Shown: piece after piece, positions 1 through 64,000 of the stretch
How positions within the stretch are numbered: the first letter of the stretch is position 1
How the letters are laid out: each line of letters starts with the position of its first letter
Translations under genes and position numbers: made by a program
The notes under the pieces: generated by a model
The model's input: the letters and a program-made list of their open reading frames with translations, nothing else
Database searches by the model: none
Told to the model about the DNA's origin: nothing
DNA from: Bryobacterales bacterium
GTDB taxonomy: Bacteria > Acidobacteriota > Terriglobia > Bryobacterales > Bryobacteraceae
Direction of reading: 5' to 3'
NCBI GenBank assembly: GCA_003162425.1
Contig: PMOK01000168.1
Span: 997 to 64,996 of the forward strand
Length of the DNA stretch: 64,000 bases

Positions 1-2
1 TC

Positions 3-119
3 CGGGGAACGCGTCGTCTCTGCGAACTCTTGTTCCGTTCCGAAACTTGCAACACTGCCACCTGGAAGGACATCGAATTGGGATCGCATTGGGATGGCTT
101 TGGTAAGCGCGGGGCATGA
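3..119 (+). CDS. 3' end of an unidentified gene, open to the window edge
   Basis: Frame 3 is open from the first base (..TWKDIELGSHWDGFGKRGA*). Its TGA overlaps the ATG at 116 (ATGA). Confidence 0.25.
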   Translation, partial: RGTRRLCELLFRSETCNTATWKDIELGSHWDGFGKRGA

Positions 120-508
120 ACCTGAGCGAGGCCGGAGTGAAAAACACCATGGAAGCAGGCCTGGGCGTCATCTGGGGCGAAGATCCGCGATATTCTCGTG
201 ATGCAGGTGCTCCCTTCAAGAATCGATTGGCCCACGTGATTAAGATGGCCATTCTTGCGCGGAATCGCGATGGCGACCTGATGCCGGCCTATGCTCGCTT
301 CATTGCGATTCCCAGCAGCAGAGCGCTCGCGAGCACCTGGCGGCCCGTGAGTGAGCGCTCTTTAGGGAATGTGGGTGCGCGCATAGGGCTGGGAGTGTTG
401 GCCCGGATGGGAACCCACGCGTTCGCCGAGTTCTGGCCGGAGGTCCGCCAGCGCATCTTCCGAGAAAAGCACGTCTCAGCAAGCTTCGCCAGCTTGCAGC
501 CACACTGA
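116..508 (+). CDS. hypothetical protein
   Basis: 130-aa track ORF with no motif I recognise. ATGA overlap with the upstream open frame suggests an operon, or one frameshifted gene. Confidence 0.35.
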   Translation: MNLSEAGVKNTMEAGLGVIWGEDPRYSRDAGAPFKNRLAHVIKMAILARNRDGDLMPAYARFIAIPSSRALASTWRPVSERSLGNVGARIGLGVLARMGTHAFAEFWPEVRQRIFREKHVSASFASLQPH

Positions 509-705
509 GGCGACGCTTTCGCAAGTCGTGCACAGAGCGCAGTTATCGTTAAGATAGATGACAGACCTGGAGTTGGTATGGGTCGTGCACTGCCTATGGC
601 GTGCGCGACTCACAGCAGAAAGCCCATCGTGCTGCCGCAGAACGTCATGGAAAAGAAGATCACTTGACCGGACATCAACGCTCCAAACAGGGGATTTACG
701 AAAAA

Positions 706-1029
706 ATGCCCGCTGCTCAAGTCGTACGCGTTGACGCGCCTGCCTATTTCGAGACGCCCAGCCTTGCACCCGTCGCTCAGGAAACGATTCGGGACTTAGT
801 TCACGAGTTGCGCCAGCCGCTCAGTTCGATTGAAGCCATCGCATATTTCCTGGAGATGACGTTACCCGCCGATCAAATTCAAGCGCGTCAATATATGCAT
901 AGACTTCAGCAGTTGGTGGACCAAGCGGCGTCTATCCTGGATCGGACGGGCTCGCTTGTCCGAAAACAGCCAGTTTCACCTCGCGCTGTTCTAGAGCGCA
1001 TCAACGCTGAACTAGCAATTTCACGATGA
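706..1029 (+). CDS. stand-alone HisKA-like (dimerisation/phosphoacceptor) domain protein
   Basis: H-box-like VHELRQPLSSIEA followed by a helical segment. There is no HATPase_c domain before the stop. ATG at 706 follows AGGGGA; the track ORF starts at GTG 601. Confidence 0.5.
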   Translation: MPAAQVVRVDAPAYFETPSLAPVAQETIRDLVHELRQPLSSIEAIAYFLEMTLPADQIQARQYMHRLQQLVDQAASILDRTGSLVRKQPVSPRAVLERINAELAISR

Positions 1030-1074
1030 CGGCTTCGGAATCGTCTCCGGATGCGGCGTGGAAGCTTGCGATAG

Positions 1075-1500
1075 CTATTCTTGTCTTCTCAGTTTGCGGC
1101 GTATCCGGTTGGTGCTACCAAAGCCAGCCTCCTGAAATGGCTGGGTGAACCCCGTAGTCACCTCCCAGAAGCGCTGCTCCCGCGCAAATAATTCGCGAAC
1201 CTTCTCCAAATCGGTCTCGTGCCTGTGGAAGTTTTTCTCCAGAGCCGCGTCACCAGAGAGACCACAGCAGGCCAACACTAGCGCCGCGCGCAGCTTGCTC
1301 ATCGCGACGTTCAAGCTGCGTTCGAAATCCACATAGGTGTCGTCTGTCCAGAGCTTCTCCCGAAGCTCCTCGCGGCTCACCACAGTGCCCGGACGCTCCA
1401 GCAGTTTGGCGAGAAGCTGAAACGGCTTCTCCTGAAGTTTGAGCCGGATTCCGTGACGGCGCAGCTCGGCCTCCGCCATATTGATTTCGAAAGGCCCACA
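1075..1500 (-). pseudogene. OmpR/CadC-type winged-helix regulator fragment fused in frame to an IS91 remnant
   Basis: GPFEINMAEAELRRHGIRLKLQEKPFQLLAKLLERPGTVVSREELREKLWTDDTYVDFERSLNVAMSKLRAAL matches the trans_reg_C pattern. It has no start of its own: the reading frame continues upstream into transposase sequence (track ORF 1075..1935). Confidence 0.6.
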
Positions 1501-2035
1501 GGTAGGATGCGAGGCCGGTCCGCAACTCCGCCCTTTGCGGCAGCGGTTGGCGAGCCAGCCGAAGTGCCGGATCTTTACAAACCCGGGCGGCAGGACATGT
1601 TGCAGGAAGCGGCGTAGAAACTCTACGGCGCCGATCGTCATGACGTTGATCTGATCATTCCGGTAGTTCCGCCAGCGGAAGCTCACTTGGCCGTCTTTGA
1701 GCGAGATGAGCCGCGAGTTCGAGATGGCGACGCGGTGCGTGTAGCGGGACAGATATTTCAAAACCTGCTGAGGCCCGCCAAAGGGAGGCTTGGAATAGAC
1801 CACCCATTCTGATTTTTTCAAACCGTTTGGCAAAGCGTTGAAATGCGCTGGGCTCTTCCAGGGGTGCGCAGTTGCCGAAAAAGGAGAGTTTGCCTTGCTC
1901 GTGGGCTTCTCGAAGGAACGCGAGAAACTTGCCACGGAACAGACGGCTCAAGACACGCACGGGAAGAAAGAAGTTGTTCCGGCATGAGATCCAGCGCAAG
2001 CCGTCGAGCGAGATCGAGCGAGGACAAACAGCCAC
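1501..2035 (-). mobile_element. IS91-family transposase, C-terminal half only, frameshifted
   Basis: YLSRYTHRVAISNSRLISLKDGQVSFRWRNY..FLRRFLQHVLPPGFVKIRHFGWLANRCR lies in one frame. FFLPVRVLSRLFRGKFLAFLREAHEQGKL lies in a second frame (ORF 1655..2035). The N-terminal HUH half is absent. Confidence 0.6.
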
Positions 2036-2236
2036 GTGATCTGAACGCCGAGAGACATAACCACCTGCCGTAACTAGATATGCGCTGGTTTAAATCCTTT
2101 CGCCGGGAGCGTCGCTACGCTCCAATCGTTTTATTTATTGTAGAGCGCTTTTATTAATATATGGACTTCGCCTTTGCTCTTCCGATGACGATGCGGCTTA
2201 GGGCGCCGACCATGCCTGGCGAAACCTGTCGATCGA

Positions 2237-3118
2237 ATGGCCGCTGACGTGCTCTCGACTTCCCGGAGGAACTCCTCAATGGCCCTTGCAACGTCTGCTG
2301 ATCGCGTCGAATTCGAACGCTCCTGGCCCGGAGGGGAAGCCCATTCGTCGGGCGTATCCTGGGGCGCAGTGATCGGTGGGTCCTTCGTCACCGCCGCCTT
2401 CTCCCTGATCCTTCTGGCACTGGGTGCCGGGTTTGGATTATCAGCAGTGTCGCCCTGGTCGAATGTCGGCGCACCCGCCTCGACGGTCGGCACGGCGGCC
2501 ATCATCTGGCTGATTGTTATCGAGATCGTCGCCTCATCATTGGGCGGCTATCTCACCGGCCGGCTGCGCACGAAATGGGCGCTGATCCATACTGACGAGG
2601 TCTATTTTCGGGACACGGCCAATGGATTCCTGGCCTGGGCGGTCGCCCTCGTCATCAGCGTGAGTTTTCTGGCCTCAGCAGCCGCGTCGATGGCCGGTCA
2701 TATCGCCCAAGCTGGTGCCGCCGCGGAAACCGCGGGGAGCGTGAGCGCGGCAACGGACCCCAACGCATATTTTGTCGATAGCTTGCTCCGTCGCATCGGT
2801 CCTGAAACTAACAGTGCCGCATTACACGCCGAAGCGGGGCGTATTCTGGCCAACGCCCTCAGGCAGGATCAGATCCCCTCCGCGGACCAAAATTACTTGG
2901 CCCGGCTCGTCGCCGCCAGGACCGGAATCAGTCAGCAGGAAGCGGAAAAGCGGGTGTCAGATGTCATCACGAGTGCCCGGCAAGCTGCGGATACGGTGCG
3001 CAAAGCGACCGCTCATCTGCTGCTGTGGGTGTTTCTCGCTTTGTTGATCGGGGCGTTCAGCGCGAGCTTTGCCGCGACGGTCGGCGGACGGCAGCGCGAT
3101 CATGTGAAAGCCGTTTAA
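2237..3118 (+). CDS. integral membrane protein, unknown function
   Basis: 293-aa ORF with several hydrophobic helices (FVTAAFSLILLALGAGFGL, AAIIWLIVIEIVASSLGGYL, FLAWAVALVISVSFLA, LLLWVFLALLIGAF). Confidence 0.65.
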   Translation: MAADVLSTSRRNSSMALATSADRVEFERSWPGGEAHSSGVSWGAVIGGSFVTAAFSLILLALGAGFGLSAVSPWSNVGAPASTVGTAAIIWLIVIEIVASSLGGYLTGRLRTKWALIHTDEVYFRDTANGFLAWAVALVISVSFLASAAASMAGHIAQAGAAAETAGSVSAATDPNAYFVDSLLRRIGPETNSAALHAEAGRILANALRQDQIPSADQNYLARLVAARTGISQQEAEKRVSDVITSARQAADTVRKATAHLLLWVFLALLIGAFSASFAATVGGRQRDHVKAV

Positions 3119-3142
3119 GCAAAAAGGAAGGAGACTAGAAAC

Positions 3143-3223
3143 ATGCGTTCGGTTTTACTTTTATTCTTAGGTGTGCCGATCCCCATCATTGTTTTGCTCG
3201 CATTGTTCACTCATCACTTTTGA
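3143..3223 (+). CDS. 26-aa hydrophobic micro-protein (below the ORF-track cutoff)
   Basis: ATG at 3143 preceded by AAGGAAGGAG. Encodes MRSVLLLFLGVPIPIIVLLALFTHHF*, 25 nt after the stop of the membrane-protein gene. Confidence 0.45.
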   Translation: MRSVLLLFLGVPIPIIVLLALFTHHF

Positions 3224-3837
3224 GGGTCATCCGATGCGAGCCGCTTCGGACCGTGTGTAGATGTCCGGTAAACCATAGCACAATTGTTCGGGGGCGCTCG
3301 GGCGGAATGGCCCGAACTCGTAAACTCGGCGGGCGCAATGTGACGATGACCGAACTGTGAAACGCGGCACTCGCAGCTTGAGACCCATTTGCAGTCACTC
3401 AACGAGGCGAACCTTAACCGACCTCACCGTTGGCTTGAGTTTGCACTATGGCCGGACACTTCGCTTCTGGAGATGCTGCAAACCTTTTACCAACATACGA
3501 TAGAGTCGAGTACTCGGTCCATGCGCTATTTCTCTGAAGGTGGCTTCCAACTTAGGCCGCCGACGAATTCCAGGCCGTCGCCCCGGGGTTTGGTTTTGAT
3601 TTTGAAACCACATCGGACCAGATAGATTCCGCCATACCTGAAAAACGCATACTGGGCGCCTCAGTATGGTTCGTTGCAGCGGAAAAGGAGTGGCGCGGAA
3701 GGGATCGTCGCAAATTCTCCTTAACGATGAAATAGTTCCCCGGCTTACCGGTCGGTCGTGCGGAGAGTTTCCCTGTAAAGGGCGAACTTTGCCTTCCCGC
3801 CGCTTCCTCCCGAGCGCATTGGTGATCGGCGCGCCCA

Positions 3838-4128
3838 TCAGCTGGCTTCTCCACGTTTATGACCCAGCGCCAGCGCCGCCTGCCAGACTTTCGGCGCTTT
3901 CTTCAAATCAAAATTCTTGTTCCAGTCGCTGCCTCGCAGACCGGCGCGACGACGCGCCTTGGCCGGCTTCGCCGGGCGCGGAGTTTTGTGCTGGTCGGCC
4001 ACGGCGCACTCCTTCACCGGCAAATACCGTTCGCCATAGCGCACCGCTAGCGACCCGTCCAGCCGCTGCTCCACCCGCACGTTGGCTCTGCGTAATCCGC
4101 AGTGACGACCCCGAAAGGGTCGTGCCAT
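3838..4128 (-). pseudogene. transposase C-terminal remnant (rve-type, ISNCY/IS481-like tail)
   Basis: VRVEQRLDGSLAVRYGERYL followed by a basic tail resembles the C-terminal tails of DDE transposases. The upstream part is missing, replaced by an inverted-repeat element at 4132. Confidence 0.4.
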
Positions 4129-4131
4129 GCT

Positions 4132-4412
4132 GTTAACTACAGGGTGGGCCTGTTCGTTCGGGTCCCCAGACGAATCGAGTGGCCCACCGGCTAGTTAACA
4201 CGAAGACCTGCGAAGCTTTGACGCGCTTGGAAGCGGTCGCCTGCGATCAGAGGATTACCGCGTGCATTGATTCCAGAGGAGTTGATCAGTCTCGATTGGT
4301 GCCGAAAGCCGAGCCACCGAGCGCGGAAATGACGGCCGAATCGTGTTAACTAGCGAATTGAATCTGTCAATCGTTCGGGGACCCGAATGAACAGGCCCAC
4401 CCTGTAGTTAAC
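4132..4412. repeat. MITE-like element bounded by 36-bp terminal inverted repeats
   Basis: 4132-4167 GTTAACTACAGGGTGGGCCTGTTCGTTCGGGTCCCC versus the reverse complement of 4377-4412: 1 mismatch. A nested inner pair CTAGTTAACAC / GTGTTAACTAG sits at about 4190 and 4343. No ORF lies inside. Confidence 0.6.
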
Positions 4413-4632
4413 AGGCCTGCGCCTCTTCGAGCGGAGTGTCTAGCAGCCTGTGGCAGAAACCCCTCTCCGTGAAACGTTAGATCTGCTATCGGGAAATGAC
4501 GCCGCGCCGGAGTCCTCCGACACCGCAACGAATCTGAGAACGCCCCGTTATTTTCGATAGAGCCATCAAACGCGCGACCCGTAATGTGCGCGGTCCGCGC
4601 GCCGCAAGCCCTAGGATCCTCGGTGAACACCC

Positions 4633-4670
4633 AAAACCGGCCATACATGATCACCTGAAAACCGGCCATA
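4633..4670. repeat. direct repeats AAAACCGGCCATA x2 next to a transposase HTH fragment
   Basis: 4633-4645 and 4658-4670 are identical 13-mers in the context CACC(C/T)(A/G)AAAACCGGCCATA. A third AAAACCGGCCAT lies at 4905-4916. Confidence 0.5.
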
Positions 4671-4719
4671 GATAAGCAGCACTCAGGACATTGATTTCGA
4701 AGCGGGGGCGATACCCTCC

Positions 4720-4959
4720 GTGATTGTGAGCAATGTCTTGAACGACGAAAAGAAACAGCAGGTCATAGCGTTGGGGCGGCTGGGATGGTCGCTGCGACGA
4801 ATTCAACGAAGCATCGGTGTGCGCCGCGAGACGGCCTCCGGCTACTTGAAAGAGGCCGGAATCGTACTGCGGCCACCCGGCAACTGGGGGCGGGTTGCGC
4901 CGGCAAAACCGGCCATCGAGGTGATCACCGACTCCGGCGGCGGGAAACCGCTCGCGTGA
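4720..4959 (+). pseudogene. N-terminal HTH fragment of an IS21/IstA-like transposase
   Basis: QQVIALGRLGWSLRRIQRSIGVRRETASGYLKEAGIVLRPPGNWGR..AKPAIEVITD matches my recollection of IstA-type N-termini. It stops after 79 aa and no catalytic domain follows. Confidence 0.5.
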
Positions 4960-5043
4960 GTGGCCGACCATCCGGGAGTTTACCCATATTTTGATCCGCA
5001 CAAAAGCATCTATCGGGTTTGTGTAGACTAACTGAGAGGTTTT

Positions 5044-5577
5044 ATGGACATTCGCTGTGTGGTAACGGGACAAGACACATCCGGCAAATCGGTATTTGTC
5101 CGCGATGCGCCGGTCGCGCCGGTAACGCTCGCGCTTCTTCCGGGTTTTGAGTTTCACCGATTGTGGGGGAGCGAATCGGCCGTTCAGCTCCCGTCCAGTG
5201 GGACAGCGCCGCCACATTCTGGCTATTTCCCGCCAAAGAGCGGATTCCGTTTTGGGTTTTTCACTATACCACCTGAAGCAGAGTCGGGACTCGCGCCGGC
5301 TGATCTGGCTGCTGCGTTCGGCGAACTACGGGAGAAATTGCCCGGCATGGCCGAAGTGTTGGAGCCGGAGAATCCGGGCATGCATACCACGGATACGGTG
5401 GACTTCGATGTGGTTATGTCGGGCGAGGTTTATCTCGAACTCGATGACGGCTCCGAGGTTCTGCTCAAGGCGGGAGACTGCGTGGTGCAGAACGGAACGC
5501 GCCACGCCTGGCGCAACCGGTCGCCGGCGAACTGCGTCATCGCCGTTGCACTAGCGGGCGCGGAACGTGGCAGGTAA
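5044..5577 (+). CDS. cupin domain protein
   Basis: C-terminal beta-barrel pattern VDFDVVMSGEVYLELDDGSEVLLKAGDCVVQNGTRHAWRN is typical of cupin_2. Confidence 0.75.
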   Translation: MDIRCVVTGQDTSGKSVFVRDAPVAPVTLALLPGFEFHRLWGSESAVQLPSSGTAPPHSGYFPPKSGFRFGFFTIPPEAESGLAPADLAAAFGELREKLPGMAEVLEPENPGMHTTDTVDFDVVMSGEVYLELDDGSEVLLKAGDCVVQNGTRHAWRNRSPANCVIAVALAGAERGR

Positions 5578-5764
5578 GATCAACCTCAGAGAATTCGGCG
5601 GCCTCATAGCCATTCTTGGCGCGATAAAACCGGGTAATGGAAGCGTGGGCGACAACACACTCGGAATCGGGCAACCGGATCCGCGGCTCGCGCGTTTACT
5701 CGGACAGTGAGCAGCGCTCCGCACGGGCATGGCGTAAGATCGTCAACAGCCCCAGCCGGTCCAA

Positions 5765-6556
5765 ATGATACGAAGGCACTGGATTGAAATCTCGGACGAA
5801 CCATGGTGTCCGCAAGGGATTCGAAACGCGGTCACCGATTACTGCCGCTTTGTCACCGAGCTGAGCGGAATCTACCACGCAATCGCACCGCTTTTGATTG
5901 ACGCTCTCGATCGGACCGGCGGCCGGTTTGTGCTCGACCTTGGGTCTGGAGGTGGTGGGCCGTGGCTCCAGCTACAACCGCTTCTCCACAAAATGGGCAT
6001 GGAGGTGACCGTCTGTTTGAGCGACCACAATCCGGACGTAGTCGCGTTCGAGCGAGCACGCCGCCTTTCGCGGCACGCCATTGTGTATCACGCCGAGTCG
6101 GTGGACGCTACCCACGTGCCGAGCGGGTTGCCCGGCTTCCGGACGATGTTCTCGGCTTTCCACCATCTCGATCTCGGCCAAGCCCGCGCCGCGCTGGCGG
6201 ACGCAGTGGCGCACGGCGAAGGCATCGCGGTATTTGAAATGGGCGGTCGTAGTGTTCTGATGCTCCTTGCTGTGCTACCCGTCCCCGTGCGAGTGCTGCT
6301 CAGCGTCCCTTTCATTCGGCCATTCCGTTGGTCGACTCTGCTGTGGACTTACCTGGTCCCCGTCCTGCCCATAGTTTTGCTGCTTGATTCGATCGTCTCG
6401 GTTCTGAGAATGTACGATGCTGAGGAGTTGCGCGGCTTGACCACAGGATTGGACAACTACCGCTGGTCCATCGGCACGGTGGGCGGCAAGCCTATACCGG
6501 TTCCCATCCTTTACCTAGTGGGAGTTCCGGCAAAGTCCCACTTTGCGAGTGAGTGA
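5765..6556 (+). CDS. class I SAM-dependent methyltransferase with a hydrophobic C-terminal segment
   Basis: Motif I VLDLGSGGGGPW and a post-I acidic residue (LSDHN). C-terminal helices LMLLAVLPVPVRVLL and LLWTYLVPVLPIVLLL. Confidence 0.65.
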   Translation: MIRRHWIEISDEPWCPQGIRNAVTDYCRFVTELSGIYHAIAPLLIDALDRTGGRFVLDLGSGGGGPWLQLQPLLHKMGMEVTVCLSDHNPDVVAFERARRLSRHAIVYHAESVDATHVPSGLPGFRTMFSAFHHLDLGQARAALADAVAHGEGIAVFEMGGRSVLMLLAVLPVPVRVLLSVPFIRPFRWSTLLWTYLVPVLPIVLLLDSIVSVLRMYDAEELRGLTTGLDNYRWSIGTVGGKPIPVPILYLVGVPAKSHFASE

Positions 6557-6709
6557 AATCCTGGCAAGCGCCAGTTACGAGAACCCGCAGAGAAGTCCCT
6601 CCCTAATTCATTCGGGCGTATGGTCGTTCCGCAGAAGTGACTCCATCTGTCTCCGGATTGCTCCCGGATCACCGTGGCCGGAAGTAATTCCACTTTTACG
6701 TGTAACAGC

Positions 6710-6764
6710 CTATGCGCGGAAGTGCGCTTGCCCCAGATGGCTTCCGATAATGGCTAATAACAGG
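6710..6764 (+). promoter_or_regulatory. recurrent intergenic motif, copy A
   Basis: CTATGCGCGGAAGTGCG-N17-CCGATAATG-N5-TAACAGG, about 75 nt upstream of the ATG at 6840. Same blocks and spacing (1 nt off) as copy B at 10206. Confidence 0.4.
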
Positions 6765-6839
6765 ACCGCGTTTTTCGGTGCCCGTTAGTGACCCCTACCC
6801 CAATTTCTCCTTCAATAGACACCGTGGAGCAGCACTACA

Positions 6840-7238
6840 ATGGATTCAGAAATGGCCGCAGGCGACTGGCAAAGAGTATGGTTTCCGGAAATGATTGAGC
6901 GGCTGCGCTCCCGTTGGCATTTGGGCATGTCCTTCGACGCAATCATCGAGTTGCGCGACGACCTCGACGGAATGCTCCAACGGATTCGATCCGAGCGACA
7001 CATCCATTCCCCAGTTTTTCGATGTCCGCACTGTGGGCATGTTGGCGAGGGCGCGGATCCTCACGTCAGTGTTCGCGCGATGCTATTGTCCCTTACTCGA
7101 TTCGGTATCGCGCCGGCCGGGCAGATATCCGCTCTTGAGAGAGGTTGGGCGGCCCACCGGAAGGAGAAGGGGCTTGATCTTTATGGCAGAAGCATGACCT
7201 CGTCACCCGCCCAAGTGGCCCGCTGCGTCCATCCATAA
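6840..7238 (+). CDS. hypothetical protein with a CxxC element (FRCPHCGH)
   Basis: 132-aa ORF of plausible composition, downstream of motif copy A. Confidence 0.45.
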   Translation: MDSEMAAGDWQRVWFPEMIERLRSRWHLGMSFDAIIELRDDLDGMLQRIRSERHIHSPVFRCPHCGHVGEGADPHVSVRAMLLSLTRFGIAPAGQISALERGWAAHRKEKGLDLYGRSMTSSPAQVARCVHP

Positions 7239-7429
7239 GTCCGAGATGCCGACTACACGTCCAAGTGAAACTTCCCCAACCGGACTTCTGCGGAGTGTCT
7301 AGCGACAGATCACTAGAGACGATGTTATATCGTCATATCGGCAAGTCTGTGAACCTGGCTTTGCAAGCATCTTTAACTTGCCAGGGCTAGCAATGAATCC
7401 GCCGGGAAGCGGCTTACTGCTGACGCCGT

Positions 7430-10093
7430 TCAGTGTGTTTTTGCGGCTGCGGCTTGGCGGGCTTTGGCAACAAGAGCCTCCAAGCCCACGTCGCCGTGCA
7501 GGGATTTCAAGTCTTCGTCCTTTGCTATCCATTCGGCATTTGTATATCCGTGATCGATGGCCTGGCTTAGATGCTCAAGCGCCTCGTCGTGGCGTCCCGC
7601 CATGGCCGCCGCACAGGCGAAGTCATACCAGACATCTCGCTGGTGTTCTTTGCTTGCCTTCTGGATTGCTTCGCGGAACAGCTTCTCTGCTTCGCCAAAC
7701 CGTCCTTCATGACCGAGGGCCACGGCCAACGATGTGAGGCTGTGCAGAGTCTTGGGATGCTCGGGACCCAATACGCGGCGCCGGATCTCGAGTACCTCGC
7801 GGTCGAGCGCCTCGGCCTGCGCGTACTTGCCCTGGTGGTAGCAGGCATCGGCCAGATTGCTCATGTGCTCCAGCGTATTGGGATGTTCGGGGCCCAAAAC
7901 GCGGCGCTCGATCTTCACGGTCTGGCTAAAAAGTGCCTCAGCCTGCGCGTATTTTCCCTCCAAGTAGTAATCGAAGCCGAGGTTATTTGCGCTGGCCAGT
8001 GTGTCGGGGTGCTCCGGACCCAATACGCGGCGCCGGACCTGGAGGACCTCGCGGTCGAGCGCCTCGGCTTGCGCGTACTTGTCCGGATCCCAGTAGGTGG
8101 CGGCAAGGTTGGCCATGCTCATGAGCGTGTCGGGATGCTCGGGACCCAACACGCGGCGCCGGATCTCGAGTACCTCGCGATCGAGCGCCTCGGCCTGCGC
8201 GTACTTGCCCTGGTGGTAGTAGGCATCGGCCAAATTGCTCATATGCTGCAGCGTGTTGGGATGTTCGGGGCCCAAAACGCGGCGGTCGATCTCCACGGTC
8301 TGGCTATAGAGTGCCTCGGCCTGCGCGTACTTGCCCAGTCCGTTGTAAGCGTTGGCCAAATTGTTCATGCTCTTCAGCGTGTTGGGATGTTCGGAACCCA
8401 ACGTGCGGCGTCGGATCTCTAGCACTTGGCTGTGGAGCGCCTCAGCTTGCGCGTACTTTCCTTGGTCTTTATAAAGATTGCCGAGAGTGTTGATGGTGTC
8501 CAGCGTGTCGGGATGCTCTGGGCCTAAGACGCGGCGCTGAACCTCCACAGTCTTGCTCAAGATAGCTTCGGACTCTGGGTACTTGCCTTGATCTTCGGCA
8601 ACGTATCCAAGGCGGCGTGCGGTGATGAGGGTCTGCGGATGCTCCGCTCCCAGCACCTTGCGACGCAACTCCAGCGCCCGCTCCAATTGCTTCCGGGCAT
8701 CCGGGTATAGCCCCAGGTCCATGTACGTCTGCCCGATAGTGTCCCGAATCGACGCTTCCACCTCCGGTTGCTTGTCGAACTTGCCCGCGATCCTTACCGC
8801 CGCCCGGTCCAGCGCCGTTCGCACCTTCAGATCCGGATCGGGCTTAGCGCTCGGCCCCGACTGGGTGGCTGCGCTGGCCTGTGCCAGCACATCGTTCTGC
8901 AGGAAATCGTTCACCGCCTGCGCCACGGCTGCTTCCCGGTTCGCACGTATACTCTGCCGGATGCTGATAACCGCTGCCAGGGCGAGCACCAGGGCGAAGG
9001 CGCAAGCAGTGGCCAGCGTCCCGCGATAGCGTCGCGCAAATTTGCGGGCCCGGTACGCCACCGATGGTGGGACCGCCAGCACCGGCTCGCTCTTCAGGTA
9101 CCGGGCAATATCGGCGGCGAAATCGGAGGGCGAACCATAACGTCGCGACCGGTCCTTTTCGAGAGCCTTCAGCGCGATTGAATCCAGATCGCCGCGCATC
9201 TGTTTGGCCAGTGCCGGCGGTTCGGTCTGGCGTTTGTGCGCCAGTTCCGTTGAGGTAGCAAGATCCTGCGTGCGGATCTTGTTGCTCGGCTTGGCAGGTT
9301 CGTCCTCCCGCAAACGACGCAGAAATTCGTCAAACGCGATCTTTCGCAATTCGATGGGGAGGGCGCCCGCCAGCAGCTCGTAAAAAACTATCCCGAGCGA
9401 GTAGACATCCGTTCGCGTGTCGATATCCTCGCCCGACGAAAGCGCCTGCTCCGGGCTCATGTATTCCGGGGTTCCCACCAGCGCACCAACGCGGGTGAAC
9501 ATGGTATCCGCGGTCAACTTTTGGGTGAGCGCCTTGGCCACTCCGAAATCGATAATCTTTGGCGCAGGGTGGCCATCGACTTCCGTAACCAGAATGTTCG
9601 ATGGCTTCAGGTCGCGGTGGATGATGGCTTTCTGATGCGCGTGCTGGACTCCTTCGCAGACGTGCATGAACAGTTCCAGCCGTTCGCGCGTATTGAGTCT
9701 GTGATTGTCGCAGTAGGCCGTGATGGGAACACCGGCGACGTACTCCATGACGAAGTACGGCGCGCCCTGCGGCGTGGAACCGGCGTCGAGCACTTTGGCG
9801 ATGGCAGGGTGGTCCATGAGGGCCAGAGCCTGGCGCTCGGACTCAAAGCGCGCCACCACCTCGCGCGTATCCATGCCGGCCTTGATCAGCTTGACGGCGA
9901 TGCGGCGGCGAACCGGCTGCTTCTGCTCGGCCAGCCACACTTCGCCCATGCCGCCCTCGCCAATTCGCTGCAGCAGATGGTAGGGACCGATGACAAAGCC
10001 CGCGCTCGACTCGGTTGTGCCGATGGTGCGGGTAGCGAAAGGTTCGAGGTTGTCAGCGTTGGCTGGGGGTTCCTCGGTCGCCATGTGAATCAT
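7430..10093 (-). CDS. Ser/Thr protein kinase with a C-terminal TPR array (42-aa TPR_10/12-type units)
   Basis: GEGGMGEVWLA, AVKLIK, HRDLKPSNILV, DFGVAK, GTPEYMSPEQ; one TM (LATACAFALVLALAAVISI). At least 9 units follow, of the type GKYAQAEAL..RRVLGPEHP(D/N)TL. Confidence 0.95.
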   Translation of the reverse strand: MIHMATEEPPANADNLEPFATRTIGTTESSAGFVIGPYHLLQRIGEGGMGEVWLAEQKQPVRRRIAVKLIKAGMDTREVVARFESERQALALMDHPAIAKVLDAGSTPQGAPYFVMEYVAGVPITAYCDNHRLNTRERLELFMHVCEGVQHAHQKAIIHRDLKPSNILVTEVDGHPAPKIIDFGVAKALTQKLTADTMFTRVGALVGTPEYMSPEQALSSGEDIDTRTDVYSLGIVFYELLAGALPIELRKIAFDEFLRRLREDEPAKPSNKIRTQDLATSTELAHKRQTEPPALAKQMRGDLDSIALKALEKDRSRRYGSPSDFAADIARYLKSEPVLAVPPSVAYRARKFARRYRGTLATACAFALVLALAAVISIRQSIRANREAAVAQAVNDFLQNDVLAQASAATQSGPSAKPDPDLKVRTALDRAAVRIAGKFDKQPEVEASIRDTIGQTYMDLGLYPDARKQLERALELRRKVLGAEHPQTLITARRLGYVAEDQGKYPESEAILSKTVEVQRRVLGPEHPDTLDTINTLGNLYKDQGKYAQAEALHSQVLEIRRRTLGSEHPNTLKSMNNLANAYNGLGKYAQAEALYSQTVEIDRRVLGPEHPNTLQHMSNLADAYYHQGKYAQAEALDREVLEIRRRVLGPEHPDTLMSMANLAATYWDPDKYAQAEALDREVLQVRRRVLGPEHPDTLASANNLGFDYYLEGKYAQAEALFSQTVKIERRVLGPEHPNTLEHMSNLADACYHQGKYAQAEALDREVLEIRRRVLGPEHPKTLHSLTSLAVALGHEGRFGEAEKLFREAIQKASKEHQRDVWYDFACAAAMAGRHDEALEHLSQAIDHGYTNAEWIAKDEDLKSLHGDVGLEALVAKARQAAAAKTH
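7754..8305 (-). repeat. intragenic duplication inside the TPR array
   Basis: 7754-7927 and 8132-8305 are near-identical (about a dozen mismatches by eye). The offset is 378 bp, i.e. 3 x 126-bp TPR units. Confidence 0.8.
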
Positions 10094-10205
10094 TATGACT
10101 CAGTAAGCCAACGAAAATGGCGCTTCCTCTGCTGCCATGAGGTTGCCTCACCGCCCCGAAAACATTGCTGGGGGAAGTTTGGCGAGCACTTGGCCGTATA
10201 ACGCG

Positions 10206-10259
10206 CTATGCGCGGAAGTGCGATCGACGACACCACTACCGATAATGCGCCTTAACAGG
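10206..10259 (+). promoter_or_regulatory. recurrent intergenic motif, copy B
   Basis: CTATGCGCGGAAGTGCG-N16-CCGATAATG-N5-TAACAGG in the 445-bp gap between the kinase start (10093) and the cyclase stop (10539). No convincing ORF lies downstream on the + strand. Confidence 0.4.
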
Positions 10260-10538
10260 CGATTTCCGCCAGACGCCATCTCAGGCCAATGGCGAGGTCG
10301 CTGGGCCTGTGGCATCAAACTAGCTTTGTACGTGTAGCGACGATCCGCTCGCGGCAGCGACCGCAGTCGAGTTTCGGCCCTCGAGTTGCTTCCATTCGGA
10401 AGGCGCTGTTAATGACCATAACGTCAACCAAAACCTCACACTCACTGGATGGCCCTTGCAACAGTCGGGCTCGTCTGTCCGCAATCGTAATAGTCACTGG
10501 GACGGGGTGTCGCCGCCGGCAACTATGGCGTTACGTCC

Positions 10539-12575
10539 TCACAGGCGCTTTGTATCCCGATTCATGAGGCGATGGATTCTCGCGACCAGAGCATCGAATT
10601 GGGGTTGTCCACGCAAGTGCATGAGCCGCGGCTCGCGAGCCAGGTATACGAGCCACGGCGAGCGCTGCTCGAAGGCCAACTCCCATTGGCGGAAGGCTTC
10701 ATCCCGATCCCCTAACGCTTCGTGAATCAAACCGATCTCGTAAGAGGATACGTACTTATTTTGTGAGATTTGCTTTAGTTGATCGAGTTGGGCGAGCGCC
10801 GCATCCCGCCGCCCGGCGATAGCATGCGCGTGGGCGGCGAAATTTTCACAGACCGTGACGCCCCCGTTGAGCCTCGTGCCTTTTTCTATCTCGCTGCACC
10901 CCTCTTCCAGCAAGCCGGACGCGAGCAGTCCCCACCCGAGAAAAACGTGATGCCATCCGAAACCGGGTTCCTGATTTACCGCCGCGCGGCCTTCCCTCTC
11001 GGCCGTCGCGAAATCGTTCTCCATCAGCGAGTGCCAAGAGAGATGAGCGACAGCGAACGGATCGGCAGGATCGAGATGGAGATACTGGTGGCTGCGTTCC
11101 AGAGCTTCTTCGAAGCGTTCCGCCACGCTTAGCACGTGCGCGTACCAGTGAATTGCAGGCCCGTAGCCGGGATTCAGCCGGATCGCCTCGGTAAAGGACC
11201 GTTCGGCGGCGCCAAGGTCCCAAGCGAAGTGCAGGAACCCGTATCCCAACGCGCAGTGCCCTTCCGCCAAATTGGGATCCAACTGCAAGGACCTTTCCGC
11301 ATAGGCGCGGCCTTTGCTGTAAGCATCCTCGGGCGCCAGAATTCCGGCTTCCCAACTTCCCAATGTGTTATAGCAATCGGCCAGACTGGCATAGGCCAGC
11401 GCGTATTTGGGATCCCTCTGAAGCGCCTCCTGGAAACACTCAATCGCGGCGTGGGTTCCTGCCGGACGCTTGATCAAGTGGTACCGGCCCTTGAGATAAA
11501 GGCTATAAGCTTCCGGATCTTCGGTGAACCGCTTGACGGCGGGGGCCGGCTCTTCGCACGGTTCTCCGAGTAAGTGGCCGCGTAACTTTCCAACAACCGC
11601 CGCCGCGATCTCGTCCTGAACCTCGAAAATGTCCACAAGTTGCCGATCGAACCGTTCGGACCAAAGAGCGCTTCCGTCGGCGACCCTGATCAATTGGACA
11701 TTTAATCGCAAGCGACGTCCAGAGCTTCGGAAACTCCCCTCGAGCACACTGGCAACGTTCAAGGTGCGTCCGATCTCGCGGACGTCTTTTGTTTGGCCGC
11801 GAAAGGAAAATGCCGAGGATCGGGGAGCCACGCGTATTTTGCCCAACTTGTTGAGCGCACCGATCAGTTCCTCGGCCAGTCCATCGCCAAAATACTCATT
11901 CTCTTTGTCCTCACCGAGATTAGCGAATGGCAGCACGGCGATGGAGGGGCTGTCGATTGGCGCTTTCCCGACTGGGCTCGTTGGTGCGAGGGGAGCGATT
12001 CTCGACGGGCGCGCCGAATTACCTAATCCGTCTTTACAAAGATTGTATAGCTGAATCCCGACTTTGTGTTTTACCTCGTGGATGCCAAGGTCCTCAAGAC
12101 AGCCGTTCCAGTCCCGCAGTTGCTGCAGAACTTCTGCCACATTGCGGGAGAGCAGGATATGGCCCGCATCGCCACAATCCATTACCCTTTGCGCCATATT
12201 AATGCCCCCGCCGACCACGTTGACTTCTTCTTTGATGTCAGAGTGACGGCAGATTGGGCCTTGGTGAATACCCATGCGCAGCCTCATTTCCGAGTGGTTT
12301 CCGACTGCAGCGGCAATCTCTAAGGCGCACTTAACTGGTGAGACCGGATCGCGTAGAAAGACGAGTGCCATGCCATCACCCGTCGGAAGCGAGATCAATT
12401 CTCGTTTCGCACTCGCCTGCGCATACTCTAGACTTTCGCGCACTATTCTCTGGAGGATCGTCAGAAGCTCAATTTGTTCCTCTATAGAGCGAAGAGAGTA
12501 CCCAACAATGTCCATGAACAACACTGAAACAATTTCATAAGTCGGAGGCTGCTCAGGGGTGGTCATGACTTTCAA
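10539..12575 (-). CDS. class III adenylate/guanylate cyclase fused to a TolB_N-like segment and TPR repeats
   Basis: Cyclase homology domain (VLFMDIVGYS, PTGDGMALVF, NVVGGGINMAQRV), then IAVLPFANLGEDKENEYFGDGLAEEL, then a TPR-like C-terminus. Confidence 0.9.
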   Translation of the reverse strand: MKVMTTPEQPPTYEIVSVLFMDIVGYSLRSIEEQIELLTILQRIVRESLEYAQASAKRELISLPTGDGMALVFLRDPVSPVKCALEIAAAVGNHSEMRLRMGIHQGPICRHSDIKEEVNVVGGGINMAQRVMDCGDAGHILLSRNVAEVLQQLRDWNGCLEDLGIHEVKHKVGIQLYNLCKDGLGNSARPSRIAPLAPTSPVGKAPIDSPSIAVLPFANLGEDKENEYFGDGLAEELIGALNKLGKIRVAPRSSAFSFRGQTKDVREIGRTLNVASVLEGSFRSSGRRLRLNVQLIRVADGSALWSERFDRQLVDIFEVQDEIAAAVVGKLRGHLLGEPCEEPAPAVKRFTEDPEAYSLYLKGRYHLIKRPAGTHAAIECFQEALQRDPKYALAYASLADCYNTLGSWEAGILAPEDAYSKGRAYAERSLQLDPNLAEGHCALGYGFLHFAWDLGAAERSFTEAIRLNPGYGPAIHWYAHVLSVAERFEEALERSHQYLHLDPADPFAVAHLSWHSLMENDFATAEREGRAAVNQEPGFGWHHVFLGWGLLASGLLEEGCSEIEKGTRLNGGVTVCENFAAHAHAIAGRRDAALAQLDQLKQISQNKYVSSYEIGLIHEALGDRDEAFRQWELAFEQRSPWLVYLAREPRLMHLRGQPQFDALVARIHRLMNRDTKRL

Positions 12576-12711
12576 CGACAGAAGTTAAATGTTAGCTTAA
12601 CAATCCGAGCTCCGCGATGCTGACTGCTACTTAATAGGATCGACTTTCGAAGCATCTGGCCCACAGGCTTGCTTCAGGGATTGGTGAATATCGATTCCGC
12701 CAGCGTCGGCA

Positions 12712-12774
12712 GCGATGCGCCTCCTGCGCACTGATCGACGTCGAAGAATTAGCGACCGATAATGTTGGATAACG
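12712..12774 (+). promoter_or_regulatory. recurrent intergenic motif, diverged copy C
   Basis: GCGATGCGC..GATCGACG..ACCGATAATG..GATAACG, upstream of the kinase gene. The CCGATAATG block is shared with A and B but spacing differs by about 10 nt. Confidence 0.3.
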
Positions 12775-12888
12775 TACCGGCCCCCACAGGTCACCGCCGA
12801 GCGGAACCAGGACGTCAATATGCCATATTCCGGGAACGTCGTTTTTCATTCTCAATCTGCCGACTGGGGTAAAATCGTTCGACACTCT

Positions 12889-15546
12889 ATGTCTCTGGCC
12901 CCCGGAGCCCACTTGGGACCCTATGAGATTCTTGCGCCCATCGGCGCAGGTGGTATGGGCGAGGTGTTTCGGGCTCGGGATACCAAGCTGGGCCGAAACG
13001 TCGCGCTGAAAGTGCTGCCCGAAGTCTTTGCCCACGATGCCGATCGGATGGCGCGCTTCGAGCGTGAAGCGCAGGTGCTGGCGTCGCTCAACCATTCCAA
13101 TATCGCGGCGATTTACGGACTGGAAGAATCGGACGGTATTCGCGCCCTGGTGATGGAACTGGTGGAAGGGCCGACGCTGGCGGAGCGGATCGGAGGGCGG
13201 CCCATGCCGCTGGAAGAAGCGCTGCCGATTGCAAAACAGATTGCGGAAGCGCTGGAGTACGCCCACGAAAAGGGGATCATCCACCGCGATCTGAAACCGG
13301 CGAACGTGAAACTGACCGTGGACGGCCACGTCAAAGTCCTGGACTTCGGGCTGGCGAAGGCGCTCGACCCACCGGCACAGGCGGCGGGCAATCCGTCCAT
13401 CTCACCAACCTTGACGGTGGAAGGAACGCGGGCGGGTGTGATTCTTGGCACCGCTGCCTACATGGCGCCGGAACAGGCTCGCGGTGCAGTGCTGGATAAG
13501 CGAGCCGATATCTGGGCTTTCGGCGTGGTGCTGTACGAGATGCTGACGGGCCACCAGCCGTTCGCAGGCGCGACTGTATCGGATACACTCGCCGCGGTGC
13601 TGAAAACGGAACCGAATCTTACGCAAGTTCCGGTGCAAGCACAGAAGCTTCTGCAACGGTGCCTCGAAAAAGATCCGAAGCGTCGCCTGCGCGACATCGG
13701 GGAAACTCGTTTTTTGTTGGAAGACGCGCCACCGCAAGGTGTGCCCGCGCGCGGAAGCAGCCAGTGGAAGATCGCGGCTGGGGTGTTGGCGGTCATGGCC
13801 ACGCTGGCCTTGTGGATGGCATGGCGGGCAACGCGACCCGTCAGCCAACCCCTGATCAGGCTGTCCGTGGAGCTGCCGGAGTTTGCTCTCCCACCAGAGT
13901 TGTCCCCAGGCGCCAGCGTCATCTTGTCACCGGACGGAAGCCGCATCGTGTATACGGGACACGCCACGGATCGTACTTCCCGGCTGTACACGCGCAAGTT
14001 CGACCAGGAGCAGGCTGTGCCGCTGGCCGGGACCGAAGACGCCTACGGTCCGTTCTTCTCACCGGACGGGCAAGCTGTCGGGTTTTTCGCGGGCGGGAAG
14101 CTGAAGAAGACTTCCGTCGACAGGGGTGGAGTTGTGGTGTTGTGCGATGCATCACAGGGCATCGGCGGGAGCTGGGGTGAGGACGGCAATATCATCGCGG
14201 CGCTAAATGGTTTTGACGGAATTCTCTCGCGAATACCTTCGGGTGGCGGCACGGTCGAGCCGGTGACGGAATTAAAGCCAGAGAGGAAGGAATACAAGCG
14301 CTGGCCGCAGGTGTTACCCGGAGCGCAGGTAGTGCTGTTTACAGCGATGAACATCGGTGGAGGGGCCACCATCGAGGCGCAGTCGCTGCGGACAGGCGAG
14401 CGGAAAATCCTCATGCGTGGAGGCTCCTACGGACGTTACGTGCCGACTGGGCATCTGCTGTACTTGCACCAGGGGACGCTGTATGCAGCGTCGATGGATG
14501 TGAAGCGCCTGGAGCTGACCGGACCGGCCGTGCCGGTGGTCGAAGAGGTGTTGAGCAGTGCGTCTTACGGATTCGCCCAGGCGGATTTCTCGCGGAGCGG
14601 AACGCTAGTGTACGTGCGAGGGAAACCAGCGAGGCAAACACTGGTGTGGCTGGACAGTACCGGCCATACGCAAACGCTTCGTGCTACGGCAACGGAATAT
14701 AACGGAACCGTTCGTTTTTCACCGGATGGCAAGCGGCTGGCAGTGAGTGTTACGGAAGGCGGCAATGGGAACGTGTGGGTGTACGAGTGGGAGCGGGATA
14801 CGTTCACCCGTCTGACCTTCACGCGGGCCTTTGAAGGTTTCCCGGTGTGGAGTCCTGACGGTAAGCACATGGCCTTCCTCTCGGACCGGCATGGAGAAGG
14901 TCTGCCGAATTTGTACTGGATACGGGCGGATGGCGCGGGGGAAGCGGTAAGGCTCACCCAAAGCAAGAACTTTCAGGTCCCGTTTTCGTTCTCGCCGGAT
15001 GGCAAGCGGCTGGCCTTTGCCGAACTGGATCGGCAGACGAATGGCGCCTTGTGGACGCTGCCTCTGGGAGAGATGGAAAGCGACCACCCGAAGCCAGGCA
15101 AGCCCGAGCCTTTTCTCGTGGCGCCGTTTAGTGAGCTTGGGCCAATGATCTCACCTGACGGCCGCTGGCTGGCATACCAGTCGAACCAGTCGGGACGCTA
15201 TGAGGTTTACGTACGGCCTTTTCTCAGACAGGGAGGGCAGTGGCAGATCTCGACAGGAGGTGGGGATTGGCCCGTCTGGTCGAAGAAGGGACCGGAATTG
15301 TTCTACCGGAGCAGCGAGGGCATGATGATAGCGAGCTACACGACGAACGGCGAAGCATTTGTGGCGAGCAAACCGCGGCTATGGGCCGCGAAGAAGGATC
15401 TTGGGGATTACTTCGATCTCGCGCCGGACGGAAAGCGATTCGCTCTGTTGCAGCCAGAAGCAGCGGAGCAGAAGGGTCCGCAGCACGTCACATTTCTGCT
15501 GAACTTCTTCGACGAACTACGCCGTCGCGCACCTGTTGGGAAATAA
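12889..15546 (+). CDS. Ser/Thr protein kinase with a TM segment and a PD40/TolB-like beta-propeller
   Basis: [39 protein letters not shown]; [20 protein letters not shown]. Repeated (F/L)SPDG(S/Q/K/R) blades follow. ATG 12889 is preferred over the track start at 12820. Confidence 0.95.
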
Positions 15547-15831
15547 CACGAACTTGCCTGCAACAGCTTCCCTTGAGATGAGTTTGCGGGATTCCTCCTG
15601 ATAGGTCGGCTTCTCGTCTTGTGGCCTTCAAGTTTGATGATCGCGCTGCGACGCTGTCAAATAGGGGCCGATAATGCTCGATATCAGTTCTGAAGTCCTC
15701 TTGCCGAGGCCCTGGCAACAAATTCTCTCTCGCGCGTAGGAATTCTGGAAACGAGCCCACATGACGAGAAGTCGACTTTTCAAGCCTGATGCTGTTATGT
15801 CGAGCCAAATGGCACGCTGCGAGTGATCTTA

Positions 15832-18696
15832 TCACTTGGCCGCAGGCACTCGCCGCCGCAACTCATCGAAGAAGTTCACGAGGAACGTCAAATGCGTGAT
15901 CGGCGGCGGGTCCACCGTCCCATCCGCATTCAAAACCACGGCGGCGCGCTTGCCATCCGGCGCCAGGTCGTAGGCGAAACTCTTGACGGGGTGCGGGGAC
16001 CACACCTGGGGCTCGCCGAACACAAAGGCATCGCCCCTGGCCGTGTAGCCGGTAACCATAATGGTGCGGGAGGACTCGATGAAGAACAGCTCAAGCCCAT
16101 TGCGCGACCAGATGGGGGCGTCGCCGCGGCTCGAAATCAGCCACCCCCCGCCCGGGCCTGGGAAAGGCACCACCCACACCCCTTCTTTTGCAGGATCGTG
16201 CGAGTAGTATGCCAGCCAGCGGCCATCGGGCGAGAATGCCGGTGAGATCGTTGAAAATGGCGTCTGCAGGAATGGCTCTGGCTTTCCCAGCCGGGGATGG
16301 CCCGCCTCGCCGTCGATAGTCGCCGTCCAGATCTCTATTCCGCCAGCCGTGCTTAGCTGGATCATTGCCAGCCGTTTGCCGTCCGGAGAGATAGAGTGTG
16401 GCGACTGCTGAACCTTTCCATCCGTCAGCCGTTGCGCCACGCCCGAGCCATCGGCGCGGATCGAATAGATGCCCGGCGCTGCGGGATTCGAGGACCAAAA
16501 TACCAGTTTCATTCCGTCAGGTGTCCACACCGGGCTCTGGTTTTGGCCTAGTAGAAGCGTGAGGCGCGATGCAATGCCGCGCTCCAAGTCCCCCACCCAA
16601 AGGTCCTCATGGCTCCGGCCGTCGCTGGCGGTAAACGCCAGGCGCTTGCCGTCGGGGGAAAAGCGTGGAGAAGCATAAAGTCCCGGAGCCGGGTGCAGCG
16701 GCCGCGTCTTACCGGTGCTATCCAGCCAGAAGATCGCCTGCTGCAGTTCACCCGCCGAACTAGCGTAGACGAAGGTGCCGGTCTGGGAAAAGCCGAAATC
16801 CCCTCCCGTGCCCTCCCCGTTGTGGATGTCTTCGACTACAGGCTGGGGCTCTCCGGTCAGCGCTAACCGGTCAAGATCAAACGGCGCCGCATATAGCACG
16901 CTCTGATGGAGCCAAACCAAGTGCCCGCTGGGAAGGTAGCGGGCGAAGAAGCCGCCGTGGTGAAGGGTTTTCCGCTCTCCAGTCTTCAATGCAATAACAT
17001 CGATATCAGCGTCGTCAAAGGTCTGCCCTATGTGCTGGGTGGTGAAAAGAACCGCCCGGCTTCCCGGTAGGATCTGCGGCCAAGCGTGCCTCCGTTCACT
17101 CTTTTCGTGGTTTAGCTCGGTCACCGGCGCGGGCGCGCCGCCCGCGGAGGAAATACGCGAGAGGCCTGTCCCAAAACCCAGTGGCGCGATAATATTGCCA
17201 TCGTCGCCCCAGCTTGCTGTGATCCTGCCGGGAGCGTCACATAGTGTCACGGCGGCGCCACCGGTGGCGGATATTTTCTTGATCTTACGGTCGGAGTGGA
17301 ACGCGATCCATCGACCGTCCGGAGAAAAAACGGGGGAGGCCGCACCCTCTGTGCCGGTGAGGGGTGTAAACTGCCTCTGATCCAGCCGGCGCGTGGCCAG
17401 GCGGATCTTGCCGTCCGCGCCGCGAACAATCACAGCCAGCAGCGTTCCGTCCGGCGAGAGCGCCAGGAAGCTTCCCGATTCGGTTCTCTCCAGCTTAATA
17501 TCCGGCCCCATCTCGACGTTGAGACGCATCAGCGGATTTGGAGGCGCAGCTCGGCTGGCGCGCCACCAACCGATGGCAGCGGTGACCGCGAGCGCCACAG
17601 CAAGCACCGCAGCAGCCCAGGGCCGCAGTCGAGCTGCTGCTGGCAACGGCCGCACCTCCTGCTCGGGCGCGTCGATGGCGATGCGTGCTTCCCCGATGGC
17701 TTGCAATCTTTGCCTGCGATCGCGTTCCAGGCACCGCCATAGCAGCCTGCGAATCCTCGGCGGCGTTGCCGCCGGCAACGCACTCCAGTCCGGCTCCGCT
17801 CGCAGCACCGCTGCCAAAATTTCAGTGACCGATTCGCCTGAGAACGCACGGCGTCCCACCAACGTCTCGTACAGCACCGCGCCGAACGCCCAAATGTCCG
17901 TGCGTTTATCTACTCTCTTTCCGCTGGCTTGCTCCGGGCTCATGTACGCGACCGAGCCGAGGATGATGCCGCCATGCGTCAGCGATAGCGTCGCCGTTGG
18001 TGCATCGGAGGGATCGTTTGCGGCGGACGCCGCCTCGACCTCCTTCGCCAAACCGAAGTCGAGCACCTTGACTAGTCCCGCCGGCGTGACCATAATATTG
18101 GCCGGCTTCAAATCGCGATGGATGATCCCCTTTTCATGAGCCGCTTCCAGCGCTTCTGCAATCTGCCTGGCGTAGTTGAGGGCCGTTTCAATCGGCAGTG
18201 GGCCTGATTTTATCAGTGAATTGAGCGTTTCACCTTCCACCAGCTCCATCACCAGTGCTTGCGATTCCACTCCATAGATATGCCCAATGTTTGGATGATT
18301 GAGCGACGCCAGCAGCTTGGCTTCACGATTGAGACGGGCGAGTCTGTCGGGGTTCTGCGCGAGAGAGTCCGGCAAGACTTTGATCGCGACCTCGCGGCCG
18401 AGCTTCGTGTCCTTGGCCCGGTACACTACACCCATTCCACCCCTACCGAGCATGGCCACGATCTGGTAATGCCCCATCCGCGCCCCGGCGGGCAACTGAG
18501 TAAGGTTTGATTCGCCCAGCAGATCCCCGGCAGGTTGGTCGAGTAGCGCACCATCACTGGGTTGTGCCAGGAGCACTTCCACCTCAGCTCGGATGTCGGG
18601 ATCGGCCAGGGCCAGCAGCGCGGCGCGGTCGGCCGGCGAGCGCTCTATTGCTGAGTTGTATAGCTCCTCGATATGGCGCCAGCGCTCGGGGTCCAT
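15832..18696 (-). CDS. Ser/Thr protein kinase (N-terminal ERW helix, TM, PD40-like propeller)
   Basis: MDPERWRHIEELY.., [39 protein letters not shown]; TM AAAVLAVALAVTAAIGWW; FSPDG(R/K) repeats. Confidence 0.95.
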   Translation of the reverse strand: MDPERWRHIEELYNSAIERSPADRAALLALADPDIRAEVEVLLAQPSDGALLDQPAGDLLGESNLTQLPAGARMGHYQIVAMLGRGGMGVVYRAKDTKLGREVAIKVLPDSLAQNPDRLARLNREAKLLASLNHPNIGHIYGVESQALVMELVEGETLNSLIKSGPLPIETALNYARQIAEALEAAHEKGIIHRDLKPANIMVTPAGLVKVLDFGLAKEVEAASAANDPSDAPTATLSLTHGGIILGSVAYMSPEQASGKRVDKRTDIWAFGAVLYETLVGRRAFSGESVTEILAAVLRAEPDWSALPAATPPRIRRLLWRCLERDRRQRLQAIGEARIAIDAPEQEVRPLPAAARLRPWAAAVLAVALAVTAAIGWWRASRAAPPNPLMRLNVEMGPDIKLERTESGSFLALSPDGTLLAVIVRGADGKIRLATRRLDQRQFTPLTGTEGAASPVFSPDGRWIAFHSDRKIKKISATGGAAVTLCDAPGRITASWGDDGNIIAPLGFGTGLSRISSAGGAPAPVTELNHEKSERRHAWPQILPGSRAVLFTTQHIGQTFDDADIDVIALKTGERKTLHHGGFFARYLPSGHLVWLHQSVLYAAPFDLDRLALTGEPQPVVEDIHNGEGTGGDFGFSQTGTFVYASSAGELQQAIFWLDSTGKTRPLHPAPGLYASPRFSPDGKRLAFTASDGRSHEDLWVGDLERGIASRLTLLLGQNQSPVWTPDGMKLVFWSSNPAAPGIYSIRADGSGVAQRLTDGKVQQSPHSISPDGKRLAMIQLSTAGGIEIWTATIDGEAGHPRLGKPEPFLQTPFSTISPAFSPDGRWLAYYSHDPAKEGVWVVPFPGPGGGWLISSRGDAPIWSRNGLELFFIESSRTIMVTGYTARGDAFVFGEPQVWSPHPVKSFAYDLAPDGKRAAVVLNADGTVDPPPITHLTFLVNFFDELRRRVPAAK

Positions 18697-18721
18697 TACA
18701 TGACGGCTTGTCTCATCAATC

Positions 18722-18964
18722 TTACTTCACGTGGTTGCTGGCCAAAAGCGAGCGGGCTTCACGCGCGTCCAAACCGCGCTGAATCAGATCGACGTCTTCA
18801 TCCGTGAAGGGGAGCGGCTTCCAAGTCATTTGTGCGAAGTCATTTGAATCCCACTGCGCTTTCATTACGCCGCTTTCCGAGTGCCGGGGGATTCCTTGCA
18901 GGATATGGGTGTTCTCATAGACGAGCACGTGCGCCAGCACCGCGTGCACTTGGTTGGGCATCAT
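18722..18964 (-). CDS. small hypothetical protein occupying the position where a sigma-factor gene is expected
   Basis: 80 aa from MMPNQVHAVLAHVLVYENTH.. to ..LLASNHVK*. Its stop is 25 nt upstream of the kinase ATG. The rest of track ORF 18722..19267 is antisense to a sigma fragment. Confidence 0.3.
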   Translation of the reverse strand: MMPNQVHAVLAHVLVYENTHILQGIPRHSESGVMKAQWDSNDFAQMTWKPLPFTDEDVDLIQRGLDAREARSLLASNHVK

Positions 18965-18983
18965 CTTGCTCACTCTATCGTAA

Positions 18984-19188
18984 GAAGATCTGGTTTCGCT
19001 CGACGATGTCCTGAATGCTCTTGCCGAGGTGGACGCGCGCAAGGCTCGTGTGATCGAACTCCGTTTCTTTGGCGGCCTGAGCGTGGAAGAGACGGCCGAG
19101 GTACTTAAGGTTTCATCGGATACCGTCCTGCGGGACTGGCGACTTGCCAGAGTTTGGCTCTTAGCCGAGATCAGCCGCAGAAGTTGAA
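18984..19188 (+). pseudogene. ECF sigma factor region-4 fragment, inverted relative to the kinase and frameshifted
   Basis: EDLVSLDDVLNALAEVDARKARVIELRFFGGLSVEETAEVLKVSSDTVLRDW, then one extra C near 19140, then (R)LARVWLLAEISRRS* in the next frame. It parallels residues DPDLVALDD..RDWKLAKVWL of the sigma gene at 22208. It has no start codon and no regions 2-3. Confidence 0.7.
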
Positions 19189-19404
19189 CCATCACGAAGA
19201 TTGGGACTGAAAAACGCGCTTGTCGGAGTATGGGGGGAACATGGCTGCTTCGTGAGGTCGTTACCAAAACGCTAAGCAGATGTAGTTAGTCTACGCTTCG
19301 CGACTGGCCTAGATCCCGGCGCGCGTGACCGGATTGTTGCATGGGACAACGCATCCGCAACCGCTTCCTCCGGTACGCACCAAACAAGGTCCGATGTGCA
19401 CGCC

Positions 19405-22218
19405 TTAATGGAACGCGCCGATGCGAACCTGTATGACACCGGAGTCTGGCTCCTCGGTGGATTGTAAGAAGTAGATCCTCAGGCCATCGCGGCTTACGGC
19501 TAATGGTCGCGAACCGCTGTCCATGCCGAGCGGTCCGGGTACTGAAAACAGCGGTACAGGAGTGGTGAAACGCAATTGAGTACCCACGCCGTCCACGCGA
19601 ACGGACCAGATTCGATCTTGATCAAAATATAAGATCTCTTTGCCATCCTTGCGCCATACGGCGAAATTGCCGCTATTCGCGATTTGCCTGCGAAGGCCGT
19701 GGCTCGTCAGCGGGTGCACGTAAATTCCAGATTCCGATTCAGCGTGGTAAACGGTCCATGCGCCGTCGGGAGACATCGCGGCGTTATCGACGCGCTGTTC
19801 CACAACCTGCTCCGGTCGACTCCCTCGATCGAGGGAAGCCGAAAGAAGGATAGCATCTTGTTTACGGAATTCACTGTAAAGGATTCGACGCCCATCCCCT
19901 GAAATGTCGTGCAACCAGAGCTGCACCCCTGAAGCAGGATGCTCCGGGTACATCCGAATCTCGGCGGAGCCAGTTATGGACAGCTTGACTATTTCTGCGC
20001 CTCTGACGCCAATCAGTCCCGAACCGTCAGGTGTCCAGACAATCGGTACAGCAGATCCTAGGCTGGTGCGGCCGGGTCCGTTGGATTCCATTACCCATGA
20101 GCCCACACTCGACGACACCAGTACGTGCGCTTCGTCAGGCGCTAGTCCGATGATTTCTGCGGGGACAGAAGCGCCAGCCGACCCTATTCGATTCCCCTTC
20201 CGGTCAAAAATCATCACTTGTGAAATGACCGCGGTTCCGCGACGCCACACAACGGTACCGGAGCGCGAGACGGAGAAGTATGCGTTGCGAGACGTGGCGT
20301 TGGATGCGACCCCCTCTTGAACGAGTTCGGGATCGCCAACTAAGTGACGGGCCTTCACATCAATCCTTTGCGGGTAGAGATTATCGTTTCGGACCCACAG
20401 AATGTGGCCGCCGCCGGCGCTCGTAAAGGCTGCGGCTGTATCGTTGCTGAACAACAACCGCGGATCGATAGCCTTCCCGCCCCGCATCGTCGCAATAAAC
20501 AGCTGGGCCTCAGCCGAGTCAGAAGGTGTGAACACAAATAGGAAATCTTCACCGCCCGGAAGGAACTCCGGGTTATAAAAACGACCCTCCTTGACCCCGG
20601 GCACCTCGACTGGAAATGCCCTTCCTCCGGTGGCGGGTACGCCGTACAAACCTATGTGAGCCGGAGAGGTTTGAATAATGGCGAAAAGGATAGTCCCTTT
20701 CTCGCTCCAGCTGCCCCCGCGGTAGGAGCCCTTAGAGGTCTCAGTGGTGATCAACTCCGTGGCGCCGTTGGGTATCTGCATTTTCATTAGACCACTGACA
20801 GTCGGGAATGCAATTGATTTAGAGTCGGGAGCCCAGAACGGATTGCCACCCCAAACAAAAGGAGGTAGCGAGTGATCTTGAAGCGAACCCAAGCTTCGTA
20901 TATGGAATCTGGCGTCGTTTGCACGATACACAACCGCTGATCCATCAGGTGAAATCCTTTCAACGCTGAGTCCACCGACGCGGACAAGATTCCTACCATT
21001 CGGTGGAACGATACTGAGCACTAATTCCGGCAAGGCGTTCGGAGCGGGAGGCTTTTCGCGGAAGTGCAGAAACGCCACCAATGCTAGGCACACTGCCAGT
21101 CCGGCAGCCACGCTCCAGGCTAGCCACAGGTGCCGAAACCCACCGGGCTCTGGTGCGCCTTCCGGGAGTGGCGTCTGACCATCACCGGAAACGCTCCATT
21201 CGAGGGCCCGCTTAAGATCGCGCGCAGTTTGAAAGCGGTCGGCCGGGTCCTTGGCGAGACATGCTCTCACCACCCGGTTCAACCCCTCCGGCTCCAGCTC
21301 CGGTGGTTCACGCTCCAAAATAGCTGCGATGATGCTGGCCGGACTGGCCCCCTCAAACGCACACTTACCAGTGATCATTTCGTAGAGCACCAGGCCGAAC
21401 GAGAAAATGTCGCTCCGCGCGTCCACCTCCTGCCCCTGCACCTGTTCCGGCGACATATATTGCACGGTGCCGATGATCGCTCCCGCTTCCGTCAGCGTGC
21501 TGATTGCTCGTGTCACCGTCCCCGAAGCGCCGACCTTCGCCACCCCAAAGTCGAGCACTTTCGCCCCCGCCTTCGTCAGCATGATGTTGCCAGGCTTCAG
21601 ATCGCGATGGATCACGCCGTGGCGATGAGCCGTTTCGAGCGCATCGGCTATGTGCACCGCGATCTGCAAAACCTGATCCAGCGGGAACGACCCTTTCTTT
21701 AGGCGGTCCGCCAGTGTTTGGCCCTCCAAGTACTCCATCACCAGGTAGTTAATTCCATTCTGGTGACCGACATCGTGGAGCGTGCAGATGTGCGGATGGT
21801 TCAGGCTGGAGATAGCTTTCGCCTCGCGCTCAAATCTCTCTCGGACTTGAGGTGTACTGGAAAGATGCTCGGGAAGAACTTTGATTGCGACGATTCGGTC
21901 CAGCCTGGTATCTTCGGCACGGTAGACCTCGCCCATGCCGCCCGCGCCCAACAGGGAAAGGATCTGATAAGCGCCGAGCTGCTGACCGATCATCGAGCCA
22001 ACGCGGTCCTGGGCTACCGCTTGGGCCAGCACTGCCATCCCAGGCGCATCCATGAACTTGTTTGCGGGTTCCTCGTGCGAGAGCAGCGATTCGATTTCCT
22101 GGCGAAGGGTCTCGTCGCCACGGCAGGCCTCTTCTAGGAACGTCGCACGTTGGCTCACTTCCCGCGCGAGCGCGAGGTGGTAGAGCCGCTCGATTTGCTG
22201 CCAGCGCTCAGGCGTCAT
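19405..22218 (-). CDS. Ser/Thr protein kinase (N-terminal ERW helix, TM, beta-propeller-like C-terminus)
   Basis: MTPERWQQIERLYH.., [39 protein letters not shown]; TM LWLAWSVAAGLAVCLALVAFL. Its start overlaps the end of the sigma gene. Confidence 0.95.
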   Translation of the reverse strand: MTPERWQQIERLYHLALAREVSQRATFLEEACRGDETLRQEIESLLSHEEPANKFMDAPGMAVLAQAVAQDRVGSMIGQQLGAYQILSLLGAGGMGEVYRAEDTRLDRIVAIKVLPEHLSSTPQVRERFEREAKAISSLNHPHICTLHDVGHQNGINYLVMEYLEGQTLADRLKKGSFPLDQVLQIAVHIADALETAHRHGVIHRDLKPGNIMLTKAGAKVLDFGVAKVGASGTVTRAISTLTEAGAIIGTVQYMSPEQVQGQEVDARSDIFSFGLVLYEMITGKCAFEGASPASIIAAILEREPPELEPEGLNRVVRACLAKDPADRFQTARDLKRALEWSVSGDGQTPLPEGAPEPGGFRHLWLAWSVAAGLAVCLALVAFLHFREKPPAPNALPELVLSIVPPNGRNLVRVGGLSVERISPDGSAVVYRANDARFHIRSLGSLQDHSLPPFVWGGNPFWAPDSKSIAFPTVSGLMKMQIPNGATELITTETSKGSYRGGSWSEKGTILFAIIQTSPAHIGLYGVPATGGRAFPVEVPGVKEGRFYNPEFLPGGEDFLFVFTPSDSAEAQLFIATMRGGKAIDPRLLFSNDTAAAFTSAGGGHILWVRNDNLYPQRIDVKARHLVGDPELVQEGVASNATSRNAYFSVSRSGTVVWRRGTAVISQVMIFDRKGNRIGSAGASVPAEIIGLAPDEAHVLVSSSVGSWVMESNGPGRTSLGSAVPIVWTPDGSGLIGVRGAEIVKLSITGSAEIRMYPEHPASGVQLWLHDISGDGRRILYSEFRKQDAILLSASLDRGSRPEQVVEQRVDNAAMSPDGAWTVYHAESESGIYVHPLTSHGLRRQIANSGNFAVWRKDGKEILYFDQDRIWSVRVDGVGTQLRFTTPVPLFSVPGPLGMDSGSRPLAVSRDGLRIYFLQSTEEPDSGVIQVRIGAFH

Positions 22219-22786
22219 GCGGCACTTCTCGGCTCAATTCCCGATGGAGCCACACCTTAGCCAGTTTCCAGTCGCGCAATACGGTATCTGGCGAGACTTT
22301 TAATACTTCCGCGGTTTCCTCGGCCGTGAGTCCGCCAAAGAAGCGTAGCTCAATGACTTGGCTCTTTCTAGGATCGATGGCGGCCAAGGCGTTCAGGGCA
22401 TCATCCAAAGCCACTAAGTCTGGATCTGTTCGCTGGAAAATATCAGGGCTTTTCTCCAACGATAGAGGGCGCACGCCCACGCCTCGCTTCAAGTAATTCC
22501 GGGAACGGGCGAAATCCACCAGGATGCGGCGCATTAGCTGCGCGGAGACAGCAAAAAAGTGAGCGCGGTTCTGCTACCGTACGCGGCTGCAATCCACCAG
22601 ACGCAAGTAGGCCTCGTTCACGAGTGCCGTAGTTTGCAGGGTATGCCCGGGGTTTTGGCCGGCCATGTAGTGGCGAGCCAACCGCTGAAGTTCCTTATGA
22701 ACCAACGGCATCAGTTCTTCCAGCGCCGAGGACTGGCCTTGGCTCCAGGCCAGAAGCAGCTCCGTAACCTGCTGTGGCAAAGGCAT
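22208..22786 (-). pseudogene. TIGR02999-type ECF sigma factor interrupted by one in-frame TAG
   Basis: Track ORFs 22574..22825 and 22208..22534 are in the same frame: ..[46 protein letters not shown]... The TAG (22574-22576) sits where this family has Trp in (V/E)WQNRAHFF, so TGG became TAG. Confidence 0.8.
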
Positions 22787-22877
22787 TCTCACCCGCAAGT
22801 GCCGCTCAGTATAGCATTTATTCAAAATCTTCCGGGACTGTTCCGGTTTTTCAAGCTATTTCCCGTCTTGGCTGTTC

Positions 22878-23552
22878 ATGACAACAGCCAGCAGTTACCT
22901 GCGTTTCTGGAAATGCCTGATGGTGATGCCGATTGGCACCGCTCTCCTTACTCGCCCGCTCTTGGCTGGCGGGCCACCGTCGAATCTGAAACTCACTGTG
23001 CAGGTGTACAACTCGGCTTCGGTCGCGCCTGGGACCTTGATAGCGGCAGAGGATGAAGGGGCCCGGATCTTCCGCGAAATGGGCATCGCCGTTCGGTGGC
23101 TCAACTGCCCCTTGACAATCTCCGAGGCTGCGGCCAATCCCATCTGCATCGCACCAGTCCCCCCAAGCCGGATTGCTGTCAGGATTACTTCTGAAATGCC
23201 GGCCAATCTCGCGGAGTCCTCGCTTGGTGTTGCTTTCACGGAGACCGGGATCTATGTCACTATCTATTATCCGCGCGTTGAAGAGTATGCCAAGGAGGGC
23301 ATTGCCAACCATTCTCAGATCTTGGGACATGCCATAGCCCATGAGATGGGCCATATGTTACTCGGTCCAGTGCCACATTCGCGATTCGGGATCATGCGCG
23401 GCGCATGGACGGCTGAAGACCTGCGAAACATTGCGATGGGCGCGTTTCTCTTCAAGCCGTACCAGTCCGTGTTAATTCGACAGGCCGCCATGCGACGCAT
23501 GCAGGGCGAGAAGGCTTCAGCTCCAGCACTTCCACTCGTGGGGCAATATTGA
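22878..23552 (+). CDS. putative secreted HExxH metallopeptidase-like protein
   Basis: Hydrophobic N-terminus (LMVMPIGTALLTRPLLAG) and ILGHAIAHEMGHMLLG (HExxH). Confidence 0.55.
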   Translation: MTTASSYLRFWKCLMVMPIGTALLTRPLLAGGPPSNLKLTVQVYNSASVAPGTLIAAEDEGARIFREMGIAVRWLNCPLTISEAAANPICIAPVPPSRIAVRITSEMPANLAESSLGVAFTETGIYVTIYYPRVEEYAKEGIANHSQILGHAIAHEMGHMLLGPVPHSRFGIMRGAWTAEDLRNIAMGAFLFKPYQSVLIRQAAMRRMQGEKASAPALPLVGQY

Positions 23553-23768
23553 GATTGACATCTAAAACGATCCATCGCGGCTCTTCTGACTAGGCGACCG
23601 GGCGCTGCGTCCCTATGGGTCTGCGGATCAAAGGTCTTGCCTGGCCGGCCTAGCGTTTACCTATCGGGCAGCCGGGCCGTTTTCTGGGAATTGGCCTGAT
23701 AAACGCGCAACTCGTCCCATTTCCTGATCTGACGAAAATTGGTCAGCGGATTATGGAGACCGCTGACA

Positions 23769-24761
23769 ATGAAAAACAAGACTGTGAAACAGAAGCGCCC
23801 CTCTCCCAAAAGAGTGCTTCGCCTCCCCGACCTCGATTACGCGAAAACGGTCGTCCTGAACACACTCAGTTCCGCAGATTCGCGGCGATCCTATCGATTT
23901 GCCATTGACGATTTCGTCACATGGTACTGCTCGGAACCGAGGCTCGCTTTCAGTAAGACCGTTGTTCTCCGATACAGACTGGAACTGGAGGGCGGTCATT
24001 TGGCCCCGTCCACGATCAACCTGCGCCTCGCTGCGGTTCGCCGCCTCGCGTACGAAGCAGCCGACACCGGGCTCCTCAGCCCCGATTTGGCCGCTGGTAT
24101 TCGCCGGGTCAAAGGAGCAAAAAAGGTGGGCGTCCGACTCGGAAATTGGCTCACCGCAGATCAGGCCAAAGCGCTCCTGCGCGCCCCGGACATCGAAAAA
24201 GTTCGGGGGAAGCGCGACCGCGCAATGCTGGCGGTCTTGCTTGGTTGCGGATTGCGCCGGTCTGAAATTGTCCACCTGAGCGTCGATCATCTTCAGAAGA
24301 GGGAAGATCACTGGGCCATTGTTGACCTGATCGGGAAGGGCGGCCACATACGGACCGTTCCGGTTCCGGAATGGGTCAAAGCGTCGGTTGACGATTGGGT
24401 GACGGTAGCAAACATCGGCACAGGGAGACTGTTCCGTTGTGTTAACAAGACCGGCTCAGTCTGGGGCAGCGGGATCACAGAGAAAGTCGTGTGGAGTGTC
24501 GTGAAAGAGTTCGCCGCTACTGTAGGCATCGATAAGTTAGCCCCTCATGATCTTCGACGGACTTGCGCCCGGCTGTGCCATTCTGTTGGCGGAGAGCTTG
24601 AGCAGATTCAGTTTCTGCTCGGACATGTGAGTGTGCAGACCACTGAGCGTTACCTTGGCTGCAAACAGCGTCTGCGGGGAGCTGTGAACGATTGCATCGG
24701 AATCGAGCCTGAGATGCAAACGAAGCTGCAGATCGCTGGAACTGCCGTTAGTTCAGGCTGA
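23769..24761 (+). CDS. tyrosine recombinase / phage-type integrase
   Basis: RDRAMLAVLLGCGLRRSE (Arg I), HDLRRTCA (H-x-x-R), LLGHVSVQTTERY (catalytic Tyr). ATG 23769 is preferred over the TTG at 23739. A 7-bp stem TCAGCGG/CCGCTGA lies just upstream. Confidence 0.9.
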   Translation: MKNKTVKQKRPSPKRVLRLPDLDYAKTVVLNTLSSADSRRSYRFAIDDFVTWYCSEPRLAFSKTVVLRYRLELEGGHLAPSTINLRLAAVRRLAYEAADTGLLSPDLAAGIRRVKGAKKVGVRLGNWLTADQAKALLRAPDIEKVRGKRDRAMLAVLLGCGLRRSEIVHLSVDHLQKREDHWAIVDLIGKGGHIRTVPVPEWVKASVDDWVTVANIGTGRLFRCVNKTGSVWGSGITEKVVWSVVKEFAATVGIDKLAPHDLRRTCARLCHSVGGELEQIQFLLGHVSVQTTERYLGCKQRLRGAVNDCIGIEPEMQTKLQIAGTAVSSG

Positions 24762-24851
24762 GAAGCCGACTCTTCATTCCCAATCCGGCCAAACCATCCC
24801 ACGCGATCCGTCTCCGCTCAAGACATCGGGCCAACTACTTTGTGTCCCGGC

Positions 24852-26090
24852 TCAATCCGGTTCGAGTAAGCCTGCCTTGAACAACGGACGCCCGGCCACG
24901 GCGGTGTGGAAGGCGTAGGCGGTCAAGGCGAGGATCACAACCAAAACGAAGACGGTTGTGCTCGCGTACCAGGTGGAGAAATCCGCAATCGGAAAGCCGC
25001 CCAGAGTGTTGCCCACAAAAAGGCATACGATCGTCGGCAGCAATCCTCCAAACCGGAGCAGGGTTGCAGCAAACAGCGTAAAGAATGAGATCTCGCCGAC
25101 CGCCCTGATCACAGGGTGAACGTCGCCGAATGCCGCCGAAGCCCCGAGCAGGACGAAAGCGGCCGCCGCGAGCCATTGCCCCCGCAGCAGCACGCGGAGC
25201 AACATAAGGACGAAAGTGAGCAACATTCCAAAAAGGAACGCACTGACCATCTCAGTTAGCAAACTGTCCGCCAGGCCCCGTGCATCCAGGGACGAAAGTA
25301 GTCCAGCGTTCGTGACGGGGCGATACTGCCCCAGAGCCAGCCGTCCACCTGAGTTCAGGAGCGCAAGTCCGATGCCCAAAGCCACACCGAAAAGGAGGTG
25401 TCCGCCCACCAACGGATCGCGAAATCCGCCACTGAGCACGCGGCTCCAGGTGATCATGCTCTGCGGCCAGCGCCTTCTCACATAAGGCTCGAACGCCAGG
25501 TAAAGCGCCCATATGGTTACCGTAGGGATCGCGGCGTCTAGCGCACCCGAAAGAAATACGCCGGCTTCGCTCAGCGCGGCAACAGGGTGGGTAGTCAATA
25601 GATGACTCAGCCAGGCTCCGCCGAAGACGAAGGCTGCCGCCCGGTTCGCTCCGCGGAAGTCGCCTCGTTTCGCCCGGAAGTTGCGCCAGGCTAGAAAAGC
25701 ACCCAGTGCGAGCACCACCATGACGACCACCAGTGGGCCAGGCGGGACGCCCGAGGACTGCGCCATTCGTTCGGGCTTGGACCAGGGCCCGATGACCCGG
25801 AAGAACACCGGCTTCCCGCGCCAGGACGCAGCTTCGATCCGCATCGGGACCTCGGTAGCGCTCGCGTATGATCCTGTCCATGATGCTCGCGCATCGAAGG
25901 GGGTGAGCGAAACCCACTGCGGCTCCGCCGAAGCGAAGCGCGTCATATCCAGGCCAGCCGCTGTGAATAAAACCTTCCAGTCAAAGGGAGCGGTCAGCGA
26001 AAGGTTGTCCTCTACTTGCGGCGGCACAGCGTCGAGTTGAAGCAACCGGCCTTGCGGATCCAGACTGAGCCCAATCATCCCGGAGACCAT
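24852..26090 (-). pseudogene. 5'-truncated gene: periplasmic-like segment plus a polytopic membrane domain
   Basis: 412 aa with about 8 hydrophobic helices. It begins abruptly (VSGMIGLSLDPQGRLLQL..) exactly where the repeat at 26096 starts. It resembles C-terminal halves of acidobacterial membrane kinases (recollection only). Confidence 0.55.
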
Positions 26091-26469
26091 GGGCGGACCG
26101 GTTCTCTACCGCGGGAAACAGGTCTACATCCAGGGTGAGCCGCTATTCGACATCGAGTATTCGGACCAACTTCTGATCCGCCTCCTAGAGGCCTTTAATC
26201 CAGAAAAGTATGGTCGACGCGTCGAGCAGATCAACCTGATGGACATCGATCCGGACAAGCTGACGCCAGCGCAGCTCGATAGGATCGCGGAGCACCTGAT
26301 CCAGAAGGCTTTAACTGGCAAACCTGAAGCTATGGTAGCCGAAGCACGGCGCCGGCTAGAAGCTGGGGAGACCGTAACAGTTGAGGCGCTGGCGGAGGAG
26401 ATGACGGAGGAGCCTGGGCACACTGGTGGTTCTCGAGAAGGGCAAGCGACCACCGGTGTGGTGCCATGA
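26089..26469 (+). pseudogene. 5'-truncated phage/ICE-type gene (terminase small-subunit-like), copy 1
   Basis: PVLYRGKQVYIQGEPLFDIEYSDQLLIRLLEAFNPEKYGRRVEQ... The pattern ..YSD.LLI.LL.A..PEKY.. recalls small-terminase/HTH proteins of prophages. The Met at 26089 is fortuitous, at the junction. Confidence 0.5.
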
Positions 26470-26555
26470 GTGATTGAGACAGCCTCAGCCGAGGCCCGCA
26501 AACAGCTCGAAGCTGGCCGCCGTTGCTATCGACGCCGAGTCGCCCGCGGTTGAAA
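26096..26555 (+). repeat. direct repeat, left copy, flanking the NRPS cassette
   Basis: Aligns with 35165-35637. The first ~165 bp differ at 6 positions by eye, and similarity continues past the ORF stop (..CGCAAACAGCTCGAAGCT..). Confidence 0.85.
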
Positions 26556-27219
26556 TAGGATCAACCTAGCGCGCAGGCAGCCGCCATGCGGTCACCGAAC
26601 TCCGAGTGCGCCACAGTGGCAGAAGAAGGCGACCGCGTACTCATCCGCGGCGAGCACGGCGGCACCGACGCGCCCGAAAACATGTAGTGGCAGACGCGCG
26701 AGGCCGCGAAAGCGAAGGATCGCGTGGAGTAACGGCCTATAAGCGCTACAATCTGACAGAAATGGACTGGCTCCGCTCAGTACTCCTTGCCGCACGAATG
26801 AGGACCCAGCACTTCACAGAACCCGCAACGCTTCCCGAACCACAGCACAGCCTCGAAGAGCACTGGGAACCCGACCAGGTTGTGACGAGCGAGCCCCGCG
26901 CCGCAGGCCGCGCCCGATCAGACAGCACACAGGCTAGCACCCTGATCGTCGGAGGAAACGCCGCCAGCTTCCTGCAATGCCATAGCAACAATCCGTCGCT
27001 ACTCTCAAGCGAGCGCGGAAGCCCAGCGGACCCAAGCTTCTGGCTTACCGTAAAAGAAGGCTCGCCGTCCTCATTTAAGCGACAGAGCTACGAATGGCGC
27101 CAACTTCGCCACCAGCGACCGGAAGCGTCCAGCGCAGGAAGCCGGACGTCTTCGAGCTGTTGTTTCGCTTGAACTTGCAACACAACCGTCTCGATCGGGT
27201 TGAACCGTTGCATTCCTCA

Positions 27220-30200
27220 TCATCGCTTCGGCGAAGGCGCGTTTGCACCGGAGCCTCTCTTTTCAACATCCTGCGATTCGTCTAGGTACCGACTCAGTTT
27301 TGTCGCCAGAATTCCAACAGCGGGCTCAAAGAACACGCCTGTGTGGTCTCCCGGAATCTGGTGAACCTCCAGGCCGTCCTCTACTAGTTCACGCCAGCCC
27401 AATTGGATTTGCCAATAAGCGCCTGAGGGACGCCAGGAGGACTGGAACAGCACGACGCGGGCGGGGTAGCGGTGAGGTCGATAGGCACTGGCTGCAGAGT
27501 ACAGGATCTGATCTGCGTCCTGCGATCCGCTTTTGCTTAGGGGAGTCCCAACGTCGCTGGACAAGTGGTGAACCAGCCGCTTGCCCCGGCCGATGAGAGC
27601 ACGCAATCGGGACTTCAAATGGGTGAGAACCTTACTCACTCCGTCTTGGCGCAGATTTGTGATATGGAACGCGACTCTCTCGAGCCCCACTCTCATTCGA
27701 GCCATGACCGAGAGCTTCCAGAAATACGACCAATTCCGAGTGTCGATCAAGGCCAGGAGAGCCACCTGCTGCCCGCCACAAATGAGCTGTCTGGCCGTTT
27801 CGTACGCCAGGAGTCCGCTGAGGCACCAGCCTCCTAAATAGTACGGACCCTCGGGCTGCACTTCGCGCACTGCTCTCACCACACAAGCGGCGATATCTTC
27901 CAGCGTAGAGGGGACCGGCCCGTGCATTGAATCTAAGCCGCGAAGATCGATACCCAAGAGCGGCTGGTCAGAACCTAAGCGATCCGCGAGAGGCAGAAAA
28001 GCGGGGCCGCCTCCCAGGCAGAACAAGGGTGGCCGGGAACCAGCGGGCTGAATTGGAATCACTCGAAGAAGCTGGGCCGCGGAGTCCCCGGTTCGCATCG
28101 CGGTCGCCAGTTTTTCCACCGTGGGTGCCTGGAAGATGGTAGCCATCGACAGTTTCTGTCCGAAATCTCGTTCCAAGCGAGCAAGCATTTTTGCCACCAG
28201 CAGGGAATGGCCGCCCAGCTCGAAGAAATTATCCTGGGGCCCAACGCGGCTCACGCCGAGGAGCGTTCCCCAGATTTTCCCCAGCTGAAACTCCAAGGCA
28301 TCCACCGGAACCAAATCCTCGACTGAAGTGAAATCGTCTCGCTGGGGAGCTGGCAGTGCGCGGCGGTCAATCTTTCCGTTCGGCAATAGCGGTAACGATT
28401 TTAGAATCACGAACTGGGACGGCAGCATGAACTCCGGCAGCTTCCGTTCGAGGAAGCTTCGCAGCCCCTCGTGCATAACCGCTTTTCCTGGATGAGGCAC
28501 GATGTACGCCACCAACCGCTTCTCCTGCTGGTTGTCCTCCCAGGCGGACGCGGCAACGGCCAGGACCGAGGGGTGCGCCGCCAGCATCGCCTCGATCTCA
28601 CCCAGTTCGATCCGATAGCCGCGAATCTTCACCTGGAAGTCTTTTCTTCCCAGGAACTCGATGCTGCCGTTGGCGAGCCGCCGTCCCATGTCTCCGGTTC
28701 GATAGATCCTCTTGTTTCCGCCCTGCGGGTCCGGGAGAAAGGCCGCCCTGGTCAATTCCGGTTTCTGCCAATAACCGAGGGCGAGATGCGCGCTTCGGAT
28801 ACCGATCTCTCCATATAGGTCGGTTGGTTGGGCGGATTCATCCAGCAGCAGAACCTCCGTTTCCTCGACCGGATAGCCGACCGGCACCGACGCCCGGTCA
28901 ATCGGTGTTTCCTGATCGATAAAATACTGCAGCGTTACGGTTGATTCAGTTGGTCCGAATCCGTTGACAAACAGGCAGCCTTCGGAAAAATGCTTCCGGT
29001 ACAGATCCACATCCCTTTTGTCGGCGGCTTCTCCTCCCAAGACAATCAAACGAACGCTGGAGAAATCCTCCCCACCCCGCAAGGAACCCGCAAAATAGCG
29101 ATATATGGTCGGGGTGGAATGATAGATAGTAATCCGCTGGGCCGACAACCAGCCGGGCAGACTGCCGATTCCCTCGGCCCTCAGGTCGATTGGACATAGC
29201 CCCGCTCCATTGAGTAATGCGCCGAAGACGTCCATTACAGCCGCGTCAAAGCAGTAGGAGGAAATCAAGCTCAGCCGGTCGCTGGCGTCGATGTGCAGTG
29301 CGTTGGTGTAGCTGCTGATAAAGTGAAGCACATTCCGATGATTCTGCGCGACGCCTTTGGGCCGCCCGGTGGAACCGGAGGTGTAAAGAATGTACGCTGC
29401 CGCGTCCGGGGAAATGGAGAGCCCAAGGTCGTGTTCGGGAATGGAGGTCTGCTTCTGATCGACGTTCAGTACAGGAGTCTTTTTGTTTGACAGTTCATTG
29501 GCTAGAGACAGATTGGCCGCATTGGTCAGGATTGCGGCCGCCTGGCAATCATCCAAGACGTAGGAGATCCTCTCCCGCGGATAATGTGGGTCAATCGGAA
29601 CGTAGGTCTTACCCGCGTTCAGCACGCCCAGCATGCCGGCAATCATGGGAGCGTCCTGCTCAAACAGCAGAGCAATGTTCTCTGGTGCTGGCCCGCGCAA
29701 ATCCAAGAGAGCGCGTGCGACCTGGTTGGCTTTCCGTTTGAGAATCTCGTAGGTCCACTCACACCGTCTGGAGCGGACGGCAACGCGATCCGGATGCCGC
29801 CTCGCTTGCTGCTCGAAGCGCTGGAATATGGACTGCTCAATCTGGTCCCGTTCGAATCGCACAAAGGAGCTGTGGGGACAGACTGCATTGCGGCGGGTGG
29901 AAAGCTGCCGCCGCTCATCGCCGGAGAGGAGGGGCAAGGTCGAAATCGGCCGGTCCGGGTAGTCCACGATCCCGTGGAGCAACCTCTCCAGGTGCTCACG
30001 CATACGATCGATGGTCGCCGCTTCAAACAGGTCGGTGTTGTAGCGGAAGCGGCCGACCAAGCCTTCCGGCCGGTCGTCCAATGCGAGGTAGAGATCGGTT
30101 CTCGCCATGCCCGTATCGACGTCGATCTGCGTCAGTTGCCAGCCGGGCGAAAGATCCGGGAGCTGAGGCTCGAGAACGAACATCGCTTGAAACAGCGGGT

Positions 30201-31365
30201 GGCGGCCGGGGTCCCGTTCGGTTCCGAGTTCCTGCACCAGGCGATACACCGGAACATCGCCATGCGATAAAGCGCCTAACGTCACTTCTCGAACGCGCCG
30301 GACCAGTTCCCGGAATGTCGGGTTCGCCGAAAGGTCGGTGCGCAGCACCAAGGTGTTCAGAAAGAAACCCAGGAGACTTTCTACTTGCGGCCGTTTTCGG
30401 ATGGAATTGACCGTGGCGACGACGATGTCGGTTTGCCCGGTGTAGCGATAGAGCAAGGCCTGAAAGGCAGCCAGCAGTGTCATGAAGAGCGTGACGCCTT
30501 CGCGTTGGCTGAGCGCCTTCAAGGCTTCGGTCAAGCTCCCTGAAAAAGCGAAAGTCGGTTGCGCGCCGCGGAAACTGAGTAGCGGGGGACGGGGTCGGTC
30601 CACCGGCAACTCCAATGTCGCAGGCGCACCGGACAGTTGTTGCTTCCAGTAAGCGAGTTCCTCGGAAGCATCGTCTGGGAAAACCTCGCGTTGCCAATGA
30701 ACAAAGTCAGCGTAGCGGATGGGCAACTCGGGAAGCGACGGCGGTTTTCCGGTGGAACAGGCTTCGTACAAGCTGGCCAGCTCCGGGAGGAATACATTGT
30801 TGAGGGAGATGCCATCGAAGATGATGTGATGCAGGGTGAAGAATAAGCGGTGTTGCTCGTCCTCGAAGCGCACCAGCATGGCTCTGAGTAGCGGCCCCCG
30901 TTCCAGATCGAAAGGCCGACGCGAGTCTTCCGTAGCCAGCCTCAGAGCTTCTGCTTCTCGCTTGACCTCAGGAAGCCCGCGCAGGTCGACCACAGGCAGG
31001 TCGAGCGGGAACGGAGGCTGGACGATCTGGACCGGCTGCCCGTGCAAGCAGTGGAACGTGGTTCGCCAAGCCTCGTGCCGGCGAATGATCGCACTCAAGC
31101 TCTGCTCCAACGCCTTGACATCCAGCGGACCAGAGCGGTGTATGGTGACTGGCTCGTTGTAAATGGGGAGACCGGGGTCCATTTGAGCGTGCAGCCATAT
31201 TTGCTGTTGTCCATAGGAAAGTGGAGCGACGGGACCGGCTGGGCCGCGGGAAATCGGAGGCAGGCCGGCAGGTCTTGGCGGCAGATCTCCGCGGAGATAT
31301 TTTTGGAGCAGGAGGCGCTTCGAATCTGAAAGATGGGCCGCTTCAGCCATGGAACGCGGCACCAC
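27220..31365 (-). CDS. NRPS module C-A-T-TE
   Basis: C: HHIIFDGIS. A: LYTSGSTGRPKGV, FDAAVMD, NGFGPTE, YRTGDMGR, GRKDFQVKIRGYRIELGEIE, LPNGKIDRRAL. T: FFELGGHSLL. TE: GGWCLSG..LIDT..PGDH. An alternative ATG at 31350 gives ATGgcTGA overlap with the P450 stop. Confidence 0.95.
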   Translation of the reverse strand: MVPRSMAEAAHLSDSKRLLLQKYLRGDLPPRPAGLPPISRGPAGPVAPLSYGQQQIWLHAQMDPGLPIYNEPVTIHRSGPLDVKALEQSLSAIIRRHEAWRTTFHCLHGQPVQIVQPPFPLDLPVVDLRGLPEVKREAEALRLATEDSRRPFDLERGPLLRAMLVRFEDEQHRLFFTLHHIIFDGISLNNVFLPELASLYEACSTGKPPSLPELPIRYADFVHWQREVFPDDASEELAYWKQQLSGAPATLELPVDRPRPPLLSFRGAQPTFAFSGSLTEALKALSQREGVTLFMTLLAAFQALLYRYTGQTDIVVATVNSIRKRPQVESLLGFFLNTLVLRTDLSANPTFRELVRRVREVTLGALSHGDVPVYRLVQELGTERDPGRHPLFQAMFVLEPQLPDLSPGWQLTQIDVDTGMARTDLYLALDDRPEGLVGRFRYNTDLFEAATIDRMREHLERLLHGIVDYPDRPISTLPLLSGDERRQLSTRRNAVCPHSSFVRFERDQIEQSIFQRFEQQARRHPDRVAVRSRRCEWTYEILKRKANQVARALLDLRGPAPENIALLFEQDAPMIAGMLGVLNAGKTYVPIDPHYPRERISYVLDDCQAAAILTNAANLSLANELSNKKTPVLNVDQKQTSIPEHDLGLSISPDAAAYILYTSGSTGRPKGVAQNHRNVLHFISSYTNALHIDASDRLSLISSYCFDAAVMDVFGALLNGAGLCPIDLRAEGIGSLPGWLSAQRITIYHSTPTIYRYFAGSLRGGEDFSSVRLIVLGGEAADKRDVDLYRKHFSEGCLFVNGFGPTESTVTLQYFIDQETPIDRASVPVGYPVEETEVLLLDESAQPTDLYGEIGIRSAHLALGYWQKPELTRAAFLPDPQGGNKRIYRTGDMGRRLANGSIEFLGRKDFQVKIRGYRIELGEIEAMLAAHPSVLAVAASAWEDNQQEKRLVAYIVPHPGKAVMHEGLRSFLERKLPEFMLPSQFVILKSLPLLPNGKIDRRALPAPQRDDFTSVEDLVPVDALEFQLGKIWGTLLGVSRVGPQDNFFELGGHSLLVAKMLARLERDFGQKLSMATIFQAPTVEKLATAMRTGDSAAQLLRVIPIQPAGSRPPLFCLGGGPAFLPLADRLGSDQPLLGIDLRGLDSMHGPVPSTLEDIAACVVRAVREVQPEGPYYLGGWCLSGLLAYETARQLICGGQQVALLALIDTRNWSYFWKLSVMARMRVGLERVAFHITNLRQDGVSKVLTHLKSRLRALIGRGKRLVHHLSSDVGTPLSKSGSQDADQILYSAASAYRPHRYPARVVLFQSSWRPSGAYWQIQLGWRELVEDGLEVHQIPGDHTGVFFEPAVGILATKLSRYLDESQDVEKRGSGANAPSPKR

Positions 31366-32629
31366 GCGCAGCCGATTCAGGGTCTGCTATCCGGACGGGC
31401 AGGGCTGTCAAGCCGCGCAATCCCAGGTTTTGCCGCCAAACCAGAGGCCCGGGTTCCAGAGTAAGATTCGGAAGCCGGCGCAGCAACGTTTCGAAAGCAA
31501 TTTGAGCTTCCATGCGAGCCAAGGGAGCGCCGAAGCAAAAATGAGCGGCCCAACCGAATGCCACGTGCCGGTTGTCCACGCGCGTGATGTCGAGCCGGTC
31601 CGGGTCGGCAAATCGCTCCGGATCGCGATTGGCGGCGCCCATCACGGCAATCACGGCCTGGCGCTTGCGGATCAGTTTTCCGCCCAGTTCCACGTCGGCC
31701 GGCGCCATGCGGGTGGTGTGCTGGCTGGGGGTCTCATAGCGCAGCAGCTCTTCGATCGCGGAAGGAATCCAGGAGAGGTCAGCCCGCAGTGTTTCCAATT
31801 GATCGGGGTTGCGCAGCAAGCTGAGCATGCCGTTTCCAATCAGGTTGGTTGTGGTTTCCTGGCCCCCCACCATGGTCACGATACAATTGGCGATCACCTC
31901 TTCTTCGCTCAACCGGTCGCCTCCGATCTCGGCCGTACTCAGCGCATGGATGAGGCCCTCCCGCGGATGGTCGCGCTGTTCGCGGATGGCCGCGCGAAAA
32001 TAGGCGGTCATTTCCTCGACGCTTTTCAGTACGCGCGGAATGCGGTCCGGGTTGTATTGGAAGTTTCCGAGCATCTCAGCGAAATCCGCGGACCAGGCTT
32101 TGAGTTGAAGATGGTCGGCAACCGGCACACCCAGCATTCCGGCCGTGACGATGGCGGGCAACGGGCTGGCAAAGTCTCGCAGCAAATCCATACTGCTCCC
32201 GGCCGCGACCGCATCCAGCAGGCTATCGGCGATCTCCTGGATGTGAGAACGCAACATGGCCACCCGGCGGGGCGTGAAGGCCGCGGAGGCGAGGGCGCGC
32301 AGCCGAGTATGTGCCGGCGCGTCCATGAAAAGCATCTGGCTCACCATCATTTGAGCGATGGGGTTCAACGCCGCGAGTCCGATCGCCGTCAGATGCTCGG
32401 GCGTGGGTGTTACATCGGCGGAGAAGTCGTGCAGCACTTGGATCACGTCACAATAACGGGTGACCACCCAGGCGTGCAGGAAGATATCCCAATGCACCGG
32501 GTCCTCGGTCCGGAGTCGGTGATAAAGAGGATAGGGGTTGGCAAGAACCTCAGGGTCGAGCAGATGGTAGAGGCTCAAAGAAGGACCGGGCTGGGTGCCT
32601 TGGTGGGCGGGAACTGCGCTTGTCGTCAC
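31343..32629 (-). CDS. cytochrome P450
   Basis: I-helix MVGGQETTTN, ExxR EELLRYETP, heme loop FGWAAHFCFGAPLAR. Its start lies 4 nt after the A-T gene stop. Confidence 0.95.
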   Translation of the reverse strand: MTTSAVPAHQGTQPGPSLSLYHLLDPEVLANPYPLYHRLRTEDPVHWDIFLHAWVVTRYCDVIQVLHDFSADVTPTPEHLTAIGLAALNPIAQMMVSQMLFMDAPAHTRLRALASAAFTPRRVAMLRSHIQEIADSLLDAVAAGSSMDLLRDFASPLPAIVTAGMLGVPVADHLQLKAWSADFAEMLGNFQYNPDRIPRVLKSVEEMTAYFRAAIREQRDHPREGLIHALSTAEIGGDRLSEEEVIANCIVTMVGGQETTTNLIGNGMLSLLRNPDQLETLRADLSWIPSAIEELLRYETPSQHTTRMAPADVELGGKLIRKRQAVIAVMGAANRDPERFADPDRLDITRVDNRHVAFGWAAHFCFGAPLARMEAQIAFETLLRRLPNLTLEPGPLVWRQNLGLRGLTALPVRIADPESAARGAAFHG

Positions 32630-32632
32630 GTG

Positions 32633-34558
32633 TCATTCTCTCTCTGCTAAAGCGTTCAGGGCCTCTTCTTCGCTCATGGCTTCCAGCCCGGCGATCATCA
32701 ACCGTTCGATCAAGGCGGACATGGCGCTCACAGTCGGATGCTCGAACAGGTTGCGCAAAGAAAGTTCCACTCCGAAGACACTGCGTACTCGCGCGATCAC
32801 TTGTGCCCCAAGCAACGAGTGGCCGCCCATTTGGAAAAAGTTGTCCTCAACGCCCACTTGTTCCAGATTCAGCAGACTCTTCAGGATTCCCGACAAGTGC
32901 TGTTCCACCGCCGTGCGAGGAGCGACGAAGATCGGCGCGCTCTCGGGATCCGGAGCCGGTAGTGCGGCGAGATCCAATTTACCGTTCGGGGTGAGCGGAA
33001 GAGCGGGAAGAAACACAAAGAACGCCGGCAGCATGTAATCGGGCAGTTTCGTTTTAAGGAACTCCCGAAGAAGCTGGCAGGAGGGCTGGGAGTCCGGAGC
33101 CGTTACAACATACGCGATGAGTTGCTGGTCACCCGGTGTGTCTTCGCGCGCCACGACCAGGCTCGATTCGATCATCGGGTGAATATTCAGCAAAGCCGAG
33201 ATTTCGTCTGGTTCGATACGGTAGCCCCGGATCTTGATCTGCCGATCCGCTCGCCCCAGAAAAGCGACCTGGCCATCCGGCAAAAACCGCCCCAGGTCGC
33301 CGGTTCGATACATGCGGGCGCCCGGTGTTGCGCTGAACGGATCAGGAATGAATCTTTCCGCGGTAAGCTCTGGGTCATTCCGATATCCGCGCGCCAGGCT
33401 CGCCCCGCCGATGTACAGTTCGCCAGCTTGGCCGGGCGCGACCGGTTGTTGATGGTTGTCCAGAACGTATACTTCGGTGTTGGCGATGGGCCAACCAATT
33501 GGTGGCAGCGCGTCGCAACATTCTTCCGGCTTCAAGGCGCCGGAGGTCGCCACCACCGTGCATTCGGTAGGTCCGTAATTGTTCACTACCTCGAACGGCA
33601 GGCCGGGCGGCGGATAGCGGTGGAGCCGATCGCCACCAGTGAGCATCGCGCGCAACGCCGTGCCGCGTGGCCATTCCAGCCTCATCACGCGCTCGGCCAT
33701 AGGCGTGGGAACAAAGCTGATCGTGATCTCTTGGGCCACTAGCCAGTCCCGCAGAAGCTCCGGGGATTGGCGCGTTTCGTCATCGGCAAGATGGACGCTG
33801 GCTCCAGCGGTCAGGTATGGCCACAACTCCCAGACCGCCGCGTCGAAGCTCAGACCGGCGATCTGGCTGGCGCGGTCGGCTGATGTCACTTGGAAGGCAT
33901 GCTGGTGCCACGACACCAGGTTGGACAGGCTGGCATGTGTGATCTCGACTCCTTTCGGGGAGCCAGTGGAGCCGGAGGTGTAAATCACGTAAGCCAGTTG
34001 TTGAGTCAGAGCTTCATCGACCGGAGAGCTCGCATCCTGGCGCGCAATGCTTCGACTTCCGGCGTCCAGTTCCACTACCTGGCAGCCGCCGGAGGGAAAG
34101 CGCTGAGCCAAGTCCGCATCTGTCACCAGTACCGGAGCGTGGGCATCACGCAACATGAAGGCTAAGCGGTCCGACGGATAAGCAGGGTCCAATGGAAGAT
34201 AGGCGGCGCCAGCCTTTAGGATGCCTAAGGCGGCAACCGGCAGTCCGATGGAACGGTGCAAGCAGAGGCCAACGACCACCTCCGGCCCGACACCGAGCAT
34301 GCATAGTCGGTCGGCCACCTGGTCGGACCGAACCTCAAGCTCCCCATAGCTCAACGCCTCTCCGTTTGCGACTAGCGCGACCTGCTCAGGCCGGGCGGCC
34401 GCGTGAGCCGCCACGAGCTGAGGCACACAAGCACCCGTTTGGTTTCCGAGTGACACCCGGTTGCCGTCGTTCGTAGACACCGAACTGCAGGGAACGGCTA
34501 GGCCCCGAAACATAGCTTGCTGCTGGTTGAACCGGTATTGTAACCCGAGACCCGGCAA
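32633..34558 (-). CDS. NRPS loading didomain A-T (predicted Leu)
   Basis: IYTSGSTGSPKGV, FDAAVWE, NNYGPTE, YRTGDLGR, GRADRQIKIRGYRIEPDEI, TPNGKLD, FFQMGGHSLL. Stachelhaus residues read by alignment to GrsA give DAWFLGNVVK. ATG at 34513 is a likelier start than the TTG at 34558. Confidence 0.95.
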   Translation of the reverse strand: MPGLGLQYRFNQQQAMFRGLAVPCSSVSTNDGNRVSLGNQTGACVPQLVAAHAAARPEQVALVANGEALSYGELEVRSDQVADRLCMLGVGPEVVVGLCLHRSIGLPVAALGILKAGAAYLPLDPAYPSDRLAFMLRDAHAPVLVTDADLAQRFPSGGCQVVELDAGSRSIARQDASSPVDEALTQQLAYVIYTSGSTGSPKGVEITHASLSNLVSWHQHAFQVTSADRASQIAGLSFDAAVWELWPYLTAGASVHLADDETRQSPELLRDWLVAQEITISFVPTPMAERVMRLEWPRGTALRAMLTGGDRLHRYPPPGLPFEVVNNYGPTECTVVATSGALKPEECCDALPPIGWPIANTEVYVLDNHQQPVAPGQAGELYIGGASLARGYRNDPELTAERFIPDPFSATPGARMYRTGDLGRFLPDGQVAFLGRADRQIKIRGYRIEPDEISALLNIHPMIESSLVVAREDTPGDQQLIAYVVTAPDSQPSCQLLREFLKTKLPDYMLPAFFVFLPALPLTPNGKLDLAALPAPDPESAPIFVAPRTAVEQHLSGILKSLLNLEQVGVEDNFFQMGGHSLLGAQVIARVRSVFGVELSLRNLFEHPTVSAMSALIERLMIAGLEAMSEEEALNALAERE

Positions 34559-35037
34559 AATACTATAGGTACTAGCAGTTCAATTGCAGTTGTGAAACTT
34601 CCGGCATCAGGAGATTGCCACTTGGCTCTGATCATTAGCCATCCGAAAGAGCTGCAAAAGCAAGATTCTGGGGACATATGACAAAAGTTGTCGAGTTCCG
34701 GCGAACATGTCCTCTACGGAGTAGTACTGATAGTACATAATTTCGTCGAAAGAGTCTGGGCACATAATAAGCCTTCCGATTCCCTCTCGCAGTGAGACTT
34801 CTGGGAGCCGAAACAACTAACTTACGGCCCTGCTGGCGCCTGGGGTCACCGACGATCTGAGAACCGTCTGGGCGAATGCCGATGGTTCAGTAACGTTGAT
34901 CGGTGCAGGGGCCCAACCGTCCTCTTCGGGGTGATTATTGGTCGGCGCGGAAGTTTTGAATTGCTCATACGGCAACGCGCCGGTTGCATAGCGTGCCAGC
35001 AGAGCAGCCAGAGTTGGGTTCCGCGCCGCCGCCTTGA

Positions 35038-35502
35038 CGATCCGGTCAACCCGACTGGCTGCGAAAAGACGCAACGTACCCCGCGCGATTTGCTCAAGCA
35101 CGAGAGCGAGCTACCCAGACCCTTGAAGACGAGGCTGTTCGTCGGGCTGTGGAGGGAGTCCGCAGACCGGTTCTCTACCGCGGGAAACAGGTCTACATCC
35201 AGGGTAAGCCGCTATTTGACATCGAGTATTCGGACCAACTTCTGATCCGCCTACTAGAGGCCTTTAATCCTGAAAAGTATGGTCGACGCGTCGAGCAGAT
35301 CAACCTGATGGATATCGATCCGGATAAGCTCACGCCCGAAGTACTCGATAAACTGGCTGATCATCTGATTCAGAAGGCGCTGAAAGAGAAGGGGTTGAAT
35401 AGCCCCGAGATGGTAGCTGAAGTCGGCCGCCGTCTGGAGGCCGGGGAGACCGTGACCGTTGAGGCGCTGGCGCAGGAGCAGACGGATGAGCCTGGGAAAT
35501 GA
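35038..35502 (+). pseudogene. 5'-truncated terminase small-subunit-like gene, copy 2 (longer than copy 1)
   Basis: The frame is open from 35038 with no start: ..ARFAQARERATQTLEDEAVRRAVEGVRRPVLYRGKQVYIQGKPLFDIEYSDQLLIRLLEAFNPEKYGRR... The track ORF starts at GTG 35149. Confidence 0.55.
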
Positions 35503-35637
35503 GCACGCTGGTGATTCTCGAGAGGGCAAGCGGCGACGGGTGTGGTGCCGCGAGTGTTGACACGGCTTGCCGAGGCTCGCAAACAGCTCGAAGCTCGCGC
35601 CGTTGCAATGACGCCGAGGCGCCCGCAGTTGCGAAAA
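35165..35637 (+). repeat. direct repeat, right copy, flanking the NRPS cassette
   Basis: See 26096-26555. Same orientation, 9069 bp apart. Confidence 0.85.
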
Positions 35638-35846
35638 GCTCCAGGAGAGTGATTCGCCGGCCGGATTCAGAGGACTGGTTGGTCACGGTCAAACCACGCT
35701 CGAAGCGGTGCTTCGCTCTCTGTTCACCGGGCGAGCAACTCGCTCAGGCTTGGTTGCTCGTTCCGCTCACGTTGCATGGGGTCCTTCGTTATGCGCCGGA
35801 TGAAAACTTGCGCAAAATGATGCTCCACAGCCTTCACAGACGCCAC

Positions 35847-36488
35847 TTATTTCAGCGGATACGCAAGCTCTTTCTCTTTCTGCTTGCCGTCGCTTGAAAT
35901 CGCAACGACAGTAAAAGTGGTCACATCGGACGAGAAGACCGGAAAAACAAACCATGCTCGCTGAGAATAACGCTCGTAGAAGAGACTCTGGTAAGGAAAA
36001 GCATCTGCTCGCCCCGCTGTCTTCTCGATCGGTTGTATGACCTTTTCGCCGATCTTCAACACAACGTGAACTCCGCCGTTTGGCCCCCACTTGGGCAAAC
36101 TGCCAGCGTACAGATTGTTGTAGCAATTCGCCTCAAGCAGGACATCCATCACGCCAAGCGGAAGCTCTCTCTTAGTGTCGTCTACCGTGATTTCCCGAAG
36201 CTGACGTTTCGCTTCGGCGGTTTCTAATGCAATGCGGTCGCGATCGAAAAGGAACGTTACTTTCTTTTCGATAGGATCGCCAAATCCGGCTCGATTCAAA
36301 CGAACCTGCTGCTTCTTCTTGATCTGTTCCCACAGTTTCTTAGCTGGCGTGGTCTTGCCGCGCTCCATTGCCTCTTGAATCTCGGCATCAGACGGAGTTT
36401 GAGCAATGCCAATCGCCGTAGCTGTGGCAACAAAAAGAAGGGCAACTCTCATTGGTGTTACCATTTTTGGCGTCCGCCTTGCAGCCAC
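35847..36488 (-). CDS. secreted hypothetical protein
   Basis: Signal-peptide-like MRVALLFVATATAIGIAQTP followed by a soluble domain; no motif recognised. Confidence 0.55.
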   Translation of the reverse strand: MAARRTPKMVTPMRVALLFVATATAIGIAQTPSDAEIQEAMERGKTTPAKKLWEQIKKKQQVRLNRAGFGDPIEKKVTFLFDRDRIALETAEAKRQLREITVDDTKRELPLGVMDVLLEANCYNNLYAGSLPKWGPNGGVHVVLKIGEKVIQPIEKTAGRADAFPYQSLFYERYSQRAWFVFPVFSSDVTTFTVVAISSDGKQKEKELAYPLK

Positions 36489-36564
36489 TATAACCCAGCG
36501 TGACGTTCAGCGGAAACGATGCCCCCACCTCCGCCAAAACCCTCAAATGCCCGGTCTGCTCGCA

Positions 36565-36872
36565 GCGCAATGCTGTGGCGACTAAGCCTATTGCGCTTCA
36601 GCCGCTTTCCGCAGCGACGGGCAATCGAAATTCAACACTACTCTTGGGAGCATGAAAAACGCCGCAGATCGTAGTGCCGCCGCGAAGAAGGCTGCGGCCA
36701 CCAGGAAACGCCGTGACGCCGCGAAGAACGCCGCTGCAAAACGAAAGCATCGGGCGGCTGGCCACAAGGCCGCTGAGACACGAAAAGCGAATGTTGCAGC
36801 GAGGAAGCGTAGCAACGCCGCAAAGAAGGCTAACGCGACGCGCAAGCGCAATGCTGTGGCTACTAAGCCTAT
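36565..36872 (+). repeat. 27-bp direct repeats bracketing the basic-protein gene
   Basis: 36565-36591 GCGCAATGCTGTGGCGACTAAGCCTAT versus 36846-36872, 1 mismatch. The upstream copy reads ..RNAVATKPIA.. in frame, i.e. the relic of the 3' end of a previous gene copy. Confidence 0.7.
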
Positions 36873-36927
36873 CGAGACCAAGCTAGAGAATGCAGTTGAG
36901 GCACTCGGGTCAGGGCCGATTCTGTAG
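36652..36927 (+). CDS. histone H1-like / Ala-Lys-Arg-rich basic protein
   Basis: GGGAG RBS 5 nt before the ATG. 91 aa of AAKKA/ATRKR-type repeats (AAAKKAAATRKRRDAAKNAAAKRKHRAAGHKAAETRKANVAARKR..). Confidence 0.55.
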   Translation: MKNAADRSAAAKKAAATRKRRDAAKNAAAKRKHRAAGHKAAETRKANVAARKRSNAAKKANATRKRNAVATKPIETKLENAVEALGSGPIL

Positions 36928-36972
36928 TTCCGATTCTTTACACGCGTCGTCGTCGCGATAACCCTTGTGTCC

Positions 36973-37041
36973 TTATTCGCGCCGCACATCTTCAGCGTTC
37001 TTGTCCTCCCGCAACGCCATAAACTTCGCATGCCGCAAAGT
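36973..37041 (-). pseudogene. C-terminal relic of an ATP-dependent DNA ligase
   Basis: TLRHAKFMALREDKNAEDVRRE* matches the conserved ligase OB-domain end (LRHP.F.GLREDK.A..V). Nothing ligase-like lies upstream in any one frame. Confidence 0.4.
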
Positions 37042-37276
37042 CTGCGCCGCTGGCAGCCTCGGCGGGGTGGGCAAAGGCCCACGAAACGTCCGCCTTGGAC
37101 TGGCGCTCAGTTCTACGGAATGGGTTTGCACAAGTTAATGGGCACCGTGAAATACCCGGCGCAAGCCACACCCAGAAGATCATCGTTAAGCCGTGTGCGG
37201 GAAAACTGCACGCACGGTTTGAAAGGGGTTCTTAGAAACGGGCCGGTGTAAGCCGGTACCGCGCTAAAATCTACCA

Positions 37277-37420
37277 ATGAAAGTTGATCTCACCGAAGAC
37301 GAGATCCGGCTCCTTATGGAGGCGGTCGAGCATTTCGACGCCTACCTGCATTCGCAGCGCCGGGAGAGCGATGAGATCAAGGCTCTGCTGAGGATGCTGC
37401 AAAAGCTATTGAAGAAGTAG
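37277..37420 (+). CDS. 47-aa helical micro-protein (below the track cutoff)
   Basis: MKVDLTEDEIRLLMEAVEHFDAYLHSQRRESDEIKALLRMLQKLLKK*. Clean ORF, no obvious SD. Confidence 0.3.
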   Translation: MKVDLTEDEIRLLMEAVEHFDAYLHSQRRESDEIKALLRMLQKLLKK

Positions 37421-37566
37421 TCTTTCAAATCGCACCCACCGCTCGCGGCGACCTCTCATGATGGTCAGCACAGATGGGCATGGCGGATAGAACGCCGCCG
37501 TATGCTGAAGAACGACTGCGAGGCGGTGAACGATGAGCGATGACAAAATCAAAACCACCAGCGGGC

Positions 37567-37845
37567 TCATTTCCCCGGCTCCTGCTCCACCGCACGCATG
37601 CAATCCTCGAACGTCGGGTTCTCGCCAGCTTCGATGAGCCGCTGCGCTTCTGCGACGGCTCGCTGATTTCCGCCTAAGGCCCTGCTGAGCAAGTGGTCTG
37701 CGATGACGTCGAGTTGGTCCGGCGTCATCTTGTCCGGATCGGTCTCCCACAGCAAGGCGCTGCGATCGACGAACATGCCGATCTCTTTCCCGATCAGCTC
37801 CTCACAGCGCGCCGCGGCCCCAACCCATTCGATTCGGCGCTCCAA
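37567..37845 (-). CDS. third, diverged and inverted paralogue of the terminase-like C-terminal module
   Basis: DPDKMTPDQLDVIADHLLSRALGGNQRAVAEAQRLIEAGE parallels DPDKLTPAQLDRIAEHLIQKALTGKPEAMVAEARRRLEAGE of copy 1. The N-terminus differs; TTG start. Confidence 0.45.
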   Translation of the reverse strand: MERRIEWVGAAARCEELIGKEIGMFVDRSALLWETDPDKMTPDQLDVIADHLLSRALGGNQRAVAEAQRLIEAGENPTFEDCMRAVEQEPGK

Positions 37846-38318
37846 GAACGGATTGCGAGTGAGGCTTTTTGGAAGGTCCCTGCTTTCCTGGCCCTGCCCG
37901 CCTTCGGATAACTCACGGTTGAACTACATTAAATAGCCCTTACCCTCGGGAGCGTCAAAAACGTGGAACGCCGAGTCTTCTGAAACTATTCGTTTATCTT
38001 CTTAACATGAACCCCTGCGTTATCCAAAGCTTCATGAAGCCTTCCCCGAAGAAAGCTTAGGCGCTAACGACAATTGACGCAGGAATGCTCGACGAAAATG
38101 ATCCACCCAAGAGCCTCCAGGCGCGGGAGTCGCGGTCCCTGACCGTGCCAGAGACGGACCCCCCTAGTCTGTCTTGGAGTCCGCTTCCCGAGACTATCTG
38201 GGTTGCGACGGAGGAATGAAGTGTTCTAACGTATTGATTCCGGCCGTTCCGATATGAAATCGACTTCCTGAGAGCCATCCTGGACTGCGGAGCCTGGTTT
38301 CCGACCGCCGGGTGAACT

Positions 38319-38435
38319 GTGCAGAAGCGCATGGACAGGCTGACCGCAGAGCGGAGAAGCTGGAACATGAGTCGCATCAAAGGGCGGGACACCGCACCGG
38401 AGAAGCGAGTCCGCTCCCTGCTGCACCGGCTCGGA
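38319..38435 (+). pseudogene. vsr: N-terminal fragment of very-short-patch repair endonuclease Vsr
   Basis: ERRSWNMSRIKGRDTAPEKRVRSLLHRLG matches the Vsr N-terminus (RS.NM..I..K.T.PE...R..L...G). Similarity ends at 38435. Confidence 0.6.
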
Positions 38436-38712
38436 TCTTTTTCAACTGCGGCATCTTGGCTTGCGACGCTTGCAGATAGATGGGCTCTACGTACAGGAAC
38501 GTATGTTCAATGGGCAGAACCAGCATTTGGCCGCGCAATACCTGGGAGCCTTGCTGATTCCACAGCGTGAGATCCTTCGAGATGTTCTGATCCTGGTTGA
38601 TGCGCGCTTCCACTTGCATGGGCCCGTAAATGATCTCCTGCTTCGATAGCAGCAGCACCACGTTGGTTCGGGTACCGTGACGGATATGCCGATCTGTGTC
38701 GACTCTTCCAGG
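38434..38712 (-). pseudogene. C-terminal fragment of a UPF0182-family membrane protein
   Basis: IYGPMQVEARINQDQNISKDLTLWNQQGSQVLRGQMLVLPIEHTFLYVEPIYLQA..MPQLKKI matches the conserved UPF0182 C-terminus. It abuts the vsr fragment tail to tail. Confidence 0.6.
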
Positions 38713-38822
38713 AGGTCAGAGGCGGACGGAGGGAGACAGATTTCCGCGCTCTCGCTGACCGGCTCAATCCGCTGTGGTAACCCTGCTGCCCGACACGAAG
38801 AATCCCGGTAAGATCGGCTGAT

Positions 38823-39029
38823 ATGGCGTCAGCGATATTCCAGCAGTACCGAGATCACTATGGCATCGGGGCATCCGACATGAGCGAAGGCTGCGGCAAT
38901 ATCTACGCCAACGATGGCACCCTCGTCGCAACGGTCTCGTACAACGGACGAGTCTGGCACCCACAGGGCGAATTGCTGCAAGAATCGATCACCGCGAGCG
39001 CCCCTGACGAGTGTGGCGACTGCAAATAG
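38823..39029 (+). CDS. small hypothetical protein
   Basis: 68-aa ORF (..YNGRVWHPQGELL..ECGDCK). No SD and no motif. Confidence 0.3.
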   Translation: MASAIFQQYRDHYGIGASDMSEGCGNIYANDGTLVATVSYNGRVWHPQGELLQESITASAPDECGDCK

Positions 39030-39172
39030 TGTCGACTTCCACCGCCACCGTACTGGCTCTCACCTTTAAGAGTCTTTTGTAGCCCGTCGGGCAATACGCC
39101 GATCCGCTAACTCTCTTCCTGAATGCAGCCCTCTCCCAATATGCCTTCATCCGCTCTGATTGGGCTTTCCGC

Positions 39173-39778
39173 TTGGCGTGGATGACCGACTGTCCTGTCC
39201 CTCTTCTTTCTATTGCGCCGGTAGTCAGTGCTGCCTTTTATTTCCTCACCCTTAAACTGAGAGAAGCTAGCCTCTCGAAGCCCGGAGGCTCTGGATCCCT
39301 GCTATCGCTCCAGCACTACTTCACGCAGGGAGCATTGTACGTGTCTAGTGAGCAGACGAATGATCTAGCTCGCATCTTCAACGACAGCTACGAAAGGGTC
39401 ATGCATGGGCCGGGTAGAAGCAGCGGCGAGTTCTTCGTTGCCTTCTATGACCTACTAACTGCGACCAGCGACGAAGCGGCAAGCAAGTTTCGGAACACCG
39501 ACATGGCGGAGCAAGTTCGGACGCTCCAATCATCGGTCACCGTTCTCCTGAACTTTTTCGTGAGCAGCCGTCAGGACGAATACCTCGGAAAACTTGCGGA
39601 GCGTCACAGCAAACGAGGCGTGGACATACCTCCAGAACTCTACTCGGTCTGGCTGGACTGCTTGATTGAAACCGTGCGCCAGTTCGACCCCAAGTTCAAA
39701 GATGACGTGGCAGCGGCGTGGCGAGTCGTGTTTTCGAAAGGAATTGAGGTCATGACCTCTAGGTACGCGGGAGATTAA
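39173..39778 (+). CDS. globin-fold protein (sensor/protoglobin-like), orphan
   Basis: FFVAFYDLLTATSDEAASKF.. and LGKLAERHSKRGVDIPPELYSVWLDCLIETV resemble globin helices B-C and the F-helix proximal His through the G helix. The N-terminal 40 aa are hydrophobic or uncertain (alternative ATG 39182). Confidence 0.5.
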   Translation: MAWMTDCPVPLLSIAPVVSAAFYFLTLKLREASLSKPGGSGSLLSLQHYFTQGALYVSSEQTNDLARIFNDSYERVMHGPGRSSGEFFVAFYDLLTATSDEAASKFRNTDMAEQVRTLQSSVTVLLNFFVSSRQDEYLGKLAERHSKRGVDIPPELYSVWLDCLIETVRQFDPKFKDDVAAAWRVVFSKGIEVMTSRYAGD

Positions 39779-39789
39779 GAGTTCGTTCA

Positions 39790-40017
39790 ATGGACGGCCG
39801 CGACTATCTTGTGCGCCAACTCGCCGATCACAAGGCCGCCATCGACACCGAAGCTCTCAAAGGCCCCGGTTTGACCGAATACGCCAAGATGTGCGGCGAG
39901 GTACTGGGCAAGGGACACGCTCTCTCTGGTGACGCCTGCGTGTTGGATGGCTATTGTGGTGGCGCCGAAAAACTCGACAAAGCTATAGCCGAATTCGCCG
40001 TCGCCTATGCGGACCAG
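39790..40017 (+). pseudogene. C-terminal fragment of a DUF2252-family protein
   Basis: RQLADHKAA..LTEYAKMCGEVLGKGHALSGDACVLDGYCGGAEKLDKAIAEFAVAYADQ matches the DUF2252 C-terminus (YA..CG..LA.AHARSGD...I.GY.G....D.A...FA..YADQ). Confidence 0.55.
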
Positions 40018-40029
40018 AGCACGGCCCGA

Positions 40030-40215
40030 TTTACGTTTGTCTGTTGTTTCAGAGAATCGAATTGCTCGCTGAGCCATATGAGGTTCCTCTAATTTGTAAG
40101 GTGGTGGCGGCGGCACTTTGGGACAACGAAAATCAAGAAATCGACGGCGCATCCCCACGGGGATGCATTTTTTCGAACTGCATCCCGCGAGAAGTGCAAG
40201 CGCAGTAAGAAGAAA
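40030..40215 (-). repeat. copy A of a ~165-bp repeat: promoter region plus the first 16 codons of the RHH gene
   Basis: 40052-40215 aligns with 42411-42575 with about 10 mismatches by eye. It encodes MAQRAIRFSETTDKRK and then breaks into the antisense of the DUF2252 fragment. Confidence 0.8.
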
Positions 40216-40348
40216 CGACGCCCTCGATACGCCTCTGAGTCAGGCAACAAGACGAATGGAAGTCTGGGTAGCGGAACACGAAAGGTCCCCACGACGGTGA
40301 CCTGGAAGCCTGATACCAACCTGGGTTTTCGTTATTTGAGGATGACAA

Positions 40349-41539
40349 CTACAGCATGAGGCGAATAAGAGCGAGGCTGGCGGCGCACAGCGCTAGGCAA
40401 GAGACGACGCCGGTAAGCAATGCGCGTCCGCCCACGCGCGCCAGGAAATGAACGTCCACCTCCAATCCCATCGCGGCCATGGCCAGAGTCAGTAGAAAAC
40501 TGCCCGCGTCAGCCAACACGTCTGCGGTGGAAACGCTGAAGCTGCGCGAGGCTTGCCAGACTGGATGAAACTCGAGTGCCGGAATTAGCCCCAGCGTATT
40601 CATCAGCGCTGCGGCTACGAAACCCCAGAAGAATGGCGGGACTAGCCGCGAGTAATGCACCTGGACGCCGTCCGTCCGCTTGCGGCGCGCGTATGCGATA
40701 GCCAGAACGAAGGTGAACGGAGCAAGCAGTGCCACGCGCACCAGTTTCACCAGCGTAGCGATGCTTCCCGCGCCTGGACTGAAGGCGAAGGCTGCCGCCA
40801 CCACCTGTGGGACGGCGTGGATAGAGGTTCCAGCCCACACGCCAAAGGCTTGATCGCCGAGCCCCAGCATCGCACCGGCCAGAGGAAACAGGAACATCAG
40901 CGGCAGTCCCAGCAGATTGATCGTGCTCATGGAGAGCATGAGGTCCTCGTCGGTGGCGTCAATGAGCGGCGCCACAGCCACGATTGCGCTGTTTCCGCAG
41001 ATGGCCGTGCCGGCGCCTATCAATAGTGCCGTTCTCTTCCAGAGTTTGAGCATGCGGCCGAACCAATAAGCGGAGCCGGTCGCGACGCCAATGCAAGTCA
41101 GGATGATCACCAGTGCCGGCACGCCAACCTTTTCAAGGCTCGTGAGATTCAGGCTGAATCCGGTAAGCACGATGGTTACCGGGATGACCTTCCTAACGAT
41201 ACCCTTGCAACCTTCGAGAATGACGTGAGGCAGCCTGAGCGCATTGCGGGCTACTACTCCAAGAAGAATGGCGATGATGGCGGGGCTGACTGGCCGCCGC
41301 ACGCCGAACTCGCCCGCTATGCGAAATGGGACGAACGGCAGGTAATGGACAAGGTAGGCCGCGGCCGCAATGAGAAGTGCCGCCGCATATCCCGGCCAGA
41401 TGGATGGGCGCACGGGTTTGCCTTTTCCAGGTACGGCGCGGGTGACGACGATCGGGACATCCAGGCCCTCCATGGAGTCCAGCGAGGCCAAAGCTTCAGC
41501 ATCCAAAGAGCCGTAATAGGTGTGCGCGCGCGACTGCAA
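40349..41539 (-). CDS. YeiH/UPF0324-family membrane protein (putative sulfate exporter family)
   Basis: 396 aa, about 10 TM helices. Family-like blocks LIGAGTAICGNSAIVAVAP and WAGTSIHAVPQVVAA. Confidence 0.8.
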   Translation of the reverse strand: MQSRAHTYYGSLDAEALASLDSMEGLDVPIVVTRAVPGKGKPVRPSIWPGYAAALLIAAAAYLVHYLPFVPFRIAGEFGVRRPVSPAIIAILLGVVARNALRLPHVILEGCKGIVRKVIPVTIVLTGFSLNLTSLEKVGVPALVIILTCIGVATGSAYWFGRMLKLWKRTALLIGAGTAICGNSAIVAVAPLIDATDEDLMLSMSTINLLGLPLMFLFPLAGAMLGLGDQAFGVWAGTSIHAVPQVVAAAFAFSPGAGSIATLVKLVRVALLAPFTFVLAIAYARRKRTDGVQVHYSRLVPPFFWGFVAAALMNTLGLIPALEFHPVWQASRSFSVSTADVLADAGSFLLTLAMAAMGLEVDVHFLARVGGRALLTGVVSCLALCAASLALIRLML

Positions 41540-41811
41540 AAGGAAGTATATGTCAAACGTTGGCTAACGAGCGATTTTGTTTCCTTGGTCGAAGATCATC
41601 GTGTCGCGAAATGTTGTGGATTCTCCGCACGAAGACCTTCGATGGGCATTTGCGGAAGTTACTACTCCTGGAAGAGCCCGAGAACGAACCCCGAGATTCA
41701 GGGAAGTTGACAGCCAGCCTGACAGCCAACAGAAATGGTTCTGATTGCTCAGCGTGTCCCTGGTGGACAGACGCGTTACCCATGTGGCTGAAAAATCGCG
41801 ACATCGCACTC

Positions 41812-41877
41812 CATGGATAGCGCTTGGCAGGACTCATAATCCGTTGGTCGTAGGTTCAAGTCTTGCAGGGCCCACCA
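41812..41877 (+). pseudogene. 5'-truncated tRNA-Met(CAU)-like fragment (att-site relic)
   Basis: ..GGATAGCGC..GGACTCATAATCC..GTAGGTTCAAGTCTTGCAGGGCCCACCA contains a CAU anticodon loop, a T-arm (with 2 G-U pairs), a 3' acceptor strand and CCA. The matching 5' acceptor strand is absent and the anticodon stem is imperfect. Confidence 0.55.
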
Positions 41878-41895
41878 AATCGGGCGGGTGGCGAA

Positions 41896-42036
41896 CGGAG
41901 ACCGGCGCTTCCGCACGCCGCTCATCCGGGCATAATGCATGATGATCTTGTAAGCGGTAGCCAATGGACGGCGCTCGCGCCGGACGGCTGGCTTTCGCGG
42001 CCGAAGCCGAAACTTCCGCTCCTCATCGTTCGCCAT
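41896..42036 (-). pseudogene. N-terminal fragment of a relaxase (DUF3363-type MOB protein)
   Basis: MANDEERKFRLRPRKPAVRRERRPLATAYKIIMHYARMSG matches the typical N-terminus (..D..FR.RP.K........A....IMHYAR). The ORF then runs into the antisense of the tRNA fragment (WWALQDLNLRPTDYES). Confidence 0.55.
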
Positions 42037-42436
42037 TTTTCACCAACTCCTGCATTGCCCGCCGCGAATCGTCACCCATCGCCTGGCCCGCGCTTTTCAA
42101 CAATCGGGCGTGCCGGCCTTGCGCCCTGGCCACGGCCGCAGCCAACGCATGTCCGTCCGGCTCGGGAATGCAGGTCAGCAGAATCTTGGCGAGACTGTCC
42201 ACCAGGGCGAACAAGGCCTGCTGCGCTCGATCCAGTGGTACCATCCCCTGCCGGAGCTGCTCAATGCTGGCGGCCAACCGGTCCTCAGCACCGAGCAGTT
42301 CTTCCCTTTGGCCGGACAATTCCTGCTCCACCGCATGGCGAATGAACCCCGTTGGCGATGAAAAGCCGCGCTTCTCGGTCGCCTCTCGGATACGTTGGTC
42401 GGTCGTCTCGGAGAATCGAATCGCTCGCTGAGCCAT
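42023..42436 (-). CDS. ribbon-helix-helix protein, MobC-like relaxosome accessory candidate
   Basis: MAQRAIRFSETTDQRIREATEKRGFSSPTGFIRHAVEQEL (RHH) plus a helical tail. SD AGAGGGA; 14-nt overlap with the relaxase fragment. Confidence 0.6.
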   Translation of the reverse strand: MAQRAIRFSETTDQRIREATEKRGFSSPTGFIRHAVEQELSGQREELLGAEDRLAASIEQLRQGMVPLDRAQQALFALVDSLAKILLTCIPEPDGHALAAAVARAQGRHARLLKSAGQAMGDDSRRAMQELVKNGER

Positions 42437-42575
42437 ATGAGGTCCCTCTAATTTGTAAGGTAGTGGCGGCGGCACTTTGGGACAACAAAAATCGAGAAAT
42501 CGACGGCGCATCCCCACGGGGATGCATTTTTTCGAAATGCATCCCGCGAGAAGTGCAAGCGCAGCAAGCAGAAAC
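42411..42575 (-). repeat. copy B of the ~165-bp repeat (intact context)
   Basis: Contains the hairpins GCATCCCCACGGGGATGC (42508-42525) and GATGCATTTTTTCGAAATGCATC (42521-42543), upstream of the RHH gene. Confidence 0.8.
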
Positions 42576-42659
42576 CAACCAAAACGCGCAGCAGCGCATC
42601 CCGATCCTTTATGTTCCACTAACCATTTTCGGTTGCCTTTCCCCCGTGTTTGCGAGTGG

Positions 42660-42765
42660 CCGATGTTGCAATCTGTTGCACTTTGTTCACAAAGTGTTGC
42701 GCCCCCTCACGCTGACCCAAAACTGATGCACTTTGTTAACAAACTGTTTGCAAACTGTTGCACAC
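42660..42765. promoter_or_regulatory. iteron/palindrome cluster, candidate oriT or operator region
   Basis: TGTTGCA at 42664, 42674 and 42756, with variants at 42695 and 42745. Two 23-nt repeats GCACTTTGTT(C/A)ACAAA(G/C)TGTT lie at 42678 and 42728, each with a TTTGTnnACAAA palindrome. AT-rich and ORF-free. Confidence 0.4.
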
Positions 42766-42888
42766 TTCAAAAAACGCTAAACGGACTTCCGATAAACTGA
42801 GACGGCGAAAAGTGCGACACTTTCCAGGGTTCACAATCTGTCGCAATCCAGACTGTCTCAGCTAGGGGGTCGCCCGAAAAAGATTTAC

Positions 42889-43029
42889 CGTCCCGCGCCC
42901 CGCCCGCCATTTCCTTATCAAGTGAGGGGCAAATGCAGACAAACGTCGCGAGTGCGGTGATGCGGTCTGGTTTCACAACAAAAATATGTCCCGAAGTGGC
43001 TCCGCCATTCCCTTACAAATTGAGGGGCA
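42889..43029 (+). repeat. copies C and D of a ~43-bp cassette (also at 42442-42484 and 40083-40125 on the minus strand)
   Basis: D (42987-43029): TGTCCCGAAGTGGCTCCGCCATTCCCTTACAAATTGAGGGGCA. B, reverse-complemented: TGTCCCAAAGTGCCGCCGCCACTACCTTACAAATTAGAGGGAC. C (42889-42931) is more diverged. Each ends in an SD-like GAGGG just before an ATG. Confidence 0.7.
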
Positions 43030-43363
43030 CTCGACGAGCTGGAACCCATGGTCAATCTAAGGACAGAGCATGATGTTCCGAAACGACTCACCGTTAGCGT
43101 TGCATGGCTGCGCCAGATGCCAAGAGGGAGTCGCGGAGTAGTTTTACATGACCGCTTTGATCGTTGTTCCTCTGATCGTCATGGACAGCGGCCCATTGGG
43201 AAATCATCTTATTGCATGCCATGGATGGCGCTCCTTGGGATTCTAATGAGGAGGGCGCGCCGGTTCAACACTGAGACGGCCACCCTCCTCCAAAACATTT
43301 CGGCTATCTTTGTAGTAGCCGCCGAGCCTTGCTCTAGGCTACGAAAAGGAACGTCTCGTCCGG

Positions 43364-44665
43364 TTGACTCTAATACCGTCGGCGGACTGGCGACGGAGCG
43401 ACTGGATCCAGATTTTGAAAAATATGGACGCGCATATGACTCTTGATGAAGTGGCAAGCAGTTCGATCCCGCTGCGCGGGTTTGAGCATGACACAGAGAC
43501 GATTCGATCAGCAGCTACGCGGCTGCGTTTGGCAGTCGAAGGCATATCTTCTCCACACTCCCTCATCGGGATAAAACCCGAAAGCCTCATTCAATTGGAC
43601 ACGAGTACTATTGCGATAGAAGGCGCGTTAAAAGGAATTACCGGAGAGATCGATGGTGCGACTGAATACACTAAGCGGCGCAAACTTATACCGAACGCAC
43701 TCATCTGTAACCAGGTTGTAGCCGACTTGGCGAAGGCTGAAGGACATCTGGACACCATGGCCGTTGAGCGTTTGGACAAGCCAAACGGGCCGTTGCAAGT
43801 CCGCGTAACGGACGCCTTCTGTCGGTGGCTTGCTGATTCAGCAAACAGTCCAATGCTGGGCTTGGGTTCGGGTCCGACACCCCCACCCTCACCCTCGATT
43901 GAAATCACCAGACTCCCTTCGGCTGGGGCGCTTTATTACAACCCGTCAGCTCACAACCGAGTTCGGTCCTTGCTCCCTAGAATCGAAACTATGAGGAGGT
44001 CTCTTAGGATTGACATCTGGATCAAACAGCCACGGCGGGAAACCTGTGAGAGTTTGGTCCGGGCGTGCCAGAAAGCACAGCATGACTTCGAGGATTTTCT
44101 CGCTTGGTTCACGCAATTCCAACTCGGGCTACATGGCGCAGGACTAGATTGCTACGTAGCTCAAGTTCTGCTGGGAATGCATGTTTCAGGGGGTGAGGTT
44201 CGGCTACCAGGTGACATGCGAAACTTGGCGGACTCGTCCGAACACGAAGCGTACGCCACGATTCTGCGTCAGGCGCGGGCCCGAAAGGCAGCGGATGAAA
44301 ATGGAGAGCAGGATCGAATACCTGTTGACCCACCTGGCACACGAAGGAGCGGTCGGCGGTTCGATGCCCTATACCGTGCCGATTTTCTGGAAGAAGTTGG
44401 CAACCTGTTCGTTCCTTTCAGCCAACTCGAAACCGATACGATGATGCGTGCCGCCTTAATTGAGGCTGCCACGCGAGAAGACTTCGAGCGTATTTTCCGC
44501 AAAGTGCGTCTGCCGCGCGCGCATGCCAGGTTCGCCGCGAGAGTCCTATCCGGTCGAGCGGTTCTCGCGGATAACCCTGCCGCCGCCGTAGCGATTGTGG
44601 AAAAGCGCGAGACGATAATTGAGGCCATGGAGGGCGATAAGTTCTTCCGAAGTCTGTTTGGGTAA
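43364..44665 (+). CDS. hypothetical protein, island cargo, no recognisable domain
   Basis: 433-aa ORF (TTG 43364; first in-frame ATG at 43424). No motif I can assign. Confidence 0.65.
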   Translation: MTLIPSADWRRSDWIQILKNMDAHMTLDEVASSSIPLRGFEHDTETIRSAATRLRLAVEGISSPHSLIGIKPESLIQLDTSTIAIEGALKGITGEIDGATEYTKRRKLIPNALICNQVVADLAKAEGHLDTMAVERLDKPNGPLQVRVTDAFCRWLADSANSPMLGLGSGPTPPPSPSIEITRLPSAGALYYNPSAHNRVRSLLPRIETMRRSLRIDIWIKQPRRETCESLVRACQKAQHDFEDFLAWFTQFQLGLHGAGLDCYVAQVLLGMHVSGGEVRLPGDMRNLADSSEHEAYATILRQARARKAADENGEQDRIPVDPPGTRRSGRRFDALYRADFLEEVGNLFVPFSQLETDTMMRAALIEAATREDFERIFRKVRLPRAHARFAARVLSGRAVLADNPAAAVAIVEKRETIIEAMEGDKFFRSLFG

Positions 44666-44761
44666 CTTAGAAATTTATTTTGGCTGTGTTTTTAATAGTT
44701 TAGCGACTTCAACGCCGTCAAGATAGTTTTTTTCGCGAGTATAAGGCAGGAGGCAATTTTC

Positions 44762-45022
44762 ATGGTGTCGCTAATAATAGCATTCGAGGAACCCGGTTCC
44801 AAGCCACTCTCGGTGGCCGTCGTGCACGACCAAGACCTCCTCCATCGCGCCGCGCGAGTCGCCTTGGACCAGGCGCAGCGCGAGGCTTCTGAGGTTGCCA
44901 GGGAGAATCCCATACTTGGCAAACTTCTCTCGGCCGAGGTCGTACGACTGCGGGTAGCGCTCACGACCCTGATTCCCGGCATCGGACTTGATCCCGAGCA
45001 CTTTATGGCCCGCCCCATTTAG
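44762..45022 (+). CDS. small hypothetical protein
   Basis: AGGAGG 9 nt upstream of the ATG. GC-rich third positions support the + strand over the overlapping minus ORF 44692..45018. Confidence 0.55.
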   Translation: MVSLIIAFEEPGSKPLSVAVVHDQDLLHRAARVALDQAQREASEVARENPILGKLLSAEVVRLRVALTTLIPGIGLDPEHFMARPI

Positions 45023-45100
45023 AGCTGAGCTAACCCTCCGCAGGGCTACTCCTCGCAAACAAAATACTTCTCGTCCCAGTTCCTAAGAAGCGGAATTAAC

Positions 45101-45364
45101 ATGTCCATCGGTGCGCCACGTTCCCTGAGACCTGTCAACGGAACAATCGACAGCCCCGATACAACATTCGAACGACATTTCAACATTGATGAGTTGGCGG
45201 CGATTTGGAAGTATAGCCGCGAGACGGTCCGGCAGCTCGTGAAAGACGAACCTGGCGTCATCAAAGTACGAAATGGGCCGCGCAAAACCATGACGCGGTA
45301 CAGCATTCCAGAATCCGTGGCGCGGCGCATCCATACACGATTGTTAAATCCTGGCGCGCTATAA
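45101..45364 (+). CDS. excisionase/AlpA-like HTH protein
   Basis: FNIDELAAIWKYSRETVRQLVKDEPGVIKV..RYSIPESVARRIH (HTH_17-like). Its stop is 9 nt before the integrase ATG. Confidence 0.6.
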   Translation: MSIGAPRSLRPVNGTIDSPDTTFERHFNIDELAAIWKYSRETVRQLVKDEPGVIKVRNGPRKTMTRYSIPESVARRIHTRLLNPGAL

Positions 45365-45373
45365 TCGATCGCC

Positions 45374-46636
45374 ATGCGACTCAATTTGCAACGAAGACAC
45401 TCAGAACGGTGCGCTGGCGGCCATCCAGCTTACTCGCGCTCCTACGAATCCGACGAACGAAGGCGTGCGTGCAAGCAATGCTTTTGCCCGATCTACGCCG
45501 GTGGAACGCTTAGTGGGGTCTTTCGTCGGAAGAACACAGAGTGCAACGACTGGGAAGAAGCGCGGATTGTCGCGGATACTTGGGAGCGGACTGGTTCCTG
45601 GAACGGCGAACTAGTTCCGGTCGCGGCTGCAAAGCTGGAGCAGCACCAATCCGAAGGCGCTCACCCAAAGATTACAATCCAGTTCGCGACTGATGCGTAT
45701 CTTTCAAACCGGGCTGGACGCGAGATCAAGCAATCCACCTACAAGAAATACAAAACCTTCGTCAAGCAGCTTCGTGATTTTGCAGACACCAAAGGCTACG
45801 TGATGATGGAGCAGTTGCAACAGATCACGGACATGGACGAATTCTACGCCCGGTGGAAGGACGGAGTCCGGGCCAAAGGTAAAAAGCTGGAGCGGCTGAA
45901 TGGCTTTTTTAATTTCTGTGTAAAGCGCAAATGGATCTTAGAGAACCCCGCCCAACATCTTGAACCACCGGTCGGCGCTGGTTCGGCGGCAAATAAAACG
46001 CCGTTCACCGATGCCGAAATCCAGGCGATGTATGCTGCGTCCAGAAAGCTCGGGATCGTTAAGTGGAAGAGCGGAGCCCGTGAGGGCGAATGGTCCGGCG
46101 AAGAGGTCGTGACCTTCATGATGTTGGAGATTTACACCGGCCTTCGCATCGGAGACGCAGGCTCGTTCGATATGGACCGGCTAAAAGGCAATGAGTGTTT
46201 TCTTCAAATGCACAAGACAGACAAGCCGCTCTTCACTTGGCTGCCGGATGAACTAATCCATCGCTTATGGGAATTAGCGGAACAACGTGGCGCACGTCCG
46301 TTCATGACACCGGGGGGATCGACACGAATGGAAACCGTCGCTGATCTTTGGCGACGCAAACTGAACAAGGTTTGGGCGCTGTGTGGGAAGTGGGAAGAGC
46401 GGCCACACCCCCACCGTTTCCGACATACATTCGTCCGCATCCTGCTTCAGAATGGGGTGTCTCCGGCTGACGTAGCGGAACTGATTGGCGACACGGAAGA
46501 GATGGTTCGGAAGCATTACGCTCGATGGGTCCCAGAGCGGCAAGAACGGCTCACGCGCATTCTCCAGCAAGCTTTAACGGCCAAGGTCGCCCCTCCGAGG
46601 CTTGTATCAATCGCAGGGAAACGTGGACGACCGTGA
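45374..46636 (+). CDS. tyrosine integrase
   Basis: YTGLRIGDA, HRFRHTFV, LIGDTEEMVRKHY. It ends 63 nt from the 3' end of tRNA-Ser. Confidence 0.9.
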   Translation: MRLNLQRRHSERCAGGHPAYSRSYESDERRRACKQCFCPIYAGGTLSGVFRRKNTECNDWEEARIVADTWERTGSWNGELVPVAAAKLEQHQSEGAHPKITIQFATDAYLSNRAGREIKQSTYKKYKTFVKQLRDFADTKGYVMMEQLQQITDMDEFYARWKDGVRAKGKKLERLNGFFNFCVKRKWILENPAQHLEPPVGAGSAANKTPFTDAEIQAMYAASRKLGIVKWKSGAREGEWSGEEVVTFMMLEIYTGLRIGDAGSFDMDRLKGNECFLQMHKTDKPLFTWLPDELIHRLWELAEQRGARPFMTPGGSTRMETVADLWRRKLNKVWALCGKWEERPHPHRFRHTFVRILLQNGVSPADVAELIGDTEEMVRKHYARWVPERQERLTRILQQALTAKVAPPRLVSIAGKRGRP

Positions 46637-46699
46637 ACTTCATTGGTCAGAATTGGTCAGATTTTGGAACAGCCGCCTTCTAAGCTACTGATTCTAATC

Positions 46700-46789
46700 T
46701 GGCGGTGAGGGTGGGATTCGAACCCACGGAACCCGCAAAGGTTCAACGGTTTTCGAGACCGCCCGATTCAACCACTCTCGCACCTCACC
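46700..46789 (-). tRNA. tRNA-Ser (anticodon CGA), type II with a long variable arm, CCA encoded
   Basis: Folded by hand: acceptor GGTGAGG/CCTCACC, anticodon stem GCGGT/ACCGT, loop CTCGAAA, variable arm TGAACCTTTGCGGGTTCC, T-arm GTGGG-TTCGAAT-CCCAC, G-CCA. 90 nt. Confidence 0.9.
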
Positions 46790-46843
46790 GTACCCTTATT
46801 CTACCTGGTTTCCATCACTTACGGACACTGTCACCACGCCATT

Positions 46844-47849
46844 TTAGCGCGCAATGGGCAGTGTCACCAATTTGGCACCATTTCCCGCAATCAACCCAAC
46901 CGCCCGCCTTTTTGCATCGCGGTTCGTGTGGGCGTAGCGCATCGTCACAGATACTGACGCATGACCAAGCAGTTCCTTCACCGTCACTAGGTCCGCACCA
47001 TTTCTAGTGAGCCTTGAGGCGAAGGTGTGCCACGTCACATCGTTGAGACCAGCCTTGCGGCAAGCCTTCTTTAATCCGAGCCAGAGATCTTTCCACTGTC
47101 CTCCGGTTTCGGGGTTGTAGAAAACGTATTCACATTTGCGCAGGCCGGACCAGCCGTTCACGACAGCAAGAGCCCTGTCGTTCAGCGGGACTTCCAGCAT
47201 GCGCCGATTCTTACGCACCAACATTTTGATGGCGGCGTTCTCCAGATCCACCTCCTCCCATCTCAGATTTAGAATTTCACCGAGCCGAAGCCCGGTATTG
47301 ATCGCGAACGTGACAAGGTCTTCGAGATACGGAGAACAGCACTGAAGAAGATTCTCTTCGTCCGCTTCGGAGAGCGAGCGGATTTGCAGATTGTCCTCTT
47401 CGAGGAACCTCACCCCTCTGACGGGATTCCTTCCAAAGAACAACTGCCAGTGCTCAGCCATGTTGAACATATGCTTCAGCAACGCCACTTCACGCCGTCG
47501 CCGGACTGGCCGATTGGTTCAGCCGATCCAGCTTGTATCGTTCGATCTGTAATGCGCGGATGTTCCCTAGCTGCGTCGTGCCCAAAGACGTATTCAGATG
47601 TGTCATGATCTGTTCGTCCCTCAGCCATGAACGCTTGTTGGCCTTCGCATAGTCCATGTACTGCTGACCGAATTGCGCCAACGTGATCTTCACAGATTGG
47701 GCATATTTACCCCGCTCGACTTCGGATAAACGCAACGCACAAAACTTCTCTGCCTTCCTGCGATCTGAAGTGCCGGTGCTTTCCTGCACCCGCTTCCCTC
47801 GCACGTAAAACGTCAAATACCAGACCCGGCCTCGCTGGTAGAGTTTCAT
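46844..47849 (-). pseudogene. tyrosine integrase split by a frameshift
   Basis: ORF 47490..47849 ends ..SPATA*. ORF 46844..47488 continues (V)ALLKHMFNMA.. in another frame, where SPAT(V)NRE(L)ALLKH is expected, consistent with a small deletion. NTGLRLGEIL and LLGHASVSVTMRYAH are present. Confidence 0.85.
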
Positions 47850-48040
47850 CAGATGATCCTTCTACCGCTTACCGATGTGTCGATTATAGGGTATTGGTGG
47901 AGAGTTTCCAAGACCTGCCCGTAGTCGAAACGCACGCAACGACCGGCCTTCACGAACGGAATGCGACGCAAATATACCCAGTTGTAGAGGGTTCCCCTGC
48001 CAACGCTGAGTCGGGCGTGAAAGCTCGTTTATGTCGATGA
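47849..48040 (-). pseudogene. excisionase-like HTH gene, frameshifted
   Basis: One frame reads ..TELIDINELS. The next reads ARLSVGRGTLYNWVYLRRIPFVKAGRCVRFDYGQVLE..*. The shift is near 48005-48015. Its TGA overlaps the integrase ATG (TGATG). Confidence 0.55.
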
Positions 48041-48204
48041 GCTCAGTAGAGACAGGCGGTTGTGCCGACGCCACACCGGCGCCAGAGCGCCGCCGTAGAA
48101 AACCAGCAGCACGTTCAGACGTGGGGCCTCTCGTAGATTCATCCTTCATAACTTTGGAAATTGGAAGATCTGAGCCCATGGGCGTCCACTGCTTAACCAC
48201 CAGA

Positions 48205-48444
48205 TCAGCGATTCAGTTGATCGCGCGTGCCCCTTTTTTCAGACATTGTTCTAGTGCGCTGTCCTTGCTGCGTGAACGTTGTATTGATCGGATCGGTATC
48301 CACGAAGTGCACTGGCGCTGATTTCGTTCGAAAGTACTGGGCGAGGATCGCGGAAACGAAGCTCTTTCCCACGCCCCCTTTTCCCTGCAGCACCAGATGA
48401 ACCGATGCCAGGGCCCCATTTGCGCTCGTTTCTGTTTTTGTCAT
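48205..48444 (-). pseudogene. N-terminal fragment of a ParA/MinD-type P-loop protein (TraL-like)
   Basis: HLVLQGKGGVGKSFVSAILAQYF..HFVDTDPINTTF (deviant Walker A) and then unrelated sequence; only 79 aa. Confidence 0.5.
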
Positions 48445-48454
48445 AAGTTACCTC

Positions 48455-48742
48455 TCAATCGATCAAGTTCTTGTTAATTGAAAACGGATCGTACTCGAAC
48501 ACGGACTGTTTCTTTTTCTCCCGCTGCTCGCGGAGATTGGCGAACGGATCGGAAGGCAACGGCGCTGCCAGGTCGCGGTCGCTGTTTGTCAGTGCGGTCT
48601 GCGGTTGTAGCCCCAACGCTGAAGGCCGTGAGCGCCTTCGCCTTAGCCGCGAAGTGTAGACCCGAAATTGGGGGTACGGGATCTCCAATCCATCGAGCTT
48701 TGCGGCCTCCCAGACTTCTCTGAGTTTCATTTCTCGCGCCAA
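48455..48742 (-). CDS. hypothetical protein adjacent to the TraL-like fragment
   Basis: 95-aa ORF ending 10 nt before the next gene; no motif recognised. Confidence 0.35.
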   Translation of the reverse strand: MAREMKLREVWEAAKLDGLEIPYPQFRVYTSRLRRRRSRPSALGLQPQTALTNSDRDLAAPLPSDPFANLREQREKKKQSVFEYDPFSINKNLID

Positions 48743-48825
48743 GCCCGCCTCAATTTCCTTCCATACTGCAGTAACCGAACGATACCCAACTAAAGCTTCC
48801 GCACGAGTGAAGCGGATTTCAGGCG

Positions 48826-49069
48826 CTAGCTTATGCGCCTAATGGGCAACGGGGTTGGCTGGCAACCGTGCGCGGTCTCATGCTCTTTCAGTTCTTTGCG
48901 TGTTCGGTCAAATACCGCCCGTGCTCTTTCTGCACGTCGATGGGCTGCCTCAAAATCTTGGGTTGTTAGATCCGCGTCCAAGCAGAGAACTAGCTTCGCT
49001 GTAGGCTCGCACCGCCTCGCGGTACTGCTTCAATTGCACTTCTCGCTGAGGGCATGTCGTTTCCGGCAT
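48826..49069 (-). pseudogene. small helical protein gene with a frameshift
   Basis: MPETTCPQREVQLKQYREAVRAYSEASSLLGRGSNNP.. then, after a 1-nt shift near 48950-48965, DFEAAHRRAERARAVFDRTRKELKEHETAHGC... 244 nt, not a multiple of 3. Confidence 0.3.
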
Positions 49070-49403
49070 GTGGGCTTCCTTCCAGCTTCATCGAAGACTG
49101 CTCAAAAAATACCACGTAGCGGGGCTCGTTGAGCCTAGACAAATAGCCAGGGATACCTGATGCGGCTAGCAAGCTGATGCTAGAGCCATTTTTATTTAAC
49201 TCCGGTTCTCGTTCATCCCTCAACCCGCCTGCCACCTGACTACGCTTGGCCTGATGTCAACTGGGTCTGCGCTGGCAAGTAAGATGATCCGCTTGTACCC
49301 AGTTCAGGGCTCCGGTCTTGCTAATCTGCCGATCTGGTGGCCTACACCCGTCGCTGAAGCTGGCACAAAGCAGACCGCGCGTCGCAGAACCTATTGACCC
49401 GAC

Positions 49404-49553
49404 CTAAGCTCGCCTTCCCACGAGGAGGTAGACAACGAGGATGATCAGCAGCACGCCGCCAATGCCACTTCCCACTATAGGGCCCCCATAATAGTACCCA
49501 CCACCGCCTCCGAAAAGGAGCAGCAGAATCAAAATAATGAGGATGAGGTTCAT
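49404..49553 (-). CDS. 49-aa Gly-rich hydrophobic micro-protein (below the track cutoff)
   Basis: AGGAGA 9 nt upstream of the ATG at 49553. Encodes MNLILIILILLLLFGGGGGYYYGGPIVGSGIGGVLLIILVVYLLVGRRA*. Confidence 0.45.
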   Translation of the reverse strand: MNLILIILILLLLFGGGGGYYYGGPIVGSGIGGVLLIILVVYLLVGRRA

Positions 49554-49933
49554 ATGCGGATTCTCCTAGATCACTACTATATCGCATGTGGGGTATGCTT
49601 GGTTCTCATTGCCTCATCGCAACTTCGTAGGGCTTCGTCGGTATCGGCCCTTGCCATTCATCAGATTCCGAGTTCGCCTCGGAGAAGAGGATATCACACG
49701 CGACAAGCGGGCATGATTGAGAATTTCAGCGTTGACGGCGCACGTCTACAGGAGTGGAAGCAGCACCCTCAATCTTCGGTTGCGAGTGTCGTTATCGCCG
49801 CAACATTCATTCCCATGCTGTGGCGTTTGAGCCCGTTCCCGGCAGTGTTCATCACGACGCCCATCACGAGCAGCGGCCTTAACCGGCGGCGCAGAATAGG
49901 GGCGGAGGTTCTGAGCGCCTCCCACAAAGCCCT

Positions 49934-50548
49934 ATGCGTCTAGTCTTATTGCTTGCCGCCTCGGCTGTGGCCGTCTCGGCGCAATACCCTTTCCCAGGAC
50001 CCGTAACTGGCCAGCCTGTTCCTTCCATGGCGCTCCTAGACTTCACTATGGAAAAACTCCTCACTACGTATCAGATTCCCGGCGGCGCGCTGGCTGTTTC
50101 GAATAAAGGCGCATTGATCTACGCGCGAGGCTTCGGTTACGCCGACACCGCCAGCTCGACGCCCGTCCAGCCCGACTCCCTGTTCCGAACGGCCAGCGTG
50201 AGCAAGACGTTTACTGCGGCCGTAGTGCTCAAATTGATTGAAGAGGGCCAGCCGATCCTACACCGCAACGGCTACAAGATCACCAACCCGACCGTGCTCG
50301 CTCGCATCGAGCATGAAGAGTTGGAGCAGTTCCTGCGAGGCTGCGGCTGGACGCCCCACTTTGTGGAAGGCGACGATCCGGAAACGATGCATCAACTCAT
50401 GGCCGCCACCATGGAAACCGCCATCGAGAACATCCGGCAAATCCAGGAGAATGCTCGGAAGAACAGCGACACCACGCGGGCGCGCTGGCCCAGATGGCCC
50501 AAGGGCTGGACGGGACCGAAGGTAGTCGATGAGCTGGGAGGATTCTAA
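49934..50548 (+). pseudogene. chimeric ORF: serine beta-lactamase-family N-terminus fused in frame to an internal phosphoketolase fragment
   Basis: aa 1-106: signal peptide plus ..[24 protein letters not shown] (SxxK). aa 107-204: [63 protein letters not shown] (Xfp-like). The junction is near 50251. Confidence 0.7.
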
Positions 50549-50732
50549 AGTCCAGCCTCTCCCGAGAGGCCATCCAAAACGCCCCGGAGTTCGTCGACTT
50601 CACGCCGATCACTCAGGAGTAATGAAAACCGGCTCTATTTTCACTATGGCCGGCCCCCCTATTGGCTGCACGAAGCCGAACACAAGCGTTCTTTATCCTT
50701 GAGCGGCGTGTAGGTGTGTGGTGGCACGGCGA

Positions 50733-50936
50733 ATCGCCCGCCACTCGACCGGCGCGATTCACGGGCCGGAAGACAGAACCCTCGGCGACTCCGGCCGCAA
50801 AGGTCCAAGCATCGATCGCCACCTTGACCCAGGTTGGCATCGGCGCCGTCCGGATGCGGCCATGCTTTCCCCGGAGATCGACTATGCACCAACGGACATC
50901 GCGTTGTTGGGCATGCACGAAATGGTGCAATTCAAC
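50733..50936 (-). pseudogene. internal fragment of a tyrosine integrase, paralogous to 23769..24761
   Basis: VELHHFVHAQQRDVRWCIVDLRGKHGRIRTAPMPTWVKVAIDAWTFAAGVAEGSVFRPVNRAGRVAGD aligns with IVHLSVDHLQKREDHWAIVDLIGKGGHIRTVPVPEWVKASVDDW..GRLFRCVNKTGSVWGS. Confidence 0.6.
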
Positions 50937-50944
50937 GTTCCTTC

Positions 50945-51131
50945 CATGCCCCACGCGGACGTTACATACGGAGGTAACGCGCTCGGGCTGGTATCCGGAG
51001 TGGTGCAAGTGAACTTTCGCGTACCACAAACGTATTACGTGCCTGGGTCGGCCTATCCGGCGCCGATTATTTTGTACGTTGGAAGCACATCTGTTGGTGG
51101 TGATCTCGGTCCCGAGATATGGATTCAGTGA
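50945..51131 (+). pseudogene. C-terminal fragment resembling the acidobacterial TIGR03437 C-terminal domain
   Basis: VTYGGNALGLVSGVVQVNFRVPQTYYVPGSAYPAPIILYVGSTSVGG..* resembles the (PG.YQVN..VP...G...V.V..GG..S) tail. Recollection only. Confidence 0.4.
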
Positions 51132-51403
51132 GGCGCTTCGGCCCCTCCGGAAGCCGTTGACCCCTATAAAGTTTCTTTATGCCACCGACCTTGTATACAT
51201 AACAGGAGGGTTGCGTTTTGAACGTGCAGGGAAGCCACATCAGCCCCAGCACGGCGCCTCTCGATGCGCCGGAATCGCTGAAGCTGCTCGATCGCCAGAG
51301 CCTGGAGCAAAAGCCCCGCGATAGCGATACCGGCAGCATGGGCGAGGTTTACAAGGACTAATGCGGATCTTGGCGAAGTCCTTCTGAGGAAGACTGATCG
51401 CGG

Positions 51404-52729
51404 TCACTGTTTTTCCTTCGTATCGAGACTCTTCTTCTTAAACACATTTAACTTGTTCCAAAAGTTTCTTTTCTTCTGGGTCGTAGCTGGCGATACACCG
51501 ACTTCTGCTCGTTCCGAGGCGCTCGCTTGGTTGACGTCTTGCCCGACGCTTGCTGTTGGGATAGTCAGCTTCGGGCTGGGTGTTGGCTCGGTTAGGTCAT
51601 GGTTCGATGTCTGAGCTGGTGGAGGTGGTTCGAATACACTGGCTTCCGCGGCGCGCTTCGAACCGTGTTTTTCTGCCGGCTTGGCGAGCCGCGGGGCTGT
51701 TCGCAGAGCAGTCTCCTTCCTGAAGACCGTAGTAGAGGTCGCGAAGGCCGGAGGCGAGATATGCAGGGTGTGCAACGGTATGATCGCAGACGGTGCAGGG
51801 TGGAATGGGTGGATGGCGGACGAAGCTACAAACGCCAAGATCAGACCGGTTACGATCGCGAGTCCGATGCCAAGAGCACTCTTGTGGGCCAGTGAAAATT
51901 CGGCTTTGACCGATTGCTCAAGCTGAGCAATGGAGTCCAGGAATTCATCGGCCGACTGATAGCGGCGTCGCGGATCTCTGGCCAGGGCACAGCGGATGAT
52001 CTTGTCCCATTGCGGTGACAGGCTCGGCTCAAGCTGACTGGGCGGCTGAGGGTCGCCCTCCGAGTCAGTTAGCACCGGCGCAAGCTTTCGGTTTGCTCCA
52101 AAGGGTTTTCGTCCGGTGAGAAGCTCATACAGGATGGCTCCGACGGAATAGAGGTCGGATCGCCGGTCTGGGTGGGTGGCGCCCTTCAATCGTTCGGGCG
52201 CCAGGTACGGCAGGGCGCCAAGTATCTCTCCGCAATTGGTCAACAGAGGATCGCTGAAAGCCTTCGAGAGTCCGAAATCACTCAGCTTCACTTCGCCGAC
52301 CGTGGTGATCATGACATTGGCAGGAGTTATGTCCCGATGCACGACGCCCTGTTGATGCACATAGCGAATCGCTAGCAGGATCTGCTTAATGTATCCGATT
52401 CCTCTCTCGAGAGGCAGGCGCCCGGCGCTAAGCATGCTTTCGAGCGTCTGCCCATTGATAAACTCCATCAACAGGATCAGCTGATTTTCCGAATGAAGCG
52501 CATTATAAAGGACAGCAATATTGGGATGGCTTAAACGGGCTAGGACCTGCAGCTCGCGCTCGAATCTCTTGATCTGGGACTCGCTTGCCAGTTCCGTGGA
52601 CAGAACCTTCATTGCCTCAGTTCGCTTGCTGAGGCGGTGTTCGACCTTGTACATTGGCCCCAGCCCGCCGACATCGAGCAGGCCAGTGATTTCGTACTCG
52701 CCGAATTTTTGTCCTACATGGAGATCCAC
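51404..52729 (-). CDS. Ser/Thr protein kinase with one TM segment and a Pro/Ser/Thr-rich tail
   Basis: AMKVL, HRDITPANVMI, DFGLSK, LPYLAPER; TM LGIGLAIVTGLILAFVASS. The glycine loop is atypical (LDVGGLGPMYKV). Confidence 0.9.
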   Translation of the reverse strand: MDLHVGQKFGEYEITGLLDVGGLGPMYKVEHRLSKRTEAMKVLSTELASESQIKRFERELQVLARLSHPNIAVLYNALHSENQLILLMEFINGQTLESMLSAGRLPLERGIGYIKQILLAIRYVHQQGVVHRDITPANVMITTVGEVKLSDFGLSKAFSDPLLTNCGEILGALPYLAPERLKGATHPDRRSDLYSVGAILYELLTGRKPFGANRKLAPVLTDSEGDPQPPSQLEPSLSPQWDKIIRCALARDPRRRYQSADEFLDSIAQLEQSVKAEFSLAHKSALGIGLAIVTGLILAFVASSAIHPFHPAPSAIIPLHTLHISPPAFATSTTVFRKETALRTAPRLAKPAEKHGSKRAAEASVFEPPPPAQTSNHDLTEPTPSPKLTIPTASVGQDVNQASASERAEVGVSPATTQKKRNFWNKLNVFKKKSLDTKEKQ

Positions 52730-52770
52730 GTGAGCATGTCCAAGTCGCCGGACTCCGAGTCCATTATTAA

Positions 52771-54408
52771 TTACTGTTCGCCGTTACTCAACCCCGCATG
52801 GAAATATCCGCGAGCAAGTTCGGGTTTGGCTTCTATCGCGAGCGTCCAGTAGGAGCGTGCTTGATCCTCGCGGCCGATAGCTTTGAGCACATGTCCAAGG
52901 TTCAGGAGAGCTTCTGGGAACTCGGGCTTTTGATTCAGTGCCTCACGATAGAGCACTGCCGCTTGCTCGTTCTTACCCAGTTTGTGCGACAGCAGTGCGC
53001 TGTTGTAAAGGATTTCCGCGGTCTTCTCGCCAAGGTCATGCAGGCGCAAGTGATGATCTAGCGCTTCTTGCGCATAATCGCGATCCAAAGCGATCGCCGC
53101 CAAGCCTCGCACGGCGTCAACACAACCCGGCTCGCGGTCTATTAACCGAATCAACACGTCCCGAGCGGCATCGTGCTGGTTGAGCTTCCAGAGAGCCATC
53201 GCCAAATTGAGCTCGGCCTCGCGCCAGTTTTTGCGTTTTTCTACACACGATTGGAAGGCGGCGCTGCTCGCAGCGTAGTCTCCGCGCCTCAGCTGCAAAT
53301 AGCCGAGACGAAACTCGGCCTCAACAAATTCCGGATGGTGAGAGACGATTCTTGCGTAAATCTTCTCAGCGTCGTCGACGTCGCCTTGCTGCTCGCGGAC
53401 CCACGCTAGTTGATATTGCAGGTCGCTCCGCTGGGGCGCTTGTTCCACCGCGCGCTCGAACGCGACGCGAGCACTCGTCAGATCTCCGATTTCCAAGTAA
53501 ACAGCACCCAGTTGAATGTGAGCGTCGGCCGAGTCCGGCCGTATCACCCGCGCCCGAACATATGACTGAATGGCGTCGTTGAAATTGCCTTGCCGCTGAC
53601 AGGCGAGCCCAAGATTAAACCAATGTTCGAATTCCTTCGGAGCGATTTGGGTGAGCTTCGCACAGAGACGTTGAGCTTGATCGACATCGTTGCGGGCAAA
53701 GGCCGCCGCCGCCAGACTTTCGAGAGCCACCTGATGATCGGGGCGCTGCGACAAAAGCTGCTCGGCGTATTTCCGAACCGTATCGTAGTCTCTCTTTTGC
53801 AGGCCCAGACTGATCAAATTCAGGAGAGCAGGCTCAAAATCGGGCGACAGCTGGAGTATCTTTTCGTAAAGCGCCTTTGCTTCATCGAAGCGGAGGAGCA
53901 ACTGGAGCGATACTGCTTTGCCAAACAGCGCCGGTTGATAGGACGGATCGGACCCGAGGCATTCTTCGAAGATCTTTATCGCTTCCGGGTATTCCTTTTG
54001 GTTTATCGTGCAGACGCCGATGGACGTTTTCGCCTCGATCCAGTTTGGATTCACCGCCAAGGCGCGTTTGAAATGCGGAATGGCTTCTTGGGTGCGTCCA
54101 AGATTCTGCAAAGCAATGCCGCTATTAAAGGAGATTTGCGCGTCGCCGGGCCCGGTCTCCAAAGCCTTGGAATAGTTTTCCCAGGCTTCGTCGAAGTGGC
54201 CTAATTCCAATTGGAGGTAACCGCGGGCCGCGAATACCTCGGCACTCCGGTTGCCGCTGTCTAGCGCAATCCCCAAGTCGCTTAATGCATTCTCGGATTG
54301 ACCAGCCAGGTGGTGTGTGACGGCCTTGGCGAGCGCACTGGATATTTCCTTGGCGTTCTGCATTTCTTTTATACCGGAGCTGGCCTTAACGACCTCTTCC
54401 TTTATCAT
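52771..54408 (-). CDS. TPR-repeat protein (545 aa), paralogue of 58952..60571
   Basis: About 13 TPR units and no signal peptide. Collinear with the other TPR protein from the N-terminus (..HHLAGQSENALSDL.. vs ..DHLNGNIEGALAKL..) to the C-terminus (..KPEFPEALLNLGHVL..KPELARGYF vs ..KPDFPEALLNLGNVL..KPELALGYY). Confidence 0.9.
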   Translation of the reverse strand: MIKEEVVKASSGIKEMQNAKEISSALAKAVTHHLAGQSENALSDLGIALDSGNRSAEVFAARGYLQLELGHFDEAWENYSKALETGPGDAQISFNSGIALQNLGRTQEAIPHFKRALAVNPNWIEAKTSIGVCTINQKEYPEAIKIFEECLGSDPSYQPALFGKAVSLQLLLRFDEAKALYEKILQLSPDFEPALLNLISLGLQKRDYDTVRKYAEQLLSQRPDHQVALESLAAAAFARNDVDQAQRLCAKLTQIAPKEFEHWFNLGLACQRQGNFNDAIQSYVRARVIRPDSADAHIQLGAVYLEIGDLTSARVAFERAVEQAPQRSDLQYQLAWVREQQGDVDDAEKIYARIVSHHPEFVEAEFRLGYLQLRRGDYAASSAAFQSCVEKRKNWREAELNLAMALWKLNQHDAARDVLIRLIDREPGCVDAVRGLAAIALDRDYAQEALDHHLRLHDLGEKTAEILYNSALLSHKLGKNEQAAVLYREALNQKPEFPEALLNLGHVLKAIGREDQARSYWTLAIEAKPELARGYFHAGLSNGEQ

Positions 54409-54492
54409 TCAGTTTCTCCTCTCACAGTGCGGCAATTACGCCGATTAGGTTTTCCCTTAAATCATCGGCTGAATCGTGCTAGTACTTCAGGG

Positions 54493-55623
54493 TTATGCTA
54501 CCGATACTTCGACCGATTCGCTTACCTGGCTCGAGGGAGCAAGCCGCAGAGTGTGGACCACTCGTCCTCCTTCGCGCAGCCTGGGTGCGCACCAATAGCG
54601 GCGTGTATACGAATTGATGCTTCCGCTCCAGATCAATAGGCCTTCCGGTAGCGCGATGCCAGGTAACGGCGTCTTGGGAGACATAGGCAAGGGCAGCATT
54701 TCGGATAACGCGGCTTGGGGAATCGGCTCTGTTTCCACAGACGGGTTGCCGCCTCTCAAGGGTTTGTCCAGCCCTGGCAAGAACGGCGCGATTGCTTCTA
54801 GCATCTCAACGGGCGCTAATAACGTGCGCGCGCCCTCGAGGGAGGGTTGAAGCTCAAAGGGTATCTCTGCTGATTCGCGAAGAAATCGGCGGCCGGGGAG
54901 AGCCGCGTCCACGCACGTATTCCATGGCGCGATCGAGGTTGGATTCGGTAAACGAACCGCCGCCGCCGATTCCGGCATGGGCATCGCAAAATGGAAGCCA
55001 TCAAACGACTTCAATAAAACTGTCAGCGAATGCCAAGGCCGCGGCGAAGGCAAGGCCAGCTCGCGTAAACCCTGCTTCGGCCGAATCGCCTTAGAACCTC
55101 CCGCTTGTGCTCGCAACTCCAGGGGCGATGGTTTACTTGGCAGGGGCTGGAACGGCTTCAGTGCCGCAGCCCGCCACGCTTCTGTCTGCGCATGTGGCTC
55201 GCAAGCCAAAGGCGGCGGTACGGGAAGCGCCGCACCCAGCAAACGGTCCCTTCGATCCTTCCGGCCCGGTGCACAGGCGAACTCGATCCCGCCCATTCCG
55301 CTGGTGCGAGGTGCGCAGTCGTTGCCGGGTTTGGCGTAACAGGGAGGCGCGGAAATATGCTGCTTCGGAACGAAGGGCGCAATCTCGACCCGTTCCGTAT
55401 GCAGCTCAGCGGGCGCAATCAGGAATACAAACAGCTCACCTTCCGGCTGCCCGGTTTTCCGCCTGAAATCGGCTGCCGCAATAAATTCAAAGACGGTTGA
55501 ACGGGGCGCGAAAGGTTGAGTTTGATTACGTTCGTGGCCTGACTGGGACGCCGGAACCAGCCATATGGCCACGGCTGGGCAAATTTTCATCGTATCGCTC
55601 GCTGGAATGGTGGTAGGCAGCAT
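54493..55623 (-). CDS. uncharacterised Pro/Ala-rich protein (376 aa)
   Basis: Long ORF with an ATG start, divergent from 55891. No known motif. The overlapping + strand ORFs are Arg/Gly-rich antisense-type. Confidence 0.5.
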   Translation of the reverse strand: MLPTTIPASDTMKICPAVAIWLVPASQSGHERNQTQPFAPRSTVFEFIAAADFRRKTGQPEGELFVFLIAPAELHTERVEIAPFVPKQHISAPPCYAKPGNDCAPRTSGMGGIEFACAPGRKDRRDRLLGAALPVPPPLACEPHAQTEAWRAAALKPFQPLPSKPSPLELRAQAGGSKAIRPKQGLRELALPSPRPWHSLTVLLKSFDGFHFAMPMPESAAAVRLPNPTSIAPWNTCVDAALPGRRFLRESAEIPFELQPSLEGARTLLAPVEMLEAIAPFLPGLDKPLRGGNPSVETEPIPQAALSEMLPLPMSPKTPLPGIALPEGLLIWSGSINSYTRRYWCAPRLREGGRVVHTLRLAPSSQVSESVEVSVA

Positions 55624-55890
55624 AGGGTACCGGGAGAGGTTGCTCCTCAGGTCTTACATCGGTGGGGTGAGCGCTTTTCTGTAGAACCCTAGCGGCTTGC
55701 GGTCTTGTAGCGGCAGCGCTTACGGGTCTAAGGTTTTTTTCCTATATCGAAAGGTCCGCCGAGCAGACGATCTGAAGTAAGTCAGCGAATCATCTCAAAG
55801 CCTTAGTCAGCGATCGGGCGCCGTGGAACTTCCCGGTCGGCAAAATTGAGGGTTCGCCTCAGTCCACATGCAAGAACGGCAGAACATCTG

Positions 55891-58890
55891 ATGGAGTGCT
55901 TGTATTGCAGGGCAACCTTAGGCCTGTTATCACGGGGCGAATTTTGTAATAACAAACACCGGGATCAATGGCGTGAGCAGCAAGCCGAATTATCTATTCA
56001 GCGCCTCATAGAGTCATTCAGCTATGACAAGACTGCCGCGGAGAAATCCGGGTCAGGGTCTGTATCTGTTCTCGATTGGACATCGAGAGATGCCGTTCCT
56101 CCTGCGGCGCTATTCGCGCATCGCGATTCGCGCGAGGAAATAAAGCCTCCAGTCACCCGCGCAATCCGAGACGCCTCCGAAAAACGAGGGGTTTTCGACC
56201 ACGGTTCAGATTCCGACCGCCAAGCGCCGCCAGACGCGGGCTTCATCTCGACAATCGACCTTAACAAGGGTTTGCATCTTCCTGTTTTCAACCGGCGTCC
56301 GGCGCTGTCAGAGAAGGGCCTCAACAACGGCTTCGACTCGAACCTAATCAACAGAGTACTTCGGGCCATAGACGCGCGCTACGAGCGGAGACGATTTATC
56401 CGGCCGCTAAGCGTCTCCTCAACCGAGGGATGCCAAGCACGCCTATTTGGCCATTCGGCTCCTAGGCCATTCCTGGATTTGTCTGACGGTCAGAACCTGT
56501 GCAAGGCGCGCCCGGTCCAGCTAAGGAGCCTCGCAACTTTCACCTGTGCCGTACCTGGCCGGTCGGTTCAGGCCTGTGCATTACAACCAGAGGCCTCGCA
56601 ACTAACCCTGTACAGTGGTCCGCAGTCAACCTATGCAGTCCCGCCAATGGCTCTGCTTCAGCGTGAGACACTGCCAACTCCTGTGACCGTGCCTTCGAAA
56701 ACCATCGTGGCGAAGTTGGCGCGCTTGGCGCTCGGAGCTGCAATCGAGGCGCGCTTGGCGCTCGGAGCCGCAATCGAGCCGTTGCATTCCCCGGCGCCCA
56801 GCGGTTTCCAACCGCTGCCTGCTGGCCAGATCCTACGGGGTCAGTTTGCGCAGCTACAGTTTCAAGCTTGTAAAGTCGCGCACCCTGTGCTCCACCCCTG
56901 CGAGCTAGAGCCGCGACCCTGGCAAGCGAGGGTGCCCACTGCGGCCGTTGGATCGTATGAAGTGCGGCCGGTGCATTTGCATACGCGTGAGCTCGAAAGT
57001 CGCTCCACCCGCACGCAGTGTCCGAAAATTGGTCAGGCGAGCCTGCCGCACTCCGCCGCCACACAGCCGGTTGGGTACACTCAGGCGCCACAAGCCTTCG
57101 CTCTCACGGTAGGGCGCACCAATCCAGCGCCGCGCAATTGCGGCTTCTACGCATTGGCACCGGAGCGGATTGTATCAACCCGAGCGGCATCCCTAGGTGC
57201 GTCAGGCCCAGCTATGCCGCAGCAGCCGCCCGCACAGCAACTCCAGCCGAGACAGTTTGGTTTTGCATGCTGTCGAGTCCCCGTCACTCCGGTCGAAGGT
57301 TTCGCGCGACATCGAGAGAAGCCGACGGCCCTTCAGAGCGCGGGCAAACGAAGTTCTGAAGTGAGCCTGACGGCGCTGTGTAGGCGCGAGATGCCAGAGC
57401 AGACCGCGCCGTTAATCCCATACCCGAAGATTCGCCCGGCGAGTTTGCCGCGTCCAGAAGCCTCGCGGCCGCAGCATTCCAGCACCCAGCCGCGAGGCGT
57501 GGCAATTTCGATCGGGCGCCTAAGTTCCAGGCTGTTCGATTGGGCGGACCGCGCGCTAGCGATCAATCAGAGCATACCAGTCCAGACAGAGCCTACAACT
57601 CTACCGCGCATCGCCTCCGAACTACCCATCGCCTCGCCGCGCCAGAAGGTCCGTGGGACAGTGTTACCGGTCCAGTCGAGACAGCGGGAATTTCAGGTGT
57701 TTCGACTTTCCGCCGCGGCGCTTCAGGTCTTGCCGGTAAAGGCGGAAAATAAGGTGTGCCGCGCATCCCAACTCACCTATGAAGTGCGGCCAATGGCTCT
57801 CCTCCGACGGACCGCGGACCGCCAGCCCGTGGATGCATGGGATCTGAAGATCCCCCTGACCAGCTTGTTAGGCCCGATCAACGGGGTCTCGCGCGTGACT
57901 GCGGCGACACGAACATCCCAGGGGGCACCCGTTTCGCTGGTACAGTTGAGTCTGGCCCTGCCCAATTGCACCTTTCAAGCAGTGGCGACCAGGCCGAGTA
58001 CCCCGGCTCATGCCAAAACGACGACGCAACCCTACGCTAGTTCGCCGCCCAGCCTCCAGGCCGGCGCGGCGCAAGTCCAGCGAAGAAAGCTAGATTTTAG
58101 GCTTTCTCAAGTCTTCACTACTACCCGAACGGCGCAGATCGTCGCGTCCAGGCCAGAGAAGCTGGAAACCAAGGAATACGCTGCATCGAGCCAGCTCCGA
58201 CAACCGCGGCGCATCGCGTTACGCAGTCAAACGGCGACGCGCAAGCCGGTATTTGCCTGGCACATTACATCTAACCCGGTCTTGGCACGCCCAACCACTC
58301 CGCCTCTGCCATCGGCCGTGCTGATCCGAGCACAGCAAGCGTTCGGAATCACTAGCGGGCGGACGGCGCCGATGCTCCCTAACTGCGGCTTCCATGGGCT
58401 AGCCACCCGTTTTTGCGCATCACCGATGGACTCGCAAATCCGGACTACCCAGCTAGGCTCCAGCCAGACTGTGGCGATTCGTATCTATACCAGAGATCTT
58501 CGCCTGACGTCCGCAGCCTCAATGTTATTCGACTCCCCTGTTTTTCTGGGAGCCGAGCTAAGCTCACAGCGGCCGAAATTCGTAGCCAAAGGTTTCGACT
58601 TTGACTACAAGATTGGTGTTCCATCTCGACGGCTGCCATCTTGGGATCCCGAGCGGACGCCATGCCTCCAATTTGCCGCCAATCCGAACAGTGCGAAGGT
58701 CGCTCTGGTTGGATCTTCCCGCATGGCTCGCACCGCAACTTGGGCTCTGCCTGAAACAAGACTGCATTTACAGTTACGTGCCAGAGAGATCGCAGCAGCG
58801 GCGTACCGTTCCACCGGAACCAAGCCGGCTGGCGCCAAGGGCGACCTGAAGTGGGTGGCCCACAAAATACCCTGGGTGCCGATGCCATGA
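55891..58890 (+). CDS. uncharacterised large repeat protein with an N-terminal Cys-rich (zinc-ribbon-like) element
   Basis: 3-kb ORF; ATG 55891 (MECLYCRATLGLLSRGEFCNNKHRD). Internal degenerate repeats: TY(A/E)V(P/R)P(M/V).L at track residues 262, 370 and 644; NC(G/T)F at 431, 707 and 846. Confidence 0.7.
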   Translation: MECLYCRATLGLLSRGEFCNNKHRDQWREQQAELSIQRLIESFSYDKTAAEKSGSGSVSVLDWTSRDAVPPAALFAHRDSREEIKPPVTRAIRDASEKRGVFDHGSDSDRQAPPDAGFISTIDLNKGLHLPVFNRRPALSEKGLNNGFDSNLINRVLRAIDARYERRRFIRPLSVSSTEGCQARLFGHSAPRPFLDLSDGQNLCKARPVQLRSLATFTCAVPGRSVQACALQPEASQLTLYSGPQSTYAVPPMALLQRETLPTPVTVPSKTIVAKLARLALGAAIEARLALGAAIEPLHSPAPSGFQPLPAGQILRGQFAQLQFQACKVAHPVLHPCELEPRPWQARVPTAAVGSYEVRPVHLHTRELESRSTRTQCPKIGQASLPHSAATQPVGYTQAPQAFALTVGRTNPAPRNCGFYALAPERIVSTRAASLGASGPAMPQQPPAQQLQPRQFGFACCRVPVTPVEGFARHREKPTALQSAGKRSSEVSLTALCRREMPEQTAPLIPYPKIRPASLPRPEASRPQHSSTQPRGVAISIGRLSSRLFDWADRALAINQSIPVQTEPTTLPRIASELPIASPRQKVRGTVLPVQSRQREFQVFRLSAAALQVLPVKAENKVCRASQLTYEVRPMALLRRTADRQPVDAWDLKIPLTSLLGPINGVSRVTAATRTSQGAPVSLVQLSLALPNCTFQAVATRPSTPAHAKTTTQPYASSPPSLQAGAAQVQRRKLDFRLSQVFTTTRTAQIVASRPEKLETKEYAASSQLRQPRRIALRSQTATRKPVFAWHITSNPVLARPTTPPLPSAVLIRAQQAFGITSGRTAPMLPNCGFHGLATRFCASPMDSQIRTTQLGSSQTVAIRIYTRDLRLTSAASMLFDSPVFLGAELSSQRPKFVAKGFDFDYKIGVPSRRLPSWDPERTPCLQFAANPNSAKVALVGSSRMARTATWALPETRLHLQLRAREIAAAAYRSTGTKPAGAKGDLKWVAHKIPWVPMP
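56719..56778 (+). repeat. 30-bp tandem duplication inside the large ORF
   Basis: GCGCGCTTGGCGCTCGGAGC(T/C)GCAATCGAG x2, which reads ARLALGAAIE ARLALGAAIE. Confidence 0.9.
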
Positions 58891-58951
58891 GACATCCAAG
58901 TTCTATCCATAAAGCATATGTACGAATAGTCCGATACTCTAAGGGGCTACT

Positions 58952-60571
58952 ATGAAACTGATTCGAAGACAAAAAGACTCAACTCCCGCGGAAAACCATC
59001 CAGAGCCGGTAAATGGCGCAACGATTCCATTGGCTCAGGCGCTCGCCGATCATTTAAACGGAAATATCGAAGGCGCGCTGGCCAAGCTCAATTCCATAGA
59101 CGGCGAAGACGGCAACATCGCCGATGTGGTTGCCGCCAAGGCGCATCTACTGTTGCGTGCCAACCGCTTCGAGGAAGCGCAGAGACAATTCGCGCGGCTG
59201 ATCTCCATCAAGCCGTTGCTCGAAGCTGCTCACTATCATTCCGGATTTTGTCTGTACCAGCTCGGTGAGTATGAAGCGGCCGTGGGTGCGTTCGAGGAAA
59301 GCCGCAAGCTGGCGCCAAGCGGGGCCGACACGCAGATAGCCCTGGGGAATTGTTTGTTGAACCTCAATCGCCCTGGGGACGCTGTGTCCACATTTGAGAA
59401 GTGTCTTGCGGAGCATCCCGATAATGAAAGCGCCATGGTGGGTAAAGCGGTAGCGCTCCAATCAGTCGGCGATATCGAAGCGGCTTCGCGTGTATCCGGC
59501 CAGCTTCTGGAACGAAGTTCGCCTTCGGCAGAATGCCTGGCAAACTTGACCTTGTTGGGCCTGCAGAATTCGAATTTCGATTTGGTTCGAGCTGCCGCCG
59601 ATCGTCTTCTCAAGTTGGACCCCAATTCGGAGATCGCCCTTCAGGGACTCGGCGCTGCCGGCCTGGCGGTGGAAGAGTTTAAGGTTGCAGCGCAGTATTA
59701 CGAAAAGCTGGTCGAACTGCATCCCACGAATTACGATTATTGGTTAAACCTGGGCGTTGCGCGGCACCGCGTTGGAAATCATGACGGCGCCGCCGAAAGC
59801 TATCAAAAGGCGTTGCAGATTCGTCCCGAGGGCAGTTCGGCCTACGTAAACCTGGGACTTCTCTACCAGGAGCGAGGTGACGCCGCGCGGGCGGCCAATG
59901 CATTGGAGCAAGCTCTTCGGATTGCTCCGGAGCGCGATGACATTCGATATGACGCCGCCATCGCTCTCGATGAATGCGGTGAAACCGAGAAAGCCGCCGA
60001 CATGTACAGGGCGCTGCTGCAAACGAACGAGAACATGACGGGCGCCTGGTTCCGCCTGGGCGCGATGTACCTAAGATCAGGCGAGTTCAATACAGCAGTG
60101 CAGTGTTTTGAGAAGTGTGTACAGTTACGCCCAGATTGGATCGAAGCCGAAATTAACCTCGCCGTCGCCTATGGAAAACAAGGTCAAAAGGAACAGGCGG
60201 AACGCGTGCTTCAGAACACACTGACCCACGAACCTGATAGCGTGGAACTGATCCGCCTGCTTGCGGCGCTCTCGCTCGAACAGAATCAATTCAAAGCCGC
60301 GATTCGATACCACCTCCGGCTTCTCGAACTAGGGGATCAATCGGCTGAGGTACGGCACAATCTGGGCGTTCTTTACCAAAATCAGGGGGAGAGTGCGAAG
60401 GCCGAATCGGAATACAGGGATGCCCTGGCGCTCAAACCAGACTTTCCGGAAGCCCTCTTGAACTTGGGAAACGTACTCAACGCCACCGGCCAAAAGGACG
60501 CGGCGCGAGATCATTGGGTGCGCGCGCTGCAACTGAAACCAGAACTGGCGCTTGGTTACTACTTGGCGTAA
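58952..60571 (+). CDS. TPR-repeat protein (539 aa), paralogue of 52771..54408
   Basis: See 52771..54408. Confidence 0.9.
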   Translation: MKLIRRQKDSTPAENHPEPVNGATIPLAQALADHLNGNIEGALAKLNSIDGEDGNIADVVAAKAHLLLRANRFEEAQRQFARLISIKPLLEAAHYHSGFCLYQLGEYEAAVGAFEESRKLAPSGADTQIALGNCLLNLNRPGDAVSTFEKCLAEHPDNESAMVGKAVALQSVGDIEAASRVSGQLLERSSPSAECLANLTLLGLQNSNFDLVRAAADRLLKLDPNSEIALQGLGAAGLAVEEFKVAAQYYEKLVELHPTNYDYWLNLGVARHRVGNHDGAAESYQKALQIRPEGSSAYVNLGLLYQERGDAARAANALEQALRIAPERDDIRYDAAIALDECGETEKAADMYRALLQTNENMTGAWFRLGAMYLRSGEFNTAVQCFEKCVQLRPDWIEAEINLAVAYGKQGQKEQAERVLQNTLTHEPDSVELIRLLAALSLEQNQFKAAIRYHLRLLELGDQSAEVRHNLGVLYQNQGESAKAESEYRDALALKPDFPEALLNLGNVLNATGQKDAARDHWVRALQLKPELALGYYLA

Positions 60572-61240
60572 ATTATTGCACTTTGTGGTGCAAGCAACTG
60601 GATGAACGATGTGTGCGCACGGCTCTCCTTGGCAATTTCAGGACGAAGCCGGGCCGGGCATGCGTGCCGCATCGCAGCATCGCGCCGCGTACGGTCTGTT
60701 CCGGAAGTAGTGTGAGCGCAGCGCCGCCAGATGAGGCCCAGATGAATGACCGGTCACGAAAATAGGTCGGGCGTTGCCGATCACAGAAACGTTTTGTCGG
60801 CGACCGTGTGTAATCGCCTCAGCCTTTGCCGATTGAAGGTGGTGCGCGGCCAGACTGTTTCAAGCTCGTCTTGGTGAGACCGGGCGTGCCGTTTTCCGGC
60901 GGTTTGCAGCCGCGCTTTGGGAGCTGCTTGGAAACAAACTGACGAGTTCGTCTCAGGAAATCCGGTTTGTCCTGGCGATGCGAGAGCTATTGCAGCGGCT
61001 GGATGTGTTCTGTTTTGCGTGTACGATGCAGCGCGGTGACTTCGACAGCTTTATCTATCGCTCTGGGTCGTGGGAATGGTGTGCCCGGCCGTCTGTTTGG
61101 CGACCGTTTGCTTTCGTTCTTGCTTGGCTTAAAAGTCTACAACTCGGCTAAAAGCCTTAAATCAAAGAACGCGCTTACTTACCTAACACCGTAGATTCCA
61201 AGGATTACACCTTCCACTCAATTACGTCGATAGCTACTCC

Positions 61241-63766
61241 GTGGGCTTATCGACCACAGCCAGGGTCTACATCGGGGGCGTCATCTGCGCCGGGCTGAGT
61301 ATCTTGCTCGGAGCGAACCTCCACTGGGCTTCCACCGATTATGCTCGCTTTCTCGCCTATCTTCTTCTAACCGCGGTCGCATCCGGCATGAAGGTCGGGC
61401 TGCCCGGCATCACCGGGACGATATCAGTGAGCTTTGTTCTGGTGCTGTCCTGCGTTATCCAGTTCTCCTTGGGTGAGGTGGTGGATATTGCAGTGATTTC
61501 CGCTTTAGTCCAATGCCTCTGGAAAGCGAAAGAGCGGCCCCGGCTCATTCATCTCTTATTCACCACAAGCTTGATGGTCTTAAGTACCGCGATGGCGTAC
61601 GCGGCGTACCATGTTTGCCGGCCTCGCTTCGGCCTGGTCATCTCCATCGCCTCCGCCACTTGTGCTTATTTCCTTAGCAACACCACCTCGGACGCGGGCG
61701 TGATTGCTTTAACGGAGCATAAGCCGCTGATCGCGACTTGGAAAAACTTCTATCTCTGGTCGTTTCCTTACTACCTGCTAGGGGCCTCAATCGTTGCTTC
61801 GATCAATTATGTGACGAAGTTCAATTGGGAGATCGCTCTCGCCGTCCTGCCGATGATCTTCATCATCTATCGTTCTCATACTCTGCACTTGAGGCAGCTG
61901 GAAGAGGAGAAACGGAACGCGGAGACAATGGCCGCGCTCCATCTGCGCACCATTGAGACACTCGCGCTTGCGATCGAAGCAAAGGATCAGACTACCGCCG
62001 ATCATTTGAAGCGGGTTCAGATCTATTCCAGAGAGCTCTCCCAGGAATTGGGTTTGTTGGAAGACGATAAGCTGGCGCTGCAGGCTGCATCGATTCTCCA
62101 TGATGTGGGAAAAATAGCGGTTCCAGACTACATCATTTCTAAACCGGGACGGCTTAGCCCGGACGAGTTCGAGAAAATGAAGATTCATCCGATTGTTGGC
62201 GCCGAGATCGTCGATTTCATCGACTTCCCCTATCCGGTGGCGGCCATCGTACGAGCCCATCATGAGAAGTGGGATGGATCTGGATATCCCTTCGGCTTAC
62301 GCGGCGATCAGATTCCCATTGGAGCTAGGATACTCTCGGTGGTGGACTGCTTCGACGCTCTGGCGTCGGACCGTCAGTACCGCAAAGCGCTGCCACTGGG
62401 CCAAGCCATGGCGGTGGTCGCTCATGAAGCCGGAAAGAGCTTCGATCCACAGATCGTCGAACTGCTGGGCCGGCGCTACATGGAAATTGAGGAGTTAGCC
62501 CAAGCCAAGCCATCACGCGTTCAACCGAACCTATCGCTGGATGTGAGGGTGGTGCGGGGTAGCTCGCCCGATGCGGGCTTTGAGTCCGCCGCTTCACGGA
62601 AGGAGGCGAATTCATTAAATCCTCAGGCCGGCTGGGCCGGCGATCGTGTCAAGGTAAACGCATTCGACGGGGTTATAGGCACGCTGGGGATATCACTTAG
62701 CGTGACGGAAACACTCGGCGTCCTGTGCTCCCGCATGAACGCGCTCGTCTCGGCTGATGCCGTTTCGATATACCTACTGGAGGGCGGCACACTTGTTCCC
62801 AAATATGTCCACGGCGAAAATTTCAAATTCTTGACATCCTTGCGCATCGGCTTGGGCGAAGGAGTCACCGGCTGGGTGGCGGAGAACCACAAGGCCATTC
62901 TGAACGGAAACCCGGCGGTAGAACCCGGCTATCGTGCCGGCCCGTCCAGCGCGCTCAATTCAGTGCTCGCCGTTCCGCTACAGACCAGTTCGGGAACCAT
63001 CGGCGTGCTGGCTCTATACCGGACAAAGAAAGACGCGTTTTCTCGCGATAACCTGGAGGATCTAATGGCGGTGAGCGATAAAATCTCGCTCGCAGTTGAG
63101 ACTTCCTTAGAGCAGGAACCCAGCAAGACCTTTACCAACGTGGATGAGCTCACAGGTTTACCGGATACGAGGGCGCTGTTTTCAAACATCTCGGCAGAAA
63201 TAGCGAAGCGGCGCGGCACCACTTCCACTCTGACGGTCTTGCTCTGCGGTCTGGAGGGAGTCGCCGACGTTCACGAATCCTTCGGGCGAGAAGCGGCGGA
63301 GAAGACGCTTCAGTTCGTGACGCGGCGTTTTCGCGAGAGGTGCCGGGAAGTCGATTACCTCGCCTGGCGGGGCGGAGATGATTTTGTGTTCGTGCTTCCT
63401 GGCTTGCCGGCAGAGGCAGTCGATGGGCGGATCAGCACGCTGACGCATCTGGTCCGCGAAGCGGGTCTGGAGCTCTGGGCCGCCGACCTTTTATCACTCA
63501 GCGCGGGAGTAGTCACTTTTCCCTTAAACGGCGATACACCTGAGACCCTGATCACGGAAGCCGAAAAAAGAATGTTTGCCGCTAGACGATCGAAAGTTCA
63601 GAGCGAGGCTAGCTCAGCATCCGAGAATCTCGTACGCTTGACGGAATCACCCAAGCAGCAAGATGGCCGGCCACTGGAAGGGATTATCTCCCTTCGCGAC
63701 GCGGTGAATCGGCTAAAGCTCAGGGAAGACCCTGTGGAGACGAGCGCGCGTAACCATCTTCCGTAA
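61241..63766 (+). CDS. membrane-anchored HD-GYP / GAF / GGDEF-domain protein (c-di-GMP turnover)
   Basis: About 7 N-terminal TM helices. HDVGKIAVPD and HHEKWDGSGYPFGL (HD-GYP). A GAF-like middle. C-terminal DELTGLPDTRAL..RGGDDFVFVL (GGDEF domain with GGDDF). GTG start. Confidence 0.9.
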   Translation: MGLSTTARVYIGGVICAGLSILLGANLHWASTDYARFLAYLLLTAVASGMKVGLPGITGTISVSFVLVLSCVIQFSLGEVVDIAVISALVQCLWKAKERPRLIHLLFTTSLMVLSTAMAYAAYHVCRPRFGLVISIASATCAYFLSNTTSDAGVIALTEHKPLIATWKNFYLWSFPYYLLGASIVASINYVTKFNWEIALAVLPMIFIIYRSHTLHLRQLEEEKRNAETMAALHLRTIETLALAIEAKDQTTADHLKRVQIYSRELSQELGLLEDDKLALQAASILHDVGKIAVPDYIISKPGRLSPDEFEKMKIHPIVGAEIVDFIDFPYPVAAIVRAHHEKWDGSGYPFGLRGDQIPIGARILSVVDCFDALASDRQYRKALPLGQAMAVVAHEAGKSFDPQIVELLGRRYMEIEELAQAKPSRVQPNLSLDVRVVRGSSPDAGFESAASRKEANSLNPQAGWAGDRVKVNAFDGVIGTLGISLSVTETLGVLCSRMNALVSADAVSIYLLEGGTLVPKYVHGENFKFLTSLRIGLGEGVTGWVAENHKAILNGNPAVEPGYRAGPSSALNSVLAVPLQTSSGTIGVLALYRTKKDAFSRDNLEDLMAVSDKISLAVETSLEQEPSKTFTNVDELTGLPDTRALFSNISAEIAKRRGTTSTLTVLLCGLEGVADVHESFGREAAEKTLQFVTRRFRERCREVDYLAWRGGDDFVFVLPGLPAEAVDGRISTLTHLVREAGLELWAADLLSLSAGVVTFPLNGDTPETLITEAEKRMFAARRSKVQSEASSASENLVRLTESPKQQDGRPLEGIISLRDAVNRLKLREDPVETSARNHLP

Positions 63767-64000
63767 CATTCGGCTGGTATCTACTTGCAATAGTTAGCGT
63801 ACTGAAATACGCTCGGGTATGCGACGGCAACCCGCCATCACAAACTCCTGAGCCACAAGCGTGTCAAAGAAGCTGGTCGGCGGCAATTGCTTGCTGTCAC
63901 CCACTTGCCTTATCCTGACGATGCCTACAATCCAGCCTGCGCATCGCGGGCTAGCGCACACGCTGCAACCTGCCAATCGGACGTATTAGCGACGGCGAAA

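Follow-up and report, generated by a model that had tools for sequence, protein, structure and literature searches.

Does a direct repeat on either side of an NRPS operon make that operon a mobile cassette, or may such a bracket arise without any role in mobility? The question is raised by a locus in the window, the whole 64,000-nucleotide stretch of Bryobacterales DNA analysed here, in which an A-T / P450 / C-A-T-TE operon lies between two similar sequences in the same orientation (Table 1).

The direct repeats and the operon between them

Comparison of the window against itself, as the original prediction had proposed, recovered the two same-strand repeats that it described (26093-26575 and 35162-35640), with a spacing of 9069 bp. 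The repeat search divided them into D1 (26093-26309 / 35162-35378; 217 nt, 90% identity, spacing 9069) and D2 (26332-26418 / 35410-35496; 87 nt, 83%), and the two copies showed 82% identity across 478 nt by blastn and 405 identities in 498 columns of a global alignment. Near-identity of the first ~165 bp had been noticed by eye, and the alignment gave 96.4% for that part (96-98% for the first 150 nt) versus ~82% overall, with exact runs of 41, 41 and 35 nt common to both copies. Also as anticipated, similarity extends ~100-135 nt beyond the stops, ending at ~26552-26575 in the left copy and at ~35631-35640 in the right one, and both copies are 5'-truncated, the right one retaining ~107 nt more (homology starts at ~35052 in the right copy and at 26097 in the left one). 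Genome-wide, neither copy has a better overall match than the other copy (458 bits).

The A, T, C and TE domains of the operon are encoded in intact, co-oriented genes. The same cassette is present in an independent metagenome contig, L081, at 88% amino acid identity, and the three-gene layout was also found in G003, G004, G007 and G012 (35-43% amino acid identity). To the left of the bracket, the variant contig L084 diverges at window position 24759, and the end of a penicillin-amidase gene replaces the integrase there. Three integrases are present, and the distance to a tRNA-Ser hotspot is 11 kb.

Table 1. Coordinates of the features discussed, in the window unless contig C258 is named
Feature	Position	Strand	Remarks
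Tyrosine recombinase, 340 aa	23739..24761	+	Pfam Phage_integrase, E 2e-24; left of the bracket
Ser/Thr-kinase membrane protein gene, 3' half (~415 codons)	24852..26096	-	ORF 24852-26090
Left predicted terS relic	26097..26469	+	~aa 87-196 of a ~197-aa small terminase; phrog_4044, tblastn to full-length G012 L040
Left relic non-coding tail	26470..26575	+	Modules T1 + T2; indels not multiples of 3
NRPS, C-A-T-TE, 1381 aa, intact	27220..31365	-	Pfam Condensation, AMP-binding, PP-binding, Thioesterase
Conserved cassette extent	27257..34586	-	89.6% nt identity to L081
Cytochrome P450, 428 aa, intact	31343..32629	-	Pfam p450, E 2e-28
Stand-alone A-T loading module, 641 aa, intact	32633..34558	-	Pfam AMP-binding, PP-binding
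FAD-dependent oxidoreductase gene fragment	34956..35057	-	Last ~34 codons; adjoins right relic
Right predicted terS relic	35052..35502	+	~aa 45-197; phrog_4044, tblastn to full-length copies
Right relic non-coding tail	35503..35640	+	T1 + T2
Third, inverted predicted relic	37567..37923	-	terS C-terminal module, different N-terminal subtype (..ELIGKEIGMFVDRS..)
tRNA 3' fragment (C258)	~10690-10740
int (C258)	10808-12103		Arm-DNA-bind_3 + Phage_integrase
terS (C258)	17076-17948		phrog_4044

The small-terminase family and its parent element

As judged from profile matches, both repeats are predicted 5'-truncated fragments of small-terminase (terS) genes, and hence pseudogenes, which agrees with the truncated phage-type genes of the original prediction and assigns them to the terS of a PICI/P4-like satellite family. 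The relics matched phrog_4044 with E 1.8e-5 (right) and E 1.2e-3 (left) at profile positions 90-147 only; full-length paralogues matched it over the HTH and oligomerisation core, with E 1.4e-27 (C258a) and 2e-15 (L046 of G012). Neither window copy is an intact ORF with the N-terminal DNA-binding part, the native start being absent from both: the right copy lacks ~45 residues, including the HTH part, and has no start codon before a GTG at 35149, and the left copy lacks ~86, the ATG at 26089 being fortuitous. The family is matched by 76 phage records, for example the annotated terS of RcRudolph, and its phage relatives include terS genes at genome ends, whereas its ~60-aa C-terminal module is lineage-specific and missing from the phage homologues. 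A scan of IMG/VR with one full-length terS query detected no relative. The third, diverged and inverted paralogue suspected at the right is real, with inverted arms (26236-26313 / 37675-37752) that are 72% complementary and 48% protein identity (E 2.4e-8); its nearest relative lies at 98.5 kb of C156 (92.5% nucleotide identity).

The non-coding tails were considered as a structured RNA or a fixed element terminus, and both ideas were rejected: the 3' truncation points differ between the tails, T2 is found where T1 is missing, an insert of ~340 nt is present in one copy, and the single candidate hairpin varies without compensation. An Rfam search of the tails gave no match. That the tail is the start of a downstream gene was rejected on the basis of indels that are not multiples of three.

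The family occupies 13 places in this genome by DNA and ~16 by protein, on 10 contigs, and its members comprise nine 3'-only copies, two 5'-only copies and one intact copy. Multiple copies, often in same-strand arrays, were also observed in G012 (12), G013 (10), G001 (8) and G004 (3), and of 41 genomes searched, 33 yielded no member of the family. Same-strand relic arrays are located on C201, C156, C258 and G001:C136. The relics showed no association with the other NRPS loci (C298, C340 and C223), and the only contigs with both relics and NRPS genes are C125 and C201, on the latter of which they are separated by 40 kb.

The parent elements were probably PICI/P4-like phage satellites, as suggested by the apparently intact copy on G000:C258, in which a tRNA 3' fragment is followed by int, a Zn_ribbon_DnaG primase, a primase/helicase and terS. 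As in such satellites, the integrase gene is adjacent to the tRNA site at one end, a primase/replicase module is present (Zn_ribbon_DnaG, E 4e-20, CHC2-primase; phrog_6444 primase; a 550-aa protein matching phrog_10537 and phrog_19930, DNA polymerase/primase), and terS is the last core gene of an element of ~7-8 kb in which no capsid, tail or lysis genes were seen, four ORFs having been searched against Pfam. For the interval from 10.8 to 18 kb, the ORF list and the Pfam searches of those four ORFs revealed no large structural ORFs, and the 300-aa ORF at 12334-13233 had no Pfam match. A second att site was not found, no 13-mer being common to the int-side end and the region after terS. No AlpA/regulator or capsid-morphogenesis homologue was identified among the larger ORFs of the C258 element. 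Unlike PICI/P4 satellites, the window copies are dead fragments rather than elements and the family terS carries the lineage-specific C-terminal module. PICIs have been described in Gram-negatives (PMC6092414). The host here belongs to Acidobacteriota, a phylum with 0 occurrences in the survey of SatelliteFinder families (PMC10085698).

Junctions, mosaicism and selection

The left copy had been predicted to start exactly where the membrane-protein gene is cut, and this was confirmed by two intact orthologues in relatives. The truncated gene has lost ~460 codons at its N-terminal end, with the zinc ribbon and the kinase domain, its full-length paralogues being members of a zinc-ribbon / Ser-Thr-kinase / membrane protein family of 875-940 aa, and the orthologues in G024 (875 aa) and G050, with 83-84% nucleotide identity, continue beyond the point equal to window position 26096, where homology stops. 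The microhomology at this junction is 0-2 nt. On the right, the relic adjoins an oxidoreductase fragment with 84% nucleotide identity to C54:21570-21671, whose parent 448-aa ORF matches FAD_binding_3, and the 5' junctions of the two relics are different illegitimate breakpoints against unrelated gene fragments. An empty-site genome was sought among the relatives and none was found; the flanks of the best kinase orthologue (G024) are not syntenic, G000 lacks all of its neighbours, and the G050 orthologue is on a 2.4-kb contig.

Only in the first 165 nt is each of the two copies the closest match of the other. The nearest relative of the left middle block is C156b, that of the left tail is C106 (T2 is closest to C106:12244-12327, 93%), and those of the right C-terminal block are the G012 copies. 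The dN/dS ratio between the copies was 0.155 over 108 codons, with a dS of 0.15 in block 1 versus 1.29 in block 2, and the copies diverged under purifying selection, as two once-functional genes, before they were truncated. The copies are mosaics with different nearest relatives, and the two relics come from two different elements and not from one duplication. Synonymous-site conservation in block 1 was also considered as a pac-site signal and rejected in favor of modular mosaicism, the nearest relative of block 2 being a different one. As the copies are mutual best overall matches in direct orientation, the pair may nevertheless have had some history in situ, for example gene conversion of the first 165 nt.

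Origin of the bracket and its meaning

We consider it probable, at about three chances in four, that each repeat is the dead 3' fragment of a different satellite terS gene and that the bracket is debris of a patchwork island rather than a mobility device. PICI/P4-like elements (int, CHC2 primase, primase-helicase, terS) would have spread through this Acidobacteriota lineage, recombining and decaying there, and a separate illegitimate deletion or rearrangement would have produced each relic in the order of events that we infer, joining terS codon ~87 to the middle of the kinase gene on the left and, on the right, terS codon ~45 to the final 34 codons of the FAD-oxidoreductase gene. The operon would owe its place between the relics to the recombination-prone patchwork of the island, the repeats having no part in delimiting or moving it. 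The locus resembles tandem or decayed integrative-element arrays in genomic islands, where successive integration and deletion leave relic att, int or gene fragments, in having several same-strand relics within a few kb, truncated flanking genes, three integrases and a nearby tRNA-Ser hotspot. It is unlike them in that a gene fragment, variable in where its 5' and 3' ends fall, is repeated here rather than a fixed att core and no tRNA fragments accompany the window relics.

The original prediction regarded the repeats as handles by which homologous recombination would delete or circularise the whole gene cluster, and in an extended form a recombinase such as the integrase at 23739-24761 would excise it, making the cluster a facultative, exchangeable module. 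The direct orientation, a block of 165 nt that is 96% identical and includes exact runs of 41 nt, the integrase 1.3 kb to the left and an 11.3-kb block that is 100% identical in L084 with a different left flank, which suggests recent exchange, are in agreement with such handles. However, the copies are only 82% identical overall, with indels, and the boundaries of these ~470-nt coding fragments do not coincide, which is not expected of attL/attR; no short att-like core and no tRNA fragment were found at the ends (9 T-arm matches near the relics versus 5 expected), the tRNA-Ser 3' end has no repeat within the window, and the integrase, which L084 does without, is outside the bracket. As in composite transposons and IS-bounded cassettes, direct repeats of a few hundred bp surround a self-contained operon, but neither repeat has a transposase domain in or beside it, terminal inverted repeats and target-site duplication are lacking, and the junction sequences differ.

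Moreover, the locus with both junctions was 99.9-100% identical in at least 15 independent assemblies drawn from JGI, ENA and Logan, the arrangement being fixed in the population. Of the 32 contigs found, 20 were compared, and none of these had a deletion or circle junction (consensus contigs hide rare variants). Of the predicted deletion or circularisation, what stands is that RecA-type recombination between the 41-nt exact blocks could in principle remove or circularise the 9 kb at low frequency, and nothing indicates that it does so. That the pair defines or mobilises the cassette was not supported, given the ~16 family places and the L081 cassette, which ends inside the bracket with flanks unrelated to the window from 30-40 nt outside the three genes (154-183 nt of flank only). 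The original prediction would be refuted by the same NRPS occurring without the repeats, and this was found in part, in L081 over those short flanks and in genus relatives that have the three-gene layout, at 35-43% amino acid identity, in genomes in which no terS relic was found. We therefore regard working handles as improbable.

An NRPS carried as accessory cargo of the left-relic satellite, with the right relic derived from a neighbouring, tandemly integrated element, appears to us just as improbable. PICI accessory genes are placed after the terS homologue (PMC10085698), the cassette begins ~650 nt past the left tail, and same-strand relic arrays do occur on four other contigs. Nevertheless, the cassette spans 7.3 kb and is transcribed toward terS, no other family member has an NRPS, no att site was found, and L081 has the cassette in another context.

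It is less likely still that the 3' terS relics keep a pac-like or recombinogenic cis site at which the terminase of a helper phage or satellite could begin to package the adjacent chromosome, or through which homologous satellites could swap cargo, a reading allowed by the 9-to-2 excess of 3' relics, the modular, recombining family and the 11.3-kb identical block with different flanks; if it were true, the relic-flanked NRPS cluster would be preferentially transduced or exchanged between strains. A single in-situ duplication around the cassette, for example through unequal crossing-over or replication slippage, decayed since, would account for adjacent copies that are mutual best overall matches, but a dN/dS of 0.15 with dS up to 1.29 is unlike the neutral decay of a duplicate, and nearest relatives of the blocks, 5' ends and fusion partners all differ, so that we give it very little weight. 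An assembly artefact, either a chimeric contig or the duplicated repeat that the original prediction had itself raised, might be feared in a 349-contig MAG with 4.8% contamination, but is practically discounted by copies that differ at 18% of positions and by an 18-24 kb arrangement, both junctions included, that independent assemblies from JGI, ENA and Logan reproduce at 99.9-100% identity, one of them with a 135-kb scaffold.

The direct repeats are thus no evidence of a mobile NRPS cassette and are unsuitable for delimiting the gene cluster or predicting its loss, the conserved NRPS unit being 27257-34586. As a by-product, the analysis points to PICI/P4-like integrative elements of soil Acidobacteriota that bear terS and form a family specific to the lineage; one copy (G000:C258) is apparently intact, and together with dozens of relics it maps recombination-prone islands in these large genomes. 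To our knowledge, Acidobacteriota have not been reported in large satellite surveys, and we know of almost no characterised phages of this phylum. If helper phages exist, the family would offer an entry point to phage-satellite biology in Acidobacteriota.

The repeated gene and its family

A repeat search of the window and pairwise alignment of the copies upheld the original prediction in its whole description of the repeat pair. The two copies lie in the same orientation at a spacing of 9069-9078 bp, and their similarity begins abruptly at 26096/35165, is near-perfect for ~165 nt, passes through a weakly conserved middle, and then returns to extend ~100-135 nt beyond both stop codons. In a global alignment, 405 of 498 columns are identical, with exact runs of 41, 41 and 35 nt. 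The third, inverted paralogue that had been described is also real.

Features of the window and of the related element on contig C258 of the same genome (G000)
Feature	Coordinates	Strand	Remarks
Left terS relic	26097..26469, tail to 26575	+	
Right terS relic	35052..35502, tail to 35640	+	
Third copy	37567-37923	inverted	
Direct repeat	26093-26309 / 35162-35378		217 nt, 90%
Second direct-repeat family	26332-26418 / 35410-35496		87 nt, 83%
Inverted match	26236-26313 / 37675-37752		
NRPS C-A-T-TE	27220-31365		intact
P450	31343-32629		intact
NRPS A-T	32633-34558		intact
Group II intron domain V/VI fragment	37186-37351	+	Rfam RF00029, 42.9 bits (gathering score 40); no intron-encoded protein nearby
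Gene fragments	38000-39100, 22208-22534		UPF0182 (94 aa), DUF2252 (100 aa), ECF sigma without N-terminus
Chimeric ORF	1075-1935	-	IS91-type Y2 transposase C-terminal part, then Trans_reg_C domain
Chimeric ORF	49934-50548	+	XFP_N and beta-lactamase matches overlap
~40-nt repeat	4129-4167(-), 4374-4417(+)		also G000 C106, C272, C53, C55; contig L081 1-67, just upstream of orthologous NRPS cassette
~60-nt motif	1-61		also G000 C218:50736, C258:25320, C23:3789; L081 116-184, directly upstream of A-T gene
C258 element	C258:10690-17948		outside window
tRNA 3' fragment			start of C258 element
P4-type integrase			C258 element; Arm-DNA-bind_3 + Phage_integrase
CHC2-zinc-finger primase			C258 element
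550-aa primase/helicase-type protein			C258 element; phrog_10537, phrog_19930
terS, full-length	C258:17076-17948		last gene of C258 element
Second terS, truncated	C258:19197-19529		1.2 kb downstream of C258 element

The stop-to-stop frames of both copies, which encode ..RPVLYRGKQVYIQGKPLFDIEYSDQLLIRLLEAFNPEKYGRR.., match only PHROG 4044 (small terminase subunit, terS), and weakly so (E 1.8e-5 and 1.2e-3, profile positions 90-147). Full-length members of the family, of ~190-200 aa, are found on C258 of G000 and on C329 and C137 of the relative G012; they match phrog_4044 with E values of 1.4e-27 and 2e-15, and in 76 phage genomes they match genes located at the ends, of which one carries a terS annotation. 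Relative to these proteins the right copy begins at ~residue 45 and the left at ~residue 87, and both are fragments of terS genes of probable phage-satellite origin, as expected from the earlier reading of truncated phage-type genes with the second copy longer. The C-terminal ~60 residues of the family (DPDKLTPE.LDK.ADHL..KAL...AE..RRLEAGE) also occur in proteins with another type of N-terminus, among them the third copy, and this module is swapped between different N-terminal cores (window 35330-35499 and 26261-26460; G012 full-length genes L040 and L046). No counterpart of the module was found in the phage terS homologues matched, and it may be a helper-specific TerL-binding tail.

Within G000, an 8.7-Mb MAG in 349 contigs where the window corresponds to C125:997-64996, the repeated gene gave 13 DNA matches, and tblastn with three full-length copies as queries placed the family at ~16 sites on ten contigs (one intact, three near full-length but damaged, nine 3'-only and two 5'-only), with same-strand arrays of three on C201, four on C156 and two on C258. 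Of 41 related genomes searched, four hold several copies of the protein (12 in G012, 10 in G013, 8 in G001 and 3 in G004) and three hold one copy each; it was not found in 33. The non-coding tail was found only in G000, G012 and G013 among 54 genus genomes; a fixed terminus was rejected for it, given that its 3' cut positions vary, the second module can stand by itself, and an insert of ~340 nt interrupts one copy.

Origin of the two copies

At the left junction (26096|26097) terS is fused to the middle of an opposite-strand gene whose paralogues are 875-940-aa zinc-ribbon/Ser-Thr-kinase/multi-pass membrane proteins. The orthologues of this gene in two genus relatives (83-84% nt) are uninterrupted across that point, in agreement with the earlier proposal that the left copy starts where a membrane-protein gene loses its N-terminus. 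At the right junction (~35052-35057) the fusion partner of terS is a remnant of an FAD-dependent oxidoreductase gene, its last 34 codons; this fragment is 84% identical to C54:21570-21671, and its parent ORF matches FAD_binding_3. Because microhomology amounts to a few nucleotides at most, both junctions are regarded as illegitimate events.

A single in-situ duplication is contradicted by these different 5' fusion partners, by the nearest relatives of each block and by the pattern of substitution. Left and right are mutual best matches solely over the first 165 nt (96.4% in segment-wise BLAST), a segment also 90-93% identical in the G013 and G004 copies. Beyond it, the left copy is nearer C156:78069 for 140 nt (84%) and nearer C106:12244 in its tail (93%), and the C-terminal block of the right copy is nearest the G012 copies. 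A neutral in-situ duplicate is expected to show a dN/dS near 1, whereas the value between left and right is 0.155 over 108 aligned codons, and dS rises from 0.15 over the first 55 codons to 1.29 over the others; therefore, most of the divergence arose when both genes were still functional and belonged to separate elements undergoing recombination. Taken together, these results indicate that the two copies are separate relics, two among many independent ones in a decayed, recombination-prone island.

Between 22 and 40 kb, the sequence around the pair is pieced together from broken genes and parts of mobile elements: the truncated ECF sigma and kinase genes, fragments of the FAD-oxidoreductase, UPF0182 and DUF2252 genes, a D5/D6 fragment of a group II intron, a tRNA-Ser and three integrases. 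The UPF0182, DUF2252 and ECF sigma fragments suggest widespread gene decay in the island. The ~40-nt repeat (TTCGGGGACCCGAACGAACAGGCCCACCCTGTAGTTAAC) was called MITE-like because it occurs as inverted pairs ~200 nt apart at several loci, and the ~60-nt conserved motif (..CTGCGAACT.TTGTTCCG.TCCGAAACTTGCAACACTGCCAC), recurring at several unrelated loci, could be a promoter or regulatory element common to them.

The locus in other assemblies and the NRPS cassette

Exact-protein look-ups retrieved 7 contigs for the NRPS, 11 for the kinase fragment and 21 for the 205-aa gene to the right of the repeats; these contigs represent 15 or more assemblies from JGI, ENA and Logan. The contigs compared with the window (L075-L090) are colinear with it across the two relics and their junctions, at 99.9-100% identity; one copy of the locus sits on a 135-kb scaffold, and the contigs from the 205-aa look-up keep the called-gene order of the window. 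The agreement of independent assemblies therefore rules out an assembly artefact, and with it the assembly duplication named as an alternative to the original prediction.

No deletion or circle form was present in the consensus sequence, which hides rare variants, of 20 contigs listed of 32; homologous recombination between the repeats is possible but would be inefficient at the observed divergence, and it is unobserved. The JGI contig L084 matches window 36090-24759 (11.3 kb) at 100% identity and then diverges: in place of the integrase at 23739-24761 it has a penicillin-amidase C-terminus (L084 11333-12399; PF01804, E 1e-62), from a gene absent from the G000 MAG. L084 is a strain-level structural variant, so the neighbourhood varies between strains, at a different breakpoint (24759).

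The three tightly packed genes of the NRPS cassette have the same layout in genus relatives at only 35-43% aa identity. G003, G007 and G010 carry this layout and no terS relic was found in their genomes; in G012 and G004, which also have it, relics are either on different contigs from the cassette or 117 kb from it. A protein search recovered an 88% identical NRPS orthologue on the 7.7-kb contig L081, whose match to the window (89.6% nt) is confined to 27257-34586; its outer 183 and 154 nt bear no relation to the sequence flanking the cassette in the window, and the MITE-like repeat lies in one of them. The boundaries of the conserved NRPS unit therefore fall 30-40 nt beyond the genes, clearly within the stretch between the repeats. 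The same NRPS without the repeats, named beforehand as evidence against the prediction, was thus found in part, as a cassette with unrelated sequence directly outside the conserved unit. The idea that the repeats define or mobilise the NRPS was not supported: the relics are two of many, the cassette is a conserved unit inside them, and nothing ties the two functionally.

A probable satellite element with an intact terS

The intact terS of G000 closes a compact element on C258 that is apparently intact. Its core genes are arranged as in the PICI/P4-like phage satellites that PMC10085698 defines; no regulator or capsid-morphogenesis gene was identified in it. The repeat pair itself is ordinary genome archaeology, and the PICI/P4-like satellite family in Acidobacteriota, a by-product of its analysis, is a modest bonus.

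Follow-up and report, generated by a model that had tools for sequence, protein, structure and literature searches.

A compact three-gene NRPS cassette, representing a family widespread in soil bacteria, and its putative oxidation of carrier-bound leucine by a CYP107-like P450

Three coupled genes on the minus strand of the 64-kb window (the whole stretch of DNA analysed) encode a free-standing A-T didomain, a cytochrome P450 and a C-A-T-TE protein. ORFs, junction sequences and Pfam domains agree on the arrangement, as the sequence-only reading had described it. Pfam finds AMP-binding, AMP-binding_C and PP-binding in the first protein, p450 in the second, and Condensation, AMP-binding, PP-binding and Thioesterase in the third. 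The features are as follows.

32633..34513, minus strand: gene 1, free-standing A-T didomain of 626 aa, predicted L-Leu loading module (Pfam, code, public gene call)
32978..34408, minus strand: A1 adenylation domain (Asp235-equivalent codon 33842-33844, Lys517-equivalent codon 32978-32980)
32708..32896, minus strand: T1 carrier domain (phosphopantetheine Ser in GGHSL, codon 32816-32818)
31343..32629, minus strand: gene 2, CYP107-like cytochrome P450 of 428 aa (Pfam p450; best solved relative BioI)
27220..31350, minus strand: gene 3, C-A-T-TE termination module of 1376 aa (Pfam, public gene call)
29902..31227, minus strand: C domain, motif HHIIFDGIS (second His codon 30826-30828)
28372..29817, minus strand: A2 adenylation domain, code DAMHVGGVTK (Pfam, code extraction)
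28102..28281, minus strand: T2 carrier domain (Ser in GGHSL, codon 28204-28206)
27340..28017, minus strand: TE domain (Cys1176 in GGWCLSG, codon 27823-27825; Asp in LIDTR; His in GDH, codon 27343-27345)
26093..26517, plus strand: left flanking direct repeat, overlapping the small ORF 26089-26469 (context, outside the pathway)
35162..35598, plus strand: right flanking direct repeat, ORF 35149-35502
37567-37845: third repeat copy, inverted and more diverged

The A-T gene ends with TGA at 32635-32633, followed by three nucleotides (CAC) and the GTG start of the P450 gene at 32629. At 31350-31343 the sequence ATGGCTGA holds both the ATG of the NRPS gene and the overlapping TGA of the P450 gene. 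The most likely start of the A-T gene is ATG 34513, not TTG 34558, because the exact 626-aa product is present in public gene calls and homology to the sister contig stops 58 nt upstream. The NRPS gene starts at ATG 31350 and not at the GTG 31365 of the ORF finder; the exact 1376-aa product is likewise found in public gene calls. Catalytic motifs are intact throughout all three genes. Compared with the 91%-identical copy in a sister cassette (L003), dN/dS is 0.21-0.27 for each of the three, indicating that all are under purifying selection, and 16 or more contigs, recovered from several samples, encode identical proteins. Another metagenome holds a near-identical 7.3-kb cassette with unrelated flanks.

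The two direct repeats are 83-93% identical, so the description of the segment as bounded by repeats holds. No Pfam match was found in the small ORF of the left repeat. An integrase gene adjoins the repeat-flanked cassette. A motif scan of the full 64 kb for MbtH-like proteins and a domain search of the ORFs flanking the cassette for transporters and regulators both came back empty, in line with the sequence-only reading. The cassette itself encodes no ferredoxin, reductase, PPTase or exporter. The search for a clear promoter or terminator found neither, with a single weak sigma-70-like match upstream.

Specificity codes were extracted at the GrsA positions by motif and then by script. This independent extraction gave DAWFLGNVVK for A1 and DAMHVGGVTK for A2, identical to the codes of the sequence-only reading. 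DAWFLGNVVK is the canonical Leu code, which implies that A1 activates the unmodified amino acid. Downstream of T1 lies a C-terminal tail (IERL..A.LEAMSEEEA..L) that is kept in homologues. The A2 domain belongs to a distinct A-domain clade together with loci of the code DAMHVGGV[TSC]K and two loci with variant codes, L039 (DAIHVGLLNK) and L057 (DAMHVGCVV-). We found no mention of DAMHVGGVTK in the searchable literature.

Gene 3 carries the motifs of a type I NRPS termination module (HHIIFDG; FDAAV...NGKID; GGHSL; GGWCLSG/LIDTR/GDH). By sequence its C domain is of the ordinary elongation type, nearest to Txo1/2, DhbF C2 and TycC6 and far from AmbE and from starter C domains. A dehydrating domain of the AmbE CmodAA type was considered and rejected on the scores (88 bits to AmbE 7R9X, against 285 to Txo2 and 265 to DhbF C2). 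The domain falls in a motif clade, H[HQ]IIFDG[VI][SA] or SHIIFDGVA, that lacks the usual DGWS. Ahead of it stands a conserved N-terminal element, KRLLLQKYL, which is also present where a P450 is fused to a C domain.

The nucleophile of the TE is Cys and not Ser, a feature that the sequence-only reading had passed over. It aligns with GGWCFGG of AB3403 and with the catalytic Ser of EntF (GYSLGG), and the TE of L003 has the same Cys motif. AB3403 from Acinetobacter baumannii (PDB 4ZXH/4ZXI) is the best solved match to the T-TE region (E 1.5e-34). It shares the C-A-T-TE order and the motif GGWC(F/L)(G/S)G, and it too is fed by a free-standing upstream loading unit (PMC10510592). It differs in that its pathway product is not known, its structure was solved with glycine bound and no P450 partner has been described; overall identity is moderate and the C domain scores only 125 bits. 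The TEs of ObiF1 and SulM also have Cys in place of Ser in the catalytic triad (PMC10510592). Like these ring-forming enzymes, which make a beta-lactone and a beta-lactam, the cassette combines a Cys nucleophile with a pathway in which a beta-hydroxy amino acid would occur. Similarity to ObiF1 is weak (28.7 bits). Closure of a four-membered ring calls for a beta-OH or beta-NH2 on the C-terminal residue held by the TE. The beta-hydroxy residue of ObiF is C-terminal and TE-bound, whereas the putative oxidised Leu of the cassette would be N-terminal under colinearity. Ser TEs occur in sister loci that share the A2 code. Cys and Ser TEs thus alternate even among loci of one A2 code, and the Cys therefore points to no single release chemistry.

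The P450 has its heme Cys ligand in FGWAAHFCFG (codon 31535-31537), GGQETT in the I helix and an EELLRY motif. FGWAAHFCFG and GGQETT are invariant in an alignment of 22 sequences; the acid-alcohol pair in GGQETT and the Cys ligand are both intact, as they should be in a monooxygenase that activates O2. The best solved relative is BioI (CYP107H1, 3ejb; E 4e-81), with 40% identity (156/389). CYP107P2, PikC, PksS, EryF and similar enzymes follow, CYP107P2 and PikC scoring nearly as high, and the best 60 PDB matches are CYP107-type enzymes that are mostly free-substrate. P450 nomenclature assigns family membership at 40% identity or more to a member, which places the protein in CYP107 as a borderline case. 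None of the PDB codes sought for OxyD, P450sky and NikQ is among the best 60 matches. Judged from this match list, the P450 lies outside the sequence clades of the characterised aminoacyl-carrier hydroxylases (the OxyD, NikQ, NovI and P450sky set). The expected grouping with aminoacyl-carrier beta-hydroxylases was therefore not recovered, the best solved relatives being CYP107-type instead. An affinity to free-substrate CYPs had been named beforehand as evidence against the cassette logic, and it is there in part; yet BioI is itself carrier-protein dependent, and 3EJB is its complex with acyl-ACP. The two enzymes differ in what they would act on: BioI serves biotin synthesis by cleaving an ACP-bound fatty acyl chain, while the putative partner of the cassette P450 is an NRPS aminoacyl carrier. 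Many homologues carry the JGI name 'pimeloyl-ACP synthase', almost certainly through annotation transfer. All NCBIfam matches of the P450 fall far under their cutoffs, including TIGR04538 for cyclodipeptide-associated P450s (199 bits, cutoff 500).

P450s 67-86% identical to this one occur in at least 582 species-level genomes, among them Acidobacteriota, Methylomirabilota, Chloroflexota, Dormibacterota and an actinomycete. Among the Chloroflexota is the cultured Thermogemmatispora carboxidivorans, whose strain PM5 has not the three-gene form but a bigger downstream NRPS of at least three modules (C-A-T, then C-A-T-C-A-T), which continues past the end of the locus analysed. Across 83 loci compared, the P450 is almost always preceded by an A-T gene whose code is DAWFLGNVVK or differs from it at one residue; the exceptions are L064, which has no A-T gene, and L017, where a C gene separates the two. 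The downstream NRPS varies from C-A-T-TE to multi-module lines with varying amino-acid codes, which we take to be of Gly, beta-Ala, Ser, Thr and Val type, with some left without assignment. About 12 loci carry in-frame fusions of the P450 with the NRPS, arranged as P450-C-A-T-TE or P450-A-T-TE. Related loci often lie inside polysaccharide operons. We found no literature on the cassette family. Judged by these comparisons, the cassette belongs to a very large, widespread and apparently unstudied family of soil bacteria, a point that the sequence-only reading had missed.

The proposal that the Leu A-T works with the P450 as a single functional unit is strongly supported by comparison, since the pair is invariant in more than 80 loci from several phyla while the modules downstream differ, and since in-frame fusions exist. 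Conservation of the P450 at 67-86% across phyla while products vary implies that it tracks the constant Leu-S-T. In addition, the P450 gene lies 3 nt from an A-T gene whose code is for an unmodified amino acid, as in carrier-dependent P450 systems. These patterns strongly, if indirectly, support an action of the P450 on carrier-bound Leu, with Leu-S-T1 as its putative substrate. The reaction is another matter. Beta-hydroxylation is our best guess; as the P450 does not group with the solved beta-hydroxylases, this regiochemistry rests on analogy, and the sequence is compatible with beta, gamma or delta hydroxylation, desaturation and N-oxygenation alike.

The analogy rests on several shared features. 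As in NovH/NovI, NikP1/NikQ and BpsD/OxyD, a discrete A-T loads an unmodified proteinogenic amino acid, the P450 is adjacent and translationally coupled, and the P450 has the O2-activating acid-alcohol pair. Those systems use Tyr or His rather than Leu, their solved P450s are not close to the CYP107/BioI-like enzyme, and the cassette lacks a dedicated hydrolase, its A-T appearing to pass the product straight to the C domain as a first module. For P450sky (skyllamycin) and PlyR, too, the proposed substrate is Leu bound to a carrier domain. P450sky hydroxylates in-line, and the amino acid is not released. Both belong to large actinomycete assembly lines and not to a portable starter unit found in several phyla. 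PlyR, proposed to make beta-OH-Leu on a carrier in the polyoxypeptin pathway, is 37% identical to NikQ (PMC3943440), whereas the cassette P450 resembles BioI.

Taken together, we favor, with a probability of about 0.55, a self-contained two-module NRPS with the P450 acting in trans, in which Leu is loaded, oxidised on its carrier, joined to a second amino acid and released. The A-T of gene 1 would adenylate L-Leu and load T1, and the P450 would oxidise the leucyl thioester, most likely by beta-hydroxylation as in NovI, NikQ, OxyD, P450sky and PlyR. The C domain of gene 3 would accept the modified Leu carried by T1; the T1 tail, to which we ascribe a putative docking role, and the N-terminal element of gene 3 probably assist it. 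The C domain would then condense the modified Leu with a second amino acid X from A2 (DAMHVGGVTK). Finally, the Cys-TE would free a (hydroxy)Leu-X dipeptide through hydrolysis, or else through ring closure to a diketopiperazine or, via the new hydroxyl, a lactone.

It is conceivable that the same line operates with the same carrier-bound timing and that the P450 performs another oxidation of Leu-S-T1: it might hydroxylate the gamma or delta carbon, form dehydroleucine by desaturation, or hydroxylate the nitrogen to yield a hydroxamate- or N-oxide-type product. We regard this as a real if lesser possibility. The CYP107/BioI-like lineage (40%) differs from known beta-hydroxylases, the clade of C domains without DGWS could reflect an unusual donor, and the broad distribution and strong conservation would suit a conserved functional group, for example one that binds metal or serves in signalling. 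However, none of these alternatives has positive evidence in its favor, the C domain is far from the dehydrating AmbE type, and beta-hydroxylation is to our knowledge what P450s that act on aminoacyl carriers have most often been documented to do. It is unlikely that the P450 is a tailoring enzyme acting on the dipeptide or diketopiperazine once the NRPS has released it. TxtC, CypX and CYP121 do act in small dipeptide pathways with a single P450, two-module NRPSs with a free N-terminus readily form diketopiperazines, and there is the generic similarity to TIGR04538, albeit far under the cutoff like every NCBIfam match. Those enzymes act on free diketopiperazines, whereas the cassette P450 stays conserved and tied to the Leu A-T while downstream amino acids and module counts vary, and its in-frame fusion before a C domain is hard to square with a post-release enzyme; both favor on-line action.

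We find it rather improbable that the pair is a building-block factory in the style of BpsD/OxyD/Bhp or NikP1/NikQ, in which case hydroxy-Leu would be set free for use elsewhere and not be taken up directly by the C-A-T-TE protein. Several classical A-T/P450 pairs do work in this manner, and in some related loci, such as L016, L048, L049 and L060, the pair stands apart from the other modules or upstream of them. Nevertheless, the cassette holds no separate hydrolase and no A-domain codes besides plain Leu and that of A2, the C-A-T-TE protein would be left without a donor, conservation of the A-T tail goes together with that of the N-terminal element in gene 3, and the three genes are translationally coupled. 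The least probable explanation, and one we all but discount, is a decaying or silent passenger of a mobile island that makes no product. The position between paralogous repeats next to an integrase gene would fit it, as would the absence of a clear promoter or terminator and the lack of a PPTase or redox partner nearby. The intact motifs, the low dN/dS and the identical proteins in several samples argue against decay.

Returning to the favored on-carrier oxidation, the Leu-A-T/P450(/C) trio may have a wider role. We speculate, with considerable doubt, that it is a portable oxidised-leucine starter for which a BioI-like lineage was recruited independently of the known aminoacyl-carrier hydroxylases. 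The products might then not be classical antibiotics but small peptides that are tied to the cell envelope or exopolysaccharide, with the (often Cys) TE for example transferring them onto a glycan or lipid carrier, or that act as signals. This would explain identities of about 70-80% in hundreds of species from several soil phyla and the frequent setting in polysaccharide operons. Acidobacteriota, Methylomirabilota, Ktedonobacteria and Dormibacterota dominate many soils, are mostly uncultured and have yielded very few natural products. With three genes in 7.3 kb, the cassette is self-contained and small enough for synthesis and expression, and T. carboxidivorans PM5 offers a cultured relative. 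Because the Leu loader and P450 core recurs in so many genomes, the cassette is among the most tractable entry points to the chemistry of these phyla. Its characterisation would show what chemistry a new lineage of carrier-dependent P450s performs, assign the code DAMHVGGV[T/S/C]K and test the role of a Cys thioesterase in a dipeptide system, and might also account for the presence of NRPS genes within exopolysaccharide operons.

The three cassette genes were called as open reading frames at 32633-34558, 31343-32629 and 27220-31365, all on the minus strand, and the layout and both junctions described in the sequence-only reading are confirmed on the sequence. Three bases separate the stop codon of the A-T gene from the GTG of the P450 gene, and the ATG of the NRPS gene and the TGA of the P450 gene overlap within ATGGCTGA (31350-31343). 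The public gene calls contain the exact product of each gene:

34513 (ATG start) to 32633, minus strand: gene 1, A-T, 626 aa
31343-32629, minus strand: gene 2, P450, 428 aa
27220-31350, minus strand: gene 3, C-A-T-TE, ATG start at 31350, 1376 aa

Given the recorded 626-aa product, the A-T gene is 45 nt shorter than the open reading frame of the sequence-only reading. Pfam finds AMP-binding, AMP-binding_C and PP-binding domains in gene 1, p450 in gene 2, and Condensation, AMP-binding, AMP-binding_C, PP-binding and Thioesterase domains in gene 3. The catalytic motifs are all present: HHIIFDG in the C domain, GGHSL in each of the two T domains, the equivalents of Asp235 and Lys517 in each of the two A domains and, in the P450, the heme-ligand motif FGWAAHFCFG, the I-helix motif GGQETT and EELLRY. 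At the borders of the cassette, scans for promoters and terminators gave one weak promoter-like match, not above shuffled sequence.

Reading the A domains by motif and then with a MAFFT-based script at GrsA-equivalent positions gave DAWFLGNVVK for gene 1 and DAMHVGGVTK for gene 3, exactly as first read by hand. DAWFLGNVVK is the classical Leu code. For DAMHVGGVTK, the nearest known code is the Glu-type DAWHFGGVDK (7 of 10 positions), which we do not take as a prediction. Neither DAMHVGGVTK nor DAMHVG has a match in the searchable literature, and the text of the PARAS supplement has neither code. A domains with the code DAMHVGGV[T/S/C]K group in a separate clade, with 53-57 % identity to the second A domain of the window and 90 % for L003, a JGI metagenome contig with a near-identical sister cassette. 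The same clade takes in the related loci L039 (DAIHVGLLNK, 55 %) and L057 (DAMHVGCVV-, 53 %), and the remaining A domains of the set have at most 44 % identity to the second A domain of the window.

Homologues of the P450 number in the thousands in metagenomes, at 75-98 % identity. A collection of one genome per species holds at least 582 relatives (582 of 598 candidate stretches). The best 80 loci come mostly from Acidobacteriota, with Methylomirabilota/Rokubacteria, Chloroflexota, Dormibacterota, an actinomycete bin and others; the Chloroflexota carriers are Ktedonobacteria, including the cultured Thermogemmatispora carboxidivorans PM5. Across the sampled loci the mean P450 identity is 74 % within and 72 % between phyla, with a minimum of 66 %, and the mean A-T identity is 55 %. 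Wherever enough sequence is available the A-T gene directly precedes the P450 gene, except in L064, which is without an A-T gene, and L017, where a free-standing C gene lies between the two. The A-T code is DAWFLGNVVK in 73 cases and a one-residue variant of it in three. What follows the P450 varies: C-A-T-TE in about 14 loci, a free-standing C domain and then further modules, or longer multi-module lines. The partner A-domain codes vary as well, with Gly, beta-Ala, Ser, Thr and Val types among them next to unassigned ones.

At 12 loci the P450 is fused to the next NRPS protein without a stop codon, either as P450-C-A(-T)(-TE) (L035, L043, L045, L054, L055, L062, L065, L066 and L078) or as P450-A-T(-TE) (L047, L050 and L073). 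The fusion linker keeps a K..L(I/L).KYL element that is the N-terminus of gene 3 in the window, and the A-T proteins have a conserved tail past the T domain (IERL..A.LEAMSEEEA..L). With the pairing near-constant among related loci and fusions in 12 of them, the functional A-T/P450 pairing proposed from the sequence alone holds.

The closest solved relative of the P450 is BioI (3EJB), with 40 % identity across 389 residues and an E value of 4e-81, followed by CYP107P2 (8YHN), PikC and PksS, and by sequence the enzyme is a borderline member of the CYP107 family. Known PDB entries for OxyD, P450sky and NikQ, checked by entry code, are absent from the best 60 PDB matches, so that the expected grouping with carrier-dependent amino-acid hydroxylases is not borne out by sequence. 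The substrate of BioI itself is ACP-bound. Every NCBIfam match to the P450 falls far under its cutoff, and an AlphaFold2 model built on a 22-sequence alignment was poor (mean pLDDT 65.7). Many JGI gene calls label homologues of this P450 as pimeloyl-[acyl-carrier protein] synthase (BioI); since the homologous P450s invariably adjoin an NRPS A-T gene, this label is probably an annotation-transfer error.

The plain Leu code of the first A domain implies that Leu is activated unmodified. Because the P450 co-varies with the Leu A-T gene and not with the variable products, its substrate should be the constant part, and the in-frame fusions attach it physically to the assembly line. Taking the code, the co-variation and the fusions together, carrier-bound Leu is the likeliest substrate of the P450. 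We rank beta-hydroxylation first among its possible reactions, solely by precedent such as PlyR (PMC3943440).

By overall sequence the C domain of the window is of the ordinary elongation type, with bit scores of 285 against Txo2, 265 against DhbF C2 and 221 against TycC6, compared with about 67 against starter C domains. A dehydrating C domain was considered and rejected on sequence, the score against the dehydrating AmbE domain being 88 bits versus 285 for Txo2. The C domains that follow the P450 in related loci have an unusual H[HQ]IIFDG[VI][SA] or SHIIFDGVA in place of HHxxxDGWS. Many orthologous C domains are missing one histidine of HHxxxDG (HQIIFDGVS or SHIIFDGVA), and such a domain occurs even as the sole C domain of a C-A-T-TE protein.

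For the T-TE region, AB3403 is the closest solved relative (4ZXH, E 1.5e-34). The GGWCLSG of this region aligns to GGWCFGG of AB3403 and GYSLGG of EntF, which identifies Cys1176 as the nucleophile; an Asp (LIDTR) and then a His (GDH) follow downstream at the usual spacing. Cys thioesterases are already known from ObiF, which makes a beta-lactone, and SulM, which makes a beta-lactam (PMC10510592). A Cys thioesterase combined with a beta-hydroxy residue could suggest a beta-lactone in the manner of ObiF. We have downgraded this reading because the hydroxylated residue would be N-terminal, ObiF1 is weakly similar, and Ser thioesterases occur in sister loci that share the code of the second A domain. 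Among the related loci 22 nucleophiles are Cys and 19 are Ser, and either type can accompany one and the same code.

The cassette also appears to move as a unit. The window and L003 are 90.8 % identical over 27255-34571 only; their flanks are unrelated, with no nucleotide similarity beyond the cassette. Between the two, dN/dS is 0.23 for A-T, 0.21 for the P450 and 0.27 for C-A-T-TE. Six flanking proteins were tested as conserved accessory genes, and the 83 related loci contain none of them. The window itself is part of a 135-kb scaffold from a 'WOOD18-1' metagenome assembly. Two direct copies of a segment of about 430 bp bracket the cassette, each encoding a small protein without a Pfam match, and integrase-type genes lie on both sides:

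23739-24761, plus strand: tyrosine recombinase, Phage_integrase family, 2.5 kb from the cassette
26089-26469, plus strand: small ORF, direct copy
35149-35502, plus strand: small ORF, direct copy (78-84 % identity between the two)
37567-37845, minus strand: small ORF, third, inverted copy (45-52 % identity to the direct copies)
45374-46636, plus strand: second Phage_integrase-family gene, directly adjoining tRNA-Ser(CGA)
46700-46789, minus strand: tRNA-Ser(CGA)

The cassette-limited identity to L003 with unrelated flanks, the absence of the flanking proteins elsewhere, the bracketing repeats and the nearby recombinase argue that the cassette behaves as a movable three-gene block. The stretch from 23 to 47 kb possibly consists of one or two integrated islands; a search for att sites around the tRNA-Ser and the integrases found no tRNA-derived repeat.

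Several other features of the window were recorded. Four large genes for Ser/Thr protein kinases, each extended by TPR or PD40 beta-propeller repeats, run through 7430-22218 together with a TPR/cyclase-like protein, and a pair of short ECF-sigma ORFs, 83 and 108 aa long, in the annotation of the window's own contig, at about 22.2-22.8 kb by converted coordinates, may be a split gene. A 28-nt direct repeat (36564-36591 and 36845-36872, 96 % identity) lies around a plus-strand ORF at 36652-36927, whose Lys/Ala/Arg-rich 91-aa product (KKAAATRKRRDAAKNAAAKRK...) recalls low-complexity proteins of the histone-like or DNA-binding kind. A 185-nt direct repeat (40032-40216 and 42391-42575, 93 % identity, 2.36 kb apart) flanks a Cons_hypoth698 membrane-protein gene region.

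Of the 83 related loci, 32 have exopolysaccharide-type genes within 10-kb flanks, with a check against Pfam, often on the same strand as the A-T gene and abutting it. A Bac_transf priming transferase occurs at 28 loci; subsets of the loci carry Wzz-like, CpsD-like, Wzy_C, flippase, sulfotransferase or GT1 genes. The loci inside or beside such operons include L004, L013, L014, L019, L022, L035, L038-L040, L043, L045-L047, L050, L054-L056, L062, L063, L065-L067, L070, L072, L073, L077, L078 and L082. The 64 kb of the window contain no exopolysaccharide-type genes. Searches of the literature on NRPS in exopolysaccharide or exosortase loci gave no account of this association.

The cassette follows the logic of NovH/NovI, NikP1/NikQ and BpsD/OxyD and is like P450sky in its in-line use. 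It differs from them in that its P450 is from a different lineage, it is without a release hydrolase, its A-T/P450 pair serves as the opening module of a minimal line of two and its thioesterase carries a Cys. Gene 3 resembles AB3403, whose pathway product is not known (PMC10510592). Literature searches on P450-associated NRPS of Acidobacteria or Ktedonobacteria and on PDB 8Z0Q returned nothing on this family, nor was a characterised cluster with the cassette's architecture found there. The cassette is ordinary in principle, and the family to which it belongs is apparently uncharacterised, conserved and strikingly widespread.

Follow-up and report, generated by a model that had tools for sequence, protein, structure and literature searches.

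The analysed stretch of DNA (64,000 nucleotides, referred to below as the window) contains a three-gene operon of 7.3 kb. The gene order is a stand-alone adenylation-carrier (A-T) didomain, a cytochrome P450 and a nonribosomal peptide synthetase (NRPS) composed of C, A, T and thioesterase (TE) domains, with the TE at the operon's end. The features are as follows (window coordinates, strand in brackets).

26093..26418 (+): direct repeat, copy 1, ~0.33 kb; contains a ~120-aa ORF without assigned function
27220..31350 (-): NRPS gene, C-A-T-TE; likely start ATG 31348-31350, giving a 1376-aa product
27223..28068 (-): TE domain, aa ~1100-1381; type I alpha/beta-hydrolase with a predicted Cys nucleophile
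27343..27345 (-): CAC, His1341 in PGDH; aligned to PGDHSS of AB3403
27742..27744 (-): GAC, Asp1208 in LALIDT; position I, right after strand beta6, Cys +27
27814..27834 (-): GGWCLSG, predicted nucleophile elbow, aa 1178-1184; Cys1181 is TGC at 27823-27825
28102..28281 (-): T (peptidyl carrier) domain; Pfam PP-binding, aa 1029-1088
28198-28215 (-): GGHSLL with the phosphopantetheine Ser
28372..29817 (-): terminal-module adenylation domain; Pfam AMP-binding, code DAMHVGGVTK
29902..31227 (-): condensation domain; Pfam Condensation, 347 bits
30811-30831 (-): HHIIFDG motif of the C domain, intact
31343..32629 (-): cytochrome P450, 428 aa; heme-ligand motif FGWAAHFCFG, Pfam p450
32633..34513 (-): stand-alone A-T didomain, 626 aa from ATG 34511-34513; Pfam AMP-binding and PP-binding
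35162..35496 (+): direct repeat, copy 2

The longest translation of the NRPS reading frame (27220..31365, minus strand) comprises 1381 aa, and residue numbers follow this form; the 1376-aa form is also the gene call in sequences L003 and L004, as the 626-aa A-T form is in L001. In the 1381-aa protein, Pfam recognises Condensation, AMP-binding, PP-binding and Thioesterase domains, the last being PF00975 (65.3 bits, cut-off 26.4; aa 1117-1342) directly C-terminal to PP-binding. Module 2 of LgrA is the best match of the C-A-T part. The A-T, P450 and NRPS genes are predicted to form one translationally coupled operon: the P450 starts 3 nt past the A-T stop codon, and the NRPS gene, counted from its likely ATG, shares 8 nt with the end of the P450 gene. 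The scan for promoters and terminators gave nothing above shuffled expectation. The operon is located between integrase genes. Of nine flanking ORFs examined in the window, none matched a Pfam or NCBIfam model and none is conserved in the related loci, so the cluster would consist of just three genes.

In a phmmer comparison with PDB chains, the residue aligned to Cys1181 is the catalytic Ser in two TEs, those of skyllamycin (GWSLGS) and NocB (GGWSFGG), and a Cys in AB3403 (GGWCFGG). The AlphaFold2 model of the TE (mean pLDDT 90.3, pTM 0.86) places Cys1181 between strand 80-85 and helix 87-101 (domain numbering), that is, at the nucleophile elbow, while Asp1208 directly follows strand 106-112 and His1341 comes after strand 237-242. 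At the post-beta7 site, the motif SWRPSG follows the strand at aa 1304-1309, and the first acidic residue is Glu1326. Ser1183 corresponds to the second Gly of GxSxG; homologues carry N, S, Y, D or G there, and this variability argues that it is not the nucleophile. The preliminary description of this DNA had reported the Cys codon of GGWCLSG, the Asp of LALIDT and the His at 27343-27345, and its coordinates match exactly. Two of the checks that it proposed were run: the TE was compared with Pfam, with the triad aligned to solved TEs, and structure prediction put Cys1181 at the elbow. Its reservation that the Ser two residues later could be the elbow residue is ruled out, since the alignments and the model agree on Cys1181.

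Among solved structures, AB3403 (ABBFA_003403 of Acinetobacter baumannii, PDB 4zxh/4zxi) is the top Foldseek match (4zxh), the best profile match (E=2.6e-75 over the whole T-TE) and one of the three best distinct sequences found by phmmer in the PDB with the TE sequence. It is a stand-alone C-A-T-TE protein of 1320 aa, as compared with 1376-1381 aa here. Its TE resembles the window TE in having a Cys nucleophile (GGWCFGG), an Asp in IDTR after beta6 and the PGDH His; identity over the TE is ~23% in the structural alignment, and AB3403 is proteobacterial. The product of AB3403 and the reaction of its TE are uncharacterised (PMC11298585).

The second relative is the TE of BulbE, from the bulbiferamide NRPS of Microbulbifer, whose triad is Cys961/Asp988/His1097 with the Asp after beta6 (PMC11536411); by the published residue positions, its Cys-to-Asp distance of +27 is identical to that of the window TE. 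BulbE-TE needs its Cys to let a poor N-nucleophile release the chain, and in the Cys-to-Ser mutant cyclisation is lost and hydrolysis gained (PMC11536411). The authors argue that thioesters surpass oxoesters in activation for aminolysis, but not for hydrolysis (PMC11536411). BulbE-TE forms a 15-atom indolylamide macrocycle from the ureido-peptide of a multimodular line, whereas the substrate proposed for the window TE is a dipeptide. According to the model, the window TE is a type I TE of the AB3403/BulbE-TE kind, with a Cys-Asp-His triad predicted to be catalytic and the Asp at the canonical site after beta6.

Specificity codes of the adenylation domains were extracted at the GrsA positions. 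The GrsA reference sequence reproduced DAWTIAAICK at the ten positions, and canonical Leu, Ser and Gly codes were returned in related loci. The stand-alone A-T carries DAWFLGNVVK, which is a Leu code. For the terminal DAMHVGGVTK, the nearest code is the Glu-type DAWHFGGVDK, which agrees with it at 7 of the 10 positions, and no substrate was assigned to this domain. Nor does DAMHVGGVTK match the Ser and Thr codes.

The best PDB matches of the P450 are BioI (3ejb; acts on acyl-ACP), PikC and PksS, i.e. CYP107-type enzymes. OxyD, P450sky and NikQ are absent from its top 60 PDB matches, and no NCBIfam model reaches its curated cut-off, the similarity being generic CYP107-like. Cassettes of the NikP1/NikQ type likewise have a stand-alone adenylation-carrier protein beside a P450. 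A proposed precedent for P450 hydroxylation of carrier-bound amino acids, including Leu, is PlyR, assigned by homology to NikQ; there the loaded residue, proposed to become 3-hydroxyleucine, is Leu, as for the window A-T (PMC3943440). Unlike the enzymes of the NikQ-type cassettes, the window P450 is closest to BioI and PikC. The window operon also has no dedicated hydrolase for the modified amino acid, and its C domain is positioned to take this residue directly.

Comparison of related genomes yielded 13 loci (Acidobacteriota, Chloroflexia and Alphaproteobacteria) in which a P450 62-74% identical to that of the window lies beside an NRPS ending in this type of TE. The A-T gene adjoins the P450 in all 10 loci where the upstream gene is inside the retrieved DNA, and all 9 A-Ts that could be read carry DAWFLGNVVK or depart from it at one or two positions. 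The terminal A codes vary (DSA[TC]IAEVWK, DVWHFSLVDK, DILQLGMIWK, VDWVISL-AK), the residues indicated by the codes being His-like, Ser, Gly and beta-Ala-like. Twelve of the 13 syntenic NRPSs end in a Cys-type TE. The exception, at locus L072, keeps the cassette with Ser, hence Cys is not obligatory for the cassette.

Beyond these loci, Cys occupies the nucleophile position in 103 of the 120 nearest homologous proteins and in 100 of 150 representatives of 50% clusters, the ratio of Cys to Ser among relatives being ~1:1 to 2:1. Some 700 representatives match at E<=1e-30. A 90-tip tree of TEs contains only 7 Cys/Ser changes, and in the clade of the window TE all 16 members have Cys. Judging from these comparisons, the Cys of the window TE is not a matter of chance, the whole 16-member clade carrying it, and Cys is the majority state in this TE sequence space, mainly in Acidobacteriota and cyanobacteria. 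In the literature, Cys-for-Ser TEs are called "less common" and are regarded as a sign of difficult release chemistry (PMC11298585, PMC6668435, PMC11536411). A search for surveys of GXCXG motifs or Cys-TEs turned up nothing but reviews and the papers on ObiF, SulM and BulbE. In these three enzymes, which are all of the characterised Cys-TEs, Ser is no substitute for Cys in the native non-hydrolytic reaction (PMC11536411).

The operon most likely represents an orphan line for an (oxidised-)Leu-X dipeptide, released from a thioester acyl-enzyme by means other than hydrolysis. What the P450 acts on, what X is and how the product is released are inferred as follows. The stand-alone A-T would load L-leucine. 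The P450 would oxidise the leucine part, Leu-S-T being the most parsimonious target, although the released product could also serve. The C domain would then join Leu to X, which the DAMHVGGVTK adenylation domain selects and which sits on the carrier of the same module. From there the dipeptide could pass to Cys1181 by transthioesterification. Resolution of the acyl-enzyme would be performed mainly by a nucleophile other than water, most likely an intramolecular amine, leading to a diketopiperazine-type ring. The hydroxyl installed by the P450 is a less likely nucleophile, and no beta-lactone would be expected at the C-terminus. Since diketopiperazines can also arise spontaneously from dipeptidyl thioesters, a ring of that type would not strictly call for a dedicated Cys-TE. 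Taken as a whole, a minimal two-carrier line that ends in a Cys-TE of the AB3403/BulbE-TE kind and delivers the dipeptide mainly by non-hydrolytic release is the probable reading, though by no great distance from even.

More tentatively, the all-Cys TE clade and the Leu A-T/P450 pair could together mark an uncharacterised family of small oxidised Leu-X products for which the Cys thioester is needed in an unusual non-hydrolytic release; this broader proposal is possible but is rather to be doubted than expected. Such release may occur, for example, when the Leu amine or the hydroxyl added by the P450 closes a ring of 6 or 7 members. If true, this would add a new kind of TE reaction, that of the AB3403-like Cys-TEs, a group in which even the crystallised enzyme is chemically uncharacterised. 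The compact three-gene Leu-X cassette recurs in three phyla, and its 7.3 kb is suited to direct synthesis and expression. It could provide a practical route both to the AB3403-type Cys-TE reaction and to a product class of soil and peat Acidobacteriota, which are rarely cultured.

Alternatively, the Cys could be a functionally neutral substitute for Ser in a TE that hydrolyses its substrate to a linear (hydroxy)Leu-X dipeptide. Cys and Ser codons are one nucleotide apart (TGC to AGC or TCC), some 7 switches among 90 related TEs and the near-even to twofold Cys:Ser ratio would agree with free exchange, L072 manages with Ser, and thioester and oxoester intermediates are hydrolysed similarly (PMC11536411). 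However, the state of the nucleophile is coherent within clades, and its uniformity around the window TE (Cys in 16/16) argues for selection and against drift. The failure of Ser to replace Cys in the native reactions of ObiF, SulM and BulbE (PMC11536411) is likewise against neutrality. Simple hydrolysis is thus unlikely, although it survives better than the other alternatives.

A further, speculative alternative to the Leu-X dipeptide line is an iterative oligomerising cyclase of the EntF/serrawettin SwrW type, in which a Leu hydroxyl would esterify 2-3 Leu-X units into a macrocyclic depsipeptide. A single C-A-T-TE module fed by a separate carrier follows the logic of EntF, EntF itself is among the PDB relatives of the TE, and the conserved P450 could supply the hydroxyl donor. 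However, oligomerising NRPSs are not known to have a TE nucleophile other than Ser, and direct evidence for oligomerisation was not found at this locus, so this possibility is improbable.

The preliminary description had suggested a beta-lactone-type product. Such a TE would be an ObiF/SulM-like cyclase: the P450 would beta-hydroxylate the C-terminal, TE-bound residue, and the TE would close an N-acyl-alpha-amino-beta-lactone. The Cys nucleophile is indeed common to the window TE, the ObiF TE (obafluorin beta-lactone) and the SulM TE (sulfazecin beta-lactam). The window NRPS and ObiF are both single-module C-A-T-TE proteins, ObiF acting on a very small substrate (PMC6668435). A neighbouring oxygenase is present as the adjacent P450, and the terminal code DAMHVGGVTK still allows a beta-hydroxylatable residue.

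The position of the catalytic Asp and the grouping with type II TEs discriminate TEs that form beta-lactones and beta-lactams (PMC6668435, PMC11298585). In ObiF the Asp has been relocated to the loop after beta7, and position I, 27 residues after Cys1146, is occupied by Gly1173 (PMC6668435). ObiF and SulM share the RifR-like Asp after beta7 and group with type II TEs, whereas the window TE retains Asp1208 at position I and its post-beta7 motif SWRPSG has no acidic residue. SulM is further distinguished by a Gln-Cys-Asn motif and a basic pocket (PMC11298585); the window TE has Trp-Cys-Leu. The similarity ranks agree: neither ObiF1 nor SulM (6n8e, 8w2d) was matched by the TE alone in phmmer against the PDB at E<0.01, and neither is among the top 50 Foldseek matches, which are type I TEs (AB3403, Sky-TE, Pks13, NocB, Vlm2, EntF). 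In the profile search, ObiF1 and SulM match mostly via the carrier domain. By Asp position and similarity ranks, membership of the ObiF/SulM group is ruled out.

The related loci are also at odds with a strained ring. Their terminal residue varies, so what they have in common cannot be a beta-hydroxyl at the C-terminus. Some relatives are predicted to load Gly or beta-Ala-like building blocks, which cannot give a beta-lactone, and yet have retained both the Cys and the P450. What stays with the P450 across the loci is the Leu A-T, that is, the supplier of the N-terminal residue. Neither threonine transaldolase nor sulfotransferase was found in the window. Cys alone, being the majority state among relatives, is no signal of a strained ring. 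The beta-lactone is consequently very improbable, somewhat more so than the oligomerising cyclase. From the preliminary description, the Cys in place of Ser, the conserved Asp and His and the adjacent P450 hold, while the four-membered-ring product has the Asp position, the similarity ranks, the commonness of Cys and the locus comparison all against it. For TEs of this sequence space, the Cys majority means that the residue alone says little about whether a beta-lactone or beta-lactam is made, and the position of the catalytic Asp needs checking too.

The two direct-repeat copies bracket the operon with 83-90% identity and a spacing of about 9.07 kb (repeat search, tblastn). For the tRNA-Ser region, the search for an island boundary revealed no repeat of at least 14 nt elsewhere in the window. 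An erroneous Cys codon, a concern raised in the preliminary description, or a pseudogene decaying on a mobile island might be suspected from the integrase genes on both sides and the bracketing repeat, but such an artefact can practically be dismissed, because the Cys codon lies in a stretch of 63 nt that does not differ between six contigs, each from a separate assembly or run, the 4.1-kb NRPS ORF is intact with all core motifs, and the orthologues keep the Cys.

The thioesterase (TE) domain with the GGWCLSG motif ends an NRPS encoded by an uninterrupted reading frame of 1381 aa (27220..31365, minus strand). The NRPS gene forms a three-gene operon with genes for an A-T didomain and a P450.

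Operon genes and NRPS features (window coordinates, or residues of the NRPS)
32633-34513, A-T didomain, 626 aa
31343-32629, P450, starting 3 nt past the A-T stop
31348-31350, ATG of the NRPS, overlapping the P450 stop
aa 47-488, Condensation (Pfam)
aa 517-866 and 923-998, AMP-binding (Pfam)
aa 1029-1088, PP-binding (Pfam)
aa 1117-1342, Thioesterase (Pfam, 65.3 bits, cut-off 26.4)
aa 1178-1184, GGWCLSG motif
27823-27825, Cys1181, codon TGC
27742-27744, Asp1208 (LALIDT)
27343-27345, His1341 (PGDH)

The preliminary description had reported Cys for Ser in the TE motif, with Asp and His kept. All its coordinates, including the Cys codon and His1341, proved correct when re-read on the sequence, and the neighbouring hydroxylase that it mentions corresponds to the P450 of the same operon.

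In a phmmer comparison with PDB chains, the Cys1181 column matches the catalytic Ser of skyllamycin TE (7crn), NocB TE (6ojc), Pks13 and EntF, and is Cys in AB3403, the C-A-T-TE module of Acinetobacter baumannii (4zxh: GGWCFGG ... IDTR ... PGDH). The preliminary description had left the placement of Cys1181 to structure prediction; an AlphaFold2 model (38 homologues, mean pLDDT 90.3) puts it between a β-strand and a helix, at the nucleophile elbow. Asp1208 directly follows the next strand, and His1341 the last one. A Ser at the elbow is ruled out, since Ser1183 occupies the variable second-Gly position of GxSxG, where homologues carry N, S, Y, D or G. Sequencing error is likewise excluded, because six contigs, each from a different assembly or run, share the same 63 nt around the codon. 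The Cys-Asp-His triad of the TE is complete, in predicted canonical geometry.

In the β-lactone and β-lactam TEs (ObiF, SulM), which cluster with type II TEs, the catalytic Asp is shifted to the post-β7 loop, as in RifR; ObiF has Gly1173 in the canonical Asp site, 27 residues past Cys1146, SulM has a Gln-Cys-Asn motif, and AB3403 was picked out as a Cys-TE retaining the canonical Asp (PMC6668435; PMC11298585). The characterized BulbE-TE (bulbiferamide) has the triad Cys961/Asp988/His1097 with Asp after β6, and its Cys-to-Ser mutant loses macrocyclization and shows more hydrolysis (PMC11536411). In the window TE the spacing from Cys1181 to Asp1208 is exactly 27 residues, so that Asp stands where ObiF has Gly1173, whereas the segment past β7 (aa 1304-1309), where ObiF and SulM carry their Asp, reads SWRPSG, without an acidic residue. 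By profile, the best solved relative is AB3403 (E=2.6e-75 over the carrier and whole TE), which also heads the Foldseek matches. ObiF1 and SulM were not found among TE-only PDB matches (phmmer, E<0.01) or among the top 50 Foldseek matches; their profile-search matches come mainly via the carrier domain. On these grounds the window TE is an AB3403/BulbE-type Cys-TE; membership of the ObiF/SulM type is ruled out by the Asp position and by sequence, profile and fold ranks. It is like other Cys-nucleophile type I TEs in kind, and itself uncharacterized. Cys alone is no flag for a β-lactone, and the Asp position needs checking too.

Of the top 120 database homologues of the TE, 103 carry Cys. HMMER, run exhaustively against 1.84 billion cluster representatives, found 33,320 matches at E<=1e-3 and 707 at the stricter E<=1e-30; in the top 150 representatives the nucleophile is Cys in 100 and Ser in 48. 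A pattern scan of GTDB species genomes, keyed to a motif upstream of the nucleophile and therefore blind to this residue, returned 39 Cys versus 42 Ser. When 90 TE domains are placed in a neighbour-joining tree, the Cys/Ser state proves clade-coherent (7 parsimony changes), and the window TE falls in a clade with Cys in 16/16 sequences. Cys is thus ordinary among these relatives and marks a large lineage, no rare event; that of the window TE is real and inherited, and evidently under maintenance. Of the 150 nearest representative proteins, 30 contain at least two TE-like domains, arranged in tandem or spread over separate modules, with every combination of Cys and Ser. In a few of these copies the nucleophile is replaced by G, D, A or N, and they are presumably inactive.

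To read the A-domain codes, both A domains were aligned to GrsA and the ten Stachelhaus residues taken; as a control, the GrsA reference itself yielded DAWTIAAICK. The A-T didomain has the canonical Leu code DAWFLGNVVK, and the terminal A domain of the NRPS has DAMHVGGVTK, a code with no assigned substrate. For the C-A-T part the best match is LgrA module 2, the HHxxxDG motif of the Condensation domain is intact, and no epimerization domain was detected in the NRPS by Pfam. The assembly line runs A-T(Leu), C-A-T(X), TE, X being the residue loaded by the terminal A domain. The heme-ligand motif of the P450 is normal, and the enzyme is closest to CYP107-type members (BioI, whose substrate is acyl-ACP, then PikC and PksS), with no NCBIfam model at or above its cut-off.

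A P450 62-74% identical to that of the window adjoins an NRPS with a terminal TE of this clade in 13 loci from Acidobacteriota (Bryobacterales, Terriglobales, Acidobacteriaceae), a Chloroflexia MAG and an Alphaproteobacteria MAG; the TE carries Cys in 12. In nine of the loci the A-T encoded upstream of the P450 can be read: five have DAWFLGNVVK, and the other four differ from it by one or two residues. Terminal A codes include DSA[TC]IAEVWK (His-like), DVWHFSLVDK (Ser), DILQLGMIWK (Gly) and VDWVISL-AK (β-Ala-like), so the TE-bound C-terminal residue varies, often without any β-hydroxyl. The conserved core is thus Leu (by code), P450 and Cys-TE. This pattern suggests that the P450 acts on the Leu part, on its carrier or after release; for PlyR, carrier-bound hydroxylation was proposed by homology to NikQ (PMC3943440). 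This compact, recurrent cassette is a tractable system for learning the function of AB3403-type Cys-TEs.

The Leu-X chain would pass to Cys1181 by energy-neutral transthioesterification. Compared with an oxoester, a thioester is the more activated of the two for attack by amines, though not for attack by water (reasoning and data in PMC11536411). This favours release by an intramolecular nitrogen nucleophile, most likely the free Leu amine, to give a diketopiperazine-type ring; a P450-installed hydroxyl is the second candidate. Classification and release, taken as one statement, are moderately probable, the classification carrying most weight and the specific release chemistry being much less certain. 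Plain hydrolysis is the main rival to amine attack. The preliminary description was right about the Cys nucleophile, but its speculative β-lactone product is very improbable: Asp follows β6, AB3403 is the closest solved relative, and a β-lactone from the C-terminal residue is hard to reconcile with a variable residue that often lacks a β-hydroxyl.

The terminal A domain of the window (28372-29817) is not orthologous to those of related loci, which are closer to the Leu A-T than to it; this suggests that the A domain was replaced in the window's lineage. L009, a related locus (10901-17959; MAG uncultured Acidobacteriota MFD03346.bin.2.94), looks like a more elaborate form of the pathway: its P450 and Cys-TE NRPS are separated by a glyoxalase-fold protein and an unknown protein of 415 aa, and the NRPS is directly followed by a sulfotransferase, luciferase-like monooxygenase, acyl-AMP ligase, formyltransferase, methyltransferase and GDSL hydrolase. 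The sulfotransferase recalls sulfazecin logic, yet the terminal A code is His-like, with no DAP code. Three other related loci (L007, L013, L084) encode an extra A-T-TE protein (Ser nucleophile, code DIEDIGTVIK) between P450 and Cys-TE module; in L007 a GT4 glycosyltransferase and an unknown protein of 468 aa lie there too, and two separate proteins, C-A and T-TE, make up the terminal module.

A direct repeat of ~0.33 kb (26093-26418 and 35162-35496; 83-90% identical, 9.07 kb apart) brackets the operon, which suggests that the latter was inserted or is mobilizable as a cassette. Each copy encodes an ORF of ~120 aa with no family match; a third copy (37675-37752) is diverged and inverted. Three phage-integrase-family ORFs and tRNA-Ser(CGA) flank the region around the operon (23739-24761(+), 45374-46636(+), 46700-46789(-), 46844-47488(-)), which may therefore be a genomic island of ~23 kb; a search for att-like repeats (at least 14 nt) of the tRNA region found none. 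The nine flanking ORFs tested match no family and lack conserved counterparts in related loci.

The sequence belongs to a metagenome scaffold of peat or soil type (ENA WOOD18-1, 135 kb), and its nearest genome match is a Bryobacterales MAG. Ser/Thr kinases carrying PD40 and TPR domains, as found here, are typical of Acidobacteriota. Five Ser/Thr protein kinase genes occur in the 64 kb (7430-10093, 12820-15546, 15832-18696, 19405-22218, 51404-52729), two with PD40/WD40 β-propeller tails and one with TPR. An ECF sigma factor (fragment 22208-22534; two ORFs in one set of gene calls) adjoins one of them. A 204-aa ORF at 49934-50548, which joins fragments of the β-lactamase family and of XFP_N (phosphoketolase N-terminal), is probably what remains of a gene, and a Y2-transposase/Trans_reg_C fusion ORF (1075-1935) lies at the left end.

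Follow-up and report, generated by a model that had tools for sequence, protein, structure and literature searches.

The window, a 64,000-nucleotide stretch of Bryobacterales bacterium contig PMOK01000168.1, carries a four-gene cassette that recurs in soil Bryobacterales (Acidobacteriota). We read it, with a probability of roughly 0.45, as two cytoplasmic operons, each encoding a disordered partner followed by a protein of 15 TPR repeats, that would diverge from a shared control region, with the TPR proteins binding motifs of the partners encoded upstream of them.

Layout of the locus

All six open reading frames (ORFs) of the original prediction were recovered, and the coordinates of each were reproduced. 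On the minus strand lie a Ser/Thr protein kinase (STK; 51404..52729; Pkinase E 3e-50) with a single predicted transmembrane or hydrophobic segment near aa 288, the cytoplasmic 545-aa protein TPR1 (52771..54408), and the 376-aa orphan X (54493..55623). The plus strand encodes the orphan Y (55846/55891..58890; 999 aa from the ATG at 55891), the cytoplasmic 539-aa TPR1 paralogue TPR2 (58952..60571), and an HD-GYP/GAF/GGDEF membrane protein (61241..63766), in which N-terminal hydrophobic segments are followed by Pfam HD_5, GAF, and GGDEF domains. Both TPR proteins matched Pfam TPR families, and X and Y matched no family. Only 41 bp separate the end of TPR1 from the start of the kinase, and 669 bp, including a variable segment of ~385 bp, lie between TPR2 and the HD-GYP/GGDEF gene. 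Neither a transmembrane segment nor a signal peptide was predicted in X, Y, TPR1, or TPR2. With net charges of +60 for Y, -21 for TPR2, and -15 for TPR1, the charges of Y and the acidic TPR proteins are complementary.

The start of Y that had been preferred, ATG 55891, held up, as all orthologues open with M-x-C-L-Y-C there, and the divergent X-Y gap is therefore 267 bp. This control region (55624..55890, no strand) contains conserved DNA blocks at ~55660-55689, 55729-55755, 55765-55794, and 55865-55890. It is 77-84% identical to that of lineages L001 and L003, where synonymous sites differ by ~50%, so that conservation of the gap exceeds that of synonymous sites. Neither a conserved RNA structure nor an Rfam match was found in it. 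No match to a sigma-70-like consensus occurred in the gap either, the sole match of the scanned stretch lying inside the Y coding sequence.

Recurrence of the cassette and its neighbors

Metagenomes or MAGs showed the core, TPR1<-X<->Y->TPR2, in more than 12 independent lineages, and those that are named all belong to Bryobacterales. On every contig long enough to check, TPR1 lay directly 3' of X, TPR2 lay directly 3' of Y, and the two pairs were divergent. This four-gene arrangement, shared by many contigs that diverged independently, is far beyond chance. The neighborhood search thus found the linkage of orphan and TPR genes to be strictly conserved in Bryobacterales, and both X and Y have homologues that keep it, in line with the system originally proposed.

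The kinase adjoins the cassette only in L005 and L014-L017, at 96% TPR1 identity or above, and 11 other lineages lack it downstream of TPR1. The HD-GYP/GGDEF gene adjoins it only in L005, L016, L017, L035, and L049 and is absent beside it in L001, L003, L012, L018, L046, and L052. Both genes flank the cassette only at ~94-99% TPR identity, the comparison covering more than 10 other lineages with enough flanking sequence. They are lineage-specific, incidental neighbors outside the conserved cassette. The earlier claim of wiring to two different signaling outputs therefore describes no property of the system, as these genes occur only in near-identical relatives and are missing from >10 lineages. 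In other lineages, the flanks hold PepSY_TM, SBBP, 5'-3' exonuclease, Fer2/FAD, PAS-HisKA, and DUF6152 genes; they are housekeeping or variable, and no conserved third gene offered a functional handle.

The TPR proteins

The end-to-end alignment of TPR1 with TPR2 spans 513 aa at 36% identity without a single gap (E 1e-110), which bears out their description as collinear paralogues. TPR1 comprises 15 uninterrupted 34-aa repeats in a strict 34-residue register (aa 22-531) and a C-terminal cap, and TPR2 likewise has 15 repeats in a strict 34-aa register; paralogous TPR proteins at 33-44% identity show zero indels between them. TPR1 has a pI of 5.6 and no hydrophobic segment. Its orthologues are 82-91% identical where those of X are only 48-68% identical (TPR1 dN/dS 0.05-0.10), and TPR2 orthologues are 79-86% identical where those of Y reach only 41-55% (TPR2 dN/dS 0.14-0.16). 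Both TPR proteins are under strong purifying selection. Among orthologues, the most conserved positions were helix-A 2, 5, 6, 9, 12, and 13 (conservation in TPR1 of 0.95, versus 0.77 for exposed helix-B positions, and in TPR2 of 0.87 versus 0.70), which in the TPR literature line the concave ligand groove. Asn at position 6 is kept in many repeats. The closest natural relative in the PDB was the OGT TPR superhelix (E 2.5e-35, a single ~300-aa stretch), and engineered consensus TPRs matched much better (E 9e-117).

The orphan proteins

Neither X nor Y had a match in Pfam, NCBIfam, PADLOC, or PDB, in agreement with the original view that no family could be assigned to them. X is enriched in Pro, Ala, and Arg (13.8%, 12.2%, and 7.2%) and has 26 homologues at 44-94% identity, and Y (Ala 12.4%, Arg 9.8%, Pro 9.6%; pI 10.6) has full-length homologues at 35-95% identity. 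With GRAVY values of -0.14 and -0.30, respectively, neither is strongly hydrophilic. Structure prediction of the orphans with AF2 showed no fold, with a mean pLDDT of 36 and no secondary structure for X and a mean pLDDT of 28 and almost none for Y, though the alignments were shallow (25 and 9 sequences) and the low pLDDT is no proof of disorder. X (dN/dS 0.22-0.40) and Y (dN/dS 0.27-0.62) evolve 3-6 times faster than the TPR proteins and keep only short conserved blocks. X and Y are real genes and genuine orphan protein families.

Alignments of X revealed two conserved blocks, both on the minus strand. Invariant or near-invariant columns of the first (aa 181-218; 54970..55083) read RPKQ[AG]LRELxLPSPRPWHSLxxLWxSFxGFHFAxPxxE. 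The second (aa 325-363; 54535..54651) reads L..GLxIWxGxxNSYxRRxxxxPRLREGGRxVHTLxLxP, and a remnant of it (NSY/FVRR) is visible in remote X-like ORFs of L029-L031.

Y, all of whose features lie on the plus strand, opens with a module (aa 1-45; 55891..56025) in which a zinc-ribbon-like knuckle, M-x-C-L-Y-C-x12-C-x3-H, precedes a helix placed by AF2 at aa 21-43. C3, C6, C19, and H23 are invariant in the alignment (C-x2-C-x12-C-x3-H), making the module a putative zinc binder; it had no Pfam match even at E=10. Five degenerate repeats of ~100 aa follow: repeat 1 (aa 233-331; 56587..56883; repeat HMM iE 6e-21), repeat 2 (aa 341-445; 56911..57225; YEVRPxxLxxRE ... PRNCGFYALAP; iE 9e-39), the degenerate repeat 3 (aa 478-579; 57322..57627; iE 9e-12 with an HMM built without it), repeat 4 (aa 615-720; 57733..58050; YEVRPMALLRRT ... 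LPNCTFQAVA; iE 3e-38), and repeat 5 (aa 755-860; 58153..58470; ... LPNCGFHGLA; iE 1e-36). Compared with one another by hhalign, the repeats gave probabilities of 66-97%. Their recurring motifs are YEVRP... and ...PNCxF(H/Y/Q)ALA, and copy number among orthologues varies from about 3 to 7. The protein ends in a conserved tail (58843..58887), (D/E)L(K/R)WVAxK(I/V)PWxPMP, with invariant columns L986, W988, V989, A990, K992, W995, P997, and P999, which is also kept in distant Y-family members.

Despite their paralogous TPR partners, we detected no motif common to X and Y. BLASTP found no relation between them, the hhalign probability was 0.06%, and the Y repeat HMM had no match in X. Of the proposed inverted duplication of an orphan-plus-TPR unit, only the TPR half is thus borne out.

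A wider module in Bryobacterales

The zinc-ribbon module of Y heads many long, disordered-predicted proteins in Bryobacterales. Aligned by hhalign with the N-termini of other long proteins of the order, it gave probabilities of 95-98% (E 5e-8 to 4e-13), and an exhaustive search yielded >100 representatives that have only this N-terminal module in common with Y. These relatives are either soluble or end in a transmembrane helix and ectodomain. At six of six loci checked (P0114 in L063, P0081 in L064, L039, L040, L043, and L050), a collinear TPR1/2 homologue of ~540 aa is encoded directly 3' of the zinc-ribbon protein, in L063 overlapping its stop by 4 bp. The underlying unit is therefore a two-gene module, a disordered partner and then a 15-TPR protein, and the orphan-then-TPR unit first proposed from the window recurs as such in Bryobacterales. 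The YEVRP-type motif of Y was not found in the partners of related TPR proteins from other lineages, so any motif that the TPR groove binds is not one shared throughout the wider module.

A rough NJ tree placed TPR1 with TPR proteins encoded downstream of membrane-anchored zinc-ribbon proteins, and TPR2 with those downstream of soluble zinc-ribbon proteins from other lineages. Since the two fall in different old clades of this tree, their duplication is old and not the local, mirror-image event that had been envisaged.

Discussion

Each TPR protein most likely binds linear motifs of the partner encoded upstream of it. OGT accommodates disordered substrate peptides, in extended form, along its concave groove, and we propose that TPR1 and TPR2 may bind peptides in the same mode. 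They resemble the TPR domain of OGT or SPINDLY as a long uninterrupted superhelix and in the Asn at position 6 of many repeats; unlike OGT, they have no GT41 catalytic domain and end after TPR 15 and a short cap, and the similarity is at the level of the generic TPR consensus only. LbcA (PA4667; Pseudomonas aeruginosa, 540 aa), a periplasmic lipoprotein, is the TPR adaptor of the CtpA protease and presents substrates to its partner. It is similar in length and gave one collinear PDB match of ~450 aa (E 3.5e-15), but TPR1 and TPR2 have no signal peptide or lipobox and no linked CtpA-like protease gene. LapB (YciM), a TPR protein whose C-terminus carries a rubredoxin-type zinc domain, likewise combines TPR repeats and a small zinc module within one functional unit, which lies at the cytoplasmic face of the membrane. 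The NCBIfam LapB match of our TPR proteins was partial (75 and 62 bits vs a cutoff of 363), and, unlike in LapB, the two modules are on separate proteins, TPR1 and TPR2 have no N-terminal transmembrane helix, and the Cys/His pattern in Y is C2-CH, not C4. CsoS2 of the alpha-carboxysome, a very basic protein of ~900-1000 aa with little predicted structure and motif-bearing repeats of variable number, is a multivalent assembly scaffold. Y may be analogous, being large, very basic, and little structured in prediction, with a variable number of motif-bearing repeats; unlike CsoS2, it has no shell or Rubisco genes nearby and no similarity to anything in Pfam or NCBIfam, its partner is a TPR protein, and its zinc-ribbon module has no CsoS2 counterpart.

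A regulatory role of Y and its zinc-ribbon relatives, whether as anti-sigma-like or transmembrane signaling proteins or as basic nucleic-acid-binding proteins, with the TPR protein as co-regulator or stabilizer, is unlikely; in the signaling version, the N-terminal zinc module would sequester a transcription factor. The membrane-anchored relatives, with a cytoplasmic Cys/His module, long linker, transmembrane helix, and ectodomain, do resemble ZAS and other single-pass signaling proteins, Y is very basic, and the strongly conserved control region suggests tight regulation. However, the ZAS motif H-x3-C-x2-C is missing from Y, as is a transmembrane helix, no sigma factor gene is adjacent and no such gene or DNA-binding gene is conserved near the cassette, and X has no zinc module, though its TPR partner is equally conserved.

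We consider it quite improbable that the TPR proteins serve as dedicated chaperones or as adaptors for export. In such a role, modeled on the TPR class II chaperones of type III secretion, they would maintain X and Y in an unfolded state that allows their secretion or their deposition at the surface. X and Y do appear unfolded in AF2 and evolve fast, as is typical of exported and surface proteins. The NCBIfam scores for LcrH/SycD (120 and 140 bits vs a cutoff of 104.8) and SctY (78 and 88 vs 70) exceed their cutoffs, but each adds up 3-4 matches of a 106- to 136-position profile to repeats along a 540-aa protein. Secretion-system genes are not conserved beside the cassette, a signal peptide is missing from both X and Y, and the N-terminal zinc ribbon points to the cytoplasm.

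Little credence is due to a mirror-image orphan-plus-TPR duplication with one arm leading to Ser/Thr phosphorylation and the other to c-di-GMP turnover, which the synteny comparison largely refuted. Its exact layout exists in the window and in the very close relatives L005, L016, and L017, the short gap between TPR1 and the kinase makes co-transcription possible in this lineage, and PknG offers a precedent for TPR scaffolds of Ser/Thr kinases (PMC8546545). Against this, the signaling genes are not beside the cassette in L001, L003, L007, L008, L011, L012, L018, L020, L022, L023, L046, or L052, X and Y are not paralogues, and the TPR clades are old and distinct. Scarcely credible is a reading of X and Y as spurious or decaying ORFs in a GC-rich spacer between two real TPR genes: their composition is unusual (GC2 0.54-0.55), dN/dS is 0.59-0.62 against the closest relative, no structure is predicted, and the L007 and L008 copies are frame-shifted, but the latter are assembly or MAG contigs in which sequencing error is possible, ORFs of ~360-380 and 970-1200 codons are open in all lineages at 28% to 95% identity, alignment gaps are whole-codon, dN/dS is <1 in all comparisons, and both the motifs and the Cys/His module are invariant.

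In the preferred reading of two divergent partner-TPR operons, each TPR protein would form a superhelix, and the conserved linear motifs of its upstream-encoded partner would bind in the concave groove. Y, with its repeats, would be a multivalent scaffold that recruits several acidic TPR2 molecules, and the zinc-ribbon module would dock the complex to a further partner. The Y->TPR2 arm itself belongs to the wider module found in Bryobacterales.

Gene layout of the cassette

All six open reading frames of the original prediction lie where it placed them. On the reverse strand, a Ser/Thr kinase gene (51404-52729; Pkinase, E 3e-50, with a single hydrophobic segment near aa 288) sits beyond the TPR protein gene TPR1 (52771-54408) and the orphan gene X (54493-55623). 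On the forward strand are the orphan gene Y (ATG 55891 to 58890), the second TPR protein gene, TPR2 (58952-60571), and an HD-GYP-type gene (61241-63766), whose product has hydrophobic segments at its N-terminus followed by HD_5, GAF, and GGDEF domains. We placed the start of Y at ATG 55891 because the motif M-x-C-L-Y-C begins all orthologues there. TPR1 and TPR2 proved to be collinear paralogues, as predicted, with 36% identity over 513 residues and zero gaps (E 1e-110).

X and Y match no described database family

Using the available alignments, AlphaFold2 models averaged a pLDDT of 36 for X, without secondary structure, and 28 for Y, with helices only at 21-43, 964-973, and 982-992. Such low confidence is consistent with disorder without proving it. 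X contains two conserved blocks, aa 181-218 and aa 325-363. Y, which has a pI of 10.6 and a net charge of +60, begins with an invariant C3-x2-C6-x12-C19-x3-H23 motif and a helix (the putative zinc-ribbon module) and ends in a conserved tail, (D/E)L(K/R)WVAxK(I/V)PWxPMP. Between them are five repeats of ~100 aa each (aa 233-331, 341-445, 478-579, 615-720, and 755-860), marked by YEVRPxxLxxRE and, ~60 aa further on, PNC(G/T)F(H/Y/Q)ALA. Comparison of the repeat sub-alignments by hhalign gave 94%-97% probability (E 1e-7 to 1e-11) in five of six pairs and 66% for repeat 1 versus repeat 5, and the third repeat was detected by an HMM built without it. Copy number varies from ~3 to 7 among orthologues. 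A perfect in-frame 30-bp tandem duplication in Y (56718-56778, encoding ARLALGAAIE twice) is shared with the 95% relative P0001 and absent from the other orthologues, so repeat and indel turnover in Y is ongoing. X and Y are not detectably related to each other: BLASTP, relaxed BLAST, hhalign, and the Y repeat HMM run against X all found nothing.

The prediction had left both orphans without a family, and this held: neither X nor Y, nor the Cys/His module at the N-terminus, falls in any described family in Pfam, NCBIfam, PADLOC, or the PDB. The PADLOC search for anti-phage defense returned only weak, generic TPR matches for the TPR proteins. Two known classes of Cys/His domain were considered for the N-terminus of Y. 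ZAS proteins carry H-x3-C-x2-C in an N-terminal anti-sigma domain and have a cognate ECF sigma gene adjacent. The module of Y reads C-x2-C-x12-C-x3-H and has no Pfam match, and none of the loci examined carried a sigma factor gene. We regard it as unlikely that the zinc-ribbon proteins act as regulators or in an anti-sigma-like way. TRASH/zf-FCS zinc fingers follow the pattern C-x2-C-x(n)-(F)C-S-x2-C, which we take the "(E)FC(S/N)xxH" stretch of the module to resemble. The isolated module had no Pfam match at E values up to 10, and its last ligand is His, not Cys.

TPR1 and TPR2 are uninterrupted 15-repeat solenoids

TPR proteins consist of tandem 34-residue helix-turn-helix repeats with the consensus W4-L7-G8-Y11-A20-F24-A27-P32. 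TPR1 and TPR2 matched Pfam TPR_1 and TPR_2 at E 1e-51 to 1e-53, and each has 15 uninterrupted repeats in strict 34-aa register (aa 22-531 in TPR1) and then a short cap, with A20, F24, A27, and P32 conserved and with conserved Pro/Asn on the 34-residue lattice. Both are acidic, and neither has a transmembrane (TM) segment or a signal peptide. Conservation among orthologues was highest at helix-A positions 2, 5, 6, 9, 12, and 13 (mean 0.95 for TPR1 and 0.87 for TPR2), which line the concave ligand-binding groove of TPR structures; exposed helix-B positions reached 0.77 and 0.70, respectively.

The best natural solved relative was the TPR superhelix of OGT (E 2.5e-35), with engineered consensus TPRs scoring much higher. 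The C-terminal catalytic domain of OGT/SPINDLY (GT41) is absent, as the proteins match TPR families only and stop at aa 539/545 right after TPR 15. PrsT (TIGR02917) is a ~900-aa TPR lipoprotein of the XrtA/PEP-CTERM system, linked to exosortase genes; the TPR proteins scored 219 and 220 bits against a cut-off of 312, they have no signal peptide or lipobox, and no exosortase gene occurs in any conserved flank of the cassette loci. The defining feature of LapB was likewise not found in them.

The NCBIfam matches were generic, and LcrH/SycD, SctY, and PilW reached the cut-off only through summed repeat matches. Class II type III secretion (T3SS) chaperones are proteins of ~110-170 aa with three TPRs, whose genes lie beside those for translocators within a T3SS locus. 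The LcrH/SycD model (TIGR02552) gave 120 and 140 against 104.8 as sums of three to four separate repeat matches, and SctY (NF052415) gave 78 and 88 against 70, likewise summed over three to four matches on a 540-aa protein. T3SS genes were found neither in the window region nor in related loci. PilW/PilF (TIGR02521) is a ~250-aa TPR lipoprotein of pilus biogenesis; TPR1 scored 154.7, at the cut-off of 154 bits, summed over four stretches, and TPR2 fell below it at 142.5. The TPR proteins have no lipoprotein signal, and conserved pilus genes are absent. A function of the TPR proteins in chaperoning or export, toward which the LcrH/SycD and SctY scores point, is quite improbable. TPR1 and TPR2 belong to the TPR superfamily and not to OGT, PrsT, LcrH/SycD, PilW, or LapB.

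The cassette combines what look like two members of a wider module family

An exhaustive search of 1.84 billion representatives with the Y profile returned 155 matches, of which only ~16 were Y proper; most of the others cover profile positions 1 to ~45-120 only, corresponding to the Cys/His module and helix. This unnamed N-terminal domain is common to more than 100 protein clusters. Long relatives (580-1,195 aa) join it to a long Pro/Ala-rich region, and most of them have one TM helix ~200 aa from the C-terminal end, with an ectodomain beyond it that has no match in Pfam or the PDB. Profile-profile comparison confirmed that their N-terminal module is homologous to that of Y (95%-98% probability, E 5e-8 to 4e-13). 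None of the long relatives has a Pfam domain, and two, from a Bryobacteraceae MAG and a Candidatus Solibacter usitatus MAG, are annotated as hypothetical proteins. Two relatives, P0054 and P0055, carry the Cys/His module twice (aa 3 and ~aa 163-175).

In every case examined, the next gene downstream encodes a protein of 530-555 aa that is collinear with TPR1/TPR2 at 37%-44% identity, mostly with zero to one gap in comparisons across the module (up to seven, for L043 versus TPR2). This applied to TM-type partners (P0114 in L063, P0081 in L064, and that of L040) and to soluble ones (L039, L043, and L050), and in L063 the partner and TPR genes overlap by 4 bp. We defined the module by (i) an N-terminal M-x-C-L-(Y/H)-C...(F)C-x3-H, (ii) an extended low-complexity stretch for which no fold is predicted, and (iii) a collinear gene for a ~540-aa 15-TPR protein that follows directly in the same orientation. 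The Y/TPR2 arm shows all three features, and the X/TPR1 arm has the low-complexity stretch and the 15-TPR gene; X lacks the Cys/His module and had no hhalign match to the wider zinc-ribbon protein groups. Surroundings in related lineages are housekeeping genes (trpB/F/C, serA/serC, acs, glnD, and a gene for an S1-domain, rpsA-like protein). In L064 (1218-5672; Bryobacteraceae MAG), the membrane-anchored pair adjoins Robl_LC7 (MglB-like) and secretin genes, which could be a link to motility/polarity or pilus machinery or a coincidence.

A rough neighbor-joining tree grouped TPR2 with the TPR proteins of soluble zinc-ribbon partners, and TPR1 with those of TM-type partners, alongside a 53%-63%-identical group that sits after remote X-like ORFs of ~300 aa. 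Since the two fall in separate groups, the TPR duplication is old. With no relationship detected between X and Y, the inverted duplication of a whole orphan-plus-TPR unit put forward in the original prediction was not supported; judged from these comparisons, the cassette resembles a head-to-head arrangement of two members of a single module family rather than the product of a recent inverted duplication.

The soluble partner in L043 (4749-7796) carries six or more tandem copies of P-G-Y-x-P-x-x-R-A-L-L-R-P-P-x-H-x-E, a motif unlike that of Y, which makes repeats in the partner protein characteristic of the module in general. A docking motif common to partners was not found: the YEVRP-motif HMM had no match in class-3 partners, TM-type partners, or X, so the likeness by eye between YEVRPMALLRR and PGYVPLDRALLRPP is unsupported. 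The tail of Y (DLKWVAxKIPW) aligns by position with the juxtamembrane ADLKWVALGLPL of P0088-type proteins at an insignificant E of 0.07-2, which leaves homology of the two segments as no more than a lead.

The four-gene unit is conserved and its flanks are not

The predicted linkage of orphan and TPR genes was borne out, as X and Y have homologues and the order TPR1<-X<->Y->TPR2 is present in every contig of sufficient length (L001/L002/L006, L003/L004, L005, L008, L010, L011, L012/L013, L014, L016-L018, L020, L024, L035, L037, and L058). The three matches among GTDB species representatives were all Bryobacterales MAGs. The order is also present in L007, where Y and TPR2 are split across frames (4548-9647); Y is split over several frames in L008 (1183-4146) as well, with X and TPR1 intact in both. 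On these assembly/MAG contigs, the split could reflect sequencing errors or real pseudogenization of the Y arm.

The original prediction had the arms leading to two signaling outputs, the Ser/Thr kinase and the HD-GYP/GGDEF protein. The genes for these proteins flank the cassette only in close relatives (L005, L014-L017, L035, and L049, with TPR proteins ~94%-99% identical to those of the window), and they are absent beside it in at least 11 other lineages (1.6-8 kb of flank examined). Neighbors elsewhere include PepSY_TM, SBBP, 5'-3' exonuclease, Fer2/FAD, PAS-HisKA, and DUF6152 genes. As flanking genes vary by lineage, the conserved unit is the four genes. The tempting view of the cassette as a signaling hub is thus corrected: the adjacent kinase and c-di-GMP enzyme are accidental neighbors, and the signaling model is very unlikely.

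Three further observations concern the flanks. In the distant lineage L027, a 38%-identical HD-GYP-type match (3159-3776) occurs ~0.8 kb downstream of TPR1 on the other strand, probably a coincidence, such genes being common. DUF6152 genes stand on both sides of the cassette in L012/L013 (2070-2474 and 13032-13457), where the cassette may have landed within a DUF6152 region or been duplicated along with one. In the interval from TPR2 to the HD-GYP gene, a ~385-bp segment without a convincing ORF (~60696-61085), present in the window and L016 and missing from L005 (a 90% relative), may be an indel or a small mobile/non-coding element.

Selection on X and Y and their shared control region

By comparative sequence analysis, X and Y are real genes. 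X has 26 homologues (44%-94% identity) and Y has nine full-length ones (35%-95%); the reading frames stay open across ~360-380 and 970-1,200 codons, respectively, in all lineages, and gaps in the protein alignments are whole-codon. In the annotated frames, dN/dS was 0.22-0.40 for X and 0.27-0.59 for Y, all below 1, taken from pairs more distant than L005, the closest relative, which was uninformative because dS was only 0.04-0.09. The TPR genes are far more constrained (0.05-0.10 for TPR1 and 0.14-0.16 for TPR2), and identities between the window and related locus L001 were 87% for TPR1, 79% for TPR2, 57% for X, and 41% for Y. That such fast-changing ORFs are non-functional is extremely improbable.

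The 267-bp X-Y gap (55624-55890) contains DNA blocks at ~55660-55689, 55729-55755, 55765-55794, and 55865-55890 that are conserved well above synonymous-site level across lineages, even where X identity is only 45%-50%. They are 77%-84% identical to L001 and L003, in which about half of synonymous sites differ. RNAalifold found six to seven pairs on both strands and no compensatory changes, Rfam had no match, the gap contains no consensus sigma-70 promoter, and scans for such promoters and for intrinsic terminators did no better than shuffles. The gap probably holds shared promoter/operator elements for co-regulated divergent transcription.

A proposed scaffold mechanism

We propose, with a probability of about 0.45, that the superhelix of each 15-TPR protein binds linear motifs in its upstream-encoded partner, that Y would act as a multivalent scaffold, and that the zinc-ribbon module would dock to another component. 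The proposal draws on the strict linkage, on TPR constraint that is highest at helix-A positions set beside partners that are weakly constrained and keep short motifs only, on the absence of any fold in the models of X and Y, and on the complementary charge of partners and TPR proteins. The cassette proteins are predicted to be cytoplasmic, because export signals are absent. The probability left over after the alternatives already weighed goes to something else. A TPR solenoid with a disordered client is a familiar kind of arrangement, known from OGT with its substrates and from class II chaperones, and Y recalls CsoS2, a basic repeat-bearing scaffold. The module and the cassette appear to be undescribed in this form; a literature search on the zinc-ribbon/15-TPR module found nothing.

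More speculatively, and with some doubt, the scaffold proposal may extend to a cytoplasmic system, so far Bryobacterales-only and undescribed, in which a zinc-ribbon and long-disordered protein works with an ultra-conserved 15-TPR solenoid. Some versions would be membrane-anchored and the X/Y versions soluble, multivalent, and fast-evolving, and the system would organize a higher-order assembly, such as a condensate or a platform at a cell pole or the envelope. On this view, the cassette of four genes would represent a fusion of two modules, specific to its lineage, with a control region common to both.

Few groups of soil bacteria are as abundant as the Acidobacteriota, and to our knowledge their cell biology is almost wholly unexplored. 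The anatomy and conservation of the module are striking, though no functional handle emerged from the analysis. Two "hypothetical proteins" become a defined, testable module of a Cys/His domain, a disordered partner, and a dedicated, unusually strongly constrained 15-TPR protein. Should the interaction of TPR protein and partner prove real, this would be a clear bacterial case in which a long TPR superhelix pairs with a fast-evolving multivalent disordered protein, and it would offer a handle, in the form of bait proteins and localization tags, on a Bryobacterales process.
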